Program-made: the position numbers and the translations under genes
Notes under the pieces: generated by a model
Database searches by the model: none
What the model saw: the letters and a program-made list of their open reading frames with translations, nothing else
What the model was told of the DNA's origin: nothing
Part shown: in pieces, positions 1 through 64,000 of the stretch
Position numbering within the stretch: position 1 is the stretch's first letter
Layout of the letters: each line of letters begins with the position of its first letter
Origin: Armatimonadota bacterium
Lineage (GTDB): Bacteria; Cloacimonadota; Cloacimonadia; Cloacimonadales; TCS61
Length of the DNA: 64,000 bases
Reading direction: 5' to 3'
Assembly: GCA_013203665.1 (NCBI GenBank)
Contig: JABMPU010000035.1
Coordinates: 113-64,112 of the forward strand

Positions 1-2
1 AA

Positions 3-995
3 TTCACACTCCTGCGAAACTTAAGTTATATAATTAATAATATAATTGCAGGTAGCGAGAAAGGATTAGACATCTCTGCTAATTGTGAATTATTCAATAA
101 TATTTTTTATGATATTGAGGATTATAGCGTTTATACTGGTAATCCTAATATCGTAATTCATGCAGGAAATAATTGTTTTACCGCTCCGATATTTTCTGTA
201 TTTCCTTCAAGTTTTATCGATCTCGGAGGAAATATTACAGATGATCCCTTATTAATAGATCCTGTAAATGGTGATTATCATTTATCATATTTAAGTCCGT
301 GCATCGATACAGGAACAGAGGATACTACAGGTCTTTTTTTACCGGTTTATGACCTGGATTTTTTAAATCGAATCTGGGATGGAGATAATAATGGTATTTC
401 AATAATCGATATGGGTTGTTATGAGTTTGGTTCACAGCCTTTGTTGGGTGGAATTGAGGGATATGTTACACGAAACAGCAATTATAATTTTTTACCATTT
501 ACCGAGATCGATGTAAATGGAACAATAGCTTTTCCTGATACTACCGGATATTATGAGATGAAACTATTACCCGGAACTTATGAATTGCATGCGTATTTGG
601 AGGGATATGAGGAAGTAATAATTCCAGGTATTGAAATATTTGAAGGAATCTTTACAGAAATTAATTTTGAAATGGAAGCTTTGGTTTCAGCGGAAGATTT
701 TCAATTACCTGTTTTCGATTTACAATTGTCAAACTATCCCAACCCGTTTAATCCCAGCACAACGATTTCTTTTAATATCTCTCGCAAAGACGCAAAGCAC
801 GCAAAGATTGAAATTTACAATATCAAAGGACAAAAGATAAAAACATTATTGGCTGGAAATCTTGAAAAAGGAACTCATTCTGTAATCTGGAATGGAATGG
901 ATAGCAATAATAAACCGGTTGCTTCAGGAATTTATTTCTACAAGCTTTCTGCAGGTAAAGAAACAGCAATGAAAAAAATGTTGCTATTAAAATAG
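3..995 (+). CDS. Secreted surface protein, 5'-truncated at the window edge: beta-helix-like region + CarboxypepD_reg-like beta-sandwich + T9SS/FlgD-like C-terminal sorting domain
   Basis: Frame 3 is open from base 3 with no stop before the listed Met at 411. The upstream part reads GGNITDDPLLIDPVNGDYHLSYLSPCIDTG, typical of the end of right-handed beta-helix proteins. The middle reads GYYEMKLLPGTYELHAYLEGYE (CarboxypepD_reg pattern). The C-terminus reads NYPNPFNPSTTISF..IEIYNIKGQKIKTL..HSVIWNG..VASGIYFYKL (T9SS type-A CTD pattern). Confidence 0.8.
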   Translation, partial: FTLLRNLSYIINNIIAGSEKGLDISANCELFNNIFYDIEDYSVYTGNPNIVIHAGNNCFTAPIFSVFPSSFIDLGGNITDDPLLIDPVNGDYHLSYLSPCIDTGTEDTTGLFLPVYDLDFLNRIWDGDNNGISIIDMGCYEFGSQPLLGGIEGYVTRNSNYNFLPFTEIDVNGTIAFPDTTGYYEMKLLPGTYELHAYLEGYEEVIIPGIEIFEGIFTEINFEMEALVSAEDFQLPVFDLQLSNYPNPFNPSTTISFNISRKDAKHAKIEIYNIKGQKIKTLLAGNLEKGTHSVIWNGMDSNNKPVASGIYFYKLSAGKETAMKKMLLLK

Positions 996-1222
996 ATTGA
1001 TATTATAAGATAATTTTTATAATTTATTGAAACATTTGATAACAATCTTTAGATTTTTGCTATGAAGGAACTTTTTTCGTTGACATAAAAAAATCAAACT
1101 AACATTTGTAATTTGCGTAATAATCGATTTCAAGAACAGAATTTTTAACTTAGGAGTATGATTGATAATCGATCAAAAAATCATTTTTTTTTAACAAAAA
1201 AAATAAAAAAAGGGAGGACCAA

Positions 1223-2518
1223 ATGCCACGGCTAAGAGAAAAAATCAGAAGCAGAATTCCAAAAATTCGAGCTCTGATTAAGGACGAAATTTTAAATAAG
1301 CATGCGGGTGAAACCGTCGGAAATGTTACTGTAAAACAGGTTTATGGTGGTATGAGAGGAGTAATCGGCTTAGTGTGTAATTCTTCATATGTAGATCCAT
1401 ATAAGGGTTTACACATTAGAGGAATTCCTCTTGATGAATTAACCGAAACAATACCGGAAGAAATTTTTTACCTACTTTGCACTGGCGAAATTCCTGTAAA
1501 AGAGGATTTGGAAAGATTGCAGGAAGAACTCAAATTACGCGCTGAAGTACCTGAATATGTTTGGGACGTACTTCGCACACTGCCAAAAGATACACATCCA
1601 ATGACTATGTTCAGCATTGCTATTATGGCAATGGAAGGCGAATCCATCTTTAAAGAAAAATATGCTGCTGGAATGAGAAAATCAGATTACTGGGAAGCTA
1701 CTTTAGACGATTCTTTAGAAATTATAGCAAAGTTACCATCAATCGCTGCCGGTATTTACAGGATAAGATACTCCATGGGAGATCTTATACCTTATGATAA
1801 ATCTCTGGACTGGGGCGGTAATTATGCAAAAATGCTTGGCGTTCCCGATCCTAAAGGAGAATTCGCAAAACTGGTAAGACTGTACCTGGTTCTTCATTGC
1901 GACCATGAAGGCGGCAATGTGAGTGCATTTACATCTCGAGTTGTAAATTCCGCACTTTCAAATCTTTATTATGCTGTTTCTGCCGGTTTGAATGGACTTG
2001 CAGGACCTTTGCACGGATTGGCAAATCAAGAATGTTTGAAATTTGTTTTATCGATTCAGGAAAAATTTGATAAAGCTCCCTCCAAAAAAGAACTGGTAGA
2101 TTTTGTATTATCAACCTTAAAAGTTGGTAAAGTTGTTCCCGGATATGGTCATGCAGTTTTGAGGGCAACTGACCCGAGATTTACAGCATTTTATAAGTTT
2201 GGTGAAAAGTATTGTGCTAAAGAAGAAACTTTCCTAATTGTGAAGAGACTCTTTGAAGTAGTTCCGGATATTTTGAAGGAATATGGCGGAGGAAAAATCG
2301 CTGATCCATATCCAAATGTTGATGCAATTTCAGGCTCGCTTCTGTTCAAATATGGATTAACCATGTTCGATTATTATACAGTTATGTTCGGTGTTTCCAG
2401 GGTTCTTGGATTCTGTGCCCAGGCAATAATGGCACGTGGGCTTCAAGCTCCAATTATCAGACCGAAAAGTGTAACAAATGAGTGGATATTCGATAAATTA
2501 GGAATTAAGAAAAAATAA
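1223..2518 (+). CDS. gltA: Citrate synthase
   Basis: 431 aa with the citrate synthase signatures LVLHCDHEGGNVSAFT and PGYGHAVLRATDPR. A strong RBS (agggagg) lies 7 nt upstream of the ATG. Confidence 0.95.
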   Translation: MPRLREKIRSRIPKIRALIKDEILNKHAGETVGNVTVKQVYGGMRGVIGLVCNSSYVDPYKGLHIRGIPLDELTETIPEEIFYLLCTGEIPVKEDLERLQEELKLRAEVPEYVWDVLRTLPKDTHPMTMFSIAIMAMEGESIFKEKYAAGMRKSDYWEATLDDSLEIIAKLPSIAAGIYRIRYSMGDLIPYDKSLDWGGNYAKMLGVPDPKGEFAKLVRLYLVLHCDHEGGNVSAFTSRVVNSALSNLYYAVSAGLNGLAGPLHGLANQECLKFVLSIQEKFDKAPSKKELVDFVLSTLKVGKVVPGYGHAVLRATDPRFTAFYKFGEKYCAKEETFLIVKRLFEVVPDILKEYGGGKIADPYPNVDAISGSLLFKYGLTMFDYYTVMFGVSRVLGFCAQAIMARGLQAPIIRPKSVTNEWIFDKLGIKKK

Positions 2519-2525
2519 TCATCAA

Positions 2526-2776
2526 CTTGTTCCCATCCGGCAGCGTAGGAACGAAGAAACTGACGGTTGTGTTCCCACGCAGGACAGGATGTGTGAAAAC
2601 AGATTTCTTTAATTTATAACGACTCCCATCCCTAACCCTTCCCCCTATTGAAGGGGAAGGGAACTGCCTGCGGCAAAAGGAGATAGGTTCTCTCCCTAAA
2701 TAGGGGGAGTTAGAGGGGGTTAAAAAAAATCGTGCTTTTCATCTGTTTTCACACAGCTGAGGAGCATGGGAACAAG
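2526..2776. repeat. About 250-nt nested inverted-repeat element in the gltA-acn spacer (MITE-like or structured RNA)
   Basis: The outer perfect 11-bp IR is cttgttcccat (2526-2536) / atgggaacaag (2766-2776). The inner perfect 15-bp IR is tgtgtgaaaacagat (2590-2604) / atctgttttcacaca (2741-2755). There are also local hairpins: cccttcccc/ggggaaggg (2636-2661) and an imperfect one near 2692-2709. Confidence 0.7.
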
Positions 2777-2790
2777 AAAAGGTATAAATA

Positions 2791-4758
2791 ATGGGTCTTA
2801 ACATAGTTCAAAAGATAATAAAATCTCATCTTATCGAAGGAGAGATGAATGCCGGAGAATTAGTCGGCATCAAAATTGATCAGACATTAACTCAGGATGC
2901 CACAGGAACAATGGCTTACCTTGAATTCGAAGCAATGGAAATTCCTGAAACAAAATCAGAACTTTCCGTGAGTTATGTTGACCATAATACCAGCCAGATG
3001 GGATTTGAAAATGCTGATGACCACAAATATCTGCAAACAATAGCAGAAAAATTTGGATTACATTATTCCAGAGCAGGAAATGGAATTTGTCATCAGGTTC
3101 ATCTGGAAAGATTTGGGATTCCGGGGAAGACATTACTGGGTTCAGACAGTCATACTCCAACCGGAGGAGGAATGGGAATGATGGCTATTGGCTCCGGTGG
3201 TCTGGATGTTGCCAGAGCTATTGCAGGATTTCTTTTTTACATTACTTTTCCCAAAGTTCTGAAAATAAATTTAACCGGTAAATTACCTGCCTGGGTTTCT
3301 GCGAAAGATATAATTTTGTATGTTTTGGAACTTCTTACAACTAAAGGAAATGTAGGTTGGATGATTGAATATGGTGGTTCCAGTGTAAAAACATTAGGTT
3401 TACCGGAACGAGCAACAATAACAAATATGGGTGCTGAGCTGGGAGTAACTACTTCGATCTTTCCCAGTGATGAGATAACTTTATCATTTCTTAAAGCGCA
3501 AGATAGAGAGGATAGTTGGAAGGAACTGAAGGCAGATGACGATGCAAAATACGACAGAATTATTGATATCGATCTTTCTACCCTTGAACCTAGAGTTGCC
3601 ACACCGCACAGCCCGGGAAACATTAAACTGGTAAGCGAATTATCTGGAATGAAGGTTGACCAAGTTTGCATTGGGAGTTGTACAAATTCATCATTTAAAG
3701 ATTTAATGACAGTGGCAGAGATGCTCAAAGGAAAAAAACTACCTACTGGTATGAGTCTTGTAATTGCTCCCGGCTCAAAACAGGTTTTGGAAATGATAAC
3801 TGAAAATGGAGCTTTATCTGATATGATTGCATTTGGTGCGAGGATAATGGAATCTGCCTGTGGATTTTGCATCGGAAATGGTCAGGCTCCTGCAACAGAT
3901 GCTGTTTCTGTTCGAACTAATAATCGTAATTTCAAAGGACGCTCCGGAACCGAATCTGCAGGCATTTATCTGGTTAGCCCGGAAACAGCAGTAGCTTGTG
4001 CATTAACAGGTGTAATGACCGATCCCAGAGATCTTGGAATGAAACCTCCGGAAATCATATTGCCCGAAAAATTCAAAATTGATGATAGTATGATAATTTT
4101 TCCATCAAAAGAGAAAAAGGAAATTAAGATTTATCGTGGACCAAATATCGGAAACCCTCCCACAAATGAATCTCTTGTTGATAAACTTTTGGGAGAAGTA
4201 ACTTTAAAGGTTGAAGATAAAATAACGACCGACCACATAATGCCTGCTGGAATCAGGTTAAAATATCGCTCAAATATTCCCAAATATTCCGAATTTGTTT
4301 TTGAACCTGTTGACACAACATTTCCAGCAAGATGCCTTTCCAACAAAGAAAATGAAAAAGCAAATATCATTGTGGTTGGTTTAAGTTACGGTCAGGGTTC
4401 ATCCCGGGAACACGCTGCGATTTGTCCTTCATTTTTGGGCGTGAGGGCAGTTATTGCAAAATCCATTGAAAGAATTCACTGGGCAAACCTGGTAAACTTT
4501 GGCATTATTCCCATGATCTTTGCAGATGAAGAAGATTTTGAAAAAATCGAGCAAAATGATGAATTAGAGATGACTGGCTTAATTCAAGCTATCCGAAACA
4601 AAAGCAGTTACATCATAAAAAACAAAACAAAGAATTACGAATTTGAAGTGAAATTGGAACTGAGCTTCAGAGAGCGAGAAATATTAATCGCAGGTGGAGT
4701 TCTAAATATAATCAAAAATAAAGTCGAAGTAAAAAAAAAGAGGAGGATTAATTTATGA
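2791..4758 (+). CDS. acn: Aconitate hydratase (short, roughly 650-aa aconitase-family form)
   Basis: Aconitase motifs are present: IDQTLTQDATG, GSDSHTPTGG, Fe-S ligand cysteines in CIGSCTNSS and CGFCIGNG, and NRNFKGRSG. The swivel domain reads GLSYGQGSSREHAA. Confidence 0.9.
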   Translation: MGLNIVQKIIKSHLIEGEMNAGELVGIKIDQTLTQDATGTMAYLEFEAMEIPETKSELSVSYVDHNTSQMGFENADDHKYLQTIAEKFGLHYSRAGNGICHQVHLERFGIPGKTLLGSDSHTPTGGGMGMMAIGSGGLDVARAIAGFLFYITFPKVLKINLTGKLPAWVSAKDIILYVLELLTTKGNVGWMIEYGGSSVKTLGLPERATITNMGAELGVTTSIFPSDEITLSFLKAQDREDSWKELKADDDAKYDRIIDIDLSTLEPRVATPHSPGNIKLVSELSGMKVDQVCIGSCTNSSFKDLMTVAEMLKGKKLPTGMSLVIAPGSKQVLEMITENGALSDMIAFGARIMESACGFCIGNGQAPATDAVSVRTNNRNFKGRSGTESAGIYLVSPETAVACALTGVMTDPRDLGMKPPEIILPEKFKIDDSMIIFPSKEKKEIKIYRGPNIGNPPTNESLVDKLLGEVTLKVEDKITTDHIMPAGIRLKYRSNIPKYSEFVFEPVDTTFPARCLSNKENEKANIIVVGLSYGQGSSREHAAICPSFLGVRAVIAKSIERIHWANLVNFGIIPMIFADEEDFEKIEQNDELEMTGLIQAIRNKSSYIIKNKTKNYEFEVKLELSFREREILIAGGVLNIIKNKVEVKKKRRINL

Positions 4759-5816
4759 AAAAGATTTTATTGGTTTTATTAGGCGTATTTCTGGTGGGGC
4801 AAGTATTATCTGCAGTAGATTTTTATGGTAATGCCAGAATTGGGTATTGGTATGATATGCAGGATGAGGACATTACAGGTAGTGAAGCTAGAACTGTTAT
4901 GCATTATGATCTGTTTGGCACCAGCAGGTTTGGAGCTAATTTTAAGGGTGAAGCTTACACAGGAAAGGTGGAATTTTCTCTTTCCGGTGCAGGAGCGAAA
5001 CTAAGACAAATCTGGGGTGAATATGATTTTGGTAATTTGAAAATTTTAATTGGTCAGTATTACACAGGTTTCTTTGATCTTCCTAACCAAGCAACTTCCA
5101 TTATCTCCGGAAGTGAAAACCTGATGATAGGTTATGGTTTGATGTATGATTCACGCCATCCGATGATAAAATTATCCTTAGAAAATGGAATGTATATAAT
5201 TTTTATGGAACCAAAATTAATTGATCCGGCTTCAGCAGGTGGTGTAGATGCATTATTTCCAAAGATAAATTTTGGTTGCAGATTGAGCATGGGAAACCTA
5301 ATGATTCATCCAACCTTTGGTATAAATATGTCACAATATAATGAAGACTTCGCTGATGGAGGAATCGATGAATCAATTCTTGCATATGTTACTGCAGTGT
5401 CCACAAAGTATTGCGCAGATAAATTTAATATTCTGGCTCAGATCAGTTATGGTCAGAACGTCGCTGATTATGGCATGCTAACATCAGCAACAGTGAGTAA
5501 TGCAATCTGGATTAACTCAGAAGTTGAAAACGCCACCTCGATGGGCGGTTATTTTGAATTCACCTACAAACTTTGTCCTACTAAAAATATAGCTGCTGGT
5601 TTTGGATATTTTAGTGGAGACCGCGAAGATCTCGATGATCCTGACACAGCCTGGACTGCTTATCTTCAATCTAAGATTAATCTACATAATCATATGTTTA
5701 TTGTTCCAGAGATTGGTATGATTAACGAAGCGGAAGACGGAATGGGCAATACAGAAGGTTCTCACACCTATTTTGGCCTGAATTTTCAAGCAGATTTTGA
5801 TCTAAGTATAAAATAG
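4755..5816 (+). CDS. Putative outer-membrane beta-barrel / porin-like protein
   Basis: It has the signal peptide MKKILLVLLGVFLVGQVLSA. The body shows alternating aromatic/Gly-rich beta-strand composition (GYWYDM, YTGKVEFSL, GGYFEFTYKL, YFGLNFQADF). The ATG overlaps the acn stop (ATGA at 4755-4758), and an aggagg RBS sits at 4741-4746 inside the acn 3' end. Confidence 0.5.
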   Translation: MKKILLVLLGVFLVGQVLSAVDFYGNARIGYWYDMQDEDITGSEARTVMHYDLFGTSRFGANFKGEAYTGKVEFSLSGAGAKLRQIWGEYDFGNLKILIGQYYTGFFDLPNQATSIISGSENLMIGYGLMYDSRHPMIKLSLENGMYIIFMEPKLIDPASAGGVDALFPKINFGCRLSMGNLMIHPTFGINMSQYNEDFADGGIDESILAYVTAVSTKYCADKFNILAQISYGQNVADYGMLTSATVSNAIWINSEVENATSMGGYFEFTYKLCPTKNIAAGFGYFSGDREDLDDPDTAWTAYLQSKINLHNHMFIVPEIGMINEAEDGMGNTEGSHTYFGLNFQADFDLSIK

Positions 5817-5852
5817 AAAAACAGAAATCTAATTATTCAACTCATCCCCTAA

Positions 5853-5877
5853 CCCCTTCTCTTGCAAAGAGAAGGGG
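5853..5877. repeat. Perfect 11-bp stem / 3-nt loop hairpin (REP-like), related to the inner hairpin of the 2526-2776 element
   Basis: ccccttctctt-gca-aagagaagggg is preceded by ctcatcccctaacc. The element at 2620-2661 has ctcccatccctaacccttcccc..ggggaaggg. A third related copy (gaccctctcctatctaggcaagggaa) lies at 8101-8126. Confidence 0.6.
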
Positions 5878-5974
5878 GGAAATGAAGTCAGGGGGTAGCC
5901 TTGTAGAAGACCGAGGGTGAGTTAGAAATCGGATTTTGCAGAACTCACTAAAGAAAAAAGATTGGGAGATAAAC

Positions 5975-7321
5975 ATGAAGTATCAAAAAATTGAAGTACC
6001 AGCAAATGGAAAAAAAATAACCTTTAAAGATGGAAAATTAAATGTTCCTGATAATCCCATAATCCCGTTTATTGAGGGTGATGGCATGGGTCCAGATATC
6101 TGGAGAGCGACCAAGAGAGTGCTGGATGCAGCTGTGAAAAAAACTTTTGCGGGTAAGAAAAAAATTATCTGGATGGAGATTCACGCAGGATTATCTGCTC
6201 TCAAAAAATATGGGAATGATGATATCTTACCGGAAGATACGCTCAATGCTATTACAGAATTTAAAGTTGCTATCAAAGGACCTCTCACAACTCCGGTTGG
6301 CGGATTTGATTATGTGTGCCTGGTTTGTGCAAAAGAGCAAAATGGAATTGACGGCAAAAGACCTGAAAAATGTGTGAAGTGCGGCTCGGAATTTGTTACC
6401 AAAAGATTTCGTTCTCTAAATGTGGGATTACGGCAGATTCTTGATTTATATGCCTGTGTACGTCCGGTAAAATGGTACAAAGGTGTTCCTTGTCCCGTGA
6501 AAAGACCTGACAAATTGGATGTGATCGTTTTTAGGGAAAACACGGAAGATGTTTATGCAGGAATAGAATTTCAAGAAGGAACAAAAGAAGCTGAAAAAAT
6601 AATCAATTTCCTAGTGGATGTGATGAAAAAAAATGTTCGCCCAGACAGCGGTATTGGCATCAAACCTATTTCTATCACCGGCACAAAAAGATTGGTCAGA
6701 AAAGCGATTAATCACGCTATCGAGCAGAACCTGCCAAGTGTTACCATCGTTCATAAAGGCAATATCATGAAATTTACTGAAGGTGCATTCAGAGATTGGG
6801 GCTATGAACTTGCCAAAGAGGAATACAGGGAATATATCGTGACTGAGCAGGAACTATGGGATGAATTTAACGGTAAAATGCCGGAAGGTAAAATTCTCAT
6901 TAAAGATAGAATTGCAGACCAGACATTCCAGCAAGTATTACTTCGTCCTGATGAATATAGTGTGCTTGCCACACCAAATCTGAATGGCGATTACCTTTCC
7001 GATGCCTGTGCTGCCCAGGTGGGTGGACTCGGTCTTGCTCCCGGTGCTAATATTGGAGATGAAATTGCTCTCTTTGAAGCAACCCATGGAACTGCTCCAA
7101 AATATACAGGATTGGATAAAGTTAATCCCAGCTCTCTGATTCTTTCCGGTGTGATGATGTTCAAATATTTGGGTTGGATAGAAGCTGGCAAAATGATCGA
7201 AAATGCTTTGGAGAAAACCATTGCCCAGAAAACAGTAACTTACGATCTGGAACGTCAGATGGAAGGGGCTACAACGCTGAAAACTTCTGAATTTGGAGAA
7301 AAAATAATCGAAAACATGTAA
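5975..7321 (+). CDS. icd: NADP-dependent isocitrate dehydrogenase (Icd type) carrying a 35-aa CxxC..CxxC segment
   Basis: From [43 protein letters not shown] the protein is collinear with my recollection of E. coli Icd through to [29 protein letters not shown]. The ATG at 5975 matches the Icd N-terminus better than the TTG at 5936. Confidence 0.95.
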
Positions 7322-7335
7322 ATGAGGGTATAGCC

Positions 7336-8007
7336 ATGAAAACAGTGGAAGAATCTTTTGCTCAAGCAGAAAGCTTTAAAATGGCAGGAAAATTAAATAA
7401 CGCTGCCAAAGAATATGGACAAATTCTGAAAATCGAGCCGCAAAATATTCCTGCCCTGATGAATCTTGGAAACTTATTTTTCATGCTGGGCTTTCTGAAA
7501 AAATCTGTAGAATCATACGAAAAAGTCTTAGAATTAAAACCAAATTACAGTTACGCTCTTTACAGGCTTGGTATTTCATATTACAGGTATGCCCAATTCA
7601 AAAAGGCAATAGAGACTTTCAAACAGGTTTTAGCTCAGGATTCAGAACTTTACATGGCTTATAACTGGCTTGGATTATGCTATTATCATCTTGGCAGAGA
7701 AGATAAAAGCATCGAAGCATATTCAAAACTGTTGGAAAAAACGCCCGAACCTTTTATCGTAAATTACCACAGAGCTATTGCTTATAAATCCACCGGACAA
7801 TATGATAAAGCAATTACAGGTTTTTCAAATTTAATTAAAATTCATCCTGAGCATGTTTCTGCTCATTATCACCTGGGACTGTCTTATTTACAAAAACATG
7901 AGATTTATAAAGCAATTCAGATATTTAGAAAAGTTTTAAAACTCAATCCGAAACATAAAGGAGCTGCAGAAAAAATCGAATATCTTACTGACGTTCCATC
8001 AATATAA
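7336..8007 (+). CDS. Tetratricopeptide (TPR) repeat protein
   Basis: It contains about six consecutive 34-aa TPR-like units (A..Y..AL.L.P....A...LG..Y). It lies 14 nt downstream of icd. Confidence 0.85.
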   Translation: MKTVEESFAQAESFKMAGKLNNAAKEYGQILKIEPQNIPALMNLGNLFFMLGFLKKSVESYEKVLELKPNYSYALYRLGISYYRYAQFKKAIETFKQVLAQDSELYMAYNWLGLCYYHLGREDKSIEAYSKLLEKTPEPFIVNYHRAIAYKSTGQYDKAITGFSNLIKIHPEHVSAHYHLGLSYLQKHEIYKAIQIFRKVLKLNPKHKGAAEKIEYLTDVPSI

Positions 8008-8152
8008 GATTTTAGCCACGAAGAACGCGAAGGAAAATATCTCATTCAATTTATTTCCCTTTTGTAAGGAAAACACAAAGGGTTTAGTAAACCTTACTCT
8101 GACCCTCTCCTATCTAGGCAAGGGAACAGTCATTCCCGCCATCACTCCGTTG

Positions 8153-9481
8153 TCATTCCTTCTTTATACCAATATTAAAGACCTGGTTTAGGACTATAGC
8201 CAGAACAGTTGTAAGTGTAAGCGGGGATGAGAAAATCGGGCTTAACCAAGCTGGAATTCTGGAATAAAGATCAGGGAGAATAGCTGCACTCAATCCAAAA
8301 ACAAATGAAATTCCAATGATAAAGGTTTTTCTTACATTCATTTTGCTGGTAACCAGTATCTGGATGCCAGAGATCACCATAAAGCAGGTAACAAAGATCA
8401 GGATAGATCCCATAATCGGCTCCGGCATGACAGAAAAGACCGCAGCGAGTTTAGGCATAAATCCTAGACAAATAAAGAAACCACCGGCAAAATAGGCAAT
8501 CCGCCTGCTCGTTGCTGAGGTTGCAGCAGATAATCCGACATTACTTGCAGACGTATCAGTAGCCATTCCTCCCAGAAACCCGCTTACTGTCACACTGATA
8601 GCATCTGCAAACAAACCCCTGCCAACATTTTTCATATCTACTTCTTTCCAGTTGTCATCATTGATCTTCTGGCAGGTTGAAAGATTACCAAAAGACTTTA
8701 AACTGGAACAAAGTGAAACCACAATAAAGGGAAGAATAAGAGAAGGAGCAAAGGCAAATTTAAACTGTTCAACATGTTTTCCAGGTAAGGCAAACCAGGG
8801 TGCTTCGATGATAGCACTAAAATCTGATGCTGAAAGAATACCGGAAAAATAGGATAAAATGTAGCCTATTCCCAATCCGATTAAAACGCAGTATAGTTTC
8901 AACTTTCCTTTGCTCCAGATGTTTAATCCTATCATCGAAAATAATGTAATGGTAGCAACCATCAGAACGTTTAAATTAATAGCATCTCCTGCATATTCTA
9001 TCCCGACAAATTTTGAAGCTCCCAAAGGGATCAGGGAAATTGCCACCATTAAAACAACTAATCCTGTAATTTCGATCGGAAAGAAACGTTTTAACCTGTG
9101 AACCACTCTTGAGAACAGACTTTCAAAAAACCCTGAAATCATTGTCATGCCATGCATCAGTGGTAAACCGCCCAGCCAGGCAGCTTGAACCGATACCGAC
9201 AGATATGATGGCCCACATAGATTAGGACACAGATATCCCGAACCGATCGGACCTTTTTTGATAGACTGAATGATCGTACCTATTCCTGCTGCGATCATGG
9301 AAAAACAAACCAGGCTTTGAACAACATCGAAACCTACCCCAATCTCCCGGGCGACAACAACCGGTAAAACCAGCGTACTGGACATGGTGAAAACATGCTG
9401 CAATCCAAGTAATGCCGATACAGCAAAAGAAGGTTTATCATCTACACCATAGATGAGATGTTTAGGTTTTAATTTTATCAT
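8153..9481 (-). CDS. NCS2-family nucleobase (xanthine/uracil-type) permease
   Basis: It is a polytopic membrane protein with the NCS2 N-terminal signature ALLGLQHVFTMSSTLVLPVVVA. I prefer Met23 (MIKLKPKH, 9481) as the start, because the longer ORF would overlap the upstream gene. Confidence 0.8.
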   Translation of the reverse strand: MIKLKPKHLIYGVDDKPSFAVSALLGLQHVFTMSSTLVLPVVVAREIGVGFDVVQSLVCFSMIAAGIGTIIQSIKKGPIGSGYLCPNLCGPSYLSVSVQAAWLGGLPLMHGMTMISGFFESLFSRVVHRLKRFFPIEITGLVVLMVAISLIPLGASKFVGIEYAGDAINLNVLMVATITLFSMIGLNIWSKGKLKLYCVLIGLGIGYILSYFSGILSASDFSAIIEAPWFALPGKHVEQFKFAFAPSLILPFIVVSLCSSLKSFGNLSTCQKINDDNWKEVDMKNVGRGLFADAISVTVSGFLGGMATDTSASNVGLSAATSATSRRIAYFAGGFFICLGFMPKLAAVFSVMPEPIMGSILIFVTCFMVISGIQILVTSKMNVRKTFIIGISFVFGLSAAILPDLYSRIPAWLSPIFSSPLTLTTVLAIVLNQVFNIGIKKE

Positions 9482-9491
9482 AGTCTCTCTT

Positions 9492-10394
9492 TTATTTCCA
9501 GATGGGCTCGACAATGAAAAGACCGGACCCAACGATAACATGATCATTTCCTACTTTTACTTTTCGGACATAAAGCATCTTTTTAGATAGAGTTGATTGT
9601 CCGGGCTGAGGCCACAAATAAACGATAAATGCTTTATCCTCTATCTGGAGTTTATCTATCATTTCTCTGACTACATATTTTCCAACTCCATCTTTGAAAT
9701 CAATCAAATCCCTACCTTTAATTCCCGGAAAGACCGGATCAACAATCGCTTTTCCTTCCATTGAAATAACAAAAATATAAACATCTGAAAAATAAAACAT
9801 TGTACTCTTATCAACGAGTTTACTGTAGGCTGCTTCACCTTCTTTCTTAATTAAATTGGCGGCAGCATCAATTGTATCGAGCATAAATTTCTTTTCAAGA
9901 TGAATTTGATAGGTTCCGCTGCCGATGATAAAAGAATTCCCTTCCTGATCATTAACTTTCATGACATAAGCACTTTTCCAGTATGGAAATATCTCCCCTC
10001 GCTCAGCCCATAAATAATGAATCCAACCATAAGGTTTTGAAGGATTCGAAGCAACATCGATAATATTCCGGATCACCGGTTTACCGTTCATATCCTGCAA
10101 ATCCAATATATTTGTTCCTACAAATTCCTTTTCATAGGGATGAAAAATACAGTTCCCTTTTAAATCATAAAGAAATAAGTACCTCTTACCTTTTATCCAT
10201 TTGCTGTCCTTGTCGCCAAAATCAATGAAGGCTCCGGCTCCTTTCTGTGAAAAATATGCTGCTGCTGTTTCTACAAATTCTATCAAATCAATAGTCTCTT
10301 GAAACTGATATTGTGATTCCAGGATTTGGGATGAACCCTGCAAAGAGAAAAAGAAGGTAAGAAATAATAGACATAAAATTTTAACTTTTATCAT
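9492..10394 (-). CDS. Secreted protein made of two tandem sCache_2-like (single Cache 2) domains, with no transmitter domain
   Basis: The signal peptide is MIKVKILCLLFLTFFFSLQG. Two repeats follow the sCache_2 pattern (YLFLYDLKGNCIFHP...GWIHYLW...IIGSGTY and YIFVISMEGKAIVDP...IVYLWPQP...VIVGSGLF). The stop codon is 10 nt upstream of the permease start. Confidence 0.6.
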   Translation of the reverse strand: MIKVKILCLLFLTFFFSLQGSSQILESQYQFQETIDLIEFVETAAAYFSQKGAGAFIDFGDKDSKWIKGKRYLFLYDLKGNCIFHPYEKEFVGTNILDLQDMNGKPVIRNIIDVASNPSKPYGWIHYLWAERGEIFPYWKSAYVMKVNDQEGNSFIIGSGTYQIHLEKKFMLDTIDAAANLIKKEGEAAYSKLVDKSTMFYFSDVYIFVISMEGKAIVDPVFPGIKGRDLIDFKDGVGKYVVREMIDKLQIEDKAFIVYLWPQPGQSTLSKKMLYVRKVKVGNDHVIVGSGLFIVEPIWK

Positions 10395-10738
10395 ATAACT
10401 TTTCCCAGCAATAATAAAGAACAACAACCTTAATATCTGTTGTTATTTACAAAAACTGTGTTCGAATATAAAAAGAGTATCGATAATGTAAATATATTTT
10501 TTTATCTATATGAAACTTCGCAAAGCTGAGTATTACTCATGAGATGTTTCGTTTGAGATTTCTTAGTTTATCTGAATTTTTTTAATTTGAATTCCTTTTA
10601 TTCTCCCTTTTACTTGTCGCATCATAGATAGGTAGTATTATGAGGGTTGATATCCATTACTTCTTCGGGATCGTCAAAAGAAGTAATGCCCTGATGCATA
10701 TCGGTGAACCAAGGAAATCTCGACACTCCGGCAAAAGC

Positions 10739-11296
10739 TTATTTCCTGAGTTTGACTGCTGTACCGTACACCAGTAATTCAGCAGCACTACCCACAACAC
10801 TTGTAGTCATATAGCGAACATTGATGATTGCATCGGATCCCATTTCTGCTGCCTGAGCCATCATCCTGTTGGTAGCAGTTGAGCGAGCGTTTCCCATCAT
10901 CTCGGTGTATTCAGTTAATTCACCACCCAGGATTAGCCTGATAAGAGCTGATAAATCTTTACCAAGCCAGATTGCAAAAACTGTATGTCCTTGGACCAGA
11001 CCAAGGATCTCACGAGTCTTCCTGCCGGGTACTGTATCAGAATTCAGTAGCAGAACCCTGGTTTCAAGCTCAGCAGGTAAAGACTTATCTGCGGGTCTCT
11101 TTGCTTTTCTTTGTTCCAGGGCTACTGTAATCAGAACCAATAGAATGCCACCCAGAAGACAGAAAACCGCTAGGCGCAGCCATAATGGTACAATAGGATC
11201 ATCAGCAACAAGTATGTGCCATGGCATTCCGACAAAGATTGCAACAAACAATCCAAGCACAAAAGCTAATGAACCAATATGTCGAAGTACTTTCAT
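10739..11296 (-). CDS. Membrane-anchored YbjQ/UPF0145-family protein
   Basis: The C-terminal 105 aa match the YbjQ pattern (ILGLVQGHTVFAIWLGKDL...GGELTEYTEMM..AR..A..RM...A.EMGSDAIINVRY). The N-terminus has two hydrophobic helices. The start at 11296 has an aaggagg RBS. Confidence 0.7.
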   Translation of the reverse strand: MKVLRHIGSLAFVLGLFVAIFVGMPWHILVADDPIVPLWLRLAVFCLLGGILLVLITVALEQRKAKRPADKSLPAELETRVLLLNSDTVPGRKTREILGLVQGHTVFAIWLGKDLSALIRLILGGELTEYTEMMGNARSTATNRMMAQAAEMGSDAIINVRYMTTSVVGSAAELLVYGTAVKLRK

Positions 11297-11387
11297 TGCT
11301 CCTCCTTTTTGCATTTTTTGACTAACATAAATCATGCTACTCATAAGATCTGCTTACAAGCGTAGATTTATTCACTTTTTGATATTT

Positions 11388-12200
11388 TCATCTTTCCAGA
11401 TACTGTGTTCTGTAGTTGAGTCTGCCATTTTTATATTCAAATATTCTGAAAGAAGGCTGTCTGCCCCAATGATCTGTTACGGGTGTAGAAATATACAACG
11501 GTATATCTCCCAGCCAGTAATGTTCATCCCTGTGAAAATGCCCAGCGAGCACACCTATAACGTTGTAGGCATTCAGGACTTCTTCCCATTTTGAGCGGAT
11601 GTCATTTTCCCAACCGCTGTGCATCTGGTTCAGGTAAAAATCTTCTACAGAGGGAATATGATGGAAAACTACAGTTGGTTTGCCTTCAGCACGTTGGAGT
11701 GCTTCTTCCAGTTCCGATAACGGCTCAAAATCTTCTACCAAAAATGATCTTGCCAGCGGATTTGAATAAAGTCCGATAAAAACAATTTCTCCGAACTCGT
11801 TCTCAGTGAGTAAAGGTCCGAAATGTTCTATATAGGCATCTTTTGTACCCTCAAGATTGTTGCGATAGATATCGTGGTTACCAGGGATCATTAAAAGCGG
11901 AGCTTCCAATTGTTCGAGTGCTGAAATAGCGTTAATTACGGCAATGGTATCTTCCATACCATAATTTACAATATCGCCGGTATGAACAATGCACTGAATG
12001 TGCATGGGAAGATTATTGATCTGCTCTACAATTTTCTGTGTAAGTTCCAGGTTATTCTCTGTTCCTACATGTGTATCTGTGAGATGCACAAAATAGAAAT
12101 GATTGTTCAGGCTGTCCGCTGACTCTATCTGAGCGCAAAGACATATACAGGAAACAAGCAAAACCACAAGTGTGAAAAATCTAATTTTATATTTGAACAT
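11388..12200 (-). CDS. Secreted calcineurin-like metallophosphoesterase
   Basis: A signal peptide is followed by the motifs FVHLTDTHVG, HTGDIVNYG, IPGNHD and AGHFH. Confidence 0.85.
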   Translation of the reverse strand: MFKYKIRFFTLVVLLVSCICLCAQIESADSLNNHFYFVHLTDTHVGTENNLELTQKIVEQINNLPMHIQCIVHTGDIVNYGMEDTIAVINAISALEQLEAPLLMIPGNHDIYRNNLEGTKDAYIEHFGPLLTENEFGEIVFIGLYSNPLARSFLVEDFEPLSELEEALQRAEGKPTVVFHHIPSVEDFYLNQMHSGWENDIRSKWEEVLNAYNVIGVLAGHFHRDEHYWLGDIPLYISTPVTDHWGRQPSFRIFEYKNGRLNYRTQYLER

Positions 12201-12365
12201 AACTTACTCCCAGGCTAATTTATTATACTATTGGAAGCAATATTATTTGAATTAATTTGTCAAATCAAAAAAGTAATAATATATTTATATTTAACTCTCT
12301 GCTTGTTCTCTCATTCACAACTTTTCGTCCGAACCGGAAGATTCGGACGGAGAGGATATGAGCTT

Positions 12366-12935
12366 CTATTTAAACTGCAATCCTAAACCAAATATTATAT
12401 AACCCTTTTCTATATCTCTGAAATAATAATGAATCTCCGGGCGTAAATAGAGACCGGTTCCTGTTTTGCCACCTATGAATATTCCATGCAGATAATAGTT
12501 TAAATCTAATTTCAAATCATCATCTGCAGCATTTCTGAAAATGCCGCGATAACCACCATAAATTCTATCACTACCAAAGATCAGCATAGGGTAACCTTCA
12601 AAGTAATTTAAGTCTTGGGTAAGTAAACAGGATGCACCCAAATCTGCAGAAACCAGGAAAGGTTGAGCCAGGAGTTGATATTTTATTTCTCCCATCACAC
12701 CGCCACTCAAAGCCGGAAGACCAAAAAGTTTGGCTCCTGCTTCCCAGTTTTTGCCCAATCCCCGTCTTGTATGCACCTCCAGGTTGACGAAATAAAACTC
12801 ATCCTCATCGCCAATAAAAGAAGCTCCGATTCCTGTTTCCGTTTTCCCTTTTGGCAATACACCGGGAGACTGAAATACAGACATGGAAGAACAGCCTGTG
12901 AGTATTATGAATAATAAAGGAATTATCGATTTCAT
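12366..12935 (-). CDS. Small lipoprotein, probably an outer-membrane beta-barrel
   Basis: It has the lipobox LFIILTGCSS, alternating Gly/aromatic strands, and a C-terminal GLGLQFK. Confidence 0.5.
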   Translation of the reverse strand: MKSIIPLLFIILTGCSSMSVFQSPGVLPKGKTETGIGASFIGDEDEFYFVNLEVHTRRGLGKNWEAGAKLFGLPALSGGVMGEIKYQLLAQPFLVSADLGASCLLTQDLNYFEGYPMLIFGSDRIYGGYRGIFRNAADDDLKLDLNYYLHGIFIGGKTGTGLYLRPEIHYYFRDIEKGYIIFGLGLQFK

Positions 12936-12979
12936 TTTAGTAACTCTTTCATGTTAACAATTTCCCCTTTTTTATAACA

Positions 12980-13200
12980 TTAATTCCGACATATTTGGTA
13001 AATCGTTCTTCCAGTTCCTTTAGGTAGATCTATCGTTTTGCCGACATCAGCAAAATGATTTGGCATATATTTTCTATTCTTCGCACGGCCGCTAAACCGG
13101 CTCTGAATAATGGATTCCGCGAAGATGCATGAAAGTTCTTGTGGTTAATTACCATATAGTTGAAATCAACAAAATGGTTCGAGTTATTGATAATTTTTCC
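12980..13200 (-). pseudogene. Decayed DinD-like (DNA-damage-inducible protein D family) remnant
   Basis: Two minus-strand frames carry fragments. One reads IINNSNHFVDFNYMVINH. The other reads MPNHFADVGKTIDLPKGTGRTIYQ (12980-13066). Both resemble the DHFVDVNKMV.LGSG..R core I recall from DinD-family proteins. The frames are broken by stops. Confidence 0.3.
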
Positions 13201-13218
13201 AAATATTTATTAATTTAT

Positions 13219-16200
13219 TCATAATTCAAATTTATCTATCTCGCCAACAATCCTCACACTCTCCAAACTAACTGTAACAATCTTCTTTATCAATCGGACA
13301 ATATATTGCTGATCATCGTGATTATTGGGATTATGAGTAATACCGCTAACTTTATCTGTTTTAATTCTATATTGGTCAATTATCCAATGTAGTGCAGAAC
13401 GATTTCCAAGCTTGTACTGATAAACTTCCTCAGGAATACAATTCAGCGTTAGAAAATCATTATATTTAAGTTCGGTTTTGTCTTTGGACAACCGCATTTT
13501 GATTACGTTCCAATCAAGCTTTGTATCCGGTGTTTCGATCATTTCCAAAGTATATTCATCTGCATTTTCATAATTTAAGTGAATTTCAGAAAGTTGCTTA
13601 CCAAATTCTGATAATGCTTGGAAATTTTCGTAAAAAGGAATTCTCGGTAGTTCTCTTTTTAAGTTAGCTGAATATTTTTCTCGATAATCTGTATTATGTA
13701 GAGCTGCATAAATATAATAAAAAATGTCCCACTTAGTTATATCTGCAGCTTGATAATGATTTCTGAACTTTTCCAGAGACCAGTCTGTAATGTTCTCGGT
13801 TCTTTTACTGCCGTCTTTTTTGTAAACGTAAAAGGGAAAGCACTGAGATTTTTCAAGGAAATCTAATGAAGTTATTTTATTTACCATTAAGCATTGGAAT
13901 TGTTTTTTATGAGCAATACCACTTACAAATATTATCTTATTTTCTCTTTCCTTTTCCTCATTGGGTAAATATTCTCTAAAGTGACCAGGTCTATCGATAA
14001 GGATATTATCATAATAAAGATTTTGTTTTGTGAAAGGTCTAAACAATGAAGATTCTATTCGATCTTCATCGTATTCTATTTTTTCACCTCTTTTACAGTG
14101 ATTCTTTAAAGTGCTACTCCATTTGATTTTCTCATAATTTACAAATTCATCGATGTTAAAATCATTTCCTTTTTTTGTGTTTTCATATCTTGTTACTTCA
14201 TTATTATAATCATCACAGAGTTGGATTATTCGATCTTCAAGATCATCTTTATTAAAATCATAAACCACATAATCTCTATTGGTAGAAACTCCGAGTGAAT
14301 AATATTTGAAAATAGATTTTACATTCAGGACATCGCTGTTTTTGGTCTCTTTGGTTCCCATTGGTAGAAAAGTTTTAAAATCTTCCTGAATATCTTCGTT
14401 CAACCAGTTATTGTTTTCATCAGGTATTAGCTCTTTCCAGTGCATGTTGTGATATGTACGTACTTTCTCCAACATTTCAAATTTTTCATTTCTGGTTGCT
14501 CTGAAATCAACAGTATTATAAAATATTTTTCTGTCCTTCAGATTTGTATTTTTTATGAGAAATGTGATTGAAACTCCAACCATTGCACTAAGACCGAACA
14601 CAGTATGTTTCTCTCCTAGTGGAATCCCATCTTTCATCGAATCTTTACGGATATCACCTTGTAAATCAATAATATATATTCTATTAAAACCCTCAAATAA
14701 ATGTTTTCTCATGCCATCAAAAGTAAAATCTTTGATAAAACTGTTGTTACTAATATAAGCTACAACACCGTTTTCTTCAATTCTTTCAGAGGCAAATTTA
14801 ATCGCTTTTATATAAGGGTCGAATAGTTTACTTTTTAGAGTTGCTTTAGAATCCTTAGCATAAGTATCGTGAATTTTTTTGTCCAGAGCAGGATATTTTC
14901 TATTCTTATTATTATCATTTTCATTAACTTGATTGGCATTATACGGTGGATTGCCGATGATTACGGTTATAGGAGATCCCTTTTGTTTATTTATTCTATC
15001 GGTATTTTCTTTATTCATAAAATCCAGAATATGCTGTGCTTCTTCTGCTAGCTCAAAAGTATCTACCAGGCATATTCCTTTGAACGGTTTATATTTTCCT
15101 GTCAGCTCAAAATAAAGATGCTCAATATTCATAGAAGAGATATAGTAAGGAAGCAGCATTACTTCATTGCAGTGCAGTTCTTCATCATATTTTTTCTGCA
15201 AACTTGTTTTCATTACTTCTTTCATCACTCTCAAAATGAAATTACCAGTTCCAACAAATGGATCGAGAATATGAACATTTTCATCAGATAATGATTTATT
15301 AAATTCTATTTGTAGAATATCTTGAACAGAATTAACCATAAAATCAACAATAGGTTGTGGAGTATAGACGATACCATGAGTATTAGCAACTTTAACAGAA
15401 AATCCCTGAAAGAAATTCTCATAAACCGTGTTCATGAAATCTTGTTTTTGTGAATAATCCTTAATTAATTCTGCTGTATGTTCGATGGCATAATAAAAAC
15501 GATCGAGTTTTTTCAAGAAGTCAGTTCTGCTGAAATACTTTGAGGTTAGTGCTAAAATAACTTTTTCAATTTCTGCTGCAATTGTATTATTGTTCCTGAA
15601 ATCAGGATTATGGAAAATTTTCCTGAAAATTCGTTCCGTTAATAGATGCTGAATAAGCATTTCATTAATAGATTCTCTTCTTAGATTTTTATTGATTGAG
15701 TCTTTACATAATTCTTCGAAATCAATGAATACTTTTCTGAAAGTTTTATTTGTTTTGTATTCTCTTTCAATAATTTGCATTAAGCTTTGTGCAAGTTCGG
15801 GGATTTTTATTTTGAATTCATCAACAGCTTGTTTCCATTCAATATATTCCGGTGGTTGATACTCGAAGAAAATCTTTAATGCAAAAATCAAATTTTCAGG
15901 TGCTGATATGTTTATGTCTTGCACAAATAATCTATTTTGATAAATGATAATTCTGTCGGGAGTCTGAAAAATAATATTGTCAGTCGGATAACCATTTTCA
16001 ATTTTTTTCTTAATTTCAAGTTCAAAGTCATCTTTGGTATCTTTCGCTTCCCAGAATCCATGAACCAGCTTATATCCATCAACAATTGCACCATCAGGCC
16101 GTATCGTAGAATTTCGATAACCAATTGTAGAATATTGTTCTATAAGTGTCCATTTGAATTGTCTGGCATAAAATCTGAGAATATTGGCAAAGAAAGGAGA

Positions 16201-16335
16201 AACAGCTCCTTCATTGTCCTGATCAAGTTTCTTCAGTTTTCTGATTTCTGAGTAGTATTCTTTGATTACTTTATGGGTCGATTTTATGTTCATTACTTCT
16301 CCAGTCTTAGTTTCATAGTTTCCCTTCCGGTTCAT
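13219..16335 (-). CDS. Single-polypeptide restriction-modification enzyme (Type IIG-like): N-terminal PD-(D/E)xK nuclease + gamma-class N6-adenine methyltransferase + Type-ISP-like C-terminal target-recognition domain
   Basis: The nuclease-like motif is IRPDGAIVDGYKLVHGFWEAKD. MTase motif I is ILDPFVGTGNFIL and motif IV is VIIGNPPYNANQ. The C-terminus YKLGNRSALHWIIDQYRIKTDKVSGITHNPN is typical of Type ISP/YeeA-like TRDs. No helicase or Walker motifs were seen. An alternative start at 16293 (MNIKST) has a better RBS (ggaga). Confidence 0.8.
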   Translation of the reverse strand: MNRKGNYETKTGEVMNIKSTHKVIKEYYSEIRKLKKLDQDNEGAVSPFFANILRFYARQFKWTLIEQYSTIGYRNSTIRPDGAIVDGYKLVHGFWEAKDTKDDFELEIKKKIENGYPTDNIIFQTPDRIIIYQNRLFVQDINISAPENLIFALKIFFEYQPPEYIEWKQAVDEFKIKIPELAQSLMQIIEREYKTNKTFRKVFIDFEELCKDSINKNLRRESINEMLIQHLLTERIFRKIFHNPDFRNNNTIAAEIEKVILALTSKYFSRTDFLKKLDRFYYAIEHTAELIKDYSQKQDFMNTVYENFFQGFSVKVANTHGIVYTPQPIVDFMVNSVQDILQIEFNKSLSDENVHILDPFVGTGNFILRVMKEVMKTSLQKKYDEELHCNEVMLLPYYISSMNIEHLYFELTGKYKPFKGICLVDTFELAEEAQHILDFMNKENTDRINKQKGSPITVIIGNPPYNANQVNENDNNKNRKYPALDKKIHDTYAKDSKATLKSKLFDPYIKAIKFASERIEENGVVAYISNNSFIKDFTFDGMRKHLFEGFNRIYIIDLQGDIRKDSMKDGIPLGEKHTVFGLSAMVGVSITFLIKNTNLKDRKIFYNTVDFRATRNEKFEMLEKVRTYHNMHWKELIPDENNNWLNEDIQEDFKTFLPMGTKETKNSDVLNVKSIFKYYSLGVSTNRDYVVYDFNKDDLEDRIIQLCDDYNNEVTRYENTKKGNDFNIDEFVNYEKIKWSSTLKNHCKRGEKIEYDEDRIESSLFRPFTKQNLYYDNILIDRPGHFREYLPNEEKERENKIIFVSGIAHKKQFQCLMVNKITSLDFLEKSQCFPFYVYKKDGSKRTENITDWSLEKFRNHYQAADITKWDIFYYIYAALHNTDYREKYSANLKRELPRIPFYENFQALSEFGKQLSEIHLNYENADEYTLEMIETPDTKLDWNVIKMRLSKDKTELKYNDFLTLNCIPEEVYQYKLGNRSALHWIIDQYRIKTDKVSGITHNPNNHDDQQYIVRLIKKIVTVSLESVRIVGEIDKFEL

Positions 16336-16375
16336 ATTAATAATGCATTATGAATGCAATAATTGTGATCTTAGA

Positions 16376-16409
16376 GTCAAGCAGAATAGTATTTGACGGT
16401 GTGTAGTAT
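16376..16409. repeat. 34-nt direct repeat, copy 1 (upstream of the RM gene start)
   Basis: gtcaagcagaatagtatttgacggtgtgtagtat matches 16821-16854 at 32 of 34 positions by hand alignment. Confidence 0.85.
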
Positions 16410-16419
16410 ATTAGTCATT

Positions 16420-16758
16420 CTATAACTTCGTATATTTCTTAGAGTTCCCTTTGGCTTTTGCCACGGGGTATTTTTCAGCATTTTTCAGCATTTTATCATT
16501 GGCTGCCTGCAGCGGATCTATGTCCAGTTCATCACACAGGCGCAGTAAATAAACAAATGTATCGCCAATTTCATCTTTCACTTCATTAAAAGTTTCTTCG
16601 TCCAGCTTGCGGCTTTCTTCGGTTGTTTTCCATTGAAAATGTTCCATGATCTCAGCTGTTTCAATACTCAATGCCATTGATAAATTCTTTGGTGAATGAA
16701 ATTGGACCCAGTCTCTTTCTTTGGCAAATTGTCTGATCCGTTTTACTAATTCTTTCAT
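16420..16758 (-). CDS. MazG-like all-alpha nucleoside triphosphate pyrophosphohydrolase
   Basis: 112 aa with WVQFHSPKNLSMALSIETAEIMEHFQW and EIGDTFVYLLRLCDELDIDP (ExxE...ExxD metal-binding pattern). Confidence 0.85.
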   Translation of the reverse strand: MKELVKRIRQFAKERDWVQFHSPKNLSMALSIETAEIMEHFQWKTTEESRKLDEETFNEVKDEIGDTFVYLLRLCDELDIDPLQAANDKMLKNAEKYPVAKAKGNSKKYTKL

Positions 16759-16820
16759 AAGTTTTCCTAATTGATTTCTTTATTCAATTCGTTAATAAAT
16801 TTGATTTCAAATATTATTAT

Positions 16821-16854
16821 GTCAAGCAGAATAGTATTTGCCGGTGTTTAGTAT
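16821..16854. repeat. 34-nt direct repeat, copy 2 (upstream of the MazG-like gene start)
   Basis: gtcaagcagaatagtatttgccggtgtttagtat. On the minus strand both copies end in TTGAC(T/A), about 45-65 nt upstream of the respective ATG. Confidence 0.85.
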
Positions 16855-16910
16855 CCTGTAAGAGGTTTTTGAATTGATTTTTTCTACATTAGAAATCGAC
16901 ATTTTATCTC

Positions 16911-17480
16911 CTACAATTTATATAGATCATCTTTATCCCAATTGCTGGGGTTGAATTTAATATATTGGGTTATATTGTTAAGGTCTCTTTCGTTTCGTAT
17001 TATATGCTCGTAATAATTTCTTTGCCATACTGCAAAACCAGGGAGTTTTCGGATTATGTTTATTTGTTTGGTTACGGATGATTTATAGCCACGGATGATG
17101 GCACCAATGGTTTTGGATGGGGATGTGAAGGTTGGGACAGTTGGGATGGTCGTTGGGGCGTATTGCAATACGCCCTTACTATCTACCTTACCTTCTCCTC
17201 CACCCAACACGCTCTTACTTAAATTATCTTTTATCCAGATAATCCCGTGGATATGATTTGGCATTATTATAAATTCACCAAGCTCTATGTTTGGTCTGAT
17301 TTTTGGTGTTTCTATCCATTCGTTTCTGGCTATATTTCCAAATTCATTCAACAACATTTTTTCATTGCGAATTTCACCGAACAACCATTCTCTTTGATGT
17401 GTGCAAATGGTTATAAAATATGCACCGGATTGTGAATAATCATAATTATGTAAACGAATAGATCTACTGTGAAATTTCAT
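16911..17480 (-). mobile_element. REP-associated tyrosine transposase (RAYT) / IS200-IS605 Y1-family transposase-like gene
   Basis: 189 aa with SIRLHNYDYSQSGAYFITICT, the HUH motif MPNHIHGIIWI, and the catalytic Tyr region WQRNYYEHIIRNERDLNNITQYIKFNPSNW. Confidence 0.85.
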
Positions 17481-17487
17481 TTAAACA

Positions 17488-17679
17488 TTAGCCGGATATC
17501 AGGTTTTCCAGCTTCTTTACAGCTTTCAGGTATTGTTCCGCCGAAGGAATTATTGGTCCATCAGTGAAATATACCTCTTCACGGAATTGAGTGATTTTAT
17601 CCCATCCAGCTTGTTCAATAGCAGGAGTAATAAATTTTGTTCTGATGTCAGCTTCAGTAAGTTCTCTTTTGTTTAACAT
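17488..17679 (-). pseudogene. 5' stub of a Type I restriction enzyme R subunit (hsdR N-terminal segment only)
   Basis: MLNKRELTEADIRTKFITPAIEQAGWD..REEVYFTDG matches the conserved HsdR N-terminus (SEADTR...I.PAL..AGW). The ORF stops after 63 aa, 7 nt before the RAYT start codon. Confidence 0.55.
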
Positions 17680-17829
17680 ACGGATTTATCTTCTAATAAT
17701 ATTATTTAGAATTTAATTTCTATTATATTCTATCCCCGTCAAATGTTTTCTATTTATTTCTTTGCTCAACAGGGTAATATAAGCCAAATTAGTTTTTAAA
17801 GGGTATTATGTCGCAAGTTAAAAAAAAAA

Positions 17830-17863
17830 TTAAAAAAAAAGGAAGAGCAAATGCTCTTCCTTT
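17830..17863 (-). terminator. Rho-independent terminator after the 17871-18299 gene
   Basis: The stem is aaaggaagagc/gctcttccttt (17838-17848 / 17853-17863) with a 4-nt loop. It is followed on the minus strand by a run of 9 T. Confidence 0.75.
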
Positions 17864-17870
17864 GCAAGCC

Positions 17871-18299
17871 TTACTTGTAAAATCGGAGTATACGGGAATA
17901 AGAGGGCATACAGCTTCCACTGGTAAGTTCGAAATCAATGCTGGTATCATCTAATATCTCGATATCATAGATGTGTAGGGTATGATAAAAACCAGGTTTG
18001 CGAGCCAATGCGTTATAGATTCCAGGTTCCAGGTCATTGATGAAATAATAGCCGTTTTCATCGGTATAAACGTTTACGCCACCTCCACAGCCACCACCGT
18101 TGCCACCTCCACAACCGCCACCGTTGCCACCTCCACAACCGCCACCGTTGCCACCACCTTCAGTATAGACGAATCGTACTGTAGCGCCTTCGATTGCTTC
18201 ACCAGTATCTACATCCGTAACATAACCGTCCACTGTTAAAGCAAACATCACTGTTGCAGATATTACTATCATTGCAAATAACATCATTGTTTTTTTCAT
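17871..18299 (-). CDS. Small secreted CarboxypepD_reg-like protein with an internal (GGGNGGGC)x3 Gly/Cys tract
   Basis: A signal peptide is followed by VDGYVTDVDTGEAIEGATVRF...TDENGYYFINDLEPGIYNALARKPGF (CarboxypepD_reg pattern). The domain is interrupted by GGGNGGGCGGGNGGGCGGGNGGGCGGG. Confidence 0.7.
   Translation of the reverse strand: MKKTMMLFAMIVISATVMFALTVDGYVTDVDTGEAIEGATVRFVYTEGGGNGGGCGGGNGGGCGGGNGGGCGGGVNVYTDENGYYFINDLEPGIYNALARKPGFYHTLHIYDIEILDDTSIDFELTSGSCMPSYSRILRFYK
18087..18158. repeat. Three tandem 24-bp units encoding the GGGNGGGC repeats
   Basis: Units at 18087-18110, 18111-18134 and 18135-18158 read acaaccgccaccgttgccacctcc. The outer two differ from the middle unit by 2 and 1 nt. 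Confidence 0.9.
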
Positions 18300-18369
18300 T
18301 TCTGCTCCCTTTATTTTTTTTTACATTATATGATTTTCGTCATGTTTTCACTTTTGATCCACTGTGATC

Positions 18370-18398
18370 TTATAAATTCCACAGCTATTATATGTCAA
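18370..18398 (-). promoter_or_regulatory. Candidate sigma70-type promoter for the 17871-18299 gene
   Basis: The minus strand reads TTGACA (18398-18393), 17 nt, TTATAA (18375-18370). The -35 overlaps the end of the 79-nt repeat copy A. Confidence 0.4.
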
Positions 18399-18474
18399 GT
18401 TATTACCTTGTTAAAGTTTGTTCGGGTACTATAAAAACTTGATTTAAGCTTCTCTTTATGCGGCAGTTACCGGA
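18396..18474. repeat. 79-nt direct repeat, copy A
   Basis: caagttattaccttgttaaagtttgttcgggtactataaaaacttgatttaagcttctctttatgcggcagttaccgga matches 19212-19290 at 70 of 79 positions by hand alignment. The first 20 nt recur at 22632-22651. Confidence 0.9.
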
Positions 18475-18593
18475 CTCTGTAATGGTTGGTGTTGGCAGTG
18501 TCAAACATTGCGAAGGTTGAACTGAGATTCAGATCAGATAAGAAAATAGAAAAATGTGGGAATTTTAGAAACCCCCACATTTTGATAATGAGA

Positions 18594-18767
18594 TCATTTT
18601 TTTTCTTCAGGGCAGCAATTCTCGGGCACTTCATCGCAGCATTTTTCATCTGTGCAGCAATTTGTGATCATTTCTTTGCATTTACCTTTGATGTCTTTGC
18701 CAGTGATTTCGATGCGGTATCCATCTTTGATCTCAGTTACTTTCATGTTACAGCAATCTTGTTTCAT
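18594..18767 (-). CDS. Unannotated 57-aa cysteine-rich protein (five Cys-Cys pairs plus a single Cys); possible metallothionein-like metal-binding peptide
   Basis: It is absent from the ORF track because it is shorter than 60 aa. The ATG at 18767 is preceded by aggaggtgtgaag (AGGAGG, 7-nt spacer). The translation is MKQDCCNMKVTEIKDGYRIEITGKDIKGKCKEMITNCCTDEKCCDEVPENCCPEEKK, ending at TGA 18594-18596. It lies 64 nt downstream of the ArsR-family gene on the same strand. Confidence 0.6.
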   Translation of the reverse strand: MKQDCCNMKVTEIKDGYRIEITGKDIKGKCKEMITNCCTDEKCCDEVPENCCPEEKK

Positions 18768-18831
18768 CTTCACACCTCCTTTTTAGATTTTGATACATTT
18801 AAATATATCTATATGTTTGTTTAAAAAAATA

Positions 18832-19113
18832 TTACTGCTTTTCTACATTTTCAAAATTCCCCATGAAATCAGTGCAGCAGGATGACACACATATTTTATT
18901 TAATGAATAATATACTTCTTTCCCATCTTTCCTATTTTTAACGATTCTGGCATTTTTTAAAATGTTCAAATGGTGTGAAATAGAGGGTTGTTTCATATCA
19001 AAGTGTTTACAGATATCAGAAACACACATTTCTTTTTTTGATATCAACTTCATAATTTGGATCCGGGTTGGATCCGCCACTGCTTTAAAAAACGTTTGGC
19101 AATCAAATTCCAT
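18832..19113 (-). CDS. ArsR/SmtB-family metal-responsive transcriptional repressor
   Basis: The wHTH pattern is FKAVADPTRIQIMKLISKKEMCVSDICKHFDMKQPSISHHLNILKNARIV..RKDGKEVYYSLN. Cysteines occur at the alpha3 position (CVSDIC) and in the C-terminal tail (CVSSCC). Confidence 0.9.
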   Translation of the reverse strand: MEFDCQTFFKAVADPTRIQIMKLISKKEMCVSDICKHFDMKQPSISHHLNILKNARIVKNRKDGKEVYYSLNKICVSSCCTDFMGNFENVEKQ

Positions 19114-19128
19114 GAATTTCCCTTTAAC

Positions 19129-19180
19129 ACATATAGAAATATGTCTATGTGATATAATAATCCAAAAATTGTTAATGTCA
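19129..19180 (-). promoter_or_regulatory. Candidate arsR promoter with a palindromic operator
   Basis: The minus strand reads TTGACA (19180-19175), 17 nt, ATTATA (19157-19152). Between the -10 and the ATG lies the palindrome ACATAT-agaa-ATATGT (19129-19144), nested inside CACATA...TATGTG. Confidence 0.45.
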
Positions 19181-19211
19181 AATTTTTTATTTTGTCGGCA
19201 GAGTTCTTTGC

Positions 19212-19290
19212 CAAGTTATTACCTTGTTAAAGTTTGTTCGAGCACTATAGAATCTTGAGTTAAGCCTCCCTTTATCCGGCAGTTGCCGGA
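19212..19290. repeat. 79-nt direct repeat, copy B
   Basis: caagttattaccttgttaaagtttgttcgagcactatagaatcttgagttaagcctccctttatccggcagttgccgga. It contains the 8+2+8 palindrome atccggca-gt-tgccggat. Confidence 0.9.
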
Positions 19291-19430
19291 TGAAGGAGCA
19301 AAAAAAATCCCGAGTCGAGCTTTTGATCTTTTCCCGGGATTTTCTTGAATTCTTATCTCGTTCAGGAGAGATAGAGTAACATCATTTCATTAAGTCCTGT
19401 CCTGTGAAATGGGTGAGTCTATTTCATCAG

Positions 19431-19463
19431 GAAAGAAAAAGTTGCCCCGAATTTTTCCGGGGC
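19431..19463 (-). terminator. Rho-independent terminator after the 19473-21188 gene
   Basis: The minus strand reads GCCCCG-gaaaaatt-CGGGGC followed by aactttttcttt, starting 10 nt after the stop codon. Confidence 0.7.
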
Positions 19464-19472
19464 GAAATTTTC

Positions 19473-21188
19473 TTATTTCATCAGGATCATTTTCTTAGTA
19501 GAAGAATATTTTCCAGCATCCATCTTGTAGAAATAAACACCGCTGGAAACAGTTTCGCCGCTGTCATCTTTTCCATTCCAAACAACCGAATACTGTCCTG
19601 CTGATAGCTGTTCACTGACAAGCTGCTTCACTTTCTGGCCGTTTATATTGTAGATATTGATCTCTGTATTCTCCGTGAGCTCTGTGGTTGAAAAAGAGAT
19701 TATTGTTTCAGGATTGAAGGGGTTTGGATAGTTCCGCAAATTGAAGCCAGCAATTTCCGGATGTAAATTTTCTTCAACTCCAATAACCTGAGGTCCTAAA
19801 GTTCCATCAAGATTTATATTCTGAGCATAAATATCACCATTATCAATACGACGATCTTCCCATACCGCTATCCATTGGTTATTAAAATAGTGGCTGACTA
19901 CATTATGCAGCTTTTCACTCGCAACAGAAGAGAGTGTAATATAACCATCATCCCAGACAAAAGCACCGTCAGGATCAATCATCATTGCTTTGATCTGGTT
20001 ATTAACAGGGCTTAAATTTTCTTTATAAAAAACTACTATATCAGATTCAGTGCTTCTTGTTGCAATTGGTAATACGTCTGTTGCTGTGAGATGTATAAAT
20101 GCCATGCCATTATCTGTCCAAAGTCTATCGCCTGTATTAGAAATTTTCTGACCGTAAATTCCTCTCTGATTCTGTCCTCCATCCATTTCATTCCAGAAAA
20201 CAAAAACATCAGTTGAATTTTCCGGGAAAGCTATTTCCGGATAAAAATGGTTTCTACCTGTCATTAGAGAAACTTCCAGACCATTATTGGGGAAAAGTGT
20301 TTGCCCATCGGCATCTACATGCTGGATAAAACTATCTTCTAACATATTGTTATCACGATCATCATCCCAGGCAATGAAAAATCCACTATTTCTATCACTG
20401 ACCATAGGAAATATCTGGTTCCAGACAGAGATTCCTCCTGCATTGGAAATAACCGTATTATCAGCCCAGAGGGGATTACCATCCGCATCAAACCTTTGAG
20501 CATATACATGACGGGTCGTCATGGGAAACATTCCTGAATCTTCGAAAAATTTCATGATTACATCATCTGTACCAACTGGAAGAAGTTGAGGCCAGGAATA
20601 TGTATTAGCACAAGTTAGCGTTATTCCATTATCTCCCCAGAGCAGAGTGCCGTCAGGAGCAATTTTCTGCATTATAATAACATCATCTGCCTGCCAGGCA
20701 ATAACTGCATTTCCTATACCTGTAACAGCAACTTTTGGTGATACATCAAAGGCAACACTGTTAGAAAGTTCCAATCCATCAACACCCCAAATAAATTCAC
20801 CAGACGGAGATATACGATAAACATAAACATTGTTGTTACCTCCGTTTCTGATATCCTGAAAAGTTAAAATTGCATGATTTGCTCCATCCACAGTCATATC
20901 CCAATCTGTAAGCCAAGTCATTGATGGATGATTGCTGATAAGAATACCGTTATGTTCCCAGAGTTCATTTCCATCAGAATCGAATCTTTGCAGACGAACA
21001 TCATAGTTTCCGGTTTCATTGGAGAACCAACCGATGTAAGTATCTCCTTCAGTGCTTGTTGCTGTTTTTGGAACCGCTTGTGAACCTGCCAGATCACATA
21101 CCGCTGTATTAACAGCAGGATCATTGCCCCATTGTGAATTTAACAAATATGGAACAAGGATAATTAAAACCAATAAAATCTTTTTCAT
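19473..21188 (-). CDS. Secreted repeat (beta-propeller-like) protein with a T9SS C-terminal sorting domain
   Basis: It has a signal peptide. It carries repeated D(A/S)DGN.LW..NG / DGT.LWG.NG units. The C-terminus reads NYPNPFNPETIISF...INIYNINGQKVKQL...YSVVWNGKDDSGETVSSGVYFYKM. Confidence 0.75.
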   Translation of the reverse strand: MKKILLVLIILVPYLLNSQWGNDPAVNTAVCDLAGSQAVPKTATSTEGDTYIGWFSNETGNYDVRLQRFDSDGNELWEHNGILISNHPSMTWLTDWDMTVDGANHAILTFQDIRNGGNNNVYVYRISPSGEFIWGVDGLELSNSVAFDVSPKVAVTGIGNAVIAWQADDVIIMQKIAPDGTLLWGDNGITLTCANTYSWPQLLPVGTDDVIMKFFEDSGMFPMTTRHVYAQRFDADGNPLWADNTVISNAGGISVWNQIFPMVSDRNSGFFIAWDDDRDNNMLEDSFIQHVDADGQTLFPNNGLEVSLMTGRNHFYPEIAFPENSTDVFVFWNEMDGGQNQRGIYGQKISNTGDRLWTDNGMAFIHLTATDVLPIATRSTESDIVVFYKENLSPVNNQIKAMMIDPDGAFVWDDGYITLSSVASEKLHNVVSHYFNNQWIAVWEDRRIDNGDIYAQNINLDGTLGPQVIGVEENLHPEIAGFNLRNYPNPFNPETIISFSTTELTENTEINIYNINGQKVKQLVSEQLSAGQYSVVWNGKDDSGETVSSGVYFYKMDAGKYSSTKKMILMK

Positions 21189-21627
21189 AATTTTCTCCTT
21201 AAAAAATTATTAATGCTGTTTACGATTAAATTTAAAAAACCTAAGTTTTCACTGTTAAAATTAATAACAGATTTCGAAATTAACATTAATTATTTAGTTA
21301 GAATGATAATCACTAAAAAAGAATGTGAATTTATTTCAACAATATCATTCTCCTAACTTTCTGAAAACCACCTGCTTTCCCCGATGAATCGGGATACAAG
21401 CACAATTTCTAGTAATCTGCTTCTGATGAAACAGGATTTTTTTTTCATCTGTTCTCGCTTTTTCCATTTTTCAAATTAATAAAAAAATTTGATTACTTAA
21501 AAAAATTCATTTTTTTGCGGATGTGTGTTGATTAATATAATTCAACTTAAATCCAGATTTACTGCCGCCACTGAAAGTTTTATAACTCTGCCCTCATTGC
21601 TTCCTCCTTTTCATTTTTTTTCTCCTT

Positions 21628-22419
21628 TTATTTTTTGGAATATTCTTGTAGTGTAACTCCTTCATTCCAATATAATTCGAAAGTACGTTTCAATAGTTTT
21701 GCCAGATCAGAGTGTTCGATCATCATGGCTGTGAACTGTGCTCCCTGCAATCCATGGTGTTGCAGAGTGAAAACTATGTAATGATCATCTATAATCAGCA
21801 TTTTCATTGGAAGTTTCTTCACAATACGAACTCTCTCTCCAACCTGTTCAAAATATTTTACTTTTTTAATGAATTCTTTCATGTTTCCTGTTTCAACTTC
21901 ATAAATGCACTTATGCTGAATACCTTTTTGAATACTGCAAATCTCTTCTTCGTTCTCATCCGGTTTCATGGCATAGGGAGGTTTATTGAAAACGAGTACG
22001 GATTCAGTTGCAGAACGAATCAATTGCATCACATTTTCATAGATGTTTTTGGTTGTACGCAATACTTTTACAAAATCGAGCGGATCATCATTTTCGATAT
22101 TATTTTGATAAAGATTTATCAAAGCAGGTGCCAAATTATCGATTGTATCACGGGTTTGTTCAACTTTTTCTTTGAAACGCGCGATTACAGTTTCCGGATC
22201 GACTGCACTGTATTTTTTCACGCTACCCAGCACTTCCGTACACATTCCTTTCTGAATAAGTTTGGATAGGATATCATACATCTGAGTACGATTTGTTTTG
22301 GCTGTCTTCGATATCTCTGTCGCTGTATAAAATTGCTTTTGAAGCAAAATGACATACACTTTTGCTTCTAGTTCATTCAAACCGAACTTGGTCAGTTCTG
22401 CAATCAAATTCTCCATCAC
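21628..22419 (-). CDS. TrmB-family transcriptional regulator
   Basis: The N-terminal wHTH reads LTKFGLNELEAKVYVILLQKQFYTATEISKTAKTNRTQMYDILSKLIQKGM. The C-terminal domain is TrmB-like. Confidence 0.8.
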   Translation of the reverse strand: MMENLIAELTKFGLNELEAKVYVILLQKQFYTATEISKTAKTNRTQMYDILSKLIQKGMCTEVLGSVKKYSAVDPETVIARFKEKVEQTRDTIDNLAPALINLYQNNIENDDPLDFVKVLRTTKNIYENVMQLIRSATESVLVFNKPPYAMKPDENEEEICSIQKGIQHKCIYEVETGNMKEFIKKVKYFEQVGERVRIVKKLPMKMLIIDDHYIVFTLQHHGLQGAQFTAMMIEHSDLAKLLKRTFELYWNEGVTLQEYSKK

Positions 22420-22440
22420 AACTCTCTTCGTTATATCGAT

Positions 22441-22477
22441 GACGACAAAATTATCGTCACTGAGGAGACGACAAAAA
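22441..22477. promoter_or_regulatory. Candidate operator in the trmB 5' region
   Basis: An inverted repeat TGACGA-caaaatta-TCGTCA lies at 22441-22460. A direct 10-nt repeat gacgacaaaa lies at 22442-22451 and 22468-22477. Both start 22 nt upstream of the trmB ATG. Confidence 0.3.
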
Positions 22478-22833
22478 AAATGCCGAAAATTGTGTCAAAC
22501 ACTTTTTTAAAATGTTTAATTTGAAAGATAAATATATTATGGAAACTAACATTAATATTAAATTTCTGACATTTTAGAAGTCATAAGGAAAGTGAAAAAA
22601 TTGTTTATTTTGCCAACAGGGAAATATATACCAAGTTATTATCTTGTTAAATGATTTTATTAAATTTTTTCGGAGCATATTTCCTTTATTTTCTTACTTG
22701 ACTAAAATGTATATTCAAAAAGTTATATAAAATAAAGAAGACTGGATAATCCAGATGGCTGAATTCTGAGAGAAAGTGGATTCTTAGGAGTCGAAGAATC
22801 CGGATTTACGAATAGACTCTAAAAGGAATAGCT

Positions 22834-24075
22834 ATGAGAATCAAAATCCCTTATGAAGATGATATTTTGGCAGTGGATGTGGATAAAAAACATATTGCAG
22901 GAATTATTAAACTCCCAAAGATAAAAGACGTAAATGAAGAGTTTTTGATAGGCAAAGCTATAAAAAATCCGGTTAATTCGAAAGGTTTCAAAGAATTTTT
23001 ATCAGGAACAAAAGAGATACTGGTCATTGTAAATGATGCAACCCGCAGCACTCCCACAGAAAAAGTTCTGGATGTTATTTATGAATATCTGAAAGAGAAA
23101 AAAGTGAAATTACTGGTTAGCACAGGAGCACATAAAAAACCAACAGAAAAAGATTTTTTCAAGATTTTTGGAAAATATCACGAAATTTATAAAAATCAAA
23201 TTAATGTTCATGATGCAAAAAAAAGTGAATTTATAAATCTGGGAACAACCGGTTTTGGAACAAAAGTCTTGATAAATCAAATAGCTCTTAAATCTGAAAA
23301 GATAATAACCATCGGTTCGGTTGAACCGCATTATTTTGCGGGGTTTACAGGAGGTAGAAAGTTTTTTCTACCGGGGATTTCAGCCTACAGAAGCATTGAG
23401 CAGAATCATAAATTATCATTGAGTCCGCGTTCAAAAGTTCTTGCTCTCAAGGGAAATCCTGTTCACGAAGATATGTTGGAAGCTTTAACAAAATTCGATA
23501 AGGAAATTTTCTCAATCCAGACGATTATGGGTGAAGAAGAGAGAGTTTGTCATGCTTCTGCAGGAAACATTTATAATTCTTTTATCCAATCAGTAAATTT
23601 TGCAAAAAAGTTTTATACTTTTGAAATGACAGGCAAAGTGGATATTATAGTGGCTGTAATGAGAAAACCTTATTCCAGGGATTTTTATCAATCACATAAG
23701 GGTCTGGAAAATTGTAAATCTGTTTTGAAAAAAGATGGAATTTTTATAATGGTTTCAAAATGTTACGATGGAATCGGAAAACAGGCTTATTTTAATCTTT
23801 TAAAATCCTGGGAATCACCTTTTGATACTTTGGAAAATATCGACAAAAATTATAAATTAGGTTATCATATTGCCATAAAAATGGTTGAGTTTCAAAGGAA
23901 TAATAAATTCTGGATTATTTCTGATATACCTTCAAAAACTTTGGAAAAAATGTTTATCCAAAAGAATTACAGCATTCAGGAAGCAATTGATAAGGCAGTC
24001 CACGTAAAAGGAGAATCAGCGAAAATTTTATTCAATCTTAATGCTGGCAATATAGTCCCACAAATAAAGAATTGA
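22834..24075 (+). CDS. LarA-family (DUF2088) nickel-pincer-dependent 2-hydroxyacid racemase/epimerase homologue
   Basis: LarA-like motifs are present: VIVNDATRSTPT, STGAHKKPT and GSVEPHYFAGFTGGRKFFLPG, with NHKL and GNPVHEDM downstream. Confidence 0.75.
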   Translation: MRIKIPYEDDILAVDVDKKHIAGIIKLPKIKDVNEEFLIGKAIKNPVNSKGFKEFLSGTKEILVIVNDATRSTPTEKVLDVIYEYLKEKKVKLLVSTGAHKKPTEKDFFKIFGKYHEIYKNQINVHDAKKSEFINLGTTGFGTKVLINQIALKSEKIITIGSVEPHYFAGFTGGRKFFLPGISAYRSIEQNHKLSLSPRSKVLALKGNPVHEDMLEALTKFDKEIFSIQTIMGEEERVCHASAGNIYNSFIQSVNFAKKFYTFEMTGKVDIIVAVMRKPYSRDFYQSHKGLENCKSVLKKDGIFIMVSKCYDGIGKQAYFNLLKSWESPFDTLENIDKNYKLGYHIAIKMVEFQRNNKFWIISDIPSKTLEKMFIQKNYSIQEAIDKAVHVKGESAKILFNLNAGNIVPQIKN

Positions 24076-24167
24076 GCGGAACAGGTATCTTTTTTCTTTA
24101 CACTTTTCAGTAATTTTTATTTCTTACGCAAATATTATCAGAAGAAAATTCATGGTCGGGAGATGGT

Positions 24168-25724
24168 ATGAAAGTTTCAGAAAAAATTGAAAATTTGAAA
24201 GAGAAAAGAGCTGAAATCAAAAAAATGGGTGGAGAAGCCCGTATAGCTAAACAACACGAAAAGAATAAATTAACTGCACGTGAAAGAATAAACTTGCTTT
24301 TCGATGAAGCCACATTCCAGGAAATCGATATGTTCGTAAAACACCGTTCTACCAATTTCAATTTACCGGATTTAGATATTCCTGCTGACGGCGTAGTGAC
24401 AGGTCACGGTCTGGTTCATGGCAGACCTGTTTTTGCTTATGCTCAGGACTTTACCTGCAGAGGTGGCTCTCTGGGAGAAAAGCATGCAGAGAAGATCGTA
24501 AAGGTGATGGATCTGGCAATGAAAGCGGGAGTTCCCATCATAGGAATGAACGATTCCGGTGGTGCTCGTGTGGAAGAAGGAATCGATTCCTTAAAAGGTT
24601 ATGGTGATATTTTCTTCCGCAATTCCAGGGCTTCCGGCGTGATCCCTCAAATATCTGCAATTATGGGACCCACAGCAGGTGGAGCTGTTTACTCTCCTGC
24701 AATGACGGATTTTGTGTTCATGGTGAAAAAAAGCGGTTATATGTTCATTACCGGACCCAGCGTCATCAAAGCCGTAACAGGAGAGGAAACCACTTTTGAA
24801 GAACTTGGTGGTGCAATGACCAATAATACCAAAAGCGGAAATGCTCATTTTGCCTGCGAAAGCGATGAAGATGCAATCGACAAGATCAAAATCCTGCTCA
24901 GTTATCTTCCCAATAATAATCTTGAAGACCCTCCTTATGTTCCCATGGGAGACGATCCGCACAGGTTGTGTCCTGAACTGGATACAATTATTCCGGATAA
25001 TCCCAAAGCCGGTTATGATATGAAGGATGTTATTCATGCAGTTGTTGATAACGGCGAGTTTTTTGAACCTCACGAATTCTTTGCTGAAAATGCTGTAATT
25101 GGATTTGGCAGATTAAATGGGAAAACAGTGGGTTTTATTGCTAATCAACCCATGGTTCTGGCTGGTTGTCTGGATATCGATGCTTCAGATAAGATTGCAC
25201 GTTTTATCAGGTTCTGTGATGCCTTCAATATACCGCTTGTAACTTTCGTGGATGTACCAGGCTACCTTCCCGGCACAGACCAGGAATGGAATGGAGTTAT
25301 CCGTCACGGAGCCAAAATTCTTTGGAGCTATTCGGAAGCTACTGTTCCCAAACTGACCGTAACTACACGTAAAAGTTATGGTGGTGCTTACATTGCCATG
25401 AGTTCTCAACATCTTGGTGCAGATATGCTTTTTGCCTGGCCTTCGGCAGAAATTGCTGTGATGGGTGCTCAAGGTGCGGTTAATATCGTGGGAAGTTATC
25501 GAAAAGAAATTAAAGCTGCAAAAGATCCTGAACTTAAACGTCAGGAAAAAATCGAAGAATATGAAGAGGCATTTAGTACGCCGTACATTGCAGCAGAACG
25601 AGGATATATAGACGCTGTGATCCAGCCAAGTGAAACCCGCAAAAAATTGATCGATGCTTTAGAAATAATGATGACAAAGAAGGAAGCACTTCCTCTGAAG
25701 AAACATGGGAATATTCCAGTATAG
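24168..25724 (+). CDS. Methylmalonyl-CoA carboxyltransferase 12S subunit / acyl-CoA carboxylase beta (carboxyltransferase)
   Basis: 518 aa with typical motifs: LTARERINLL, DFTCRGGSLGE, GMNDSGGARVEEGIDSLKGYGDIF, MGPTAGGAVYSPAMTDF and TRKSYGGAYIAM. Confidence 0.92.
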   Translation: MKVSEKIENLKEKRAEIKKMGGEARIAKQHEKNKLTARERINLLFDEATFQEIDMFVKHRSTNFNLPDLDIPADGVVTGHGLVHGRPVFAYAQDFTCRGGSLGEKHAEKIVKVMDLAMKAGVPIIGMNDSGGARVEEGIDSLKGYGDIFFRNSRASGVIPQISAIMGPTAGGAVYSPAMTDFVFMVKKSGYMFITGPSVIKAVTGEETTFEELGGAMTNNTKSGNAHFACESDEDAIDKIKILLSYLPNNNLEDPPYVPMGDDPHRLCPELDTIIPDNPKAGYDMKDVIHAVVDNGEFFEPHEFFAENAVIGFGRLNGKTVGFIANQPMVLAGCLDIDASDKIARFIRFCDAFNIPLVTFVDVPGYLPGTDQEWNGVIRHGAKILWSYSEATVPKLTVTTRKSYGGAYIAMSSQHLGADMLFAWPSAEIAVMGAQGAVNIVGSYRKEIKAAKDPELKRQEKIEEYEEAFSTPYIAAERGYIDAVIQPSETRKKLIDALEIMMTKKEALPLKKHGNIPV

Positions 25725-25880
25725 TCCTTTAATGCTTAAATTCCTGCATTATTTGGAAAAAAAATTTTCAGCAACTAACAAACGCTAACAATAACGAACT
25801 TTTATGTTTTTGTTAGATTTTGTTTGTTTTGTTCGTTGCTAATCTTTTTGGTTTCGGTTTAATCGAGTTAGGAGATATGA

Positions 25881-26045
25881 TTGGAAAAATCTAAGAAATT
25901 GAAAGCTGCAATTGCAGGTGTAATCTATTATCTGCAGGAAAAAGAAAGAGACGAAATTAAGAAACCAAATCTGTGGGTACAACTCGGACGTGAACTAATT
26001 ATGAAAAACCGTTTTCTGGTTCAAAGAAGAATGATAAGAAGATAG
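25881..26045 (+). CDS. Possible 54-aa small subunit/linker protein of the carboxylase complex (TTG start)
   Basis: TTG at 25881 has an aggag RBS 7 nt upstream. The translation is MEKSKKLKAAIAGVIYYLQEKERDEIKKPNLWVQLGRELIMKNRFLVQRRMIRR. The segment LKAAIAGVIYY resembles the (L)KPVIAAAIHHH-type C-terminal motif of OadG-like gamma subunits, recalled from memory. It is not in the ORF track (under 60 aa). Confidence 0.3.
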   Translation: MEKSKKLKAAIAGVIYYLQEKERDEIKKPNLWVQLGRELIMKNRFLVQRRMIRR

Positions 26046-26051
26046 GGAAAG

Positions 26052-26369
26052 ATGCTGAAAAAGGATAATGAGATTCTTGAGCTCTTACATCATTTGTTGC
26101 AACAAAAATGTGAAAATTACAAATGTTCCTATCTTTTTGGTTCAAGAATAGGAAATCATTTCAGACCTGAAAGCGATTATGATATTGTAATACTTTTAAA
26201 AGAAATTGATCGAGATACAAAATTCGATATTTACGGTCTTATAAGCGATCTCGAATACAAATATGATATTTTTATCGATACAAAAATATTAACCGAAGAA
26301 GAATTCAGATTCAATCCTTTTTTCTATGAAGAAGTTACCTACAAAGGAATTTGTTATGGTTCAAGATAA
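26052..26369 (+). CDS. Minimal nucleotidyltransferase (MNT-type, Pol-beta superfamily) of a HEPN/MNT toxin-antitoxin pair
   Basis: YLFGSRIGNHFRPESDYDIVILL fits the GS..(x)n..DxD nucleotidyltransferase signature. Its size (105 aa) is typical of MNT antitoxins. Confidence 0.75.
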   Translation: MLKKDNEILELLHHLLQQKCENYKCSYLFGSRIGNHFRPESDYDIVILLKEIDRDTKFDIYGLISDLEYKYDIFIDTKILTEEEFRFNPFFYEEVTYKGICYGSR

Positions 26370-26481
26370 AAAAATATTCATCGATAATTTCTTAAATAAA
26401 TCTAAAGAAGCTCTAATCGATGCTGAAATTAATATTGAAAACAACAGGCTAAATAATGCTCAGAACAGAATTTATTCATGA
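26356..26481 (+). pseudogene. Truncated HEPN-domain partner (41 codons only)
   Basis: The ATG overlaps the MNT 3' end by 14 nt. MVQDKKIFIDNFLNKSKEALIDAEINIENNRLNNAQNRIYS resembles the first helix pair of HEPN toxins (..A..L..A..L.....Y..A.NR.YY). It stops before the R(x)4-6H motif region. Confidence 0.45.
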
Positions 26482-26537
26482 AGAAAGAATATTTGAAAAA
26501 ACTATGAAAACAATAAAATTAAACTACGGAGGAATAA

Positions 26538-28454
26538 ATGAAATTTGATAAACACGGCATTTTGGAAATGGCAAAAATGAATTATGACCCGAACCGTCCG
26601 AAAGCAGAAAATCCGATTAAAATCCAGGACCTTAGTTTTCGTGACGGACATCAATCTCTTTTTGCAACTCGCGGCAGAACAGAAGATATGATCCCGGTGG
26701 CGGAAAGAATGGATGAGATTGGGTTCTACTCGATGGAAATCTGGGGTGGAGCTACTTTTGATACAATGCACCGCTTTTTAAACGAAGACCCCTGGGAAAG
26801 AATCAGAACTCTTAAAAAATATATTAAGAAAACTCCTTTCTCAATGTTGCTCAGAGGGCAGAATGTAGTTGGCTATCGCAATTATGCCGATGATGTTGTG
26901 GAAGCTTTCATCCAGAGAGCCTGCGATAATGGCATTGATATTTTCCGTGTATTCGATGCTCTCAATGATTTCAGGAATTTTGAGACAGCAGTTAGAATAA
27001 TCAAAAAGAATAACAAGCATTTTCAAGGTACGATCTGCTATTCTCTCACAGAACAGAGAATGGGTGGGGATACATATAATCTGGATTACTATCTTGAAAA
27101 AGCAAAACAATTAGAAAGCATTGGTGCAGACACGATTTGCATCAAAGATATGGCTGGATTGGTTTCACCGTATGATGTTTATAACTTAATTCGAGCTCTA
27201 AAGCAGCAAACCAAAATCCCCCTTCATTTGCATACACACTTCACTTCCGGAATGGCAGACTTGGCAATTTTCAAAGCAATTGAAGCTGGAGTCGATATTG
27301 TGGATACATGTATGGCTCCTTATGCATATCGTACCTCTCATCCTGCTATTGAACCTCTTGTTATTTCCTTGCTTGGAACCAATCGCGATACTGGATTTGA
27401 TATAAAAAAACTTGCTGTAATTGACAAGGAAATGGAAAAGATAATTCCCAAATATAAACACCTTCTTGATGACACCAAAAACGCAATAATAGATATAAAT
27501 GTAATTTTACATCAAACTCCGGGTGGAATGCTTTCCAACCTGGTCAATCAGTTACGTCAGATGGATGCGCTGGATAGACTTGAAGATGTTTTTGAAGCTC
27601 TTCCCAAAGTAAGAAAAGAACTTGGTCAGGTTCCGCTGGTTACACCCACCAGTCAAATCGTGGGAATTCAGACCGTAAACAATGTTCTTTACGACAAAGA
27701 AGAAGGAGAATATTCTCAAATATCCGAACAGGTAAAAGATCTTTGTTTTGGATTGTATGGTAAAACCACAAAACCAATCGATCCCAGAGTTCAGAAAAAA
27801 GCTTTGAAAGGTTATCCTCGCGGCGAAACACCGATCACTGCTCGACCCGGTGATATTATCGAGCCGGAACTTCCCAAAGTGAAAGAAGAAGTGAAAGGTT
27901 TGGCAAAAGACCTTGATGACGAAATTATCTGTGCTCTTTATAATTTGACTGGAAAACGTTTTTTAAGATGGAAATACGGATTAGAAGAAGTTCCTGATGA
28001 GGTAAAACCTAAAACTTTGGAAGATGTTAAAAAAGAAAATGAACTTGTTCAAAAAGCTCTTTCCGGGGAACTAACAGCTAAAGGTAAAAAAGATAAACCT
28101 GCTGGATTGCGTTCGTTCGACGTTTACGTTGATGGAGAACATTTCAATGTAGAAGTTGCTGACCCGAATGCAAAGGTTTTCAGCACCGCAGGTCCTAAAA
28201 AAATCGAAAAGAAAGAAGAAGATACTGATGATACAGGCAACCTTCACGCTCCCATACCCGGAATGATTATTGAGTACAAAAAAGAAGTTGGAGATACTGT
28301 GGAAGCAGGTGAAACAGTTGTGGTTCTGGAAGCTATGAAAATGTTCAATAACCTGGCTGCTCCTTGTGATGGTGTGATTAATAAAATTAATTTTAAAGTA
28401 GGAGATTCTGCAGCAAAAGGTGATATTCTTTGCCATATTGAACCAAAAGAATAA
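26538..28454 (+). CDS. Transcarboxylase 5S subunit (pyruvate/oxaloacetate carboxyltransferase) fused to a C-terminal biotinyl carrier (1.3S-like) domain
   Basis: The HMGL-like TIM-barrel start reads IQDLSFRDGHQSLFATR, and DMAGL and HLHTHFTSG are present. The C-terminus carries the biotin attachment motif VVVLEAMKMFNNL. A ggagg RBS lies upstream. Confidence 0.92.
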   Translation: MKFDKHGILEMAKMNYDPNRPKAENPIKIQDLSFRDGHQSLFATRGRTEDMIPVAERMDEIGFYSMEIWGGATFDTMHRFLNEDPWERIRTLKKYIKKTPFSMLLRGQNVVGYRNYADDVVEAFIQRACDNGIDIFRVFDALNDFRNFETAVRIIKKNNKHFQGTICYSLTEQRMGGDTYNLDYYLEKAKQLESIGADTICIKDMAGLVSPYDVYNLIRALKQQTKIPLHLHTHFTSGMADLAIFKAIEAGVDIVDTCMAPYAYRTSHPAIEPLVISLLGTNRDTGFDIKKLAVIDKEMEKIIPKYKHLLDDTKNAIIDINVILHQTPGGMLSNLVNQLRQMDALDRLEDVFEALPKVRKELGQVPLVTPTSQIVGIQTVNNVLYDKEEGEYSQISEQVKDLCFGLYGKTTKPIDPRVQKKALKGYPRGETPITARPGDIIEPELPKVKEEVKGLAKDLDDEIICALYNLTGKRFLRWKYGLEEVPDEVKPKTLEDVKKENELVQKALSGELTAKGKKDKPAGLRSFDVYVDGEHFNVEVADPNAKVFSTAGPKKIEKKEEDTDDTGNLHAPIPGMIIEYKKEVGDTVEAGETVVVLEAMKMFNNLAAPCDGVINKINFKVGDSAAKGDILCHIEPKE

Positions 28455-28480
28455 AAGAAATATTTTGGAAAAAAATTAAA

Positions 28481-28505
28481 GCGACCTTGGAGGTCGCTTT
28501 TTTTT
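28481..28505 (+). terminator. Rho-independent terminator of the transcarboxylase operon
   Basis: gcgacc-ttgga-ggtcgc is followed by 8 T. Confidence 0.8.
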
Positions 28506-28848
28506 AGAGTAAACTGCTTAGCTCACGGATTTTCGCAGATACACACGGATAAAAGGTTTATAAATATTGAAGTATAAAACTAATCTGAAAAGTGAATGGA
28601 TATATAAAATTTTATGCTCGTTACGAAATTCTCGTTTCGTAGCTCAATAGAGACTGAAACTCCGTTTCATTCTTCAAGAGGAACATCAATCTCAATTTTC
28701 CCAACTTCACCGGAAATATAATACCCTTTCGCAAATTTTTTATTCTTGCCTATTATTATAATAGAGTTTTTGAACGGGACGAATAATTTATCTTCGTGTT
28801 GTTTCGCGTCCTTCGTGGCAGGAAAAAAATCTTGACAAAATATAAGCT

Positions 28849-28860
28849 GACTTTAAAGTC
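28849..28860. promoter_or_regulatory. Perfect 12-bp palindrome, candidate TetR operator
   Basis: GACTTTAAAGTC lies between a TTGACA hexamer (28832-28837) and the tetR-family ATG (28893). Confidence 0.4.
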
Positions 28861-28892
28861 GGTGACCGTATGCTCATTGAAAAGGAAAAAGT

Positions 28893-29477
28893 ATGAATAA
28901 AAGACAAATGCAAAAAATGAAAACCAGGGAATTAGTCCTGAGAATTGCCAAAGAGATGTTTATCAAAAACGGTTTTCTAAATACTACTACTTCTCAAATT
29001 GCTCAGAAAGCAGGCATTGCTCATGGTACGCTTTTCCTGCATTTCAAAAAAAAAGAGTCCTTAATTATCGAAATCTTCGATCAGGAATTAGAAGAAATCA
29101 GTTCCACCATTCAAAAACTTGTTTTCGAAGCTATTGATCTGGAGCAACTTCTTAAGCAATACCTGTATCTTATTCAGGAAGAAGAAGATCTGTTTGTTGT
29201 ATTAGCTCGAGAACTACCCTTCTATTCAGAAGAATTACGAAGAAAAATCTTATTTAGAGAATCGATCATCAGAAGTCATTTTCATAAAGCAATAGAACTA
29301 GGTAAGAGAAAAAACAGATATCGAGATGTTGATGTAGCAACAGCAGTTACTTTTCTTTTTGGAGCAATAAACTACTACCTGAGATTAAAACCGATCTTTG
29401 TAAAAGAGGGCAGTGTAATTGAAAAATTCAAACCATTGATCATAAAAACCTTCAAACATTTAATTTTAAAAGATTGA
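28893..29477 (+). CDS. TetR/AcrR-family transcriptional regulator
   Basis: The N-terminal HTH reads RELVLRIAKEMFIKNGFLNTTTSQIAQKAGIAHGTLFLHF. Confidence 0.9.
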   Translation: MNKRQMQKMKTRELVLRIAKEMFIKNGFLNTTTSQIAQKAGIAHGTLFLHFKKKESLIIEIFDQELEEISSTIQKLVFEAIDLEQLLKQYLYLIQEEEDLFVVLARELPFYSEELRRKILFRESIIRSHFHKAIELGKRKNRYRDVDVATAVTFLFGAINYYLRLKPIFVKEGSVIEKFKPLIIKTFKHLILKD

Positions 29478-29489
29478 AATGGAGGAAAA

Positions 29490-30293
29490 ATGCGAAAAAC
29501 AAATTTCTCAAAATTCTTATGGATCTATTCAATTATTATCATATTTATATCTGGTTGCCAATCTCTCCAAACTCAGAATAATACAGATCAGATCGCTCTT
29601 TATTCTGAAAATGGTGCAGATGAAGGCTGCATCACAGCTACAAGCAAAATGTTTGAATGGATGGGTTATGAAGTTACACTGATAAAAGCTGATTCAATCA
29701 ACAATAACAGTCTCAGCAGATTCAGTATTATCTGTTTTCCCGGTGGTGATATGTATCTGTATTCACAGAATATTTCTTCGGAAGGATTTGAAAAAATCAG
29801 GGATTTCATTAATGAAGGTGGAGGATATATCGGAATTTGTGGTGGTGCCTATTTTACGGGTGAGAAGGTTTCGTGGCAAGGCAATCAACTTCCAATGAAT
29901 TCATTAGGAATTTTTCCCGGAACTACTCAAGGTCCAATCAATGAGATCGCTCCTTTTCCAAACTGTAAAATATGCAAAACAAATATAGTTAACACATCAC
30001 ATCCAATCACACATACCGAACCTGATACGACCTGGATCTGTTATTGTTATGGTCCCATGTTCCTACCAAACGAAGGTGCTGAAATAGATATTTTGGGAGT
30101 ATATGAAATAAATGATCAACCTTCAATTGCAGCTTTTGAATATGGTGAAGGGAGAGTATTTATTATTGGAACGCATCCGGAATTCGAAGAAGACAGCGAG
30201 CGGGACGGATTACCTGCAAGCGATAAATTTTATGACCGAGGTTCAGATTGGGATCTGATGGAAAAAGCAGCACAATGGTGTTTGAAAAAATAA
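29490..30293 (+). CDS. Lipoprotein with a BPL_N-like / class-I glutamine-amidotransferase-like domain
   Basis: The lipobox is IIIFISGCQS. IICFPGGDMYLY...IRDFINEGGGYIGICGGAYF follows the BPL_N (biotin-protein-ligase N-terminal, GATase1-like) pattern as I recall it. Confidence 0.5.
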   Translation: MRKTNFSKFLWIYSIIIIFISGCQSLQTQNNTDQIALYSENGADEGCITATSKMFEWMGYEVTLIKADSINNNSLSRFSIICFPGGDMYLYSQNISSEGFEKIRDFINEGGGYIGICGGAYFTGEKVSWQGNQLPMNSLGIFPGTTQGPINEIAPFPNCKICKTNIVNTSHPITHTEPDTTWICYCYGPMFLPNEGAEIDILGVYEINDQPSIAAFEYGEGRVFIIGTHPEFEEDSERDGLPASDKFYDRGSDWDLMEKAAQWCLKK

Positions 30294-30498
30294 TAAAGGA
30301 AAAAAGTCAGTGCAAGTCTGTGGTAAAAAAAAAGAAAATTAGCCGCGAAGTTCGCGAAGGAACGCGAAGAAAAAAACCTTAGTGAAATTTCGTGTTCTTA
30401 GTAGTATAAAAAGAAAAAACAGACAGGATAACAGGATTCACAGGAAAAATAATGAATAATTCTATAATCAAAAAGAATAAATAAAAGAGGAAACAAAG

Positions 30499-32589
30499 AT
30501 GAAAAAGATTCTTATTTTGATTTTCATGGTTTATGCATTCTCAAATGTTTCAGCTCAATTGCAATATCCAGAAACTTCCAAAATTGCAGTTAAAGACACG
30601 CTTCACAAAGCAGTGATAATTGATAATTACCGCTGGTTGGAAGATGGTGAAAACCCGGAAGTCATCAATTGGGAAGAAGAACAGGAAAAACTAACAAGGA
30701 CAGTTCTGGACAGCCTTCCTCAAAGAGAAAAAATGATCAAACGATTCAATGAACTCTGGCGTTATGACGATGTTGGCAGACCAAGCAAAGTATTAAATGG
30801 AGAGAGAATATTCTTATGGGAAAAACGAAAAGATGATGAAAAATGGAGAATTCTTACTAAAGAAAATGAAGAAGCAGAATTTGAAGTTTTGATCGATCCG
30901 AATAATTGGGATGCTGCTGAAACTTTAAGCGGAACTTCTTCTTCCCGCGACGGGAAATATTATGCTTTTGGGAAAGCTGTCGCGGGAGATGAGAACCCGT
31001 TTGTCAGAATAATGGAAGTTGAAACAAAAAGAATTTTACCCGATACTTTGAGAGGTAGGAAACAATATGTTACATCATGGCTGCCGGACAATTCGGGTTT
31101 TTATTATTCAGCTTGTCCTTTAAAGAATGAAGTTCCTGAAGGAGAAGAAAATTACTGGCGTTCGATTTACTTCCATAAACTGGGAACTTCGGCAGATGAA
31201 GATGAAAAGATCTATTACAGTGAAGATAACAAGGAAATGCATCATAGTGTCTGGATCTCCGAGTGTGGAAAATGTACTATTTTTTATCGTGGAATTTTCC
31301 GTAAGAATGAGATCTATTTCAAACGCTCTGATGATGAAGAAATGATTCCTATTACTACTGGTTTTGATGCTTCTTATTCCATAGATATTGTGGATGATAA
31401 AATCCTGATAAAGACAGATAAAGATGCACCCAACGGGAAAGTTTATATTACCGATGTCGCTCAACCGCAGCGAGAATTCTGGCAGGAGTTTTTGCCTGAA
31501 AAAAAAGATAAACTCTATTATATCAGTGCAATCGCCGGTCATATTTATGCAGTATATCAGCACAATGCTTACACGGTTATTAAGATATATTCTCTTAAAG
31601 GTGATTATATCCGGGATTTATCTTTTCCAACTTTAGGAACCGGATATGTCAGTGGTTATTGGTCACAAGACGATATTTGGGCAAGTTTTTCATCATTTAC
31701 TTATCCAAGCGTTACTTATAAATATGACTTTCAAAATGACAAGTTAGATATTTATAAAGAATTTCCATTGGAAATAGATGTTGAGAATTTTACTGCTGAG
31801 CAAGTCTGGTATCATTCAAAAGACGGAACACCAGTTTCAATGTTCCTTGTTCTTAGGAAAGATATGGAAAAAGATGGAAACAATCCTGTTAGACTTTCCG
31901 GTTATGGTGGATTCAACCATTCCCAGACTCCATATTTTTCAACATCGAATATTGTCTGGTTAGAAGCCGAAGGAATGCTGGCAATTCCAAATCTGCGCGG
32001 TGGTGGAGAATACGGAGAAAAATGGCATGAAGCAGGAATGAAGGAAAACAAGCAGAATGTTTTTGATGATTTTATTGCTGCTGCAGAATGGCTCATCGAA
32101 AATAAATATACAAATCCTGAAAAACTGGCGATTTCAGGAGGAAGTAACGGAGGTCTTCTGGTGGGAGCTGTAACCGTTCAAAAACCCGAATTATTCAAAG
32201 TAGTGAATTGTGCAGTTCCTCTTCTCGATATGATCCGCTACCACAAATTCGGTCCTGCCAGATATTGGATAGATGAATACGGAAGCGCTGAAGATCCACA
32301 GCAGTTCGAATATCTCTATAAATATTCACCATATCACAATGTTGTTGATGGAACGGATTATCCTGCAATTCTGATTTCAGCAGGAGAAAATGATGCTCGC
32401 GTTGATCCGCTTCATTCCCGTAAGATGGTTGCCCGAATGCAGGAAGCTAATCCAAATGGAGAACCGATCCTGCTCATGATCAGGAGAGACTCCGGTCATG
32501 GTGGAGGTACAACTCTCTCGATGCGTATAGAAAGAGCTGCTGATACCTGGGCATTTTTGATGAATGAATTAGGAATGAGTTTGGAGTAA
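30499..32589 (+). CDS. Prolyl oligopeptidase (S9A family), secreted
   Basis: A signal peptide is followed by the N-terminal pattern DNYRWLED. The catalytic region includes ISGGSNGGLLVGA, GENDARV and DSGHGGG. Confidence 0.9.
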   Translation: MKKILILIFMVYAFSNVSAQLQYPETSKIAVKDTLHKAVIIDNYRWLEDGENPEVINWEEEQEKLTRTVLDSLPQREKMIKRFNELWRYDDVGRPSKVLNGERIFLWEKRKDDEKWRILTKENEEAEFEVLIDPNNWDAAETLSGTSSSRDGKYYAFGKAVAGDENPFVRIMEVETKRILPDTLRGRKQYVTSWLPDNSGFYYSACPLKNEVPEGEENYWRSIYFHKLGTSADEDEKIYYSEDNKEMHHSVWISECGKCTIFYRGIFRKNEIYFKRSDDEEMIPITTGFDASYSIDIVDDKILIKTDKDAPNGKVYITDVAQPQREFWQEFLPEKKDKLYYISAIAGHIYAVYQHNAYTVIKIYSLKGDYIRDLSFPTLGTGYVSGYWSQDDIWASFSSFTYPSVTYKYDFQNDKLDIYKEFPLEIDVENFTAEQVWYHSKDGTPVSMFLVLRKDMEKDGNNPVRLSGYGGFNHSQTPYFSTSNIVWLEAEGMLAIPNLRGGGEYGEKWHEAGMKENKQNVFDDFIAAAEWLIENKYTNPEKLAISGGSNGGLLVGAVTVQKPELFKVVNCAVPLLDMIRYHKFGPARYWIDEYGSAEDPQQFEYLYKYSPYHNVVDGTDYPAILISAGENDARVDPLHSRKMVARMQEANPNGEPILLMIRRDSGHGGGTTLSMRIERAADTWAFLMNELGMSLE

Positions 32590-32724
32590 AATATTCGCGA
32601 TATTTTGTAATACTGGTTACGAAGTTTTTCTTCGTAATCCTCTTGAATGCGAAGTTAAACTTTGCAAACAATTACATTCCCAAGAAATATTGGGAACGGG
32701 AACTGAACGAGAATACAAGGAGGA

Positions 32725-33015
32725 ATGATGAAAAAAGTTTATATCTGTAAAAGTTGCGGAAAGGTTATGAAAGATGCTGAAGATTTTTCCGGAGGAGAGA
32801 TTGGAAAAGATTATTGCAGCAATTGCACAGACGAATTTGGATATCGTAAAAGTTACTCGCATATAATTAAAGATACAAAAGAATTCCTGATCAAACACCT
32901 CTCAATTTCAGAAGAGGAATCTGAAAAAATGGCTCTGGAAAATATAGCAAGAATCCCTTTCTGGGCTCAAAAGGAGAAAATCATGTTATCAAAAAAAAAA
33001 AATTGTAATTACTGA
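32725..33015 (+). CDS. Zn_ribbon_2-like small zinc-ribbon protein
   Basis: YICKSCGKVMKDAEDFSGGEIGKDYCSNCTDEFG (CxxC...CxxC) is followed by a helical tail ending IPFWAQKE. An aaggagg RBS lies upstream. The listed stop at 33015 exists only because of the A12 tract frame. Confidence 0.7.
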   Translation: MMKKVYICKSCGKVMKDAEDFSGGEIGKDYCSNCTDEFGYRKSYSHIIKDTKEFLIKHLSISEEESEKMALENIARIPFWAQKEKIMLSKKKNCNY

Positions 33016-35896
33016 TGTTGGCAGTACTACAACCAAAGCTTTACTCCTTCAAAGATTCAACACAAAATACAAAATTATATCTTTGCAACATGCTGCCACA
33101 ACTGTGGAAAAACCCGTAGAAGATGTGAATATCGGAGTTTACGAAGCTATCAAAAAACTGGAAAAAGATGCTGATACTATAATTCTTACAAACGATGCTT
33201 CCCCGGAAAATCTTAAATTTAATGAAGAAACACTTTATATTTCTACAAGTAGTGCAGGCGGCGGACTCCAGATTCTCGTGATTGGTCTCACACTGTTCGA
33301 TTCTGCCAGTAGTGGAAAAAGAACAGCTTATGGTGCCGGTGGAGTAATTTTAGATACTTTTGCCATTGATGACAAACGCAGCAGTCTGGAACAAATGCAG
33401 GCAATGGGAATCCTTCATCCTGATATTATTCTGATGTGTGGTGGCATTGATGGCGGTGCAATTGCTTCAATCCTGAGATTAGGTGAAATACTGCAGCTTG
33501 CCAATCCCAAACCTAAATTTGGTGATAAAAACCAGATACCCCTTGTTTTTGCAGGCAATGAAAAAGCTCAGAGTTTTATTGCCGGATTATTTCAGAAACG
33601 CTTCGATCTTTACATTGTACCTAACATCCGTCCCACATTAACAGATGAAAACCTGGTTCCTGCACGCGAAAAGATTCATAAACTTTTTATGGATAACGTG
33701 ATGGAGCAAGCTCCCGGTTATTCCAAACTGAAAGACTGCGTAGATGATGCTATCATACCAACACCAACCGGAGTTATCCGCTCTCTGCAGCTTGTGAGTG
33801 AGCAACTCGATGAGAATGTGATGGCTGTGGATATTGGAGGAGCAACAACCGATATTTTTTCTAATATTCTAGGAGAATACTTTAGAACTGTAAGTGCTAA
33901 TTATGGTATGAGTTACAGCATCTCAAACGTTTTTAAGGACAGTGGATTTAATAATATTAAAAACTGGCTGCCAAAGGAACTCGATGAAACTTATATTGCC
34001 AATTATATTGCCAATAAGATGCTCTATCCGACCTATACTCCAACCGATTCATATCAAAATTCTATCGAGCATGCTGTAGCCAGAGAAGCAATTCGAATGA
34101 GCAAAAAGCAACACATGGATATGAATTTTAATACAAAACAGGTTGGATTTTTGGATAAATTAAAACAGAAAAACAGCGATTTAGATAAAATCACTGAAGC
34201 GTTTTACTTTGAAAAAGCACTTGAAAGCAGAAAGTTTCACATGCACGATATCAATATCCTGATTGGATCCGGAGGAGTTTTGGCTCACACAGAAAACAAT
34301 ACTCAAGCTCTGGCAATAATTTATGATGGATTCCGACCTGAAGGTATTACCGAAATCTGGAAAGACAAACATTTCATCTCTCCGCACATGGGGAAACTCA
34401 GTGCTGTAGATGAAAAACTTGCCACCCAGCTTCTTACTGAAGAATGCTTTGAAAAAATCGGGTTGGTGATTCGTCCGATAGGTAGAAAATGGAAACAAGA
34501 TGCACCTGTAATGAATATTGAAATAAACGGAAACTCGTTAACAATCAAGGTTGGAGATGTTTATTATTTTCCCAATGATAATAAGAAACAAAAAGATATT
34601 TCCATCTCTTTGGAAAAGGGTTTCTTTCTGAATATTGAAAAATATGACTTCAAATCTGAACTTCCGATTTTTATTGATGCAAGTCTTCATATAGATTTTC
34701 AGATAGAAAATAAATGTATGAATCTTTACAATTTTGCTTTCTCGCAGAAAAATCTCGAAACGGAATTCCAAAATTTTATTCCAAGAAAAAATATTGTAAA
34801 AGGCACCCAGTCCCATAAAGTTGAACTTCCTTATGAAGGTTCAATTTTAGTTAAAGAAGGTGATACAGTAACTTCCGGAACAGTGATAGGTGAGAATCTC
34901 TTCGATCCGCCAAAGGTATATGTGATTTCGCTTTTCGATAAAACATATCTGCGACTAAACCCGGATAATATCGAAAAATCATTGAGAATTAAGGAAGGTC
35001 AGGAAGTAAAATACGGTCAGCGAATCGCTGAGGTCGGTTCCCGCAGGCTCATTGATGAAATCCAGTTCCAGCACTTTTATTATGATTCACCGGTTCGCGG
35101 CAGAGTGGAAAAAATCAATTTTGATTCTGGCACAATAATCATGCGCGAAATCCAGGATTATTCTTCTAAACCAAAGACCATAAATATTTCCAAAAAACTG
35201 AATATAAAACCGAAATTAATAACCAGGTATCTGAAGAAAAATCTCGGAGATTTTGTTTTTGCAGGAGATATTCTCGCTTCCCGTCTTATTGATGTTCAGG
35301 ATGGAACTCACCCTATGCTGGTTTCTGTGCCAACCACAGGAACCATAAAAAATGTCGATACGGAAAAAGGCACAGTAACCATCCAATATGATAAAGATCC
35401 TTATCTTCGATATGCTGGAGTGACAGGAAAAATTGCAGAAATCGAACCGGACTATTCTGCGACTATATCTTATGAGGGTTCAACTTTGAAAGGGATAATC
35501 GGTTTCGGAAACGAGGCTTGGGGAGAACTGAAATATATAAAAGAATATAAAGATATTTCAAAATGCAGTGAAAATGAAATAGTGGTTATTTCCGGCAAAA
35601 TCGATATCAGATTCCTTAAAAAGGCAGAAAAGCAAAAAGTGAAAGGAGTGATTGCCGCTTCTATCGATAACAAAGAACTGGTCGATTTCACAGGAGAAGA
35701 AATCGGAGTAGCTCTTACAGGAAACGAAAATATTCCTTTCCCATTAATTATTACAGAGGGTTTTGGTGATTTTAAGATGGATGCTGATTATGATAATTTC
35801 TTCATAGAAAATGAAGGAAACTTGATATACATAAATGGACATACCCAAATCCGGGCAGGAGTAACCAGACCGAAGATGATTGTGATGGAGAATTAG
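32983..35896 (+). CDS. GlmL/MutL-like (glutamate-mutase component L family, ASKHA-fold) ATPase with a roughly 470-aa C-terminal extension; reading frame broken at an A12 tract (32991-33002)
   Basis: ATG 32983 has an aaggag RBS 7 nt upstream. With one A fewer the product reads MLSKKKIVITDVGSTTTKALLLQRF..., which is the family's phosphate-1 motif. As sequenced, the first in-frame start after the tract is TTG 33083, downstream of that motif. Later motifs are VDIGGATTDIFS and ILIGSGGVLAH. Confidence 0.65.
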
Positions 35897-35946
35897 TTGA
35901 ATTAGTTGAATTGGTTGAATTAGAGCGAGGTTAAAGGATACTATTA

Positions 35947-36348
35947 ATGAAACGCAAAGGCACCAGCATAATTTTTGTGAACGATAAGCAGCAGGTTCTG
36001 CTCTTCCTGCGGGATGACAAACCTGATATCATCTATCCCAATATGTGGGATGTTCCCGGTGGTCATGTAGAACCGGATGAAACGCCGGAACAATGCATTA
36101 TCCGCGAAATGAAGGAAGAAATGGATATCGACTTGAAGGATTTTCATCTTCTTTATGTGAAAGAATTCAAAGACCGCATCGAATACACATATTGGAAAAA
36201 CGCCAACTTGAATATTGATGAGATAAACTTGATGGAAGGTCAATGCTTGAAATGGTTTACTCGAAAAGAAGCGAAGAATACTGAACTGGCTTACGGATTT
36301 AATGAGATTGTGGAGGAGTTTTATAATTGGATAGGAGAGAAAATATGA
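35947..36348 (+). CDS. NUDIX hydrolase
   Basis: The Nudix box is GGHVEPDETPEQCIIREMKEEMDI. Confidence 0.9.
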   Translation: MKRKGTSIIFVNDKQQVLLFLRDDKPDIIYPNMWDVPGGHVEPDETPEQCIIREMKEEMDIDLKDFHLLYVKEFKDRIEYTYWKNANLNIDEINLMEGQCLKWFTRKEAKNTELAYGFNEIVEEFYNWIGEKI

Positions 36349-36917
36349 ACCGATGTCCTTGGGGAACTGCTGATGATTTATACATCCGCTACCACGATGA
36401 AGAGTGGGGTGTTCCTATTTATGATGACCGAAAGCAATTTGAATTTTTAGTATTAGAATCTGCACAAGCAGGATTGAGCTGGCATACAATATTGAAAAAA
36501 CGGGAAAATTACCGGGCAGCTTATGATGGATTCGATGTGGAGAAAGTGGCAAAATATGATGAAGAAAAAATCGAAGAATTAATGCAGAATGCCGGCATTA
36601 TCCGCAATCGCAAAAAGATAGAAGCTTCTATAAATAACGCCAGGATATTCCTGGAAATCCAAAAAGAATTCGGTAGTTTCTGCAATTATCTCTGGGGATT
36701 TGTAGATGGTAAACCGATTGTAAACAAATGGGCTGAAATCTCCCAGATTCCCGCCAGAACCGAACTTTCCGATCGTATCAGCAAAGATATAAAAAAGCGT
36801 GGATTCAAATTTCTGGGTTCCATTACCATTTATTCTCACATGCAGGCAACAGGTCTCGTGAATGATCATTTGAAGAATTGCTTTCGCTGGAAGGAATGTC
36901 AGAAATATAAAAAATGA
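36345..36917 (+). CDS. tag: DNA-3-methyladenine glycosylase I
   Basis: MNRCPWGTADDLYIRYHDEEWGVPIYDDRKQFEFLVLESAQAGLSW is the Tag signature. The start at 36345 has a ggagag RBS. Confidence 0.92.
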   Translation: MNRCPWGTADDLYIRYHDEEWGVPIYDDRKQFEFLVLESAQAGLSWHTILKKRENYRAAYDGFDVEKVAKYDEEKIEELMQNAGIIRNRKKIEASINNARIFLEIQKEFGSFCNYLWGFVDGKPIVNKWAEISQIPARTELSDRISKDIKKRGFKFLGSITIYSHMQATGLVNDHLKNCFRWKECQKYKK

Positions 36918-36958
36918 AAGTAAAAAAAGTTTATTGAAATTGGATATAAGGAGTTCCA

Positions 36959-37693
36959 ATGCCCTGTTTCTACACTCCAGAACTAAAAGAACAAGATTCA
37001 AAAATTATGATCTCAGGTGAAGAATATCATCATATTATCGATGTTTTCAGAAAATCAATTGAATCTGAAATTCTGCTAACCAACGGAAAAGGACTATTAG
37101 CAAAAACAAAAATCACATCAATAAACAAAAAAAAATTAACTGTTTCAATACTTTCGATTAATAAGGAAAAGCAATCTCAACCTAAAATCGCAGTTGCCTT
37201 CTCTATCTTAAAAAATAAACATGATTTTTTGATTATTGAAAAACTTACTGAACTGGGAATCAAAGAATTTTTTCCTATCATTACAGATAGGACTGTAAGA
37301 AAACCATCAAAAAACACAACCATAAAATTTAAAAAAACTGCTATTGCTGCAATAAAACAGTGCGATAATTCATTTTTACCAAAAGTTAATAACACAACCA
37401 GCTTGACAGAATTTTTAGTAAATATAAAAGAAAATTATAAGCCTGTCGTTGCCTTGGAAGTGGGAGAAAACAGACAGCTTTGGGAAGTTTTAAGTTCATT
37501 AAATGAGGAAAATATTTGTTTGGTTATCGGTCCGGAAGGTGGTTTTACTAATGAAGAAATTGAGATATTCAAGGACAAGAATATTCAAGCATTCAATTTG
37601 GGGAATCATATCGTACGAGCGGAAACTGCAGCGATTGCTGCTTCTGCACAGCTATTAGGATATTTTCTAAAGAAAAATCCGGAATATTATTAA
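36959..37693 (+). CDS. rsmE: 16S rRNA (uracil1498-N3)-methyltransferase
   Basis: The N-terminal PUA-like region reads GEEYHHIIDVFR, and the SPOUT C-terminus reads LVIGPEGGFTNEEI...LGNHIVRAETAAI. Confidence 0.85.
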   Translation: MPCFYTPELKEQDSKIMISGEEYHHIIDVFRKSIESEILLTNGKGLLAKTKITSINKKKLTVSILSINKEKQSQPKIAVAFSILKNKHDFLIIEKLTELGIKEFFPIITDRTVRKPSKNTTIKFKKTAIAAIKQCDNSFLPKVNNTTSLTEFLVNIKENYKPVVALEVGENRQLWEVLSSLNEENICLVIGPEGGFTNEEIEIFKDKNIQAFNLGNHIVRAETAAIAASAQLLGYFLKKNPEYY

Positions 37694-37712
37694 AAAAAAT
37701 CAGGAGGAAATC

Positions 37713-38096
37713 ATGGAAAAGAGCGAAAGCAAAGTAACAAAAACTGTTAGAGATGGTGTAATCAAAGCCTATAATTTAGGTGAAGACATTGTTCATGCTG
37801 TTGGCAGCATCACCAAAGAAATCATTAAAACATCAAAAGATGAAGAACTTACTACCAAAGAAAAAGTTCAAACTCTGGCAAAAGAAGCTTTGGAAGGAGC
37901 AAAACAGGGAGCAAAAGTAGTTCATTCAGAAAGCAAAGAATTTGCACCCAAAGCAGGTAAAGCTATTTTTGAAGCGATTAAATTTTCCGCTCCTAAAGTT
38001 GCCCACTTTGCTAAAGAAGCTTTCACAGGAATTTACGAAGGTGCTAAAGATGTTTATGAAACTAAAAAAGGTGAAATAAAGGAAAAAGAAGAATAG
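37713..38096 (+). CDS. Hypothetical Lys/Glu/Ala-rich helical protein
   Basis: It has a good RBS (aggagg). The composition is repetitive (KEA.EGAK.GAK). No recognisable domain was seen. Confidence 0.5.
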   Translation: MEKSESKVTKTVRDGVIKAYNLGEDIVHAVGSITKEIIKTSKDEELTTKEKVQTLAKEALEGAKQGAKVVHSESKEFAPKAGKAIFEAIKFSAPKVAHFAKEAFTGIYEGAKDVYETKKGEIKEKEE

Positions 38097-38128
38097 CAGA
38101 AATATCTCAAAATTTTCCCATCAATTTT

Positions 38129-39226
38129 ATGAAAATAGCTCGACCAACTTTGCTTTTAGATAAAGAGAAGTGTTGGAAAAATATTCAGGAAATGGTTTTA
38201 AAAGCCAAAAAATTTGATCTGAAGTTTCGTCCACATTTCAAGACTCATCAATCTGCCGGGATTGGTAAATGGTTTAAAGATTTTGAAGTAAATTCTATCT
38301 CGGTATCTTCTGTTGATATGGCGATTTATTTTTTCCAAAATGGATGGAATGATATCACCATAGCCTTTCCTTTCAATCAATTAGAAATTGATGAAGTTAA
38401 TAAATTAGCTCAACAAATTAACTTAAATGTTCTTTTGGTTTCTTCGGGATCAATAGAATTTTTAAAGAAAAATTTAAAGAACAAAATTGGATTTTATATC
38501 GAAGTTGATACAGGTTATCACCGCTCAGGAATTCGAGCTGAAAATATTAATGAATTTGATTCAGTTTTAAAGCAATCTAAAGATATTCCCTTATTAGATT
38601 TTAAAGGTTTTCTAAATCATTCAGGAAATTCATATCATGCAAAATCACAAAAAGAAATTTCGCAAATCCATCATAAATCTCTCCAAAAAATGAAAGAGTT
38701 GAGATCTCGATACTTATCTCAATTTCCCCAACTTGAGCTCTCGATCGGAGATACACCTTGTTGCAGCCTGATGAATGATTTTACCGGTATTGATGAGATT
38801 CGCCCCGGGAATTTCGTTTTTTATGATGTCATGCAATATCGGTTGGGTTCATGTTCAATCGGGCAAATTGCAGTTACTCTTGCCTGCCCTGTCGTTGCAA
38901 AAAATCAAGAACTAAAAGAAATCATAATTTATGGAGGAGCAGTTCATCTTTCCAAAGAATATATTCTACAGAATGGTTCGAAATGTTTTGGATACATTGT
39001 TAGATTGAGAAAAGATGGTTGGGAAAAACCTCTTAAAAATACTTTCATAATATCTCTTTCGCAGGAACACGGAATCATTAAAACTACAGATGAAGAATTT
39101 GATAAAATTCATATTGGAGATATCATCGGAGTTTTACCTGTTCATTCTTGCTTAACTGCAAATTTAATGAAACAATATTTAACTTTGGATGAAGAAATTA
39201 TCCCTCATATGCAAAAAAAATGCTAA
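38129..39226 (+). CDS. PLP-dependent D-amino-acid aldolase/deaminase-like enzyme (alanine racemase N-terminal fold, D-TA/DSD1 family)
   Basis: LKFRPHFKTHQS carries the PLP lysine context. The barrel has the alr N-terminal fold. The C-terminus reads GVLPVHSCLT, as in D-threonine aldolase/D-serine dehydratase-like proteins. Confidence 0.65.
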   Translation: MKIARPTLLLDKEKCWKNIQEMVLKAKKFDLKFRPHFKTHQSAGIGKWFKDFEVNSISVSSVDMAIYFFQNGWNDITIAFPFNQLEIDEVNKLAQQINLNVLLVSSGSIEFLKKNLKNKIGFYIEVDTGYHRSGIRAENINEFDSVLKQSKDIPLLDFKGFLNHSGNSYHAKSQKEISQIHHKSLQKMKELRSRYLSQFPQLELSIGDTPCCSLMNDFTGIDEIRPGNFVFYDVMQYRLGSCSIGQIAVTLACPVVAKNQELKEIIIYGGAVHLSKEYILQNGSKCFGYIVRLRKDGWEKPLKNTFIISLSQEHGIIKTTDEEFDKIHIGDIIGVLPVHSCLTANLMKQYLTLDEEIIPHMQKKC

Positions 39227-39279
39227 ATGATAAATGCTAAGTGCTACAATGCTAAATGCTAAAAAGCTAAGAGCTAAAT

Positions 39280-40299
39280 ATGTTTATAGATTACGCAAAA
39301 ATCAGAGTTGAGTCCGGCAAAGGCGGAAACGGTTGCGTCAGCTTCCGACGCGAAAAATTTGTATCAAAAGGTGGACCCGACGGCGGTGATGGTGGAAAAG
39401 GGGGAAATGTAATTGTGGTAGGTGATGAGAATGTAAACACCTTATTAGCATATCGTTACAATCACTTTTACAAAGCAAAGAACGGCAGGAACGGAATGGG
39501 TAACAATAAAACCGGAGCCAGAGGAGAAGACATCATCCTTAGATTTCCTTTAGGAACCGAGATCTATGATATCACACATGGAGAGAAAAATAAAATTGCC
39601 GAAATTACCCATAATAACGAGAAAATCGTGATTGTCAAAGGCGGGAATGGCGGCAGAGGAAACACACGATTCAAAAGTGCAACAAACAAAGCTCCACGTT
39701 TTGCCAAGCCCGGCGGAAACAGCGAATATTTTGAATTGGAATTGAACTTGAAATTGATGGCTGATGTCGGTTTAGTCGGTTTCCCAAATGCCGGAAAATC
39801 CACTTTGTTGAGCGTAGTTTCCGAAGCTCATCCCAAAATTGCAGACTATAGATTTACAACTTTAGAGCCTACATTAGGAGTTGTTCATATTGGAAATTTT
39901 GAAACTTTCGTGATGGCAGATATTCCCGGTTTGATCGAAGGAGCTCACGATGGTAAAGGTTTAGGAGTCCAGTTTTTAAAACATATTCAGCGAACCAAGA
40001 TTCTGCTTTTTATGATCGATGTAAATTCTATAGATCCTTTTGATGATTACCAGGTTTTGAAAAAGGAACTTCATCTTTATGATCCTTATCTGGATAAAAA
40101 GCCGCATGTTATCGTTCTCAGCAAAATCGACACGGTTCCGGAAAATGAAAAGAAAGATTTAGTGCAAATTATGAAAGGTGAATTTGAAGAAAAGCTTCAT
40201 GAACAGATTTTTCCGATTTCTTCAGTTTCCGGTGAAAATATAAGAGAGATGAAGAAGAAACTTATTAATATTCTAAAAAAAGATGATGAAGAAAATTAA
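39280..40299 (+). CDS. obg: GTPase Obg/CgtA
   Basis: MFIDYAKIRVESGKGGNGCVSFRREKF..GGPDGGDGGKGG is the Obg fold. The G1 motif is GFPNAGKST, with DIPGLIEGA and SKID downstream. Confidence 0.95.
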   Translation: MFIDYAKIRVESGKGGNGCVSFRREKFVSKGGPDGGDGGKGGNVIVVGDENVNTLLAYRYNHFYKAKNGRNGMGNNKTGARGEDIILRFPLGTEIYDITHGEKNKIAEITHNNEKIVIVKGGNGGRGNTRFKSATNKAPRFAKPGGNSEYFELELNLKLMADVGLVGFPNAGKSTLLSVVSEAHPKIADYRFTTLEPTLGVVHIGNFETFVMADIPGLIEGAHDGKGLGVQFLKHIQRTKILLFMIDVNSIDPFDDYQVLKKELHLYDPYLDKKPHVIVLSKIDTVPENEKKDLVQIMKGEFEEKLHEQIFPISSVSGENIREMKKKLINILKKDDEEN

Positions 40300-41371
40300 A
40301 GCCTGGATTAAGCTGCTCGAAACTCCTGAAATTGGCAATGCAAAAGCAATAAGATTAACTGAAATTCTGGGTGAGCCTAAAAATTTCATCGGCAAACCGG
40401 ATGACAGACTAACTGACATCGATTTTATTTCCGAATCCGCTAAAGAGAACCTGGCAAAAGGTTCCAAGCTGGAAAACTGGGATAAAATTGCAGAGCTAAT
40501 GGAAACTTTCGAAATCAAGTTCATTTCAATTCTGGATAAAGATTATCCGACATTATTAAAATCAATCTACACTCCACCACCCTTTTTATTCTACAGGGGA
40601 AAGCTGGATAAAGATATATTCCGAAGAACCATCGCCATAGTGGGAACACGAAAGCCGACAAATTACGGCAAAATAATGACAAAAAGAATTGGTAGTAAAC
40701 TGGTTCAAGCAGGATTTACAATTGTAAGCGGTCTTGCCTATGGAATCGATACGATAGCTCATTTATCGACCTTTGAAAATAATGGCAGGACGATTGCAGT
40801 TCTGGGAACCGGTTGTGACCAGATTTATCCCCCGATAAACCGTGAGATTGCAGAAAAAATCATAGAAACCGGGGCTTTGATTTCAGAATACCTTCCCGGT
40901 CAAAAGGTTGAAAAATGGAATTTTCCCACTAGGAACAGGATAATCAGCGGCATAAGTTTGGGAAGTTTGATCATCGAAGGTTCAAAGAAAAGTGGAGCAC
41001 TTCTAACTGCAAAATTCGCTTTAGACCAGAATCGTGATGTTTTTGCTCTTCCCGGAGATATTAACAGGGAACAATCTGCAGGTCCGAATTATTTGATTAA
41101 ATTGGGGGCAAAAATCGTAACCTGCCCGGATGACATCCTGGAAGAATACGACCTTGTTCTCGATAGACCGGAGAAGCCATTTCCAAAACTTTCTGAGAAA
41201 GAAGACAACATCTACCAGGTTCTTTTGGAGAACAAACCTGAAATCCAGTTTGATGATTTAATGTTGAAAACCGGCTATTCCGTTGGTGAACTTTCCACAG
41301 TTCTGCTTTCCCTGGAATTGAAAAGTATAATTAAGAAAGTTCCGGGGAATAAGATTGTGCCGTTGTATTGA
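40283..41371 (+). CDS. dprA: DNA-processing protein DprA
   Basis: AIVGTRKPTNYG, SGLAYGIDTIAH and the SGALLTA pattern are present. It overlaps the obg 3' end by 17 nt. Confidence 0.9.
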   Translation: MMKKIKAWIKLLETPEIGNAKAIRLTEILGEPKNFIGKPDDRLTDIDFISESAKENLAKGSKLENWDKIAELMETFEIKFISILDKDYPTLLKSIYTPPPFLFYRGKLDKDIFRRTIAIVGTRKPTNYGKIMTKRIGSKLVQAGFTIVSGLAYGIDTIAHLSTFENNGRTIAVLGTGCDQIYPPINREIAEKIIETGALISEYLPGQKVEKWNFPTRNRIISGISLGSLIIEGSKKSGALLTAKFALDQNRDVFALPGDINREQSAGPNYLIKLGAKIVTCPDDILEEYDLVLDRPEKPFPKLSEKEDNIYQVLLENKPEIQFDDLMLKTGYSVGELSTVLLSLELKSIIKKVPGNKIVPLY

Positions 41372-41413
41372 TTTTTTTATTGACTAAAGAATTAGTATAA
41401 AATTAAAGAAAAT

Positions 41414-44400
41414 ATGACAAACATCAAAACTAACGAACGAGAATTAGCAAGCAAGATTGCTCAATGGTTCAACGAGCAAATAAATAGAGGAAAATATCCT
41501 TTTACATCTGCAAGTTGTGAACCTGGAATTAAAGTAGGAAAAACAACTTATTTCGGTGATATTATAATTTGGAAAAACAGGGAAATAGATAAAGCATTTT
41601 CCTATATTGAACTCAAACCACCATTTGGAGAAACTGAGAATTTAGAACGATTCAGAGAAAAAGCTATTCAGTTAAAAGTTAAAATCGCTTACACTTGGGA
41701 TTTTCAATCTTTGAATGCTTATGAAATAAAAGATAATAAAATTGAATTGTCTGCAACAGAAACATATTCTGTTCTAACGAATATTGAAGATTGGAAAAGA
41801 GGTGATAAACAAGCTTATATTAAAGCTTTCATTTCCAGGATTTGTGATGAGTTGTTAAATTTTTCCGAAAAAGGAAAGTTCCGAAAATTTAAACCTGAAA
41901 AGCATTATTTTATCCGCTTCTTACGAAATATCGTTGATGATCTGATTCCTTTATTCGAGCAATTTATCAGAGTATTCCATAAACAAAAAGAATTCAAAAG
42001 CATAATTAATAGGTTTGTTGCTGAACAGGGAATTGCCTATCCAAATGATGAAGATTTTTACAGATTAATTGCCAGCCAACGAGTTTATGGCTTGATTACA
42101 AAAATCATTTTTTATCTAACCATAAAAAGACACTTTAAAGAATTGCCCGAGTTATATTCTGAAGATGAGAAAGATCTCGAAGCAAATTTGAATTCTGCTT
42201 TTTCTAATGCTCGGGAAATTGACTGGCAGGCAGTTTTTGAAACTGATCCGATAGAAGAATTGGGAATTCCAAAGGAAGCTTATTCTTCTTTAAATGAATT
42301 GTTCTCACATCTAAAAATCTATAATTTCGGGGCTTTACCGGAAGATGTTATCGGTGAATTATTTGAAGAAATAATTGATCCCAAAAGACGACACGAATTA
42401 GGACAATATTTCACTCGCGAAGATCTCGTTGATTTAATCATTGCTACAATTGTGAATGATAAAGATAAAATCTATGCAGACCCGACTTGCGGTTCGGGAA
42501 CATTTCTCATCAGGTTGTATGATAGATTGAAATTTTTAAGCGGATACAGAATGAAGCATGAACAAGTTTTAGACAGGATCTGGGGAATCGATATTGGAAA
42601 ATTTCCCGCTGAACTTTCAACGATAAATTTATTCAGGCAATCTCCGAGTAATTTTGAAAATTTTCCCCGCATTATTCATAAAGATATTTTTGAAATATCT
42701 GTAGGACAGGAAATCGAATTTCCTCCGAATAATGTGAATTACAATCAGAGATATAACAAAATCAAAATAAAAATTCCTGAATTTTATGGTTTGGTTGGAA
42801 ACTTTCCGTATATCAAGCAGGATCTGATAGAAAAGAATGTGAAAGGATATAAGCAATTTCTTACTAAATTGTTGGCTTATGAATACCTCGGAGATTATCC
42901 GAAATTATTTAAATTAAACCATATTAAAGAAGCTGAATTCAAGAACTTCTTAGAAAAACCAGAATCAGAAAGAAAGAAACGAATTGATCACTGGTTAAAA
43001 AATAAATATGTTGAATTAAAATTATCAGGACAAGCTGATATTTACACTTACATTTTTATTCACACTGCAACTCTTCTTAGTAAAGCCGGTTCATTTGCCA
43101 TAATTACTTCAAATTCTTGGTTAGATGTCGCTTATGGTTCTGTTCTCAAAAAATTCTTTTTAGACCATTTCAAGATCAAGATGATAATTGCTTCCTGGGC
43201 AGAACCTTGGTTTGATGATGCTGCTGTGAATACCGTGTTCACAATTCTGGAAAAATGCGATGATGAAAAAGAACGAGATAACAACCTTGTTCATTTTGTA
43301 AAACTAAAGAAAAAATTAGAAGAACTAATACCGGAAAGAAATCTTAAAATCGAATCTAATAATCGCTGGAGAAGAATTGACGGAATTGTAAACACTATTG
43401 AATCTGCTCAATTTAAAGCTGATAAGATCGATGAGAAAATATCTTCTTTTGAAAATGAACAAATGCGTGTTCGAATGGTGAAACAGGAAAAACTCTTAGA
43501 AGAGCAAACATCGCAAAACGATCTTTCCAAATGGGGTAAATATCTAAGAGCACCGGATGTTTATTTTGATATTCTGGAAAAATGCAAAGATAAACTTGTT
43601 AGTCTCAAAGATATTACAAAAAGCTGCCAACGTGGTAAGACATCTGGAATTACAGATTTCTTTTATTTGCAAAATGTAAATGATGAATTCACAAATATTT
43701 CAAAAAAATGGCAAGGTAAAATTGAAAAATGTTACTTGAAAAAAGTAATAAAATCACCAAAAGAAAGTAAAAGTATAGAAATAAAACAGGAAAATTTAAA
43801 ATATTATTTATTTGTATGTAATAAAAGCAAAAATGAACTAAAAAAACTTAATCATTTTGGAGCTCTTACTTATATTGATTGGGGTGAAACCCAAAGAACC
43901 AAAAATAATGTACTTTGGCCGGAAGTTCCCTCTGTGCAGGGAAGACAATATTGGTGGTCATTTGAAATACGTGAACCATCAAAAGTATTATGGACCGAAA
44001 TGTGCAACGATAATTTTAGAACGTTACATAATAGTAAAAAAGTAATAGAAAGTGATAAATTTTATAGAATTGATACTGAAGATAAAAAGCTTTCTGAGAA
44101 TATTGGATACTATTTAAATTCAACTATTTGCTTTCTATTCCGAGAATTGAATTCGTTCATTTCATTAGGAGACGGTGTCATAAAAACACCTGTTTACGAA
44201 TTACAGAATTTAGAAATTCCTAGTAGTATTAAAGAATTCAAATATAAAAATGATAAACTATTATCTCGTAATATAGCAAAAATATTTAAAGAAGTTAAAC
44301 TCAAAGATCGTCAAGAACTGGACAAAGCAGTTTTACAAGCACTCGGTTTAAATCCGGAAGAATATCTTCAACGTATTTATGATGGCCTAACTCAAATGGT

Positions 44401-44914
44401 AAGAGAGCGTCTAGATTTACCCAAAATGCGCAAGAAAAGAAGAAGACAACAAATTCAAATCTCTTACAATGAAGTTAAAACTTCTGTGGTAAATGAAATC
44501 ATCGGCAGCCAACTGAAAAAATTCCCTGAAGATTTTTATACGGATGCAAAGCTGGGTCATGATTATGAAAGTATAGAAACAGCAATTTATAATACCAGTG
44601 GGAAAGTACTTCACATCGATGAGTTTATGCATATCTGCACTTTGATAGATGAAGATGGTGAAGAAATATTTTCTACAAAAAATTTACAAGAAGCTCAGTT
44701 TGCTGTGATTCTGGCAAAACCTGATATTTTTAGATTAAAGATTCCGAAAGATGAAAAGATAACAAAAAGCATTTTAGACAATTATAAAAATTATGTTAAT
44801 CAATTAAAAGAACAATTAGAAGCAAATGCTCAACAAAAATTGCATAGCTGGAACGAAGCTGAACAAATGGCAAAAGAGATTTTGGAAGAGTATGGGTTGA
44901 GGATTTTATGGTAG
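41414..44914 (+). CDS. 1166-aa single-chain nuclease + N6-adenine DNA methyltransferase + large C-terminal (TRD-like) region; Type IIG-like RM enzyme with a non-canonical motif IV
   Basis: The N-terminal PD-(D/E)xK-like motif is YFGDIIIWKNREIDKAFSYIELKP. The MTase motifs are GQYFTREDLVDLI, motif I YADPTCGSGTFLI and motif IV LVGNFPYIKQD (NFPY instead of NPPY). No helicase motifs were seen. Confidence 0.75.
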   Translation: MTNIKTNERELASKIAQWFNEQINRGKYPFTSASCEPGIKVGKTTYFGDIIIWKNREIDKAFSYIELKPPFGETENLERFREKAIQLKVKIAYTWDFQSLNAYEIKDNKIELSATETYSVLTNIEDWKRGDKQAYIKAFISRICDELLNFSEKGKFRKFKPEKHYFIRFLRNIVDDLIPLFEQFIRVFHKQKEFKSIINRFVAEQGIAYPNDEDFYRLIASQRVYGLITKIIFYLTIKRHFKELPELYSEDEKDLEANLNSAFSNAREIDWQAVFETDPIEELGIPKEAYSSLNELFSHLKIYNFGALPEDVIGELFEEIIDPKRRHELGQYFTREDLVDLIIATIVNDKDKIYADPTCGSGTFLIRLYDRLKFLSGYRMKHEQVLDRIWGIDIGKFPAELSTINLFRQSPSNFENFPRIIHKDIFEISVGQEIEFPPNNVNYNQRYNKIKIKIPEFYGLVGNFPYIKQDLIEKNVKGYKQFLTKLLAYEYLGDYPKLFKLNHIKEAEFKNFLEKPESERKKRIDHWLKNKYVELKLSGQADIYTYIFIHTATLLSKAGSFAIITSNSWLDVAYGSVLKKFFLDHFKIKMIIASWAEPWFDDAAVNTVFTILEKCDDEKERDNNLVHFVKLKKKLEELIPERNLKIESNNRWRRIDGIVNTIESAQFKADKIDEKISSFENEQMRVRMVKQEKLLEEQTSQNDLSKWGKYLRAPDVYFDILEKCKDKLVSLKDITKSCQRGKTSGITDFFYLQNVNDEFTNISKKWQGKIEKCYLKKVIKSPKESKSIEIKQENLKYYLFVCNKSKNELKKLNHFGALTYIDWGETQRTKNNVLWPEVPSVQGRQYWWSFEIREPSKVLWTEMCNDNFRTLHNSKKVIESDKFYRIDTEDKKLSENIGYYLNSTICFLFRELNSFISLGDGVIKTPVYELQNLEIPSSIKEFKYKNDKLLSRNIAKIFKEVKLKDRQELDKAVLQALGLNPEEYLQRIYDGLTQMVRERLDLPKMRKKRRRQQIQISYNEVKTSVVNEIIGSQLKKFPEDFYTDAKLGHDYESIETAIYNTSGKVLHIDEFMHICTLIDEDGEEIFSTKNLQEAQFAVILAKPDIFRLKIPKDEKITKSILDNYKNYVNQLKEQLEANAQQKLHSWNEAEQMAKEILEEYGLRILW

Positions 44915-45450
44915 ATTTAAAGACTATCCTAGCTCATATCTTAAAACACTTTAAAGAATACGAAATTGGCTATGGTAAAACCAGATTACTTAAAATAGCT
45001 TATTTGGTAGAGCTTTTCTATTATCGTAATGAAATGAAGCGATTGACCAATGAAGAATGGATTTTTTATAAATTTGGTCCGTATTTAATGAATTATGATA
45101 ATATCCTTAATGATAAAAAGATATTTGTTGTTGAAGACATTAAAGATGATTTTACAAAAGTTACATTAAATGAAAGTGCTACAATTCCTGTATTACCATC
45201 TGAAATTAGTCTTATTATTAATCATTCAGTAAAAAAATATGGAAACATGGATTTCTATAAATTATTGGATTATGTTTATTATGATACAGAACCAATGATA
45301 GATGTTAATAAAAGATTAGATAAATTGGATTTCAGCTCAGTTAAACCCCAAAAATATTACGAAATCAAAGAATTTAAAAATTTAGATAAAATACTTGAGA
45401 AATTAAATTTTAAATATCAAGAAAAATTTAAAAATGCCAGAAAAATATAA
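44908..45450 (+). CDS. Panacea-domain (DUF4065, SocA/GepA-like) protein, candidate antitoxin
   Basis: GKTRLLKIAYLVELFYYRNEMKRLTNEEWIFYKFGPY follows the DUF4065 pattern (t.lKLqKLlYyaq...g.pL..e.f.AW.yGPv). The later stretch VKKYGNMDFYKLLDYVYYDTEPM matches the second conserved block. The ATG overlaps the methylase stop (ATGGTAG). Confidence 0.6.
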   Translation: MVDLKTILAHILKHFKEYEIGYGKTRLLKIAYLVELFYYRNEMKRLTNEEWIFYKFGPYLMNYDNILNDKKIFVVEDIKDDFTKVTLNESATIPVLPSEISLIINHSVKKYGNMDFYKLLDYVYYDTEPMIDVNKRLDKLDFSSVKPQKYYEIKEFKNLDKILEKLNFKYQEKFKNARKI

Positions 45451-46222
45451 AGGTATTCCGAAATTATATGATAACATTTTATCGCTTTCTGAAGGTGATT
45501 GGACATTCTATGAATGGTTAGATTTAAAAAGTGATTTGCAGGTGGGTCAAATTTGTTGTGCTCCTGCATGGTATGAAAAGAAAAAAAGATGGTTTTTCAC
45601 AACTGCATTTTATGATAGAATAAATGAAGCCAAATCAACTTGGTCTGCAAAAGAATATTCTAGTGAAAGATCAAAAAACAAAAATACAGACATGAATGTT
45701 AATAGATATTTCGGCTTAGAATCTGATGAAAATTTGATATCTACACCTGGCAAATATAGGCCAGTTTTACTCTTGAAATATTATGAAACTGACTGGTGGA
45801 GTAAAACATATCCAAATAATAGCTGGTTATGTTTTCCAATATTTAGTTATAAAAAAAGTAGACACAATCAAGAATATGTTTTGGAAGATATGAAATTAAA
45901 CAATCCAGACAGATTTTATCTTCCTCCTCAATATAATCCTGAACTACCTGGTTTGAATGAAGAAAGTTCGGTTTTGCTTCATTCAATACAATTTATAGAG
46001 AAAACTTACCTTTATCCTTTAGAATGTTGTTTAGATAATAAAGAGTACAAGCATTTTAAAATTTCAGAAAAAGCATTGAAATTAGTTTTTTTCCATTTCA
46101 TAAAAAATACTAACATTTTAAATATCTTTTTGGATAGAAAAGAGAAAGAAAATCATGAAGAAAATAATGAATATGAGTTGTTTAAAATGTACATTGAGGA
46201 TTTACTTAAAGAATATGATTAA
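45434..46222 (+). CDS. 262-aa protein with a divergent, insertion-expanded MazF/PemK-like pattern, candidate toxin
   Basis: The order of blocks mirrors MazF/PemK. VGQICCAPAWY corresponds to GDIwwvdf. GKYRPVLLLK corresponds to g.RPavVls. SWLCFPIFSYKK corresponds to v.vvPlTs..k. PGLNEESSVLLHSIQFIEKTYL corresponds to gl.k.S.vl.dqirtidk.rl. It overlaps the upstream gene by 17 nt. The call rests on pattern only. Confidence 0.4.
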   Translation: MPEKYKGIPKLYDNILSLSEGDWTFYEWLDLKSDLQVGQICCAPAWYEKKKRWFFTTAFYDRINEAKSTWSAKEYSSERSKNKNTDMNVNRYFGLESDENLISTPGKYRPVLLLKYYETDWWSKTYPNNSWLCFPIFSYKKSRHNQEYVLEDMKLNNPDRFYLPPQYNPELPGLNEESSVLLHSIQFIEKTYLYPLECCLDNKEYKHFKISEKALKLVFFHFIKNTNILNIFLDRKEKENHEENNEYELFKMYIEDLLKEYD

Positions 46223-46365
46223 TTTTTTTTTAAATACAAATTGCTTCAAAAAATATTTAGAATAAAAAAAGATAGTTCATCAAATGAAAAATTATTTGAC
46301 ATTAATAACTTTGAAAATAACTTGCTTTTTGATTTTATAACTCCAAGAGAATTTCTCTTGGCCGC

Positions 46366-46396
46366 AAGGTTGCCGAAAGGCAACCTTAGCTTTTTC
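46366..46396 (+). terminator. Rho-independent terminator after the three-gene operon
   Basis: aaggttgcc-gaaa-ggcaacctt is followed by agctttttc. A second hairpin, ccaagag-aattt-ctcttgg, lies just upstream at 46343-46361. Confidence 0.65.
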
Positions 46397-46467
46397 TTAT
46401 GAGAATTAATATCTTAAATCATTAAGAAAAATTAGTGCTAATTAGTGTAAATTCGTGGATAAAAAAA

Positions 46468-47163
46468 ATGAAAAAACGTAAAACCAAAATTACCAGAAAT
46501 TATTTACTTCATCCTGCCGGCTCAGTTCTCATCCAAACCGGCAATACAAAAGTGATTTGTACAGCAACTGTTCAGGAAGGAGTTCCTCCATTTCTTCTAA
46601 ATAAAAATCAAGGTTGGATCACTGCAGAATACAGCATGCTGCCCGGAGCTCCGGATAAACGATTTTCCAGAGAATCTATCCGCGGAAAATTAGCTGGTAG
46701 AACTGTGGAAATTCAACGTTTGATCGGTCGTTCTCTGCGAGCTGTTGTGGATATGAATCTATTTCCGGGTTATACGATTATGATAGATTGTGACGTAATC
46801 CAAGCTGATGGTGGAACCAGAACTGCTGCCATAACCGGTGCTTGTGTGGCTCTTAATGATGCTTTTCAAAAAATGCAAAGTAATGGTCTGATAGATAAGA
46901 ATCCTTTGAAAGTATTTGTAGCAGCCATCAGTGTGGGAATTGTGAATGGAAAACCTGTTTTAGATTTGGATTATGAGCAGGATTCCAAAGCTGATGTAGA
47001 TATGAACATTGTAATGACTGAAAGCGGGAAATTTGTAGAAATTCAGGGAACTGCCGAATCCAATCCATTTTCTGATAAAGAATTGACTGAACTGATCAAG
47101 CTGGCAAAAGAAGGGATAAGGCAGTTGATAAATGAGCAGAAAAATACAGATTTTCATTCTTAG
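46468..47163 (+). CDS. rph: Ribonuclease PH
   Basis: [31 protein letters not shown] and [19 protein letters not shown] are present. I prefer the start at 46468 (MKKRKTK); the upstream 11 codons are built from an intergenic word repeat. Confidence 0.92.
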
Positions 47164-47252
47164 TAATCTCATTAACCAAAAAAAGAATTCAACACCGAAA
47201 ACACCGAGAATCACCGAAAATTAAAATATCTAGAAGTTGGAATTCTGGTTGT

Positions 47253-47412
47253 CAAGCCACAGCTTGGCAACAAACTTGAAAAATTTAATACATATCCAAG
47301 CTGTGGCTTGGATATGATAGATCTAGATTCCCGATTAAATCGGGAATGACAAAAAAAAATATCAATGTCATTCCCGCAAAGCATGTCCTCAACTTGATTG
47401 GGGAGCGGGAAT
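47253..47412. repeat. Cluster of three REP-like hairpins in the rph / TonB-receptor spacer
   Basis: The first is caagccacagcttgg / ccaagctgtggcttg (47253-47267 / 47296-47310, 15 bp perfect). The second is attcccgat-taa-atcgggaat (47327-47347). The third is attcccgc / gcgggaat (47370-47377 / 47405-47412). A related gtcattcccgcc lies at 8129-8140 and cccgat..atcggg near 21378-21396. Confidence 0.75.
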
Positions 47413-47427
47413 CCATTTGAGGTGTAA

Positions 47428-49764
47428 ATGAAAAGGATATCAAAAAAAGTATTATTATTGATTTTATTGGTAGTATTCATAAGCTCATTAAAAGCAGTAA
47501 CTATAAGCGGATTCGTTTCTAATGCTGAAAATGGCGAATGGATTCCTTATATTTCTGTTGTAATTCGAGGAACTAATCTGGGAGTTTTTACAAATAAAGA
47601 AGGATATTTTATCATCAATTCTGTTCCCACAGGAAAAATTGAAATCGCTTTTTCCAATATTGCCTACAAACAATTGATTATTACTGAGATGGTGAAAGAT
47701 GAACTGGATAATAAATTCTTAAAAGTGGAACTTGAGAAATTTACCATAAAAATGGAAGGTATTTCTGTATATGCAGAAAAATATAAAGAGGAGATTAACA
47801 GCAGGGAAATCATTGTAAGCAATGTGCTGCGAACAACCGAAGACCTGCAGGCAATTCCTCAAATTGCAGATTCTGATGTTTTCAGGGCAATTCAGGTTTT
47901 GCCCGGAGTTTCCGCATTATCAGATTTTTCCAGCGGTCTTTATATTCGTGGTGGAAGTCCTGACCAGAATCTGATTTTGCTCGATGAGATCGATGTTTAC
48001 AATCCAAATCATTTTGGAGGTATTTTCAGTACTTTCAATACAGACGCCATTGAAAATGTTGAGCTTCTAAAAGGTGGATTTCCTGCAAAATATGGTGGTC
48101 GTCTTTCTTCAGTTCTGGATGTAACCAATCTGGATGGAAACAGAAAATCTCATCAGGGTGTTGCCCGGCTAAGTCTTGTCAGTGCGAATTCCACGTTGCA
48201 GGGTCCCTGGAAAATCGGGAATCAGAATGGTTCGTATATGGCTTCCTTCAGAAGAACATATCTGGAAGTTCTGAAAGATGCTTTCGATTTACCGGATTAT
48301 TATTTTTATGATGGTCATGCCAAACTGAACTGGGATATTACTGAAAAAGATAAGTTTACTGTAAGTTCATATTTTGGGAAGGATAGGCTCGAATTTAATT
48401 TTGGTTTTAATATGCTAATCGAGTGGGGAAATGAAACTTTATCTTCTCAGTGGATTCACATATTTAATCCTCAACTTTTCTCCAAGTTTGTTTTGGCTGG
48501 AAGTCATTTCAATTCTCTTTTTGATGTAAAATATGACAGCGATGTAGAATATATCCGCTCGAACGATATCTATGATGCAACTTTTAAAAGTTTATTGAGT
48601 TACACACCAAATGACCAGCATATGATGGATTTTGGGTTTGAAATAAAATACAATAATATCACATTTATTTATGAAGTGGAAAACTCCGATATTGATCCGG
48701 AAAGTTTGCCGGATGTGGAGGTGGATTCAGGAATATTTTCTGCATTTTTTCAGGATAGCTGGGATTTAAACGATTTTTGGACTATTCAACCGGGATTAAG
48801 GTTAACATTTTGTCACAGCAAATCTCCCAATCTTCCTGCTTCTCCTGTTGGTGATTATTTTCGCGTTTCCCCCAGATTTTCTATCCGACGCAAATTAACT
48901 GAGCTGAGCAATGTGTATTTCAATTATGGTAGATATTATCAATATCTAACTTCCATGAATCCAGGAATGAGCACTCCCATGGATTTGTGGTTTCCATTGG
49001 ATGGAAGTGTGAAACCCGGAGTTTCAGACCATTTTATTCTTGGCTACAAAATCCAGCTTGGAAATGATTTTGCATTTGATATTGAAACATATTTTAAGAG
49101 TTATGATAATCTTGTGGAATTCCGTCCTGAAACAGATTATGAATGGAACAATCAAACCGGGACTTTATCTGATGTTTATAATATGGGTGACGGTTATTCT
49201 TATGGAACAGATGTACTTTTCCGTACAGAATGGAAAGGTTTGGAGGGTTTTTTCGGTTACAGCTTTGGCATCACACAACGTAAAATTAACAGCACAAATA
49301 TCAATCCTGAAACCGGTGAAGAAGAACCATACCATCCCAGGTATGAAAGAGTTCATCAAATAAATATTGTTCAAACCTACAACTTAACGGAAAATACAGG
49401 AATCAAAGTTTTAGGATCTGATTTCAAAATTGGAACCACTTATTCTTACGGGAGTGGACAACCTTATCTTAAACCGGAAAAAGCATTCTACGATGAGCAG
49501 GGAATTCATTTCCTATACAGTTACAAAGACAGAATAAGATTACCTTCATATTCCAGGTTAGATTTGAGTCTCAAATTCAAATGGCAATTTTCAAAGTGGA
49601 GCATCGAACCATATTTACAAATCATAAATCTCTTTGAACACGATAATGTCTGGTCACGCGAATATACTTATGAAGAAGATGATGAAGGAGATATGATAAT
49701 GAAAGGACACGATACATCAATGTTCCCGAGAATACCTTTTATCGGGTTTAATATCGAATGGTAG
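47428..49764 (+). CDS. TonB-dependent receptor-like outer-membrane protein with an N-terminal CarboxypepD_reg domain
   Basis: A signal peptide is followed by ISGFVSNAENGEWIPYISVVIRGTNLGVFTNKEGYFIINSVPTGK. The plug-like region reads VLPGVS...GLYIRGGSPDQNLILLDEIDVYNP..FGG. A long beta-barrel ends in GFNIEW. Confidence 0.8.
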   Translation: MKRISKKVLLLILLVVFISSLKAVTISGFVSNAENGEWIPYISVVIRGTNLGVFTNKEGYFIINSVPTGKIEIAFSNIAYKQLIITEMVKDELDNKFLKVELEKFTIKMEGISVYAEKYKEEINSREIIVSNVLRTTEDLQAIPQIADSDVFRAIQVLPGVSALSDFSSGLYIRGGSPDQNLILLDEIDVYNPNHFGGIFSTFNTDAIENVELLKGGFPAKYGGRLSSVLDVTNLDGNRKSHQGVARLSLVSANSTLQGPWKIGNQNGSYMASFRRTYLEVLKDAFDLPDYYFYDGHAKLNWDITEKDKFTVSSYFGKDRLEFNFGFNMLIEWGNETLSSQWIHIFNPQLFSKFVLAGSHFNSLFDVKYDSDVEYIRSNDIYDATFKSLLSYTPNDQHMMDFGFEIKYNNITFIYEVENSDIDPESLPDVEVDSGIFSAFFQDSWDLNDFWTIQPGLRLTFCHSKSPNLPASPVGDYFRVSPRFSIRRKLTELSNVYFNYGRYYQYLTSMNPGMSTPMDLWFPLDGSVKPGVSDHFILGYKIQLGNDFAFDIETYFKSYDNLVEFRPETDYEWNNQTGTLSDVYNMGDGYSYGTDVLFRTEWKGLEGFFGYSFGITQRKINSTNINPETGEEEPYHPRYERVHQINIVQTYNLTENTGIKVLGSDFKIGTTYSYGSGQPYLKPEKAFYDEQGIHFLYSYKDRIRLPSYSRLDLSLKFKWQFSKWSIEPYLQIINLFEHDNVWSREYTYEEDDEGDMIMKGHDTSMFPRIPFIGFNIEW

Positions 49765-49805
49765 TAGTGTATCAAAATGTATGAAAGATTATGAAATAGA
49801 GATGA

Positions 49806-49875
49806 TTAGCCACGAAGTTCACAAAGTTACACTAAGATAGAAAAATACTTAGTGTAACTTCGTGTTCTTAGTGGC
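49806..49875. repeat. Long imperfect hairpin built from 'word' repeats (representative of a dispersed family)
   Basis: ttagccacgaagttcacaaagttacactaag - loop - cttagtgtaacttcgtgttcttagtggc has an 11-bp perfect core, gttacactaag/cttagtgtaac. Related words are at 8010-8035, 28795-28828, 30340-30412, 46436-46466 and 51880-51950. Confidence 0.7.
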
Positions 49876-49892
49876 AAAAACAGGGGAAAATT

Positions 49893-50786
49893 ATGAGAAT
49901 AATAATACTTTTAATAATAATTGCACTCTTTTTTGGTTGTGATGATTTCACGTCCTCAGAAAGATATGAAGATAATTATTATGTGATAACCGGTCTTTTG
50001 TATGAAGGATATCCAATCCAACCGATATTTATTGGAAAAACTATTTCTCCATTTGGTGATGAGTTTACCGACATGAATATTCCGGATGCAGAGGTTATTA
50101 TAAAAGAGTTTTATGGAGAAACTTTGGTGGATTCGGTTCAGCTTGTTTATTTTCCATTGGAGCAAGGAATTGGTGTTTACATCGATCCTTTTCAGACTAA
50201 AATTATCTCGTCAAATTATAATTACAGGATAGAAGCTCAAATAGGAGATGAACTCGTCTGGGCTGAAACAGAAGTTCCGGATTCTATTTACGTTCTTCCG
50301 GATGATGCATTTACTACGGATTCAACAACTGTTTTTCCTCAACTTGAATATGAAACTGCAGATTCAGAACATCCTTTGGTCATTCAGACAATCGATGACG
50401 AAGTAGTAAATCTGTTTTTTGAATTTTATTGTCTATTAGAGTTTGAGGATGAACCTCAATATATTGCTACTTTTGGTGACCATGAAACACCTGAAGATGA
50501 AGAAGAATATGAAAACATGAATGGTTTTCCCCGAAGAGTAGATTTCTATGGCTCATACCTTCCTGTCCTAAACCCGGATAACGGGCAATATCTTGTTACA
50601 GAAAGTGCATACAGTGGAGCAATCGTATTTTATGGTGAATACGAAATTTCTGTATATTCGATCTCTCAAAATTATTTTAATTATTTGTATATGACAGATG
50701 GCTATACTCACGGCGGAATACAAAATGGGTTCGGATATTTCGGTGCAGTTAGCGGCACAACTTTGTACACTGAGGTTGTTGAGTGA
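49893..50786 (+). CDS. DUF4249-like lipoprotein (usual partner of the upstream TonB-dependent receptor type)
   Basis: The lipobox is IIIALFFGCDD. Its size and its position directly after a CarboxypepD_reg-type receptor fit the family. The C-terminal GGIQNGFGYFGAVS resembles the DUF4249 end motif as I recall it. Confidence 0.55.
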   Translation: MRIIILLIIIALFFGCDDFTSSERYEDNYYVITGLLYEGYPIQPIFIGKTISPFGDEFTDMNIPDAEVIIKEFYGETLVDSVQLVYFPLEQGIGVYIDPFQTKIISSNYNYRIEAQIGDELVWAETEVPDSIYVLPDDAFTTDSTTVFPQLEYETADSEHPLVIQTIDDEVVNLFFEFYCLLEFEDEPQYIATFGDHETPEDEEEYENMNGFPRRVDFYGSYLPVLNPDNGQYLVTESAYSGAIVFYGEYEISVYSISQNYFNYLYMTDGYTHGGIQNGFGYFGAVSGTTLYTEVVE

Positions 50787-50905
50787 ATTTCGTTGTATCT
50801 CGTTTCATGACTCCATCTAACGATGTGAGAGAGCTTTTTCTTGACACTGGAAACCGGTTTCCAAACTAAGCGTTTTAGAATTAATTTATTTTAATAAGGA
50901 AAGAT

Positions 50906-51670
50906 ATGTTTAAGAAGAAAGTGAAAAAAGTTGTACGCAGGAAGCCTTCTCTTCAAGGTTGGCTTGAGGCGTTATTATTTGCATTTGTAATCGTGATGCC
51001 GATAAAAAATTATACTTTTCAGAATTTCAATATTCCGTCTTCATCAATGGAGCAAACTTTACTTATTGGAGATTACTTAATCGCCAATAAATTGAAGTAT
51101 TTCTTTACCGAGCCGCACCGCGAAGATATTGTAACATTCAAGCATCCGACAGACCCGGTTGAACCTGAACCCAGAGAAAATTATTTCAAACTTATTGGTC
51201 CGCTCTTTTGGGATAAAACCAAATGGAAATTCAAATGGCATGAAAAGAAGAATATTGTGAAAAGAGTTATTGGACTTCCGGGTGATACTATCGAACTGAA
51301 GAATAAAAAAGTCTATATTAATGGAGAACTTTTCCAGCTAGATTATGAACAATATATCGATTCCAGGATAGTACCCAGAGATGCAGGACGGATTACTTGG
51401 GAAGATAAATTTATGGGCAGCAGAGATAATTTCGGTCCTGTTGTTGTGCCTGAGAATAGTTATTTCGTGATGGGAGATAATCGCGATGTGAGCGGTGACA
51501 GCCGCTATTGGGGTTTTCTGGATCGGAAATATATCACCGGCACACCGGTTTTGATTTGTTTCTCATTAGGAAAACCACCAATTAAGAATATAAAAACTTA
51601 CTATTATAATCGAAATCGAAGGGTAAAATCTGAGTTTCGATGGAATAGAATTTGTAAATTTATAAAATAA
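50906..51670 (+). CDS. lepB: Signal peptidase I
   Basis: SSSMEQTLLIGDYL carries the catalytic Ser, KRVIGLPGDTIE the Lys box, and GDNRDVSGDSRYWGF is also present. Confidence 0.92.
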   Translation: MFKKKVKKVVRRKPSLQGWLEALLFAFVIVMPIKNYTFQNFNIPSSSMEQTLLIGDYLIANKLKYFFTEPHREDIVTFKHPTDPVEPEPRENYFKLIGPLFWDKTKWKFKWHEKKNIVKRVIGLPGDTIELKNKKVYINGELFQLDYEQYIDSRIVPRDAGRITWEDKFMGSRDNFGPVVVPENSYFVMGDNRDVSGDSRYWGFLDRKYITGTPVLICFSLGKPPIKNIKTYYYNRNRRVKSEFRWNRICKFIK

Positions 51671-51911
51671 AGCCACAATACTGAGACAAGACGAACTCAG
51701 TCAACAAAAGGAACACGGATGACACGGATTTTGCGGATTTGTACGGATAAAATTGACAGGATAAACGGGATCATCAGGAAAAATGAAATTTTGAAACTTT
51801 ATGTTTTAGATGTAATTAAATAAAAAATCGTATTGAATCATACAAAATCAGCGTTAATTAGCGTCAAAAAAATAAAGACTAAATAATAATTTGTGTAAAT
51901 TCGTGTAATTA

Positions 51912-53054
51912 GTGGATAAAAAGTCAGTGAAAGTCAGCGGCAAAAAAAGTATCTTGATAAATTATATTTATATTCACATTCCGTTTTGTTTACAGAAATG
52001 TAGTTATTGCTCATTCTATTCAGAAAAATATACTCTCGAACTTAAAAACAAATTTGTTTCTTACCTGATAGAAGAAGTCTCTCTTTTCAAAAAAAGATTC
52101 AAGATAAAACCTTTAACCATCTATTTTGGTGGCGGAACTCCTTCATTGTTGGATGTGAGTGATATTCATAAAATTATTTCTCAATTTGATTTGGCTCAAA
52201 TACAAGAAATAACTCTCGAACTAAATCCGATAAATATCACAACAGAGTTTGTTCAAAAACTTCCTGAAACACCCATCAATCGCATAAGTATGGGTGCTCA
52301 ATCTTTCATCGATTCCGAATTGAATTTATTAGGACGTCTTCATAATTCAGAGCAAATAAGCAGAGCATTTGAACTTTTAAGAAACCAGGGATTTGAGAAT
52401 ATTTCTTTAGACCTCATTTACGGACTTCCAAATCAAAAAATGCAGGATGTTTTGTTTTCTTTGGATAGAATCATAGAACTTAATCCTGAACATGTTTCGC
52501 TTTATTGTTTGAGTTTGGAGGAAAATATTCCACTTTATTCGGAGAAACATCTGATTCCGGAAGATGAAGTTATTTCGGATATTTATGATTTGATGAGAAC
52601 AAGGTTGATATCTTCTGGTTTTGAACAATATGAAATATCAAATTTCGCTAAAAAAGGATTTGAATCAAAACACAATCTTTGTTATTGGAGCGATAAGTAT
52701 TATCTGGGTTTTGGTCCATCCGCAGCAGGATATTTAAAAAATTTCAGATATACAAATCCTGCTGATTTGGAGGAGTATTTTGAAACAATAAAAACTTCCC
52801 AAATTTTTGGAAATTTGGTAAGTTTAAGCAACGAAGACCATGAAAAAGAATTCATTTTTCTATCTTTGAGAAAAACAAAAGGAATGAATCTTAAGGAATT
52901 TAGAATCAAATTCCAAAAGGAATTTTTAAAGAAATATCTTAAAACTATTGATAAATATTTGGAAGATAATTTTCTTGAAATTGAAGGTGAATTTATTAAA
53001 CTAACTCCAGAAGCGTATTTTATCTCAAACGAGATATTTTTGGAGTTTATGTAA
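51912..53054 (+). CDS. hemW: Radical-SAM heme chaperone HemW / oxygen-independent coproporphyrinogen-III-oxidase-like protein
   Basis: YIHIPFCLQKCSYCSF is the CxxxCxxC motif, with GGGTPS and the HemN_C-like tail. The start is uncertain: GTG 51912 lies inside an intergenic word repeat, and TTG 51954 is an alternative. Confidence 0.85.
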   Translation: MDKKSVKVSGKKSILINYIYIHIPFCLQKCSYCSFYSEKYTLELKNKFVSYLIEEVSLFKKRFKIKPLTIYFGGGTPSLLDVSDIHKIISQFDLAQIQEITLELNPINITTEFVQKLPETPINRISMGAQSFIDSELNLLGRLHNSEQISRAFELLRNQGFENISLDLIYGLPNQKMQDVLFSLDRIIELNPEHVSLYCLSLEENIPLYSEKHLIPEDEVISDIYDLMRTRLISSGFEQYEISNFAKKGFESKHNLCYWSDKYYLGFGPSAAGYLKNFRYTNPADLEEYFETIKTSQIFGNLVSLSNEDHEKEFIFLSLRKTKGMNLKEFRIKFQKEFLKKYLKTIDKYLEDNFLEIEGEFIKLTPEAYFISNEIFLEFM

Positions 53055-53243
53055 TTAAAACCTTCCGAATGGTTTCTACCGGAGAAATCTTCTTGTTGAA
53101 CCTTCGGAATGGTTGAACTAGTTGAACTGGTTGAATCAGTTGAATTAGGAGAACTTGTTAAGTCTCAAAGACTACTCAAGTTCAAGCGAAAGAAACTTAA
53201 CAAATTTCCAGAAATTTGGGAAGTTTTGGAGAAAAGGAAAAAA

Positions 53244-54491
53244 ATGAAATATTTCGTAGTAATTCTAATATTTTTAATCGGCTTTTCAGCATCTGCCGAG
53301 ATTCTAATCCCGATGGATCTCACTCAAACCAATCATCTTAAAGCTTATGGTATAGCATTTACTGCACTTCAAGAGCAAATAGTAGTAAAATGGCTTTTAA
53401 ATTATCGTGGGGGTTCTTATCTCATTCAGGATTCAGGAGAAATAGAGAATCTTTGTAATATCAAGGGAGTTTCTTTTGAGCAGGTTTCTTCCTCAAATGT
53501 GGCTTCCATTTTCGCAGAAATTGATGCAGCGAATATGGATGTTGTGGTTTTGGAGAAAGAACCGAAAATCGCAATTTACACACCTCCCAATAAACAGCCG
53601 TGGGATGATGCTGTAACTTTGGCTTTAACTTATGCAGAAATTGATTATGAGACTGTTTGGGACGAGGAGGTTTTAGCTGGTTTACTCGATGAATATGATT
53701 GGCTGCATCTGCATCATGAGGATTTTACAGGTCAGTATGGGAAGTTTTATTCCAGTTTCCGAAATACTGCCTGGTACCAGGAGGATGTGCGTAATAATGA
53801 GGAACTTGCTGCCAAGCTCGGATTTAATAAAGTCTGGGAATTGAAACACGTGATCACTGAAAAGATTCGCGAGTATGTTAAGAATGGCGGATTTTTATTT
53901 GCCATGTGTGCAGCCACAGACACATTCGATATTGCTCTTGCAGCAGGAAGTATCGATATTTGTGATGCTGTTTTTGATGGAGATGGATTTGATCCTGAAG
54001 CTCAAAACAAATTAAATTTTTCTCGTACTTTTGCCTTCGAAAATTTCACGTTGATATTTAATCCGTATCAATATGAATTCTCCAGCATCGATGCCAGCGA
54101 TTATGCTCAACTGCGTGGGGCAGAAGCTGATTACTTTCAACTATTCGATTTTTCTGCAAAATACGATCCGGTTCCCACAATGCTTACTCAATGTCACACA
54201 AATGTTATCAATGGCTTTTTGGGTCAGACAACCTCTTTTCACAAAGAATTTGTTAAGAAAAGTGTAATTATCTTGGGAGAATCTCTGCAAGTGGAAGAAG
54301 TGAAATATTTACACGGAAATTTCGGAAAAGGTACTTTTACTTTTTATGGAGGACACGACCCGGAAGATTATCAACATCGAATCGGTGATCCGGAAACTGT
54401 GTTAGACCTTCATAAACAGTCGCCCGGTTATCGGTTAATTTTAAATAATATTTTATTTCCGGCAGCAGAAAAGAAGAAATTGAAAACATAA
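53244..54491 (+). CDS. Conserved secreted hypothetical protein (possibly GATase1/ThuA-like fold)
   Basis: The signal peptide MKYFVVILIFLIGFSASA follows a ggagaaaagg RBS. Conserved-looking blocks are QTNHLKAYGIAFTAL, WLLNYRGGSY and GGFLFAMCAATDT. The upstream 45 codons of the listed ORF are encoded by a gttgaa tandem repeat and are rejected. Confidence 0.45.
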   Translation: MKYFVVILIFLIGFSASAEILIPMDLTQTNHLKAYGIAFTALQEQIVVKWLLNYRGGSYLIQDSGEIENLCNIKGVSFEQVSSSNVASIFAEIDAANMDVVVLEKEPKIAIYTPPNKQPWDDAVTLALTYAEIDYETVWDEEVLAGLLDEYDWLHLHHEDFTGQYGKFYSSFRNTAWYQEDVRNNEELAAKLGFNKVWELKHVITEKIREYVKNGGFLFAMCAATDTFDIALAAGSIDICDAVFDGDGFDPEAQNKLNFSRTFAFENFTLIFNPYQYEFSSIDASDYAQLRGAEADYFQLFDFSAKYDPVPTMLTQCHTNVINGFLGQTTSFHKEFVKKSVIILGESLQVEEVKYLHGNFGKGTFTFYGGHDPEDYQHRIGDPETVLDLHKQSPGYRLILNNILFPAAEKKKLKT

Positions 54492-54533
54492 AACTTTTCG
54501 AACGGTTGATGGATTTGTAGGTTAGCACTCATT

Positions 54534-55586
54534 CTACTTAATAAATACTTCCTGCAGAAAAACATTCTGCATAAAGAACAGGGCAATATAGGCAAAAATA
54601 GCAGAAGCAATAGGAGTTGCGATCCATCCTAAACTAATCTTACCGAGAGTTTTGAAATTGACGTTTCTTCCACCTTTTGCAAGACTAATTCCAATCACAG
54701 CACCCACCACAGCTTGAGAGCTGGAAATCGGAACCAAAGGAAAAGATGGCAATCCGTTTGAGACCAGGAAATCCTTCAAACCTTGAGAAGCAAAAAGGAA
54801 AAGCACGAGAGAACTGGAAAAAACCGCAACTAATGCAGAAATTGGTGAAAGTTTGAAAATGCTTCTTCCTACAGTCATCATCACCTTTTTCGAATAAGTA
54901 AAAACTCCCACTGCAATTGCAATGCTGCCCAGAAGAAAGAGCTGTTGAGTGGGAGACAACTGGCAAATGCTACCGATACTGACGCTCTTGAATGGAGACG
55001 AATTAATGAAAACACCCATCACATTTGCAATGTTATTTGCCCCCAGACTATATGCACCAAAAGCTCCGACAACAATCAGGGCTTTTCTCGTTAATGAATC
55101 TAAAACTATCAGATGAATTTTACTATTTTCAAGATTTTTTTTGATGAGGTGAAAAAAGATAAATGCAAATAAAGCAGATAGGATCGGTGAGAAAACCCAG
55201 GTTCCGACAATTTTTGTTACAGAATTTATATTTGTGGGAACATTTGCAAAAAAGTTCCAGCCGATAATTGCTCCTACAATTGCCTGAGATGTTGATACCG
55301 GAAGTCCGGCTTTGGTCATCCACAAAACCGTGAAAGCAGCAGCCAGAGCTACAATGAAAGCTCCGGCAAGACTATTAATAGTTCCCAGTTTTCCCAGAAT
55401 ATGAGAGGGACCTGCTCCGCTTATCACAGCACCTAAAATAATGAAAATACTACAAATGATAGCTGCAGTTCGAAACTTGATCATTTTGGTGCCAACAGCA
55501 GTTCCGAAAATATTAGCTGCATCATTCGCACCCAGAGACCATCCCAAAAACAATCCGCTGGATAAAAAGAAAAGAAGTTGTATCAT
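54534..55586 (-). CDS. Inorganic phosphate transporter, PiT family
   Basis: GANDAANIFGTAVGT occurs at the N-terminus. A second PHO4 repeat, GANNIANVMG, occurs mid-protein. It has about 10 TM helices. Confidence 0.9.
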   Translation of the reverse strand: MIQLLFFLSSGLFLGWSLGANDAANIFGTAVGTKMIKFRTAAIICSIFIILGAVISGAGPSHILGKLGTINSLAGAFIVALAAAFTVLWMTKAGLPVSTSQAIVGAIIGWNFFANVPTNINSVTKIVGTWVFSPILSALFAFIFFHLIKKNLENSKIHLIVLDSLTRKALIVVGAFGAYSLGANNIANVMGVFINSSPFKSVSIGSICQLSPTQQLFLLGSIAIAVGVFTYSKKVMMTVGRSIFKLSPISALVAVFSSSLVLFLFASQGLKDFLVSNGLPSFPLVPISSSQAVVGAVIGISLAKGGRNVNFKTLGKISLGWIATPIASAIFAYIALFFMQNVFLQEVFIK

Positions 55587-55609
55587 TTATTCGTTCCTAT
55601 TCCAAAGAG

Positions 55610-56263
55610 TTAGATTCTTCTTTTAATGGCATATACTGCAATTCGTTCGGCAACAGATTCAGCGACATCGGATAGCAAAGCAAATTTTTTTGCAAAATAT
55701 CTCAGATGAACTTTCTTGCTGAATACTTTGATATCTTCACATTTGAATATCTTTCTTTTGAGGACTTCTTCTAATTTATCAGCTTCATGTTCATAGAAAT
55801 GGATTTTATTAACATAATTATTCACGAGCTTGATTTCTGTGAAAAAAGCGCGCGCACATTTTGCGAGTTCTTCCACAGCATTGTAAGAAAGTTCTGCCAG
55901 ATCTGTAAAATCTTCATATAAAAATTCAGGTATTTCTGGAGTTTCGATTGATAAATCTTCCAATATTTTTTCCGCAACATCAATAACATCATCGAGTGTT
56001 TCCAAAAGACCCAGAACATCTCCACGTGATTCCGGTATCAACATAAAAGTATAGAGTTTGTATTTGATATCTCTCCTAACTACATCAGCTTGAGATTCCA
56101 ATTCAGATAATTCCTGATAAAATTCTTCAAATCTTTCCGGTTTTTTTTTCAGATAAGCTTTTACACCTTCCCGGAAAATTAAACCTGCTTTTTCTACTCT
56201 ATCCACGAAACTATCTATTGATGACTGTAATTCTTTGCTTCTTCCGATAAAAATTCCATTCAA
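55610..56263 (-). CDS. DUF47 / PhoU-like phosphate transport regulator (Pit accessory protein)
   Basis: It is a 217-aa helical protein immediately upstream of pit. This is the typical DUF47 pairing and length, with an ESRGDVL..LE..DD..D pattern. Confidence 0.75.
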   Translation of the reverse strand: MNGIFIGRSKELQSSIDSFVDRVEKAGLIFREGVKAYLKKKPERFEEFYQELSELESQADVVRRDIKYKLYTFMLIPESRGDVLGLLETLDDVIDVAEKILEDLSIETPEIPEFLYEDFTDLAELSYNAVEELAKCARAFFTEIKLVNNYVNKIHFYEHEADKLEEVLKRKIFKCEDIKVFSKKVHLRYFAKKFALLSDVAESVAERIAVYAIKRRI

Positions 56264-56453
56264 GATTCACCTCCTAAACACTCATTATCTCTTCTTATGA
56301 AAAGAACAACTTTTTGTAAAAAGATATGATTTTTTAAGTCAAGTAAATTATTTAATTATAATAATAAAAGGTTAAATTTTGGTAAAAAAATATATCTTTA
56401 CAAACAGGATTTGGTTTTCTTTTTGGCATTCGAAATTGTTTTGGGGAGAAGAG

Positions 56454-57944
56454 ATGGAAAAAACAGAAGAAATTCAGGAAAAGCAATTAGAGACATCTGA
56501 AGATAAGGAAGAAATTCAGGTTGCAACAAACGAAGTTGAAGCAAAACCAGTTTCGGAAATAGATTCGGATTTTGATAAATTGTTAGAAGAATCTCTGGTA
56601 AATATCAAAGAACTCGCTGTTGGCGATAAAGTTGAAGGTGAAATAATTAATATTACCGATTCATATATTTTTGTTTCTCTGGGTGGAAAACGTGATGCTT
56701 ATGCAGAGAAGCAGGATTATTTCGATAAAACCGGTAAACTTCGCTGTAAGATTGGAGATATTTTAAAAGGTTTTGTAGTAAAGTATTCAGATACTGAAAC
56801 TCTGATTTCCAAAAGTTTGATTTCAGCAAATATTGAGGTCCTTCATGATGCATTCGAGGAAAAAATTCCTGTGAACGGCAAAGTTAAATCTTTAACAAAA
56901 GGCGGTTATCTTATTGATATATCAGGAGTAAAAGCTTTTTGTCCTATCTCACATATCGACATCAAATTGGTGATTGATCCGAAGCAGTTTATAGGCGAAT
57001 CTATTGATTTTCGAATTATTAAATTCGAGGAAAAAGGAAGGAATATAGTTGTTTCTCGAAGAGTTATCTTAGACGAAGAAAGAAACAAATTGAAGAAAGA
57101 AACTCTACAGAAACTGGAAGTTGGGATAAATGTTTGCGGGAAAGTTACGCGTCTGACTAATTTTGGTGCTTTTGTTGAATTAGGTGGAATTGAAGCACTT
57201 TTGCATATTTCCCAATTTTCCTGGGTAAGGATAGATTCTCCTTCTGAAGTTATGAATATTGGCGATGAGATTGAAGCGAAAATAATAAAGATTCAGGGTG
57301 AGAAAATTTCTCTTTCATTAAAAGCATTGCAGGAAAACCCTTTAGATGCTGCTATGAAGGAATTGAAAGAAGGCGACATTGTTAATTGCCGCATTCTTCG
57401 CAACTTACCATTCGGTTCATTTGTAGAAATAAAACCCGGTGTGGAAGGACTCATTCCGATCTCAGAATTAGCTCGTGGAAGACGCATCAACAATCCTTCA
57501 GAAGTAGTAACAGAAGGTGAATTTGTAGAAGCTCAAATTCTGAAAATAAATCCTGATAACAGGAAAATATCGCTTTCTTTAAAAGCACTTCAACCTGATC
57601 CCTGGGACAATATCCAGGATATAATTTCTGAAAATGATGTGTTTAGCGGAGTCATTGAAAACGTAGCTTCCTTTGGTACTTTCATCAAAATCAGAGAAGG
57701 AATTACCGGGCTTGTGCCAAGTTCAAAATTGAAGATCATCGGCAAAAAATTTGATAAAGCAAATATTGGTGAGGAATTCAAAGTTCGGGTTGTAAAGATA
57801 GATAAAGATTCTCGCCGTATTTCTCTGGAACCTACCGATATGCCTGAATCTGCTGTGGAAACAAAAGACGATTGGCATAAATATAAAAAGCAAAAAGTCA
57901 AGAAAACATACGTTGATGATGATAATCCTTTTGCTAATTTATAA
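56454..57944 (+). CDS. rpsA: 30S ribosomal protein S1
   Basis: It has multiple S1 domains (G..V.G.V..I....FV.LG...G..H.S). I prefer the start at 56454 (MEKTEE) with a ggggagaag RBS. Confidence 0.92.
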   Translation: MEKTEEIQEKQLETSEDKEEIQVATNEVEAKPVSEIDSDFDKLLEESLVNIKELAVGDKVEGEIINITDSYIFVSLGGKRDAYAEKQDYFDKTGKLRCKIGDILKGFVVKYSDTETLISKSLISANIEVLHDAFEEKIPVNGKVKSLTKGGYLIDISGVKAFCPISHIDIKLVIDPKQFIGESIDFRIIKFEEKGRNIVVSRRVILDEERNKLKKETLQKLEVGINVCGKVTRLTNFGAFVELGGIEALLHISQFSWVRIDSPSEVMNIGDEIEAKIIKIQGEKISLSLKALQENPLDAAMKELKEGDIVNCRILRNLPFGSFVEIKPGVEGLIPISELARGRRINNPSEVVTEGEFVEAQILKINPDNRKISLSLKALQPDPWDNIQDIISENDVFSGVIENVASFGTFIKIREGITGLVPSSKLKIIGKKFDKANIGEEFKVRVVKIDKDSRRISLEPTDMPESAVETKDDWHKYKKQKVKKTYVDDDNPFANL

Positions 57945-57969
57945 ATTGCTTAATTGGTGAAAAATTGTG

Positions 57970-58005
57970 AACCGAACAGGAAATGATTCTTGTTCGGTTT
58001 TTTTA
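57970..58005 (+). terminator. Rho-independent terminator of rpsA
   Basis: accgaaca / tgttcggt (57971-57978 / 57991-57998) is followed by a T run. Confidence 0.75.
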
Positions 58006-58012
58006 TTTTATC

Positions 58013-58129
58013 TTAATTTTTCTGCTTCTCATTCAAAGCTTCCACAGCTTTCTTGAAGACAATAAAAGAAATGAGCGAAACAACACCCGCAAGTATAAGA
58101 TGTAATGACGCTTTAACTATTTTTTTCAT
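58013..58129 (-). CDS. Possible 38-aa single-TM peptide
   Basis: MKKIVKASLHLILAGVVSLISFIVFKKAVEALNEKQKN is not in the ORF track. It has one hydrophobic helix. The RBS is weak, so the call is speculative. Confidence 0.25.
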   Translation of the reverse strand: MKKIVKASLHLILAGVVSLISFIVFKKAVEALNEKQKN

Positions 58130-58267
58130 CAGTTCTATCCCAATGTTTAATATTTAAACTTCATGTACGAAACTAAGATGAGATAAAATTAAAGTCAAAT
58201 GAAATTATTTTTCTTGACGAATTAGACTGAAATACAGAATTGGTCGAATATCCTGAAGGAGTAATAT

Positions 58268-58840
58268 GTGAATGAGAAGAAAAAAAGAATTATTGCAACA
58301 GCCAAAGAATTGATCGCTTTATATGGTTTCAAAAAAACCACTATGGATGAAATTGCAGCAAAAGCTCGAATGGGTAAATCCAGCATGTATTACTACTTCA
58401 AAAACAAAGAGGATATCTTTGCCGAGATCGTGCGGATCGATTCCGATCTTTTTCGGCAAAAATTGAATGATGCTATCCAGAAAGCTTATAGTCCTCAGGA
58501 CAAGATCATGCAATACATTCGCACAAGAATGCTGCATTTAAAAGAACTTAGCAACTATTACAAAACTCTTACCAACGAATATCTAGATCATTATTTTTTC
58601 ATTGAACAGGTTAGGGGAGATTTCTATAATTTCGAAAATAATACCTTAAGTACTCTGATAAATGAAGGAATTCAGCAAAACGTTTTCACACCATGTGATG
58701 TTGATGTTGTTGTTCATTTGATAGCAATTGCTATAAAAGGTTTGGAATATCCCCTTTTTATTCAGAAAGAGCAGGATCTGGAAAGAGACAGCAAGCAAAT
58801 GATGGAGATAATCTTTAAAGGAATTGAAGTAAGAGCTTAA
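58268..58840 (+). CDS. TetR/AcrR-family transcriptional regulator
   Basis: The HTH reads RIIATAKELIALYGFKKTTMDEIAAKARMGKSSMYYYF. It uses a GTG start with an aaggag RBS. Confidence 0.9.
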   Translation: MNEKKKRIIATAKELIALYGFKKTTMDEIAAKARMGKSSMYYYFKNKEDIFAEIVRIDSDLFRQKLNDAIQKAYSPQDKIMQYIRTRMLHLKELSNYYKTLTNEYLDHYFFIEQVRGDFYNFENNTLSTLINEGIQQNVFTPCDVDVVVHLIAIAIKGLEYPLFIQKEQDLERDSKQMMEIIFKGIEVRA

Positions 58841-58853
58841 TTTTTTTACGATA

Positions 58854-58884
58854 TTTTCGACCGCAGAACCGATATGGTCGAAAA
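58854..58884. promoter_or_regulatory. Inverted repeat, candidate TetR operator in front of the flavin oxidoreductase gene
   Basis: ttttcgacc-13 nt-ggtcgaaaa. The half-site GGTCGAA(A)ATATC recurs upstream of the tetR gene at 58242-58252 (ggtcgaatatc). Confidence 0.45.
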
Positions 58885-58897
58885 CACGAGAGGAAAA

Positions 58898-60019
58898 ATG
58901 ATAAAAATACCTGAATTAAAAATAGGAAACCTGATTGCAAAACTACCCATCATCCAGGGTGGAATGGGAGTGGGGATATCGATGTCCGGACTGGCATCGG
59001 CTGTGGCTAATACCGGAGGGATCGGGGTGATTTCTTCTGTCGCTTTGGGAATGTTGGAACATGCTTCCAAAAAATCCTATCGGGAAGATAATAAGATTGC
59101 CTTACGGCGCGAGATCCGCAAAGCAAGAAAATTGACTAACGGAGTTATCGGTTTAAATATAATGGTAGCCATTTCCGATTTTGATGAAATGGTAAAACTG
59201 GCTTTAGATGAGAATGTCGATATTCTATTTCTTGGTGCAGGATTGCCTTTGAAAATGCCGGAAGGAATTTCTGCAGATTACCTGAAAAAAATGCACACAA
59301 AAGTAGCTCCCATCGTTTCATCGGGACGGGCTGCAAAACTGATTTTTAAAAGCTGGGATAAACATTTTGCTCATATTCCGGATGCTGTAGTGGTGGAAGG
59401 TCCTTTAGCCGGCGGTCACCTGGGCTTCAAACCAGAGCAAATAGATGATCCGGAATTTACCTTGGAAAACATCATTCCGGATGTCTGCGAAGCAATTGAA
59501 TCATTCGAAGACAAATACGATAAAAAGATACCTATTATTGCCGCAGGAGGCATTTACAACGGTGATGATATTTATAAATTTATAAATCTTGGAGCCAGTG
59601 GCGTGCAGATGGGAACCCGTTTTGTAGCCACAGATGAATGCGATGCTGATGTTGAATTCAAGAACCAGTACATCAAATGCAAAAAGGAAGATATCGTTAT
59701 TATCCAGAGTCCGGTAGGTTTACCGGGACGTGCCATTTTGAACGATTTCCTCACAGATGTGAAAGCAGGAATAAAAAAGCCATTTCGCTGTCCTTGGAAA
59801 TGCCTGAAAACCTGCGATTTCAAAACTTCGCTGTATTGCATTGCCAATGCTTTGATGAAAGCTAAGATCGGTGAGTTGAAAAACGGTTTCAGTTTTGCTG
59901 GTGCCAATGCCTGGCGCATCGATAAAATAATCCCTGTTAAGGAATTGATGGATTCATTGGTGCGGGAGTTCGCGACAGCAGAGTTAAGAACAGAATGCTC
60001 TTGGATGCTAAACTTCTAG
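58898..60019 (+). CDS. NMO-family (nitronate monooxygenase / FabK-like) FMN-dependent oxidoreductase
   Basis: PIIQGGMGVGISMSGLASAVANTGGIGVISS and IIAAGGIYNGDD..GASGVQMGTRF are present. The start at 58898 has a gagagga RBS. The alternative ATG at 58874 lies inside the operator-like IR. Confidence 0.8.
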   Translation: MIKIPELKIGNLIAKLPIIQGGMGVGISMSGLASAVANTGGIGVISSVALGMLEHASKKSYREDNKIALRREIRKARKLTNGVIGLNIMVAISDFDEMVKLALDENVDILFLGAGLPLKMPEGISADYLKKMHTKVAPIVSSGRAAKLIFKSWDKHFAHIPDAVVVEGPLAGGHLGFKPEQIDDPEFTLENIIPDVCEAIESFEDKYDKKIPIIAAGGIYNGDDIYKFINLGASGVQMGTRFVATDECDADVEFKNQYIKCKKEDIVIIQSPVGLPGRAILNDFLTDVKAGIKKPFRCPWKCLKTCDFKTSLYCIANALMKAKIGELKNGFSFAGANAWRIDKIIPVKELMDSLVREFATAELRTECSWMLNF

Positions 60020-60086
60020 AGAAATGTTATCAGAATATTAATAATTAATATGAGTATTAAATAGTTTAAAAAACGCAACAGAGATG

Positions 60087-61094
60087 TTAACTATGAGTAT
60101 CCTTATCTTGAATTATTTTAAGAGGAATACCTCTCAAAATTTTGTCTTTAGGTAGTCCGTCAATTCCATCATGGAGTTGATTTTTGAATGTATCCCAGTT
60201 GAAATCTCTCTCAATATTCTTGAAGATTTGGTTTACCCATTCCTTTTGCTTATTGGTTTTTGGAGACCAACGTAGAAATCTTGAGAATGTTGCATCAAGA
60301 GTAATTATATAGTTTTGTGCATAGAAAGAATCTGGGACTTTTAGATGCTTATCGATTTTGTCACCAAGGATGGTATAGCTGATACCGCTATTGCCGAGAT
60401 ATAGGGATTTGAAAGTAAAGGTCATATGAGGATTTGTGATTGTGAACACCGTTTCAAGTTTCGTTTTGCTAAGATTTGTTTTGCTTCCTTTCGGGAATTG
60501 AAACTCATTGTAAACGGGATCATGAACTAAAAATCCATTTGATGAATTTACAAATCGATATGTTTCAAACTTTTTGTCTCGACCCTCTTTCGGTGAAGAA
60601 TGCCCACCACCACCACTGATGCCATAGATGTAATTATACTTCATCTCCCAGTGAAGAAAATAGTGATTTGCCATCCACTTAAGAAAAGCAGCAAAGAGTA
60701 ACTCATTAAAGATGTATTGATCCATAATGAACGGCTCAGTTTGAGGTTTGTAGCCACGGAACAACCATATATAGTCAAGAAGATTGTAGGCATGCCACGG
60801 AGGGAGATTCAGTGCAGAAGTGACTGGAGTGAGTTTCAGAAGTTCGCCATTTTCATTCCTCAAGATAAGAAAGTTTGTTTTTAAATGTAATGTTTCTGGA
60901 GTCTTGGACAAATCTATGATGAGAATTGCAGCAGCTGCCAATACCGCCGCAAAAACCTTAAATAGAATTGGCACTATAGAATCATTTCCACGGTTTAGAA
61001 AAAGAAAAAAGAAAACAGTGACAAGCAAGAGGGTGCATATGATTCCAGCTATTATAATCATTGGTCCATATCTCATTTTCTTAAAGCTAAACAT
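60087..61094 (-). CDS. Hypothetical membrane-anchored protein (two N-terminal TM helices), no recognisable domain
   Basis: 335 aa with the hydrophobic segments MIIIAGIICTLLLVTVFFFLFL and ILFKVFAAVLAAAAILII. The rest is soluble-looking with a GGGGHSS loop. It sits isolated between long spacers. Confidence 0.5.
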   Translation of the reverse strand: MFSFKKMRYGPMIIIAGIICTLLLVTVFFFLFLNRGNDSIVPILFKVFAAVLAAAAILIIDLSKTPETLHLKTNFLILRNENGELLKLTPVTSALNLPPWHAYNLLDYIWLFRGYKPQTEPFIMDQYIFNELLFAAFLKWMANHYFLHWEMKYNYIYGISGGGGHSSPKEGRDKKFETYRFVNSSNGFLVHDPVYNEFQFPKGSKTNLSKTKLETVFTITNPHMTFTFKSLYLGNSGISYTILGDKIDKHLKVPDSFYAQNYIITLDATFSRFLRWSPKTNKQKEWVNQIFKNIERDFNWDTFKNQLHDGIDGLPKDKILRGIPLKIIQDKDTHS

Positions 61095-61339
61095 CTCAAT
61101 TAATTGAAAAGCTCACTTTATTATTTCCTGATTTTCCAAAAATACCACACACCTCAAAATCTCCAGCAACTAATTAAATCTGTCTCAACTGGCATTTCAA
61201 TTCAAACAACTATTCCTGTCAATCCCATTTTTCGTAATTGATTAATGACTTTTAAACAACACCAATGATTTTTTACAGAAATATTCTTTCAGCGGCTTCT
61301 AATGTTCTGCCCTGTTAAGGGAAGAAAGCAGAAGGGTTA

Positions 61340-61367
61340 AGAAAAAGGGCGCTTCCTGAATCGCCCT
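61340..61367 (-). terminator. Rho-independent terminator of gcvPB
   Basis: The minus strand reads AGGGCG-attcaggaag-CGCCCT followed by ttttctt. Confidence 0.7.
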
Positions 61368-61423
61368 CACAATTTATTTTTCAGTTCGTCTTTGTTAGTT
61401 TTGTTCGTTGCTAATTCTTAAAA

Positions 61424-62875
61424 CTACCACTCAAATTTCACATTTAATTGCCGTACAGCCAGGGTGTCATCCACTCGTTTCACCGGAGTATTTATTGGAG
61501 CATTTTTCAATAGATCAGGGTTTTCTTCACACTCCTTCGCGATCTCGATCATAGCGTCTATAAAATCATCAAGCGTTTCTTTGCTTTCGGTTTCTGTGGG
61601 TTCTATCATCATCGCTTCGTGCACAATAAGCGGGAAATAGATCGTGGGTGCATGGAATCCTTTATCCAGTATTCGTTTAGCAATATCCAGTGTTTTGATG
61701 CCATGCTTCTCTTTTTGCCAATTGCCACTGGCTACGAATTCATGCATACAGAATGAATCTTTATAAGGGATATCATAATACTTTTCCAGCTTCTTCTGGA
61801 TATAATTTGCATTAATAACGGCATTTTCCGCAACCCGTCTCAAACCTTTCGGACCCAGCATTTTAAGATAAATGTAGGCTTTAATATTCACTGCGAAATT
61901 GCCGAAGAAGGAATGAACCTTTCCGGAGGATGTTTTTTCATGAGTATAATCGAGGAAATATTTATCATCTTTCTTTCCAATTAATGGAGCAGGTAAGAAT
62001 TTAATGAGGTCTTCACGAACGCCGATAGGACCTGCACCCGGACCACCACCACCATGTGGAGTAGCAAAAGTTTTATGGAGATTGAAATGCATGATGTCAA
62101 ATCCATTCTCACCGGGTTTCACGAGTCCCATAATAGCGTTGAAATTTGCTCCGTCCATATACATCAAACCATCCACGCTGTGAATTATCTCTGCAATTTT
62201 CTCAACCTGAGATTCAAATAGACCGAGAGTGTTTGGATTTGTAAGCATAAAACCTGCTGTCTCGTCATTTACATGGGCTTTCAAATCTTCAATATCGACC
62301 AATCCTTTTTCATTGGATTTGATCTCTACCATTTCGTATCCCACCAAAGTTACACTGGCAGGATTTGTGCCATGAGCAGAATCGGGAAGAATGATCTTCT
62401 TCTTGTGGGAATTTCCCTTATGGTCATGATATGCTTTCATAATCTTAAGACCGGTAAATTCGCCGTGAGCACCAGCAACTGGCTGCAATGTTACATTTGA
62501 AAATCCGGATATTTCTGCCAGATCTTTCTGAAGTTCATAAAGAATTTCCAAAGCACCTTGAACAGTGACTTCATCCTGAAATGGATGCAGGTTATTGAAA
62601 CCATCGTTGCGAACCAGAGTTTCATTTATTTTGGGATTATATTTCATGGTGCATGAACCTAATGGATAAAATCCCTTCTCAATGCAGTGATTCATCTGGC
62701 TCAATTCAAGGAAATGACGCATAACATCAAGTTCACTTACATCAGGAAGTTTAACTTCCTCTTTTCTCTGGAATTTTTCAGGAATGCATCTGTTTAAAGA
62801 AATCTCCACATCATTAGTGGGAAGTGTGTAACCTTTTCTGCCTTCTGAATGTTTTTCAAAGATTGTTTTAGCCAT
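61424..62875 (-). CDS. gcvPB: Glycine dehydrogenase (decarboxylating) subunit 2
   Basis: LPDVSELDVMRHF, GSCTMKYNP, the PLP-lysine motif HFNLHKTFATPHGGGGPG and the C-terminus match GcvPB. The start at 62875 (MAKTIFEK) has an aaggag RBS. Confidence 0.92.
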   Translation of the reverse strand: MAKTIFEKHSEGRKGYTLPTNDVEISLNRCIPEKFQRKEEVKLPDVSELDVMRHFLELSQMNHCIEKGFYPLGSCTMKYNPKINETLVRNDGFNNLHPFQDEVTVQGALEILYELQKDLAEISGFSNVTLQPVAGAHGEFTGLKIMKAYHDHKGNSHKKKIILPDSAHGTNPASVTLVGYEMVEIKSNEKGLVDIEDLKAHVNDETAGFMLTNPNTLGLFESQVEKIAEIIHSVDGLMYMDGANFNAIMGLVKPGENGFDIMHFNLHKTFATPHGGGGPGAGPIGVREDLIKFLPAPLIGKKDDKYFLDYTHEKTSSGKVHSFFGNFAVNIKAYIYLKMLGPKGLRRVAENAVINANYIQKKLEKYYDIPYKDSFCMHEFVASGNWQKEKHGIKTLDIAKRILDKGFHAPTIYFPLIVHEAMMIEPTETESKETLDDFIDAMIEIAKECEENPDLLKNAPINTPVKRVDDTLAVRQLNVKFEW

Positions 62876-62883
62876 TATTTCTC

Positions 62884-62907
62884 CTTTTCCATATTTCTCG
62901 CAAAGGC
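62884..62907. repeat. 24-nt perfect direct repeat, copy 1 (gcvPB 5' leader)
   Basis: cttttccatatttctcgcaaaggc is identical to 63456-63479. Confidence 0.9.
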
Positions 62908-63071
62908 GCAAAGTACGCTAAGAAATTCTTTTATAATTTTTTTACTTTGTAATAAAATATTAAGTAAATTCATTATAGCGTTTCAAAATTATCGTTGGAT
63001 TAAGAAATTTCCTTTTAATCATATATTTAAAACCTTTGCGTTCTTTGCGGCTTTGCATGAGAATAGTTTTT

Positions 63072-63464
63072 TCATAAATTATTTACGATCCTTGTGATTC
63101 CATTTTTGATCAAATTTACATTGAAATTGATTAATAAACCAAGTTTTAGTTCACTTAATTTCAGATAAGTTAGTAGTTGTTTCTTATGAACAGGTGCAAT
63201 CTCTTTAACTGACTTCAATTCAATTATTACTTTATTCTCGACAATAATATCAACTCTAAAGCCCAAATCAATTATCTTATCATCATATTTTATCGGCACA
63301 CCCACTTGATTTCGAATATTCAGTCCCATCTTTGTTAACTCATGAATCATTAATTTTTCATAAACAGATTCAAGAAGACCAGGACCAAACCTTTTGTGAA
63401 TTCTGAAAGCACAATCAACAATAATTTTTGATATTCCGTTCTCTGTCATTTTTTTCTTTTCCAT
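63072..63464 (-). CDS. GxxExxY-family protein (PD-(D/E)xK nuclease superfamily)
   Basis: IIVDCAFRIHKRFGPGLLESVYEKLMIHEL carries the GxxExxY motif. FRVDIIVENKVIIELKSV carries the D..E.K nuclease motif. Confidence 0.85.
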   Translation of the reverse strand: MEKKKMTENGISKIIVDCAFRIHKRFGPGLLESVYEKLMIHELTKMGLNIRNQVGVPIKYDDKIIDLGFRVDIIVENKVIIELKSVKEIAPVHKKQLLTYLKLSELKLGLLINFNVNLIKNGITRIVNNL

Positions 63465-63479
63465 ATTTCTCGCAAAGGC
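63456..63479. repeat. 24-nt perfect direct repeat, copy 2 (spans the GxxExxY gene start codon)
   Basis: cttttccatatttctcgcaaaggc. On the minus strand it reads gcctttgcgagaaatATGGAAAAG. Confidence 0.9.
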
Positions 63480-63530
63480 TCAAATCACTTCCTAAAAAAA
63501 ATTGAATTTAACCTCTGCGTTCTTTGCGTC

Positions 63531-64000
63531 TTAGCGAGAGAATTCCTTCAGAGAATTAATTAATTCATCCAAATCCCATTTCCTTTTCTTCTCTGTTACT
63601 GCAATCAGCAGCATATTATCATATCCGAATTGTTTCAGATCGATTCCCGGGAAAATATTTTTCTCTTTTAGTCTGGAAATTATCTCTTCTACCGGAACAG
63701 GAGTTTTCACTGCAAATTCTTTGAAGAAAGCAGCATCAAAAGCCAGAGAAAAATCATCGAGTTTGCATATTTCATCAGCCAGATAATGAGCTTTGGTTGT
63801 GCTTTGTACAGCAACTTCTTTCAATCCTTCTTTTCCCATTAAAGTCATATAAACTGTTGCTGCCAGGTTGCATAAAGCTTCGTTCGAACAAATATTAGAA
63901 GTTGCTTTGGCACGGCGGATGTGTTGCTCTCGAGCCTGCAGAGTCAGGCAATATGCTCTTTTCCCATCAGCATCCAGAGTTGCTCCTACGATTCTTCCGG
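63531..64000 (-). CDS. gcvPA: Glycine dehydrogenase (decarboxylating) subunit 1, 3' part (5' end beyond the window)
   Basis: The minus-strand frame is open to base 64000. It reads [59 protein letters not shown], which matches the GcvPA signature. Confidence 0.9.

Follow-up and report, generated by a model that had tools for sequence, protein, structure and literature searches.

Few enzymes of central metabolism have been studied as thoroughly as isocitrate dehydrogenase (IDH), and in the Escherichia coli enzyme the loop that ends in Ser113 is a classic regulatory hot spot. The 64 kb stretch of DNA analysed here (the window) carries an icd gene whose product has a cysteine-rich segment in this loop (Table 1). 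The locus raises the question of what this segment is, which other IDHs possess it and what it may do beside an active site.

Table 1. Features of the icd region, numbered from the first letter of the window.
Feature	Position	Strand	Basis or remark
Citrate synthase	1223..2518	+	PF00285, E 4e-92
Aconitase	2791..4758	+	PF00330, PF00694
icd, predicted type I (prokaryotic) NADP-dependent isocitrate dehydrogenase, from its likely start	5975..7321	+	448 aa; HMM scores, PDB alignment
L73...L76, start of helix 73-79	6191..6202	+	Co-varies with the insert; putative docking surface of the ribbon
34-aa insert F111-R144, predicted zinc-ribbon-like mini-domain in the 'phosphorylation loop'	6305..6406	+	HMMER alignment splits at 110/145
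First knuckle, C115-L-V-C118	6317..6328	+	Read from the sequence; both Cys in 247/247 distinct inserts
E121-Q122, right after knuckle 1	6335..6340	+	Invariant in type A except Fibrobacterota (EM); Q122 kept in type B (QQ)
Second knuckle, C133-V-K-C136, followed by G137-S138	6371..6382	+	Sequence and insert collection
Ser147 codon (E. coli Ser113)	6413..6415	+	Alignment to 1ai2; invariant in 50/50 type A and 40/40 type B
Cytoplasmic-looking TPR protein, directly 3' of icd	7336..8007	+	TPR families

The host enzyme and the position of the insert

The icd reading frame is open from a TTG at 5936 to 7321. The ATG at 5975 is its likely start, since homologues begin MKYQK. Two family models place the product well above their cut-offs, the curated equivalog TIGR00183 (661.1 bits vs 567.3) and NF005425 (622.2 bits vs 490). 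HMMER comparison with PDB chains gave 57% identity to the Archaeoglobus fulgidus IDH 2iv0 and 55-56% to E. coli IDH. The AF2 model (pLDDT 86.6) has the IDH fold, with TM values of 0.86/0.94 against 2iv0 and 0.84/0.91 against the E. coli enzyme. The catalytic, substrate and metal residues are all present (S113, N115, R119, R129, R153, Y160, K230, D283, D307 and D311 in E. coli numbering). This set is invariant in 50 sequences with the insert type of the window (type A, see below) and, except for one R119 substitution, in 40 sequences of a second type (type B). The NADP determinants K344, Y345, V351, Y391, R395 and R292 of E. coli are conserved as K376, Y377, V383, Y423, R427 and R324, and the first five vary little or not at all in either insert type. 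As far as sequence can tell, the protein is a bona fide type I NADP-IDH with a catalytically intact set of residues.

The alignment to known IDHs is broken at a single place. Against E. coli IDH (1ai2), residues 4-110 of the query match residues 3-109 of the chain and residues 145-448 match 111-416; against 2iv0 the aligned query segments are 1-110 and 145-448. Residues 111-144 were unmatched in every IDH/IPMDH-family chain, including the E. coli, A. fulgidus and B. subtilis IDHs, when all PDB chains were searched with HMMER. They replace one residue, G110 of E. coli, with a net gain of 33 aa. Nucleotides 6305-6409 of the forward strand encode 35 residues in frame with the icd ORF, the last of which, F145, corresponds to I111 of E. 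coli. The insert has the motif CxxC-x14-CxxC, with exactly 14 residues between the pairs C115/C118 and C133/C136, and it ends three residues upstream of Ser147. This residue aligns to Ser113 of E. coli, which binds substrate and is the target of AceK. The loop Thr105-Ser113 of E. coli runs along the cleft on its isocitrate and nicotinamide side, and AceK needs access at the Gly-rich tip of this loop.

These alignments bear out the original prediction, which had described a Cys4 zinc-ribbon-like in-frame insertion right before the Ser113 equivalent, with a net gain of 33 residues over E. coli Icd, in an enzyme otherwise collinear and well conserved. The four cysteines, the split of the HMMER alignment and the position of Ser147 support the first point, the exchange of 34 residues for Gly110 the second, and the PDB alignment, the family scores and the catalytic residues the third. 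The E. coli sequence given in that comparison also agrees with the PDB alignment.

In this Cloacimonadota genome, the genes for citrate synthase, aconitase and IDH are predicted to form a block leading to 2-oxoglutarate. The closest loci, from Cloacimonadota MAGs, encode proteins 90-95% identical to those of the block. Citrate synthase is conserved upstream in Cloacimonadota and Marinimicrobia loci, and 32 of 80 related loci have the aconitase gene next to icd. No gene qualified as a conserved partner of the insert: the TPR gene accompanies part of type A only, and there is no neighbour common to both insert types. An Rfam scan of the window returned no match.

AceK is proteobacterial. A Pfam scan of the seven ORFs neighbouring icd within the window detected no AceK-type kinase/phosphatase. 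The phosphorylatable Ser is present in Ser147, and the region of the AceK recognition segment aligns to A. fulgidus IDH with nearly no gaps and to E. coli IDH with several. Regulation of this IDH by AceK would not be expected, and AceK is relevant here solely as a positional landmark.

Distribution and ancestry of the insert

The type A insert is present in all 120 of the closest full-length homologues (72-93% identity). A scan of GTDB for type A only, covering one genome per species with patterns taken from the insert alone, gave 87 confirmed loci. Type A carriers number at least 87 GTDB species, each a MAG or uncultured, and include Cloacimonadota, Neomarinimicrobiota, Fibrobacterota, Elusimicrobiota, KSB1 and Calditrichota. 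By record title, 80 of the 87 type A loci are distributed among Elusimicrobiota (22), Cloacimonadota (12), genomes titled 'Armatimonadota' (5), Neomarinimicrobiota (5), Fibrobacterota (3), KSB1 (2), Stahlbacteria (1), Caldithrix (1) and unclassified bacteria (29).

A sister form, type B, was first found as protein P0248 in an exhaustive search of representatives. It has a CxxC-x9-CxxC arrangement (G-EETHVCLHCAHQQYHxGxCDKCGKDDGVTERF-RS), and its pattern is present in 117 of the best 119 homologues of P0248. The names attached to type B are those of Gemmatimonadota, Acidobacteriota/Holophagae, Eisenbacteria, Krumholzibacteriia and Myxococcota MAGs. Both types occupy the identical position and share VCLxC[AS]xxQ ... 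CxxC ... [VM]TxRF-RS. The segment between the knuckles is wholly different, being x14 (...GKRP...) in type A and x9 (...YHxG...) in type B.

From 335 homologous proteins, 247 distinct inserts were collected, and all four cysteines are kept in every one of them. The spacer between the CxxC pairs has 14 residues in 138 inserts, 9 in 108 and 15 in one. Outside the clade the insert is rare: among the IDH fragments retrieved with a loop-spanning query, 113 of the 117 that could be classified have the ordinary two-residue turn. A representative library at 50% identity is unsuited to sizing the family, as insert-bearing IDHs have evidently mostly collapsed there under insert-less representatives. We conclude that, on present sequence comparisons, the insert marks a large clade of IDHs, which has it in two types and extends over many phyla, most of them uncultured.

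Variation in this loop has been described before. PMC3521221 lists the phosphorylation loop ('Phos-loop') among the variable regions of IDH subfamilies, with insertions or gaps, and names the ARS-like segment and the clasp as further variable regions of subfamily I IDHs. The length variation of subfamily I discussed there lies in the ARS-like region (EcIDH 239-275), and AceK-related IDH classes are also described. A cysteine-rich or metal-binding Phos-loop insert is mentioned neither in the passages of PMC3521221 consulted nor in the other papers found. The insert is likewise absent from the full-text literature searched, in which subscription journals are partly covered, and from solved structures and curated family models.

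The original prediction had been aware of no earlier description, and none came to light in the searched literature, the PDB chains or the curated models. It had also allowed that the segment might be a common and already characterised feature of a known Icd subfamily. The first half of this is correct, as the insert is common in its subfamily; the second is not, as no description was found. The idea of a one-off graft has to be given up, with the insert in all 120 nearest homologues and in at least 87 species. The comparison of homologues that had been proposed for its taxonomic spread showed many mostly uncultured phyla and two spacer forms.

The insert evolves like the enzyme that carries it. 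A comparison of type A genes in 73 pairs gave a pN/pS of 0.142 for the insert and 0.138 for the remainder of the gene; purifying selection acts on both alike. Alignment columns have a mean identity of 80% within the insert and of 78% overall. Besides the four cysteines, E121, Q122, R129, P130, S138 and T142 are near-invariant in type A.

Two positions outside the insert vary together with it. Position 73 (Glu72 in E. coli) is Leu in 253 of 255 insert-bearing sequences and Glu or Gln in 154 of 161 insert-less ones. Position 76 (Thr75 in E. coli) is Leu in 252 of the 255 insert-bearing sequences and variable in the others. Further co-varying candidates (W167, C173, Q316, T378 and L425) were discarded, being either not insert-specific or covered by too few insert-less sequences.

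These data bear directly on the suspicion that the segment could be a functionless passenger, or an artefact of assembly or annotation. Surface loops do tolerate insertions, and nearly all carriers are metagenome-assembled. However, independent assemblies yielded the 335 proteins, and no fewer than 87 species genomes contain the insert, which is always in frame. It shows the pN/pS of the catalytic core (0.14), and positions 73 and 76 co-adapt with it. The complete retention of the cysteines, the pN/pS and the co-variation effectively refute this suspicion, to which we give practically no credence.

In an NJ tree with the insert columns masked, insert-bearing and insert-less sequences were split in 147 of 200 bootstraps, with eight insert-less sequences only as outgroups. 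Type B was monophyletic in 200 of 200 bootstraps and type A in 108 of 200. A single acquisition of the insert would provisionally fit this tree with its eight insert-less sequences.

Predicted fold and possible role of the insert

In the AF2 model of the full protein the insert has pLDDT values of 73-91, with strands at 113-115 and 141-143. This placement makes the two ends of the insert meet, as an inserted domain requires. Modelled alone, the insert reaches a pLDDT of 83. Among the best Foldseek matches of this model in the PDB are Rpb12, the N-terminal Zn module of MCM, ribosomal zinc-ribbon proteins, the Sir2 zinc module and reverse gyrase, all weak (TM 0.6-0.69, E >= 0.14).

HMM matches of the insert were mainly to zinc-ribbon or rubredoxin-like families, all sub-threshold, with the FmdB-type Zn_ribbon_8 foremost. 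PF09723 (Zn_ribbon_8) gave 16.8 bits vs a cut-off of 34.4, with a best member at E 6e-4, and TIGR02605 (FmdB-type CxxC_CxxC_SSSS) gave 14.9 vs 31.3, both below membership. As no Pfam or NCBIfam zinc-ribbon model reached its cut-off for the insert, we did not assign it to a named family of either collection. Matches of an insert profile to C2H2 zinc-finger arrays in the PDB (E 2e-16) were judged spurious, as 'GKRPEKCxKCGSxF' resembles the linker and half-finger repeat 'TGEKPYxCxxCGKxF'. 'Zinc-ribbon-like', in the sense of a predicted fold class and not of membership in a named family, is a fair description of the insert, for which metal binding is predicted.

Zinc and iron are indistinguishable from sequence, and the rubredoxin-like matches bring up a second kind of metal site, in which the four cysteines would bind iron as a one-electron redox centre. 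Sub-threshold matches to NF045720 (E 0.003), to NF033497 and to rubredoxin chains (E 0.13) point in this direction, as does the CxxCG form of the second knuckle. However, NF045720 gave 17 bits vs a cut-off of 45, and NF033497 gave 13 vs 32. Rubredoxins have a long segment with an aromatic core between their knuckles; the spacer of 14 or 9 residues found here is far shorter, and such a core is not seen. Furthermore, IDH transfers hydride to NADP and needs no electron relay, and the nearest structural neighbours of the insert are zinc ribbons. We consider an iron centre of this kind very unlikely.

A seat for the ribbon may be proposed from the co-variation and the topology of the fold. In the AF2 model strand 65-68 leads into helix 73-79, and strand 98-101 leads into the loop that carries the insert. 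The two strands are taken as neighbours, in a Rossmann-like fold, with their C-terminal ends adjacent; therefore L73 and L76 would be the hydrophobic seat of the ribbon, which probably docks on them.

On balance we favour, with moderate confidence, the view that the insert is a constitutive structural Zn(Cys)4 zinc-ribbon mini-domain, acquired once in the tip of the Phos-loop and docked on the large domain as a rigid cap, which reshapes the entrance of the active site and leaves the chemistry unchanged. An ancestral type I NADP-IDH would have gained the ribbon once, within the Gly-rich tip of the loop (T105-S113 in E. coli). Its first and last strands would pair, and the module would leave and re-enter the loop at one point. 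The ribbon would dock on helix 73-79, a part of the large domain in which Leu has taken the place of Glu72 and Thr75. It would stand where the cleft for isocitrate and the nicotinamide end of NADP opens. A floppy GGG turn would in this way become a rigid cap stapled by metal. The cap may fix the residues equivalent to Thr105 and Ser113, and may reshape and partly shield the active-site entrance. The enzyme itself would stay an ordinary NADP-dependent oxidative decarboxylase. The insert itself, its conservation and selection, its spread over the clade, the intact catalytic residues and the ribbon-like predicted fold are results of the analysis; the identity of the metal, the docking surface and any effect on loop rigidity or gating are those parts of this model that we infer.

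The same position would also suit a redox or metal switch. Oxidation of the thiols or scarcity of zinc would free the metal and unfold the ribbon, the loop of Ser147 and Thr106 would be displaced, and the IDH would be turned off. The insert lies three residues before the Ser113 equivalent, where enterobacteria use phosphorylation by AceK, and its four cysteines are strictly retained. In one Myxococcota MAG the type B icd belongs to a TCA cluster and adjoins a gene for a malate synthase-isocitrate lyase fusion; it lies there at the branch point of IDH and the glyoxylate shunt. Redox switches based on Zn-Cys4 sites are known elsewhere, such as Hsp33 and RsrA. However, a purely structural site would be expected to conserve its cysteines just as well. 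The hosts include both strict anaerobic fermenters, such as the Cloacimonadota, and MAGs with a full oxidative TCA cycle, so that no single oxidative-stress logic fits them; this range also speaks against an explanation that would hold for anaerobes only. In the loci compared, the genes beside the insert-bearing icd include no conserved thioredoxin-like or sensor gene. We regard such a switch as unlikely.

A further role that deserves consideration is docking. The exposed ribbon would bind a protein, which may be the TPR protein or the aconitase or citrate synthase of a metabolon, or it would drive the formation of higher oligomers. Zinc ribbons are frequent mediators of protein contacts. The residues E121, Q122, R129, P130, S138 and T142, which vary little or not at all in type A, exceed the needs of a bare metal staple and could belong to a functional surface. 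The best tblastn match to the TPR protein (50-96% identity) is immediately 3' of icd in about 18 loci, Cloacimonadota and Neomarinimicrobiota MAGs among them. However, this gene is not adjacent to icd in the Elusimicrobiota, Fibrobacterota, KSB1 and type B loci, and the inter-knuckle segments of types A and B are so unlike that no common binding surface is kept there. A docking module seems to us improbable as well. The computations presented here give no ground for preferring either of the roles that the original prediction had raised, a regulatory switch by redox or metal and an interaction module, to a plain structural one.

Significance and known counterparts

The insert is a real, ancient, widespread and uncharacterised feature of an IDH subfamily, located at a functionally sensitive site. 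A conserved predicted metal-binding domain in the Ser113 loop defines this subfamily, unrecognised so far, in a dozen mostly uncultured phyla, and the insert is also useful as a sequence marker for the annotation and phylogeny of these groups. A ribbon that only stiffens and caps the entrance would exemplify lineage-specific structural zinc, as the adenylate kinase lid does. A response to redox conditions, metal or a partner would amount to a new mode of regulating a TCA branch point. There is a small chance that the ribbon is such a regulatory device, placed on the loop that AceK controls elsewhere, where the loop of Ser147 and Thr106 would be shifted, and the IDH throttled, by reversible thiol oxidation with loss of zinc or by the binding of a partner, for instance the TPR protein. 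It would then provide an independent, metal-based control of isocitrate flux in phyla without AceK, including MAGs with adjacent glyoxylate-shunt genes.

Compared with its nearest characterised relatives, E. coli Icd (1ai2/3icd) and A. fulgidus IDH (2iv0), the IDH of the window has the same catalytic and NADP-specificity residues. However, E. coli Icd has a single Gly110 where the window IDH has the Cys4 module of 34 aa in the phosphorylation loop, and it has E72 and T75 where the window IDH has Leu at both equivalents. The module itself comes closest, by weak matches, to the Cys4 ribbons of Rpb12/RPABC4, the MCM N-terminal region, L40e, S27e and the FmdB-type proteins (PF09723/TIGR02605). These have two CxxC knuckles on beta-hairpins and adjacent termini, as is predicted for the three-stranded ribbon of the insert. 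In contrast to them, the insert is not free-standing, being located inside a metabolic enzyme, and it scores under the cut-off of every family.

Structural Cys4 modules near but outside an active site are found in sirtuins and in the adenylate kinase lid of Gram-positives. They occur in some lineages, with a metal-free loop in others, and their structural role has been demonstrated. The sirtuin Zn-ribbon module is a small Cys4 module in a loop of a Rossmann-type enzyme, near the active site, and Sir2Af2 is among the fold matches of the insert. The sirtuin and adenylate kinase hosts are unrelated to IDH, and the structural role established for their modules is carried over to the insert by analogy. 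In their working principle, the modules of sirtuins and of the Gram-positive adenylate kinase lid would be the closest analogues of the ribbon in this IDH.

Genes around the insert-bearing isocitrate dehydrogenase

The coordinates of three genes in the window are collected in the table below. Between aconitase and isocitrate dehydrogenase (IDH) lies an ORF that begins with an ATG in a 4-nt overlap with the aconitase stop and whose N-terminus is signal-peptide-like (MKKILLVLLGVFLVGQVLSA). No match to it was found in Pfam or NCBIfam, and tblastn gave matches in none of the 80 related loci, where, unlike in the window, aconitase directly adjoins IDH in 32 cases. This ORF may be a lineage-specific insertion within the TCA gene block that encodes an outer-membrane protein. 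Downstream of icd, the TPR protein has no obvious signal peptide. About 18 related loci (among L001-L048), including Cloacimonadota and Neomarinimicrobiota MAGs, have their best tblastn match to it at the same position, with 50-96% identity. The gene was not found beside the zinc-ribbon IDH of Elusimicrobiota, Fibrobacterota or carriers of the type B (CxxC-x9-CxxC) insert.

Genes of the window and their positions
Feature	Position	Strand	Remark
194-aa protein	411-995	+	FlgD-Ig-like domain and type IX secretion C-terminal sorting domain (Por_Secre_tail)
353-aa ORF	4755-5816	+	Between aconitase and IDH
TPR protein, 223 aa	7336-8007	+	Starts 15 nt 3' of icd

Taxon labels

The Por_Secre_tail protein fits an origin of the window in the FCB group (Cloacimonadota). 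A contig titled Armatimonadota (L007, JAUWNO010000030.1) has 92-96% identity to the window in the citrate synthase, aconitase, IDH and TPR genes, which is the level of the Cloacimonadota loci L005 and L017. This contig is probably mis-binned or mislabelled, and therefore 'Armatimonadota' entries in the taxon list of insert carriers should be treated with caution.

Variant IDH sequences and a Myxococcota TCA cluster

Fibrobacterota is the only lineage seen to lack the Gln that follows the first knuckle and is invariant elsewhere; in MAGs L023 and L034, Met replaces this residue (E121-Q122 position; CAAEMNG), and the Leu116 position is also Met. Two further sequences are irregular. In P0241, a 345-aa protein of the representative library, the IDH segment ...[FI]RSLNVALRQ...FRENTEDIYAG is present as a tandem pair; either the segment is truly duplicated within the protein or the assembly is chimeric. 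In a Candidatus Stahlbacteria MAG (L018:4671-5426), the insert-bearing IDH frame stops at 254 aa while the locus sequence runs on, which may mean that the gene is frameshifted or a pseudogene, or that the assembly is wrong here.

The type B zinc-ribbon IDH is housed in a full TCA cluster on a Myxococcota MAG contig (k141_479275, L082:1-13347). Aconitase, citrate synthase, fumarase and 2-oxoglutarate dehydrogenase E1/E2/E3 are encoded there, together with a 1108-aa malate synthase-isocitrate lyase fusion, which has a weak hemerythrin match, and a 423-aa divergent Iso_dh paralogue scoring under all NCBIfam cut-offs.

Follow-up and report, generated by a model that had tools for sequence, protein, structure and literature searches.

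A one-base difference in a poly(A) tract divides a conserved zinc-ribbon and GlmL/MutL-like fusion gene of Cloacimonadota into two apparent genes

Bacterial RNA polymerase slips on runs of at least nine A residues (PMC5009743). The closest described parallels to the tract analyzed here are the large multidomain genes tssM1 of Citrobacter rodentium and tssM3 of Yersinia pseudotuberculosis, in which a run of 11 to 12 A's yields a truncated N-terminal product at one length and the full-length protein at another (PMC4256274). The A11 run of tssM1 gives ~20-25% frameshifted product, with mRNAs carrying 10 to 15 A's, and it is the out-of-frame genomic state that works there, both products having been shown to be needed (PMC4256274). 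Frameshifts at poly(A) tracts are also tolerated via transcriptional slippage in Buchnera and Blochmannia, according to the passages of PMC5009743 that cite these cases. When transcription slips at A/T runs, the outcome is mostly an insertion of bases (PMC5574713). Long A runs are a known technical difficulty as well: Illumina length calls at A/T homopolymers worsen with tract length and with the number of PCR cycles, and PCR stutter is biased to deletions (PMC11878640).

In the window (the whole 64-kb stretch of DNA that was analyzed), an A12 homopolymer occupies positions 32991-33002 of the plus strand, within the sequence CAAAAGGAGAAAATC ATG TTA TCA AAA AAA AAA AAT TGT AAT TAC TGA. Like tssM1 and tssM3, the locus is a large multidomain gene that contains a run of 11 to 12 A's, and the length of the run determines whether the product is full length or an N-terminal truncation (PMC4256274). 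It differs from tssM1 in that an in-frame A11 allele is found in the same strain, that relatives are without the tract, and that the case is known from DNA alone. With Buchnera and Blochmannia, it shares an AT-rich genome (36% GC here), a poly-A run of at least nine, and the disruption by a frameshift of a gene that is otherwise conserved. However, those are small, bottlenecked endosymbiont genomes with many tracts, whereas the window has one coding run longer than nine and its KKK codons avoid all-AAA.

We rebuilt the tract in silico at every length from 9 to 15 A's. As sequenced, the frame of the ATG at 32983-32985 stops at the TGA at 33013-33015 (plus strand), which is also where the zinc-ribbon frame ends when the tract is A12. 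The upstream ORF (32725-33015, plus strand) is therefore 96 aa long as sequenced, comprising a zinc-ribbon module and an out-of-frame tail, NCNY, before the stop. With A11, the product was 1056 aa from ATG 32725 and 970 aa from ATG 32983; with A14, it was 1057 and 971 aa, respectively; all remaining lengths gave only 93 to 97 aa. The first-pass annotation was thus right that the tract frameshifts a GlmL/MutL-like gene, a long product being obtained only with A11 or A14, and that tract length decides between a stop of the zinc-ribbon ORF and read-through. It was also right that the DVGSTTTK segment is stranded upstream of TTG 33083; this segment belongs to the Pfam MutL domain. Its placement of the tract at codons 3 to 7 did not hold, since the tract runs from the third base of S89 to the first base of I93 in a 1056-aa fusion gene.

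Comparison with orthologues demonstrates a one-gene architecture: a single predicted gene at 32725-35896 (plus strand), starting at 32725 or 32728, has been split into the zinc-ribbon ORF and the "GlmL/MutL-like" ORF. With A11, this gene encodes 1056 aa and comprises Zn_ribbon_2, a Lys-rich joint, a GlmL/MutL-like ASKHA domain, and a beta-rich C-terminal part of ~480 aa. The closest homologues, all from Cloacimonadota, are 1041 to 1063 aa long and carry PF12674 and PF13941 on one chain. Across the junction, they read ...IPFWAQKEK(L/M/I)MLSKK(K/R)I(V/I)ITDVGSTTTK, and the window with A11 matches them in length and register. In a survey of GTDB species representatives, 33 loci had the zinc ribbon, 34 were without it, and 4 were cut by a contig end. 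The ribbon was in frame with TD[VI]GSTTTK in 33/33 ribbon-bearing representatives, with products of ~1055 aa, and it was out of frame at none of the surveyed loci. At the 34 unfused loci, no upstream zinc-ribbon ORF was found.

The unfused homologues, which are ~968 aa long and present in other Cloacimonadota, account for the appearance of a gene start inside the fusion. They begin at a Met that precedes the T of ITDxGSTTTK by 9 residues, most often with a GGAG-type motif ahead of it, and P0048 and P0062, like the window, have a Met at that distance. In the window, this is Met87, encoded by the ATG at 32983-32985 (plus strand) and homologous to the start codon of the unfused genes. The AAGGAG at 32971-32976 (plus strand), six bases ahead of it, codes for K83-E84 in the conserved QKEK motif, as seen in the junction alignments of the orthologues. 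A Shine-Dalgarno-like motif precedes the start at 22 of the 34 unfused loci and is retained at 8 of the 33 fused ones. Since Met87 and AAGGAG stand where the start and Shine-Dalgarno sequence of the unfused genes stand, ATG 32983 is the fossil start of an ancestral unfused gene, and AAGGAG is probably its relic Shine-Dalgarno. The earlier gene model was correct in that the ATPase is frameshifted but not in taking ATG 32983 with AAGGAG as a gene start beside a separate zinc-ribbon gene, given the one gene of ~1055 aa in orthologues. As a side observation, AAGGAG and Met87 are a trace left by the fusion event, and translation starting internally at this site could give an isoform without the zinc ribbon.

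We used PF13941, TIGR01319, and NF040745 for the family assignment. The repaired product matched Pfam MutL (PF13941) at 324.9 bits against a cutoff of 27, covering profile positions 1 to 450 of 450, and residues 7 to 80 of the upstream ORF matched Zn_ribbon_2 (PF12674) at 32.6 bits against a cutoff of 22.5. The MutL match begins at profile position 1 and includes the ASKHA phosphate-1 motif DVGSTTTK (33014-33037, plus strand), in which D97, G99, S100, T101, T103, and K104 are invariant in 61 homologues. The protein thus resembles the GlmL/MutL glutamate mutase accessory protein in its full-length PF13941 match, its ASKHA fold, and its phosphate-1 motif. In contrast, its length is double, because a zinc ribbon is present at the N terminus and ~480 aa extend the C terminus. 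It also falls below all the NCBIfam cutoffs (GlmL, Or-4, TIGR01319), scoring 203.6 against 475 bits for the GlmL equivalog and 130.1 against 204 for the glmL_fam subfamily. No glutamate mutase gene (glmS, glmE) or B12 mutase gene lies within 10 kb, where the neighbors are TetR, BPL_N, S9 peptidase, NUDIX, Tag, and RsmE. "GlmL-like" is a label of fold and family, not of function.

A confident AlphaFold2 model built on the 61 homologues (pLDDT 83, pTM 0.80) places a helix of the zinc-ribbon module (78-89) so that it leads straight into the first ASKHA strand (92-98). A Foldseek search of the PDB returned only ASKHA proteins (acetophenone/acetone carboxylase subunits, DnaK, FtsA, PilM, glycerol kinase); a sequence search of the PDB gave no match. 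The beta-rich C-terminal part (~480 aa, residues ~575-1056, 34400-35896) has no curated family and no PDB match; it shows subthreshold matches of a barrel-sandwich/biotin-lipoyl-like kind and an invariant C-terminal motif, NGHTQIRAGVxRP. The architecture of zinc ribbon, ASKHA domain, and this C-terminal part appears confined to Cloacimonadota and a few neighboring lineages.

Assemblies of the same strain demonstrate the A11 state. We compared the window, over 5848-18123 and 22728-64000, with JGI 3300032737 (L006, L090) and Logan SRR28106079 (L007, L089). The contigs without the tract showed neither mismatches nor gaps (L089, window 5848-18123, 12,276 bp; L090, window 43109-64000, 20,892 bp). 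L006 (window 22728-45896, 23,168 bp) and L007 (window 25810-41716, 15,906 bp) had 0 mismatches and 1 gap each, and A12 versus A11 was the sole difference between the window and the JGI and Logan assemblies over ~56 kb. P0131 (1056 aa, Logan SRR28106079) has the same sequence as the window translated with A11, as does P0124 (1055 aa, JGI 3300032737) apart from the first Met; the 90% cluster around P0001 contains the split products together with P0131 and P0124.

We then considered the history of the tract, which is demonstrably not conserved. At the Lys-rich joint, relatives at 90 to 93% identity have AAAAAAAAGAA or AAAAAAAGAA (K-K-R). The joint reads (C/G)AAAAAAAGAATC (A7) in the 93% protein-identity relatives L001, L009, L010, and L030, TCAAAAAAAAGAATT (A8GAA) in the 90% DNA-identity relative L008, AAAAAGAAAA in the 78% relatives, and TCT AAA AAA AAA CTG (A9) in L003-5; all of these are in frame. 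Junction A runs measure 0 to 8 in the fused GTDB species representatives (n = 33) and 9 in L003-5. A G interrupts the tract in L001, L008, L009, L010, and L030, and the pure A run is therefore recent and not conserved. By this comparison, the uninterrupted A11 is the result of a recent G-to-A change in this strain, AGA to AAA (Arg to Lys). When metagenomes were scanned with a pattern in which the tract could have any length, the only contig recovered was from a 90% relative with A8GAA, which gave no population length series.

The A12 run is the longest homopolymer in the 64-kb window, followed by an intergenic A10, and it is the only coding run longer than nine. A base-composition model predicts 0.09 runs of at least A12 in 64 kb. 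The observed counts for A7 to A10 are 36, 13, 6, and 1, which makes a run of A11 or A12 an unremarkable tail event. The window contains 12 A/T runs of at least 9, and 7 of these 12 fall in its intergenic portion, which makes up ~12% of it. Among the 25 longest ORFs, none of the nine KKK triplets is all-AAA, while AAA accounts for 79% of Lys codons. This parallels E. coli, in which AAA_AAA_AAA is avoided in coding sequence and occurs a single time (PMC5009743); all-AAA Lys runs are evidently costly and unstable. A second long tract, the intergenic A10-TT-A9 at 17820-17840, has the same lengths in the Logan assembly, which is independent; the difference between assemblies is thus confined to the longest tract and does not extend to every long run.

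A12 is very probably nothing more unusual than a homopolymer error or slippage variant of one base, and not a special coding mechanism. Between these two, we infer that a homopolymer-length miscall in the MAG consensus is probable, if only slightly so. The working allele would then be A11, coding for a single 1056-aa protein. The G-to-A change would have made the Lys-rich joint an uninterrupted A11, and one extra A in the longest homopolymer of the region would shift the frame at the joint between the domains. As in short-read metagenome homopolymer errors, the discrepancy is one base in the longest A run and the only one among otherwise identical assemblies, and the other length restores an ORF collinear with all orthologues. 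The worsening of Illumina length calls with tract length and PCR cycles (PMC11878640) also favors a miscall. Strong conservation of the gene, with a mean column identity of 60% in 61 homologues, makes it unlikely that most cells carry a knockout allele. Other points sit less well with a miscall. The window carries an insertion, whereas PCR stutter favors deletions. IMG also has the A12 contig, with gene calls of its own (P0128, P0133), and this contig may therefore stem from a different sample processed by a similar pipeline. Of the three explanations offered by the first-pass annotation, the plain one, a homopolymer error, nevertheless fares best, A11 in the same-strain assemblies being their only difference from the window over ~56 kb. 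Uniform A11 had been proposed as the mark of such an error; it is nearly what we found, A11 being present, at the level of assemblies, in the other same-strain data.

The A11 tract probably slips faster than the other 56 kb mutates by substitution (an estimate), and a real A12 variant without an accompanying SNP is therefore quite possible. A12 would in that case be a true slipped-strand mutation that is now the majority allele in the population sampled, either as a newly arisen loss-of-function or pseudogene allele or as on/off heterogeneity at a newly hypermutable tract. We regard this as a serious but tentative alternative. The finding that the assemblies differ in nothing but the length of the tract fits it, since a hypermutable site would be the first to show a difference, as do the recent loss of the interruption and the absence of all-AAA KKK triplets, like the avoidance in E. 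coli (PMC5009743). Against it, A11 is present in two other assemblies, each reported for 2 samples, and no orthologue of this highly conserved gene is disrupted. The product, a predicted cytoplasmic ATPase-like protein, is presumably not that of a typical contingency gene, and with relatives lacking the tract, no long-term selection for switching is visible. A11 versus A12 as the sole difference over ~56 kb would be expected alike of a frame-toggling tract at a phase-variable locus and of a consensus error; the tract is not maintained across strains or species, as the relatives carry no uninterrupted long run. Phase variation would apply here in a loose sense only, without evidence of adaptiveness. 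If A12 is real, it would illustrate on a small scale how a single G-to-A change can create a hypermutable tract, still a known phenomenon.

Use of the tract for expression, as in tssM1, is improbable. RNA polymerase slippage or ribosome sliding on A11 or A12 would have to yield two products from one locus, namely the complete fusion protein and, separately, a zinc-ribbon protein of 96 aa. The homopolymer is long enough, with at least nine A's in coding sequence (A12 in the window, A11 in L006 and L007) as for slippage by bacterial RNA polymerase (PMC5009743). Extrapolating from the tssM1 data, some mixed mRNA would be expected whichever DNA allele is real, and one added A in mRNA from the A11 allele would give exactly the 96-aa zinc-ribbon product. 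However, an out-of-frame layout is neither normal nor conserved, being found in 0/33 fused representatives while the same-strain assemblies are in frame. Nor is the slippery tract conserved, with runs of 0 to 8 in the representatives and 9 in L003-5. Moreover, rescue of A12 would need -1 or +2, whereas slippage at A/T runs mostly inserts (PMC5574713). No downstream stimulatory RNA structure was detected (fold z-score, -0.53). Without conservation or structure, and with the wrong direction, any slippage is likely to be noise rather than design. Promoter-like sites near the junction occur at a chance count, and both terminator-like sites there are on the minus strand. Nothing in the data suggests a programmed signal. 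Both phase variation and rescue by transcriptional slippage, raised in the first-pass annotation, lack support from conservation, with 0 orthologues out of frame and no run longer than nine. By analogy with tssM1 and tssM3, the new A11/A12 tract could be imagined as a slippage-prone switch, acting at the DNA level, through RNA polymerase, or both, that sets the ratio of zinc-ribbon module to fusion; this is a distinctly doubtful proposal. In such a scheme, initiation at Met87 behind the relic Shine-Dalgarno might produce a further, third isoform, one devoid of the zinc ribbon.

That the window encodes two real genes, a 95- or 96-aa zinc-ribbon protein and an ATPase starting at ATT 33002 or TTG 33083, is very improbable: the model is the one used by GenBank (NQV17334.1/NQV17335.1) and by the IMG calls, and unfused homologues are known, but the same-strain A11 assemblies and all 33 ribbon-bearing orthologues have a single ORF, the unfused loci have no ribbon ORF upstream (0/34), and both starts were rejected, TTG 33083 because it drops the invariant phosphate-1 motif and ATT 33002 because only poly-A precedes it, the Shine-Dalgarno-like AAGGAG being 25 nt away.

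The homopolymer reading, with A11 as the working allele, bears chiefly on annotation. The GenBank and IMG gene models are exact translations of the window (NQV17334.1, 95 aa; NQV17335.1, 964 aa; IMG calls of 82 and 937 aa). NQV17334.1 is the 96-aa ORF taken from its second Met. The downstream frame (33002-35896, plus strand), which holds the ATPase domain and the C-terminal part, is called as 964 aa from ATT 33002 in GenBank and as 937 aa from TTG 33083 in IMG; P0133 is identical to the ORF that begins at 33083, and P0121 to the translation from 33005 with an M placed in front. Exact searches with the A12 products (the 96-aa ORF, P0121, P0122, and P0133) returned no record, and the literature yielded nothing relevant on the sample, contig, or protein accessions. 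The noncanonical ATT start of NQV17335.1 (33002-33004), directly after the A run, hides the frameshift from pseudogene flagging. Correction of these models is the main value of the analysis: a single conserved gene of 1056 aa is divided in both GenBank and IMG, and its sequence should be taken from the A11 form. The frameshift at the joint leaves two ORFs that each look complete, a case in which a frameshift at a fusion joint mimics a pair of well-formed genes, down to what looks like a ribosome-binding site and a start codon.

Several minor observations concern the record and its surroundings. The window agrees without difference with an NCBI MAG contig of 97,745 bp that is labeled 'Armatimonadetes bacterium' (HQ534_02155), while the close homologues of the gene studied are all from Cloacimonadota; the taxonomic label is probably wrong. 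The labels of L010 ('Armatimonadota') and L018 ('Bacteroidales') are odd in the same way. A TetR-family regulator gene (28893-29477 in the window) recurs just upstream of the zinc-ribbon-GlmL-like gene in L001, L003-L005, and L007. In L001 it lies immediately next to that gene, in L003-5 it adjoins or overlaps it, and BPL_N-like and S9 peptidase genes intervene in the window and L007. Elsewhere in the window, two genes of restriction-modification type are very large, one being Type ISP-like and the other an Eco57I-like N6-methyltransferase, with a SocA_Panacea-domain gene and a MazG-like gene near them; the coordinates of these restriction-modification-type and nearby genes are 13219-16335 (minus strand), 41414-44914 (plus strand), and 44908-45450 (plus strand). 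Together, the restriction-modification-type, SocA_Panacea, and MazG-like genes suggest defense islands.

Follow-up and report, generated by a model that had tools for sequence, protein, structure and literature searches.

Predicted PanA-PanT toxin-antitoxin cassette adjoining a predicted Type IIG restriction-modification gene between dprA and rph

Antitoxins of the PanA type, paired with MazF/EndoA-like toxins that are recognized only by HHpred, form validated translation-inhibiting toxin-antitoxin (TA) pairs (Kurata et al. 2022, PNAS, PMC8832971). Cryptic EndoA/PemK/MazF-like PanT toxins are known from P. moraviensis and B. ruminantium and from toxin clusters T5 and T6 (PMC8832971), and the MazF/PemK fold is common in NetFlax toxins (PMC10440598). 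A toxin tied to restriction-modification (RM) is the anticodon nuclease PrrC, encoded within the Type Ic RM locus of EcoprrI and kept latent by this enzyme; prrC occurs only in linkage with RM genes, and it is the RM enzyme that silences it (PMC1484252, PMC3458546). A preliminary description of the locus presented here proposed a single, undescribed hybrid of an RM enzyme and a TA pair. Our analysis upholds its three gene identities, but not the hybrid.

The window, a 64,000-nucleotide stretch of contig JABMPU010000035.1, contains in its ORF list three overlapping ORFs, all on the + strand, between two housekeeping genes on the same strand: dprA on the left (40283..41371; Pfam DNA_processg_A, 1.2e-78) and rph, encoding RNase PH, on the right (46468..47163; Pfam RNase_PH and RNase_PH_C). 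An AT-rich spacer of 42 nt, read directly from the sequence (41372..41413, + strand), separates dprA from gene 1 (41414..44914, 1166 aa). The stop codon of gene 1 and the ATG of gene 2 (44908..45450, 180 aa) share ATGGTAG, a 7-nt overlap at 44908-44914, and genes 2 and 3 (45434..46222, 262 aa) overlap by 17 nt at 45434-45450. Downstream, on the + strand, there is a double hairpin followed by a T-run (46343..46396), made up of two neighbouring stem-loops (about 46343-46361 and 46364-46390). A terminator scan detected the second stem-loop at 46366-46387 with the tail AGCTTTTTCT, and the double hairpin folds at -29.3 kcal/mol (z = -5.55), with an equally good fold in 0 of 200 shuffles. This is an intrinsic terminator, and it ends the probable transcription unit of genes 1, 2 and 3. 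The spacer, both overlaps and the terminator had been read correctly in the preliminary description, and so had the AT-richness: the island has a GC content of 0.298 versus 0.357 for the window, within the lowest 1% of same-size windows, with 0.238 in gene 2 and 0.278 in gene 3 compared with 0.399 in dprA and 0.387 in rph. A sigma-70-type promoter scan returned 19 sites against 26.7 expected, which is not above chance, the Bacteroidota-type -7 motif showed no enrichment, and neither scan gave an assignable promoter in the 42-nt spacer 5' of gene 1. The N-terminus of rph read from ATG 46468 agrees with relatives, and this ATG, not GTG 46435, is probably the start.

Gene 1 had been described as a Type IIG-like RM enzyme, and the profile matches agree: PADLOC REase_MTase_IIG (1.4e-57), Pfam N6_Mtase and Eco57I, and PF22837 (M_Eco57I_C), which is precomputed for P0239, a protein identical to the gene 1 product. 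There are PD-(D/E)xK nuclease residues in the N-terminal part (D49, E66 and K68), a gamma-class N6-adenine methyltransferase (MTase) with motif I ADPTCGSGTF (354-364) and motif IV GNFPY (462-466), and a C-terminal region of the Eco57I type. Homologues number 690 at E<=1e-10; across a set of 31 with 50-87% identity, neither D49 and K68 nor the two motifs ADPTCGSGTF and GNFP vary, and E66 is nearly invariant. The best PDB sequence matches span the MTase motifs only, and there is no close solved structure. Gene 1 is accordingly annotated here as an intact, single-chain Type IIG RM enzyme.

The assignment of gene 2 to DUF4065/Panacea was also correct (Pfam SocA_Panacea at E 1.5e-9, scoring 39.2 bits where the cut-off is 25.7). 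This family is listed in Pfam as 'Antitoxin SocA-like', and gene 2 matches PHROG 1281 as well. The Panacea domain (residues ~27-124) stands alone, the N-terminal HTH being absent, and the protein ends in a Lys-rich tail of ~55 aa. Gene 2 is a predicted PanA-type antitoxin.

Profile searches with Pfam, NCBIfam, PADLOC and PHROGs gave no match for gene 3. The MazF-likeness suggested for it was recovered by structure and profile-profile comparison. In a Foldseek search of the PDB with the AlphaFold model (pLDDT 92.9, pTM 0.88), the three best matches were MazF, from S. aureus and M. tuberculosis, at probability 0.99-1.00 and TM 0.55-0.59, and in BFVD the best match was a PemK-like protein of 266 aa. 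Alignment with six MazF/Kid sequences by hhalign gave a probability of 61.9% (E 7.6e-5) and placed R109 on the Arg that is invariant in MazF and common to all six (Arg29 of E. coli MazF). K107, R109 and P135 are 100% conserved in the gene 3 family, and residue 138 is Ser/Thr in 83%. The MazF/PemK-like core covers approximately residues 100-230 of the 262; a beta-rich extension or insertion lies on its N-terminal side, and helices make up the C-terminal end. PemK_toxin is the sole Pfam family matched by more than one family member; PF02452 misses gene 3 itself, and only 3 of 90 members reach it, at E values of at least 0.024. The family comprises 110 clusters at 50% identity, every one carrying the label 'hypothetical', and none of the accessions checked was from RefSeq. 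Gene 3 encodes a putative PanT toxin, whose MazF/PemK-like core is supported by the profile-profile and structural evidence.

MazF and CcdB have a common fold, and the gene 3 protein could instead be a CcdB-like gyrase poison or a non-toxic protein of the MazF fold, with the gene 2 product as partner or adaptor. SocA, a Panacea protein, is reportedly a proteolytic adaptor for ClpXP and not a direct inhibitor, and the MazF-like core accounts for less than half of gene 3. CcdB does appear in the Foldseek list, at rank 30 with TM 0.44, but with a probability of 0.23 against the near-certain MazF matches; moreover, the aligned R109 is fully conserved, and the invariant Pro has a Ser/Thr downstream of it, an arrangement shared with MazF and Kid. 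Two PanA-paired MazF-type candidates did not behave cleanly in the tests of Kurata et al. ('not toxic' for Flavobacterium xanthum and 'toxic | toxic' for Chryseobacterium bovis), whereas the validated cryptic MazF-like PanTs block translation (PMC8832971). We consider a gene 3 product other than an RNase toxin very unlikely.

A Panacea gene is located directly 5' of a gene 3 homologue in 28 loci from ~19 lineages. By tblastn, 25 of 25 loci had a gene 2 homologue immediately 5' of the one for gene 3, the two diverging in parallel, and the same order occurs in the more distant subgroups L033 and L035-36. The overlap between the two genes is conserved at 11-23 nt. Among pair-bearing loci, gene 1 is also present only in close Cloacimonadota relatives, and homologues of genes 2 and 3 are also carried by mobile elements with ParAB, Mob and integrase genes. 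This distribution shows the pair to be autonomous from gene 1.

The preliminary description had asked whether gene 3 homologues always follow both a Panacea gene and a methylase gene. The former is upstream of every homologue examined, while RM or MTase genes of types I, II, IIG and III adjoin the pair in 6 of 16 informative independent lineages. These are the window clade (IIG), L010 (MTase and S subunit, 5-nt gap), L009 (Type II MTase and NotI-like REase), L017 (Type II MTase), L020 (Type III Mod and Res) and L003 (Type I HsdR). The remaining 10 lineages lack an RM gene nearby; among the surroundings of the pair there are phage terminase genes, a two-component system, an integrase/Mob element, a further TA pair and radical SAM genes. 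Adjacency may reflect clustering in defence islands or a real companion role, in which the pair would be functionally coupled to the upstream RM genes as a second line that fires if restriction is inhibited or overwhelmed; PanA could, for example, detect anti-restriction proteins or respond to the state of the RM enzyme. Enrichment is strong against an assumed background of <=5% (p < 1e-4), but marginal against a defence-island-like background, also assumed, of 15-20% (p 0.02-0.08), in a sample that is small and partly composed of viral contigs. In 4 of the 6 RM-adjacent lineages the pair follows these genes immediately and in the same orientation (p = 0.038 versus 0.25). The RM partners are mutually unrelated, and a specific protein-protein interaction is therefore unlikely; gene 1 orthologues also remain at the same locus without the pair. 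Coupling is favored by the overlap with the RM gene (7 nt in the window, 4 nt in L008), by the failure of the sigma-70-type and Bacteroidota-type -7 scans to detect a promoter of the pair's own, and by the precedent of PrrC (PMC1484252, PMC3458546). On balance we judge it rather unlikely. The earlier idea of restriction backed by a toxin thus loses its hard-wired form, but persists as a weaker, generalised hypothesis about a TA family that is often found beside several RM types.

The region downstream of gene 1 varies among relatives. The closest gene 1 homologue (P0240, 87% identity) lies in a locus with the order obg-dprA-DUF3800-gene1-rph, without the TA pair. In L026, rph starts 42 nt after the gene 1 stop; in L027, L029 and L031 other, unrelated genes occupy the interval, and in L005 a 244-aa gene lies between the RM gene and PanA. 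Synteny with dprA is kept in L005, L008, L026, L027 and L029. In all relatives, conservation of the gene 1 C-terminus reaches as far as ...EILEEYGL and stops right after it, which sets the approximate extent of the cassette at 44900..46440 (~1.5 kb, + strand); no flanking repeats were found around it. By comparison among relatives, the cassette sits in a variable cargo slot reaching from the last codons of gene 1 to rph, and gene 1 is independent of genes 2 and 3, its orthologues keeping their chromosomal position where the pair is missing or other cargo fills the slot. A single integrated RM/TA system, as first proposed, was rejected: the modules are found apart in both directions, the pair without gene 1 at many loci and gene 1 orthologues without the pair, and even in the TA-bearing relative L005 they are parted by another gene. 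Because the cassette landed in a variable slot, the locus would represent two ordinary adjacent defence modules and no new fused system. We assign a probability of about 70% to this reading, i.e. two autonomous defence-type modules, adjacent and probably co-transcribed.

Stabilisation of genes is classical TA biology, and the pair might guard the RM gene or the islet by post-segregational or post-deletion killing, with no direct anti-phage role. The slot has seen repeated gain and loss, the neighbouring rph is degraded in L005, so the region is prone to deletion, and the mobile elements mentioned above also fit. However, the RM gene is kept in relatives without the pair and therefore needs no stabiliser, RM systems can themselves be addictive, and the pair is patchily distributed within the clade and so fails to prevent its own loss. 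Such a guarding role, inseparable on sequence data alone from two adjacent modules, seems to us quite unlikely.

With two autonomous modules, gene 1 would be the resident one, conserved just 3' of dprA in a Cloacimonadota-like clade, and its enzyme would protect its own recognition sites by methylation and cleave incoming DNA that is unmethylated. Genes 2 and 3 would form a type II TA cassette of the PanA-PanT class, whose insertion would have created the overlap with gene 1 in the present genome, and they may be transcribed from the gene 1 promoter. The enlarged MazF/PemK-fold protein would most likely be an endoribonuclease that arrests translation and is toxic unless bound and neutralised by the stand-alone Panacea antitoxin, and its translation would be coupled to that of gene 2 through the conserved overlap. 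The pair may serve in phage defence or addiction.

Like Type IIG enzymes of the Eco57I/MmeI-like kind, gene 1 combines a nuclease, a gamma-class N6A methyltransferase and an Eco57I-type C-terminal region in one predicted chain, and it has no unusual features of its own. Gene 3 resembles MazF/PemK/Kid/EndoA (PF02452) in its predicted core and in block order (G-x-R-P-V-hydrophobic strand; L-C-x-P-x-x-S/T; E-S-x-x-x-x-x-x-I-Q), but is more than twice the canonical length (~110 aa) through its extra terminal regions, has a longer loop from the conserved Glu to Arg, and is partnered by PanA and not by MazE/PemI. As in PrrC/EcoprrI, a toxin predicted to target RNA lies in or beside an RM operon, so that restriction may be backed by an RNase. 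Unlike PrrC, gene 3 has a dedicated antitoxin and no ABC-ATPase domain, and RM linkage is facultative with varied RM types. The closest likeness is to the PanA-PanT pairs of Kurata et al. (PMC8832971): a stand-alone Panacea antitoxin without an N-terminal domain, encoded first and overlapping the toxin gene; a toxin without CDD/Pfam match whose MazF-likeness is visible only by profile-profile or structure comparison; and phage, mobile-element and chromosomal contexts. It differs in that the gene 3 family, rare and metagenome-only, is apparently a separate lineage. The architecture is thus not undescribed, since pairs of PanA with cryptic MazF-like toxins were already published (PMC8832971); the present pair is a new, rare member of this known kind.

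The best-supported reading of the island between dprA and rph is that of two autonomous modules, a Type IIG restriction-modification (RM) enzyme encoded by gene 1 and a PanA-PanT toxin-antitoxin (TA) pair encoded by genes 2 and 3. The three ORFs lie on the same strand and overlap each other at the positions first described: gene 1 (41414-44914, +, 1166 aa), gene 2 (44908-45450, +, 180 aa) and gene 3 (45434-46222, +, 262 aa). The sequence confirmed the ATGGTAG shared by the gene 1 stop and the gene 2 start, the 17-nt overlap of genes 2 and 3, and the 42 nt that separate the end of the dprA ORF from gene 1. The double hairpin and T-run reported downstream are terminator-like, with a folding energy of -29.3 kcal/mol (z = -5.55; 0 of 200 shuffles fold as well). 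The AT-richness that had been judged by eye is now quantified: GC is 0.298 in the island versus 0.357 in the window, within the lowest 1% of same-size windows, and by gene it is 0.238 (gene 2), 0.278 (gene 3), 0.399 (dprA) and 0.387 (rph). The probable start of rph is the ATG at 46468, not the in-frame GTG at 46435 of the mechanical ORF, as four relatives agree (L026, L027, L029 and L008); this lengthens the intergenic stretch that follows gene 3 from 212 to about 245 nt. Scans with sigma-70-type and Bacteroidota-type motifs found no promoter above chance ahead of gene 2. Since no such motif was found and a single terminator closes the unit, genes 1, 2 and 3 are probably co-transcribed in the source genome. 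The obg and dprA genes share 17 nt as well (40283-40299), exactly as many as genes 2 and 3. Genes are packed tightly throughout this genome, so overlaps are by themselves a weak argument for functional coupling. No tRNA or tmRNA was detected in the 64-kb window, and no Rfam family reached its gathering threshold. NCBI names the database proteins identical to those of the island (P0001, and P0239 for gene 1) as from 'Armatimonadetes bacterium' (locus tag HQ534_02210). All syntenic relatives are Cloacimonadota/Cloacimonetes or FCB-group MAGs, so the source MAG seems to carry a wrong taxonomic label.

Profile matches and conserved motifs identify gene 1 as a Type IIG RM enzyme. The PADLOC model REase_MTase_IIG matches residues 5-474 (1.4e-57), Pfam gives N6_Mtase (2.8e-12) and Eco57I (7.7e-8), and the identical database protein carries M_Eco57I_C. 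Endonuclease and methyltransferase are on one polypeptide, as Type IIG requires, and such an enzyme would methylate its own sites and cut unmodified DNA. Among 31 homologues, down to 50% identity, D49 and K68 of the PD-(D/E)xK motif never vary, and E66 is retained in at least 90%. The SAM-binding motif I (D356, G360, S361, G362) and motif IV (G462-N463-F464-P465, in the form NFPY/F, a variant of NPPY) are invariant in the same set. The family is large, with 690 homologues across Cloacimonadota, Ignavibacteria and Bacteroidota. In PADLOC no single described system covers genes 1-3; gene 1 is matched, by RM models only, gene 2 has one weak hit and gene 3 none. Secondary PADLOC matches to mad2 and mad5 were seen for gene 1 and for the methyltransferase and specificity genes of a relative's locus, L010 (2961-6463), with E-values of 1e-18, 1e-53 and 3e-28. 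These look like matches to common methyltransferase and specificity domains rather than to MADS systems. A MADS system was rejected for the locus: gene 1 scores 38 bits with NCBIfam MAD2 against a cut-off of 720.

Gene 2, proposed earlier as a DUF4065/Panacea protein, matches Pfam SocA_Panacea (PF13274) over residues 27-124 with an E-value of 1.5e-9 and 39.2 bits, where the curated cut-off is 25.7. An N-terminal HTH is absent, and the last 55 or so residues form a Lys-rich tail. Its homologues in related loci are likewise annotated SocA_Panacea. The two-gene criterion of Kurata et al., a partner at most 100 nt away and conserved in at least two species, holds for genes 2 and 3. The pair would work as a type II toxin-antitoxin system, in which the Panacea protein would neutralise a MazF-like, probably RNA-cleaving toxin whose translation would be coupled to that of the antitoxin. 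A PADLOC model named 'Type I specificity subunit' (PDLC03184) gave a weak match to the Panacea domain of gene 2 (44908-45447, E 0.006, model positions 433-547 of 554), so that some proteins behind this HsdS model may carry a fused Panacea domain. Such a fusion would be a further hint of an association between Panacea and RM.

Gene 3 has no match in Pfam (PemK_toxin, PF02452, included), NCBIfam, PADLOC or PHROGs. A word-indexed search of 5.8 billion proteins returned only 10 relatives and an exhaustive profile search 110 clusters; the members checked are all metagenomic and labelled "hypothetical proteins". PemK_toxin is the sole Pfam family matched by more than one family member (3/90, best E 0.024). 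Consensus sequences of the family gave no match in Pfam, and an hmmsearch of its HMM against PDB sequences returned no MazF and one spurious match. A first structural model built from 10 sequences was too poor (pLDDT 63) and was replaced by an AlphaFold model from 90 sequences (pLDDT 92.9, pTM 0.88). The three best Foldseek matches of this model in the PDB are all MazF (4mzp_A from S. aureus, and 6kyt_G and 6a6x_A, M. tuberculosis mt1 and mt9), with probabilities of 0.99-1.00, TM scores of 0.55-0.59 normalised to MazF, and E-values of only 0.01-0.04; noise follows below them, with CcdB at rank 30. Among predicted viral structures (BFVD) the best match is a 266-aa 'PemK-like protein'. With hhalign, the family was compared with a MazF/Kid profile of six sequences verified against the PDB, used in place of one built from B. 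subtilis MazF, for which the database gave only homologues of at least 94% identity. The alignment has a probability of 61.9% (E 7.6e-5, 91 columns) and places residues ~106-230 on MazF 26-117, while single MazF sequences aligned weakly (1.4% and 16.5%). In it, R109 falls on an Arg that is invariant in the six MazF/Kid sequences (Arg29 of E. coli MazF). K107, R109 and P135 are conserved in all 90 family members, and Ser/Thr138, one residue past the position aligned to MazF T52, in 75 of them (83%). By analogy with the established MazF literature, R109 and Ser/Thr138 may be catalytic. These comparisons give moderate, not decisive, support to a predicted SH3-like barrel of MazF/CcdB type. It is moderately well supported that gene 3 has a MazF/PemK-like core to which a beta-rich region is added at the N-terminus and helices at the C-terminus, and the MazF-like character suggested earlier stands at this level of confidence; the RNase activity is inferred.

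In all 25 loci examined by tblastn, a gene 2 homologue directly precedes the gene 3 homologue. The two members diverge in parallel (33-87% and 32-82% identity) and their overlap is conserved (11-23 nt, usually 17). More distant subgroups (L033, L035-36) also have a Panacea gene immediately upstream. Of the 25 loci, only those from close Cloacimonadota relatives (L005-7/L012 and L008/L013) also have a gene 1 homologue. The gene 2-3 pair is thus the unit of conservation. The central claim of the preliminary description, a hard-wired RM/TA hybrid of three genes, does not hold: orthologues of gene 1 occur without the pair, and the pair without gene 1. Near the pair, RM genes are missing in 10 of the 16 informative lineages. 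The separate occurrence of gene 1 and the pair led us to reject genes 2 and 3 as accessory (specificity or control) subunits of gene 1. A genome scan for more loci gave two already known MAGs only, viral scans with subgroup alignments added none, and tblastn against curated plasmids and phages gave no match.

The closest relatives of gene 1 show a variable slot between its stop codon and rph. P0240, the closest homologue (87% identical), is nearer to gene 1 than the copy of any TA-bearing relative; its locus reads obg-dprA-DUF3800-gene1-rph, with rph 42 nt after the gene 1 stop and no TA pair. Relatives with gene 1 at 76-77% identity carry different cargo in the slot. L027 has a 252-aa UDG-superfamily protein (9615-10373; Pfam E 4e-5, just under the cut-off) and a 122-aa gene (10454-10822, -), L029 has a 52-aa and a 121-aa gene (the latter at 9906-10271, -), and L031 has 152-aa and 104-aa proteins (4238-5316), the smaller with a weak DUF2281 match. 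The minus-strand genes of 121-122 aa share 87.5% identity between the two loci L027 and L029. L005 has a 244-aa gene with no family match (6728-7462), placed between the RM gene and PanA. None of the cargo proteins of 104-252 aa in these four loci is matched in PADLOC; defence or anti-defence genes not yet characterised may be among them. The C-termini of gene 1 are conserved through ...EILEEYGL and then diverge at once, which places the slot junction at the last codons of the gene; the 7-nt overlap in the window is therefore a by-product of the position of the cassette. In three TA-bearing genomes the island genes are 75-87% conserved, compared with 68-75% for the housekeeping flanks, so that the arrangement is not a very recent import; its distribution within the clade is patchy. 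At the cassette borders no mobility mechanism was identified, just short, imperfect AT-rich matches.

Other parts of these loci also vary. Two relatives have a DUF3800 gene between dprA and the IIG gene (L008 3184-3831 and L026 5342-5818); these copies are 72% identical, that of L026 is truncated, and the gene is absent from the window. This site is the second in the islet that varies between relatives. In L005, the Cloacimonadota relative with the 244-aa insert, rph has shrunk to a remnant of some 250 nt that immediately follows the gene 3 homologue (8790-9075), with 42 N-terminal codons, a stop, and C-terminal fragments in another frame; it is an internally deleted pseudogene adjoining the cassette. 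In the same locus, roughly 5 kb downstream from the cassette (13901-15543), an AbiEii gene adjoins a Lactamase_B / Anti-Pycsar_Apyc1-like gene and is further defence/anti-defence content nearby.

RM genes lie beside the pair in six of the 16 informative lineages, the window clade counted once. An HSDR_N-N6_Mtase fusion and specificity subunit end 5 nt before PanA in L010, a Type II methyltransferase and NotI-like endonuclease lie ~50 nt upstream of the pair in L009, and a Type II methyltransferase lies 126 nt upstream in L017. Type III Mod and Res are found 1 kb downstream in L020, and a Type I HsdR 3 kb upstream in L003. In four of the six lineages the pair is directly downstream on the same strand. 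In the other lineages its neighbours are phage terminase genes, an integrase/Mob element, a further TA pair or unrelated genes. Among neighbouring TA genes in distant loci are a Phd/YefM-PIN pair in L035 (240-871) and a BrnT toxin gene in L002 (1680-2295), which is consistent with TA or defence clustering. In the literature searched we found no report of a Panacea-RM association. The repeated placement directly downstream of RM systems of four types would suit a companion dedicated to RM systems. Such a portable back-up, acting by abortive infection, prefers sites just behind RM operons whatever their type (I, II, IIG or III), would be triggered by failed or inhibited restriction and would use Panacea as the sensor. 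Against assumed background rates, the adjacency gives p < 1e-4 at 5% or less, but only 0.02-0.08 at 15-20%; it is far above the genome-wide expectation and marginal for a defence-island-like background. Together with the ten lineages that have no RM gene nearby, this makes a real companion role an unlikely, minority hypothesis.

On the two-module reading, the pair is a known kind of TA module, of a new and rare family, and it occupies a variable slot that follows a resident Type IIG RM gene. A rare family of uncultured lineages is added to the known PanA-PanT class, together with another MazF fold missed by sequence profiles and enlarged to 262 aa. This can be used to annotate the ~110 metagenomic clusters labelled hypothetical. 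In Cloacimonadota-like genomes, the slot with changing cargo that follows a conserved Type IIG RM gene next to dprA is also documented. Most of the interest lies in the RM genes that recur beside the pair and in the enlarged form of the MazF fold. More valuable as a lead is the repeated placement of the family directly downstream of RM systems. If this placement is more frequent than in defence islands generally, it would suggest a general strategy of backing up RM and provide a concrete candidate for the signal of Panacea, a question left open by Ernits et al. 2023.

The PanA-PanT pairs of Kurata et al. (PMC8832971) are a direct precedent for genes 2 and 3, a PanA with a cryptic MazF-like toxin. 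PanA antitoxins were validated in that work with translation-inhibiting toxins that have no CDD hit and are EndoA/PemK/MazF-like by HHpred, and further MazF-like PanT clusters are present in its dataset. The classical RM-linked RNase is PrrC, which is always linked to its own RM locus and silenced by the RM enzyme (PMC3458546). Unlike PrrC/EcoprrI, with its obligatory RM linkage, the pair is frequently found away from RM genes, and gene 1 orthologues occur without it. Neither the ABC-ATPase N-domain nor the anticodon-nuclease C-domain of PrrC is present in gene 2 or gene 3, and the predicted fold of gene 3 is MazF-like. Should the pair nevertheless prove to be a companion of RM systems, it would be a generic, antitoxin-gated analogue of PrrC/EcoprrI.

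Follow-up and report, generated by a model that had tools for sequence, protein, structure and literature searches.

A divergent, enlarged MazF/PemK-superfamily protein paired with a standalone Panacea protein in a putative PanA-PanT cassette

RESULTS

A Panacea gene overlaps the gene for a 262-aa protein

The window analyzed here is a stretch of 64,000 nucleotides of contig JABMPU010000035.1 (assembly GCA_013203665.1). The features that define the locus of interest are as follows.

41414..44914, + strand: type IIG restriction-methyltransferase gene, 1166 aa (PADLOC REase_MTase_IIG, E 1.4e-57; Pfam N6_Mtase, Eco57I)
44908..45450, + strand: panA, encoding a 180-aa standalone Panacea-domain protein, the putative antitoxin (Pfam SocA_Panacea, PF13274)
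45434..46222, + strand: panT-like gene, encoding a 262-aa protein assigned by hhalign, AlphaFold and fold match as a divergent MazF/PemK-superfamily member, a putative endoribonuclease toxin
46366..46387, + strand: terminator-like hairpin (9-bp stem with 5 G-C pairs, T-run), which closes the unit ahead of rph

The ORF at 45434-46222 is real; it begins with ATG and encodes 262 aa, exactly as the first-pass annotation had reported. In the window, its start shares 17 nt with the 3′ end of panA, which in turn shares 7 nt with the 3′ end of the type IIG gene. The panA product matches PF13274 across residues 27-124 with 39.2 bits (E 1.5e-9; the cut-off is 25.7 bits), and with the 17-nt overlap the pair lies well within the distance of ≤100 nt between a PF13274 gene and its neighbor that is used to recognize PanAT pairs.

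Pairing is conserved in variable genomic surroundings

We find a Panacea gene directly upstream of the toxin gene in 13 of the 13 informative loci, that is, those with upstream sequence, and the overlap is mostly 17 nt; the earlier proposal that the 262-aa protein is the partner of a Panacea-like protein is thereby borne out. The paired loci are found in Cloacimonadota-like, Spirochaetes, Syntrophaceae and other MAGs, and the pair is kept in these several phyla while the flanking genes vary. Moreover, the identities of PanA and of the toxin co-vary across loci (r = 0.93), such that the pairing is both obligatory and co-diverging among them. The cassette has mobile and defense-related neighbors, which across loci include R-M genes, DUF3800, SNase, a prophage tail module and integrase/Mob/small terminase genes.

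Two further elements of the locus were considered and set aside. First, the type IIG R-M gene was a candidate third component, but it adjoins the cassette only in the close relatives L083-L085, one of which has a 244-aa gene between the type IIG gene and the cassette, and the distant cassette loci have unrelated neighbors instead of a type IIG gene. Because it is confined to close relatives, we consider this gene an island neighbor rather than a conserved part of the cassette. Second, a basic C-terminal extension of PanA that might pair with the acidic tail of the toxin was rejected, as the net charge of the extension ranges from -1 to +4 across loci.

The 262-aa protein belongs to an unannotated family

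The 262-aa protein has no match in Pfam, NCBIfam, PADLOC or PHROGs, with zero Pfam matches even at E ≤1. Similarly, its family was not recognized in the PDB by phmmer or by hmmsearch with 10- and 90-member profiles, nor among annotated phages and plasmids by tblastn with two family members, and nothing relevant came from searching the literature for MazF-like toxins of large size or unusual type. Weak PDB matches to adenovirus fibre and an ephrin receptor (E ≥0.05) were dismissed as noise, because they were gone once a profile was used.

An exhaustive profile search defined a family of ∼110 representative clusters. Nearly all of its members are 210-270 aa in length, the shorter entries being fragments. 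All come from MAGs and metagenomes, the sole label is ‘hypothetical protein’, and no named or RefSeq-isolate member was present among the family matches. A scan of species genomes yielded only 6 loci, all from MAGs, and the best viral match to the family is a 266-aa ‘PemK-like protein’.

Sequence profiles align the family with MazF

We compared a profile of 90 family members with a MazF profile of 59 sequences (54 MazF genes from viral contigs and 5 reference MazFs) using hhalign; this MazF profile replaced the product of an initial search, which gave near-identical Bacillus sequences only and was unfit for a profile. The two profiles align over 92 columns with 88.3% probability (E 2.9e-6), and the alignment to the 5 MazF sequences has 74% probability (E 2.8e-5). 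By comparison, reversed profiles gave P values of 0.41-0.5. Among 40 MazF profiles with shuffled columns, the highest score was 17.5 (E 0.037), versus 42.7 for the real profile. Because both kinds of control score poorly, the alignment with MazF is far beyond chance.

The first-pass annotation had described four ordered blocks that resemble MazF, and all four are present in the order given. In the hhalign alignment, GKYRPVLLLK corresponds to GGVRPVLVIQ of MazF β2, SWLCFPIFSYK to TAIVAAITAQI of MazF β3, and GLNEESSVLLHSIQFIEKTYL to GFERDSVILLEQIRTIDKQRL of MazF. The first block is weak on its own, with GQICCA matched to RGDIYFA of MazF β1 at E 0.0035 and 9% probability; when residues 49-99 were deleted, GQICCA joined a continuous MazF alignment of 115 columns with 90% probability. 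Weak MazF-HMM matches keep the same order along the sequence. PemK_toxin is the sole Pfam family to which more than one member has a weak match (3 of 90, best E 0.024). The 262-aa protein falls below every MazF HMM threshold, including the PF02452 gathering threshold of 23.1 bits; genuine MazFs reach 85-131 bits.

Predicted structures point to the MazF fold

The first AlphaFold model of the protein had low confidence, while a second reached a pLDDT of 93 and a pTM of 0.88. The top 48 PDB matches to the first model were all MazF-type toxins or CptN, and MazF-mt1 and MazF-mt9 were the only PDB matches to the second model with a probability of at least 0.99. Among MazFs, MazF-mt1 and -mt9 are marked by long β1-β2 loops (PMC11394972), and for that reason these best matches agree with the site of the insertion described below. 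The modeled protein has an SH3-like β-barrel followed by a C-terminal helix, as in the CcdB/MazF fold; thus structure prediction and fold search, by which the earlier assignment could be checked, recovered the MazF barrel.

We considered whether the resemblance to MazF might be spurious, with the 262-aa protein being an unrelated β-rich protein that is simply a conserved neighbor of the Panacea gene. Such a reading would account for the failure of every single-sequence and HMM search, for the Foldseek E-values, which exceed 1e-3 with both models, and for the low confidence of the first model. However, the profile-profile comparison, with its clean controls, and the structure searches on two models agree and give the same block order. 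Moreover, the sole invariant residues of the family coincide with the Arg-Pro motif of MazF and the Pro of its β3 ‘PxT’ motif, and we regard a spurious resemblance as very unlikely. Profile comparison, predicted structure and the weak Pfam matches to PemK_toxin independently agree with the MazF/PemK fold and homology proposed in the first reading of the locus, and this evidence from profiles and models supports the 262-aa protein as a deeply diverged member of the MazF/PemK superfamily, which has the CcdB/MazF fold.

The SH3-like barrel is also common to CcdB, the F-plasmid gyrase poison, and to the ToxN/CptN type III toxins. CptN was among the matches to the first model and CcdB among those to the second (1vub_D at rank 41, E 2.0, probability 0.21), both much weaker than MazF. 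Unlike the CcdB and ToxN/CptN systems, the cassette has neither a CcdA nor an RNA-repeat antitoxin. Because of the Arg-Pro motif and the sequence profile, we place the family on the MazF branch rather than with CcdB or ToxN/CptN; CcdB as the closest structural and sequence relative was rejected on the rank and E-value of the CcdB match and on the Panacea partner.

The barrel is enlarged by four additions

The MazF family to which we compared the protein (MazF/PemK/Kid/EndoA, PF02452, including B. subtilis MazF, MazF-mt1 and -mt9) consists of compact single domains of ∼100-130 aa. At 262 aa the protein is 2.3 times as long as a MazF of about 110 aa and lies outside this range. MazF and the 262-aa protein have in common the order of the strands and the C-terminal helix; to these are added an N-terminal segment, a β1-β2 insertion of ∼54 aa, a helix after β3 and an acidic tail. 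The segments of the protein are as follows.

Residues 1-37 (45434..45544, + strand): N-terminal extension with a helix at 11-18 and a short strand (DSSP of the model)
Residues 38-46, GQICCAPAW (45545..45571, + strand): equivalent of MazF β1 (insertion-deleted alignment)
Residues 47-100 (45572..45733, + strand): folded insertion of ∼54 aa replacing the MazF β1-β2 loop (model, hhalign)
Residues 106-119, GKYRPVLLLKYYET (45749..45790, + strand): equivalent of MazF β2 (hhalign)
Residues 128-138, NNSWLCFPIFS (45815..45847, + strand): equivalent of MazF β3 (hhalign register)
Residues 141-159 (45854..45910, + strand): segment inserted after β3, in the β3-β4 loop region (hhalign gap, model)
Residues 160-227 (45911..46114, + strand): equivalent of MazF β4-β7 and C-terminal helix, the latter at 212-226 (hhalign, model)
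Residues 228-262 (46115..46219, + strand): added acidic helical tail, pI 4.5, past the end of the MazF alignment

The N-terminal extension lies outside the hhalign match, has no counterpart in canonical MazF and has an occupancy of 0.77 in the family. In the β1 equivalent that follows, G38 is kept in 86 of the 90 members. An insertion of ∼50 aa after the first block had been proposed; we find it at residues roughly 47-100 in nearly all members (occupancy 0.94), modeled with a pLDDT of about 89-96 as a β-hairpin (53-59/69-74) with short helices, and its last part is the near-invariant E99. The segment after β3 is modeled with a helix at 146-153 and contains the conserved residues H144 (66 of 90 members) and Q146. 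Within residues 160-227, ESSVLLHSIQFIEK is aligned to DSVILLEQIRTIDK (hhalign; a BLASTP local match has E 0.031), and Q186 is kept in 81 of the 90 members.

The acidic C-terminal tail had been put at ∼70 aa. The acidic helical addition stands, but not its length: because the last strands and the C-terminal helix of MazF align to residues ∼193-230, the true addition is ∼35 aa (228-262), modeled as helices 235-244 and 246-261. Across the family the tails are net-negative in 87% of members, with a median of 30 aa; some members lack a tail, and conservation along the protein is lowest here (occupancy 0.75). Two additions, the 37-residue N-terminal extension and the helix after β3, had been omitted from the first-pass annotation. 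Its description of the protein as an architectural variant of MazF is nevertheless correct, because the enlarged size is typical of the whole family (210-270 aa).

The equivalent of the MazF catalytic Arg is invariant and the catalytic Thr position is altered

K107, R109 and P135 are invariant in the family (90 of 90 members). R109-P110 is aligned by hhalign to R25-P26 of B. subtilis MazF (BsMazF), which places R109 at the position of the catalytic Arg, at the start of β2. The equivalent of BsMazF Arg25 in EcMazF is Arg29. Arg25 is catalytic in MazF (PMC7354611). P135, the β3 ‘PxT’ Pro, and an ESxxxxxxIQxI(E/D)K block are likewise common to MazF and the 262-aa protein. The family differs from MazF in that the invariant Lys lies two residues ahead of the Arg, where MazF has Gly. 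In addition, the position of the canonical catalytic Thr (BsMazF Thr48, Pro+2) is F/Y137, aromatic in 86 of the 90 members, and Ser/Thr is shifted by one, to 138, in 75 of the 90.

The CcdB/MazF fold supports both RNase and CcdB-like activities. The family might thus have kept the fold and be neutralized by PanA, and yet act otherwise than MazF, as a CcdB-like protein poison or as a binder of RNA or ribosomes that does not cleave. This idea is consistent with the aromatic Phe/Tyr in place of the Thr, with a folded subdomain where MazF has the β1-β2 loop that shapes its active site, and with the presence of CcdB among the fold matches. However, that CcdB match is very weak, the profile aligns to MazF including the Arg-Pro, R109 is invariant, and S/T138 lies beside the Thr position; moreover, some real MazFs with Lys for the Arg or Ser for the Thr remain active (PMC7354611). 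A non-MazF activity therefore seems unlikely to us.

A candidate PanA-neutralized endoribonuclease

We think it fairly probable that the 262-aa protein is a MazF-type endoribonuclease toxin neutralized by PanA and with predicted RNase activity and toxicity, encoded in a mobile, antitoxin-first PanA-PanT cassette. In this explanation, an SH3-like barrel would have gained the N-terminal extension, the β1-β2 subdomain of ∼54 aa, the post-β3 helix and the acidic C-terminal tail. The free putative toxin would be a metal-independent endoribonuclease that cuts cellular RNA such that translation stops, with R109 (equivalent to MazF Arg25) as the general acid/base, aided by K107 and probably by S/T138. 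The standalone Panacea protein would bind the putative toxin and neutralize it directly. Indeed, PanA neutralizes translation-inhibiting MazF-like PanTs, and standalone Panacea proteins neutralize directly (PMC8832971, PMC10440598). Carried in defense islands and mobile elements, the cassette would probably act in abortive-infection defense or in stabilization of the element.

The system might instead depart from classical type II, either with PanA as a SocA-like protease adaptor (type VI), or with Panacea as a trigger sensor and a cis block of the RNA-binding groove by the acidic tail. The Panacea domain takes its name from the ClpXP adaptor antitoxin SocA (Pfam ‘Antitoxin SocA-like’), and Ernits et al. 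prefer a sensory role for Panacea, citing the fused toxin-antitoxin CapRel (PMC10440598). A cis block by the acidic helices would resemble the acidic C-terminus of MazE in trans, the acidic tail is conserved in its net-negative charge, and the MazF-binding fragments of MazE likewise have an acidic pI, of 3.4-5.2 (PMC11394972). However, every PanAT pair that Kurata et al. tested formed complexes typical of type II, standalone Panacea acted by direct neutralization in the published PanAT work, and the tail is, as noted, the least conserved segment and missing from some members. We consider a departure from type II improbable.

The β1-β2 loop of MazF gates access of the substrate and the antitoxin. 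One speculative extension, which we hold as an outside chance, is that control of the MazF fold has been rewired, such that the β1-β2 subdomain and acidic helices gate or self-inhibit the RNA groove in cis, the aromatic residue at the Thr site reflects a changed mode of catalysis or substrate recognition, and Panacea senses phage infection rather than serving as a simple plug. If true, the cassette would serve uncultured anaerobes as a dedicated module for abortive infection, under a regulation scheme unlike that of any characterized MazF.

Relation to published PanA-PanT systems

As in MazF systems, the toxin gene of the cassette follows and overlaps the antitoxin gene; unlike them, the partner is Panacea and not MazE/PemI. 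The likeness to PanA-PanT systems is closer, as both have a Panacea protein without an N-terminal domain, encoded upstream of a MazF-fold toxin that is missed by domain databases, in a two-gene, overlapping, mobile cassette. The MazF-like PanT clusters are T5, T6 and T8 (Kurata et al. 2022, PMC8832971), to which WP_076782181.1, WP_083201923.1 and WP_073354223.1, respectively, belong, and the PanTs of P. moraviensis and B. ruminantium have been validated as translation inhibitors (PMC8832971). We considered whether the family is T5 or T8 itself. Representative sequences of PanT T5 and T8 have 99.5-99.7% HHpred probability for MazF and come from cultured RefSeq genomes, while our family has 88% with a 90-sequence profile and occurs in MAGs and metagenomes only; these MazF probabilities and the genome origin argue, indirectly, against membership in T5 or T8.

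The protein had been put forward as a candidate new toxin family. This holds in part: the family is a divergent new subfamily, but not a new superfamily or a new pairing, because PanA with MazF-like PanT is published and validated (PMC8832971). The 262-aa protein thus represents no new kind of system, but a branch, so far without annotation, of a toxin-antitoxin type that is already known. Even so, a family of ∼110 clusters that is unrecognized by domain or defense databases is now defined, and the MazF superfamily now includes proteins over twice as large as usual. With a subdomain in the access-controlling β1-β2 loop and another residue in place of the canonical catalytic Thr, the family offers a natural test of the limits within which MazF can be remodeled in its active site and in the way it is inhibited, and a test case for neutralization of the MazF fold by a standalone Panacea protein without MazE. 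An HMM built from the family alignment would enable annotation and defense-island pipelines to detect such genes.

Locus and family

The ORF annotated at first pass as a 262-aa, enlarged MazF/PemK-like protein has exactly the coordinates and length originally assigned, and follows a Panacea gene (panA) and a restriction-modification gene on the same strand.

Features of the locus in the window
39280-41371: obg/dprA, flank of the three genes on one side
41414-44914 (+): type IIG restriction-methyltransferase, 1166 aa, single chain; 3' end overlaps panA by 7 nt
44908-45450 (+): panA, 180 aa
45434-46222 (+): predicted toxin gene, ATG start, 262 aa; starts 17 nt ahead of the panA stop codon
46366-46387: strong terminator-like hairpin after the toxin ORF
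46435-47163: rph, flank on the other side

The interval 45-46 kb has the lowest 1-kb G+C value in the window (0.27). The 1166-aa protein matches PADLOC REase_MTase_IIG (E 1.4e-57) and Pfam N6_Mtase and Eco57I. A 53-aa TTG-start ORF (46241-46402, +) occupies the interval from the toxin stop codon to rph, includes the hairpin, and is probably non-coding 3' UTR, not a gene.

The predicted toxin (below, the toxin) has no match in Pfam, NCBIfam or PADLOC, none that is credible in PHROGs, and none in sequence searches of the PDB, including those with family profiles. Among 5.8 billion proteins, a word-indexed search picked out 10 relatives (255-268 aa), and an exhaustive search of 1.84 billion cluster representatives with an HMM built from homologues found 110 clusters at E ≤1e-3, 33 of them at ≤1e-30. 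Nearly all full-length relatives among these clusters are 210-270 aa; therefore, the enlarged length is a family trait rather than a fusion or a mis-called gene. Members come always from MAGs or metagenomes and are named only ‘hypothetical protein’ in any source. When a single genome was scanned for each species, with a reach limited by the search pattern, six loci were found, all MAG-derived (Spirochaetes, Syntrophaceae, Thermodesulfobacteriota, Proteobacteria, and a MAG whose label is just ‘bacterium’). Deposits of the window's own protein come from MAGs that carry the labels Armatimonadetes and Cloacimonetes. The family is unannotated and its architecture unusual, though there are precedents for its pairing and for its fold.

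Homology to MazF

We conclude that the toxin is a member of the MazF/CcdB-fold superfamily beyond the reach of the PF02452 model, because profile-profile comparison, structure prediction and weak sequence signals all agree. Compared by hhalign to five MazF/Kid/ChpBK references, each Pfam-verified as PemK_toxin, the family scored 74% probability (E 2.8e-5); compared to a 59-sequence MazF profile based on viral contigs, it scored 88.3% (E 2.9e-6, 92 columns). In controls, P was 0.41-0.5 with reversed profiles, and among 40 column-shuffled MazF profiles the highest score was 17.5 (E 0.037), versus 42.7 for the real profile. The direct signals are weak: PemK_toxin is hit by 3 of 90 family members, with no other Pfam family hit by more than one; MazF-HMM matches on the toxin are sub-threshold and follow the order of the MazF alignment; and BLASTP to BsMazF finds the last block only (E 0.031). 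We consider it highly improbable that the resemblance is spurious.

In the hhalign register, G106-K-Y-R109-P110-VLLL, the proposed GKYRPVLLLK block, falls on the β2 Arg-Pro of MazF (GGVRPVLVI, BsMazF R25-P26), LCFP135-IFS falls on IVAAITA, ESSVLLHSIQFIEKTYL falls on DSVILLEQIRTIDKQRL, and helix 212-226 falls on the MazF C-terminal helix. P135 corresponds to the Pro of the ‘VPCT/VPVT/APIT’ motif of EcMazF, Kid and ChpBK. The proposed first block, GQICCA, matches MazF β1 (RGDIYFA) weakly by itself (E 0.0035), but deleting residues 49-99 brings it into a 115-column MazF alignment (90% probability).

Predicted structure

AlphaFold with 10 sequences gave a mediocre model (pLDDT 65.7), of which the top 48 PDB matches are all MazF, MoxT, YdcE or CptN. 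Raising the input to 90 sequences yielded a confident model (pLDDT 93.0, pTM 0.88). Only MazF-mt1 (6kyt_G) and MazF-mt9 (6a6x_A) match it credibly in the PDB (probability ≥0.99, E 0.024-0.031, target-relative TM 0.55-0.57); CcdB is further down the list. MazF-type toxins thus head both fold searches, in support of the original assignment. Long β1-β2 loops characterise MazF-mt1 and -mt9 among MazFs (PMC11394972).

Anatomy of the toxin, from the secondary structure of the pLDDT-93.0 model mapped onto the alignment
1-37: extra N-terminal helix and strand
38-46: β1
47-100: folded insertion, β-hairpin 53-59/69-74 and short helices; family occupancy 0.94
106-119: β2, carrying K107 and R109
128-138: β3
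141-159: inserted helix
160-211: β4-β7
212-226: MazF helix
228-262: extra acidic helices, pI 4.5

The insertion of about 50 aa noted after the first block is therefore present and, in the model, folded. The acidic tail is also present, but is shorter than the 70 aa first described, because about 35 aa of that stretch map to the MazF core; across the family the tail has a median of 30 aa and is net-negative in 87% of members. Among viral entries, the strongest fold match is BFVD A0A8S5RGV8 (virus sp. ctiha2, 266 aa, deposited as ‘PemK-like protein’; E 5e-3, probability 0.99, TM only 0.32), which is from a viral metagenome and may be another enlarged MazF-like protein. Searches of an annotated phage collection by tblastn with two family members found no matches.

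Predicted active site

Conservation in the 90-member toxin-family alignment
K107, R109, P135: 90/90
G38: 86/90
E99: 84/90, the remaining 6 Asp
Q186: 81/90
S/T138: 75/90

MazF catalysis relies on Arg25 as the general acid/base and on Thr48 to stabilise the transition state, and mutation of either alone inactivates the toxin (PMC7354611, PMC11394972). The counterpart of Arg25 in the alignment, R109, is invariant. At the MazF Thr position (conserved Pro +2), 86 of 90 members have Phe or Tyr, and 75 of 90 have Ser or Thr one position further on; the invariant K107 stands where MazF has Gly, two residues before the Arg. These residues are consistent with a catalytic centre that is conserved but remodelled. 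The substitution at the Thr position could also mean that the fold is kept but the activity differs, which we consider unlikely given the invariant Arg.

Pairing with Panacea

Judged from its sequence, the 180-aa PanA is a genuine Panacea/SocA-like protein (PF13274, residues 27-124, E 1.5e-9, 39.2 bits, cut-off 25.7). The suspected Panacea-like partner is borne out, as such a gene lies directly upstream of the toxin gene in all 13 loci with enough upstream sequence (the window and homologous loci L001-L004, L073-L075, L078-L080, L083 and L085; L084 is a second contig with a protein identical to that of L083). The 17-nt overlap is kept down to ∼42% identity (20 nt in L002), and in the most distant loci is 4 nt or a gap of 1 nt. 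PanA and toxin identities are correlated over 66 locus pairs (r = 0.93; 0.90 with close pairs excluded). The two genes are inherited as a unit.

Dozens of toxin folds, PemK among them, pair with Panacea antitoxins, and HHpred identified several paired clusters as EndoA/PemK/MazF (Kurata et al., PMC8832971). In that study, the PanT proteins of P. moraviensis (cluster T6) and B. ruminantium are in validated toxin-antitoxin pairs and inhibit translation, the C. bovis T5 member is toxic and the F. xanthum T8 member is non-toxic. T5 and T8 representatives occur in cultured genomes and match MazF by HHpred at 99.5-99.7%; compared by published descriptions, they are far nearer canonical MazF than the present family. 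MazF/PemK is also among the recurrent toxin folds listed for Panacea, and standalone Panacea is reported to act by direct neutralisation (Ernits et al., PMC10440598). We favour, with some reservation, an enlarged MazF-type endoribonuclease predicted to be neutralised by PanA and encoded by a two-gene mobile cassette that integrates into defence islands; the original interpretation is supported with corrections, and the observation confirmed. A different neutralisation logic, with Panacea as a protease adaptor or as the sensor of a cis-autoinhibited toxin, is improbable beside the direct neutralisation reported for standalone Panacea.

Genomic context

Genes flanking the cassette in homologous loci
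L001: type I HsdR, SNase, HTH-M78
L002: Mob (Mob_Pre), integrase-like gene (faint Pfam match), small terminase, DnaB
L003: HTH_17, small terminase
L004: DUF1016 nuclease-like gene
L073: large methyltransferase
L079: ordinary metabolic genes
L080: prophage tail module; then N6_N4 methyltransferase, DUF3800, ResIII

Flanking genes vary between loci, and the type IIG gene is common only to the closest relatives, always downstream of dprA; therefore, the conserved unit is two genes and the type IIG gene, ruled out as a part of it, is a neighbour in the same island. As this enzyme also follows dprA in close relatives, the dprA-rph interval looks like a hotspot at which a small defence island integrates in the window's lineage. 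A 244-aa gene without a Pfam match lies between the type IIG gene and panA in L083 (5728-6462) and L084 (4594-5328), and is missing from the window and L085.

In a related MAG (L083), about 5 kb downstream of the cassette (12901-14543, −), an AbiEii-family gene adjoins a gene of metallo-β-lactamase fold with a further match to the anti-Pycsar Apyc1 family, a defence gene beside a putative anti-defence-like gene. Two unrelated loci have a DUF3800 gene close to the cassette: in L085 (2184-2831) it separates dprA from the type IIG gene, and in the L080 prophage (11016-11822) it comes after the N6_N4 methyltransferase. In L002 (486-4814) and L003 (1255-5062), the cassette is beside a small terminase (Terminase_2) and other mobile-element genes, with no further phage structural genes in its surroundings, a layout that recalls phage satellites, in which defence cargo is common. 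In L080 (1-6750), the cassette has a moron-like position immediately after the prophage tail module (HK97-gp10-like, tail assembly chaperone, Phage_tail_T). The gene that comes next is of the HTH/Peptidase_M78 (ImmA-like) type and is encoded on the other strand.
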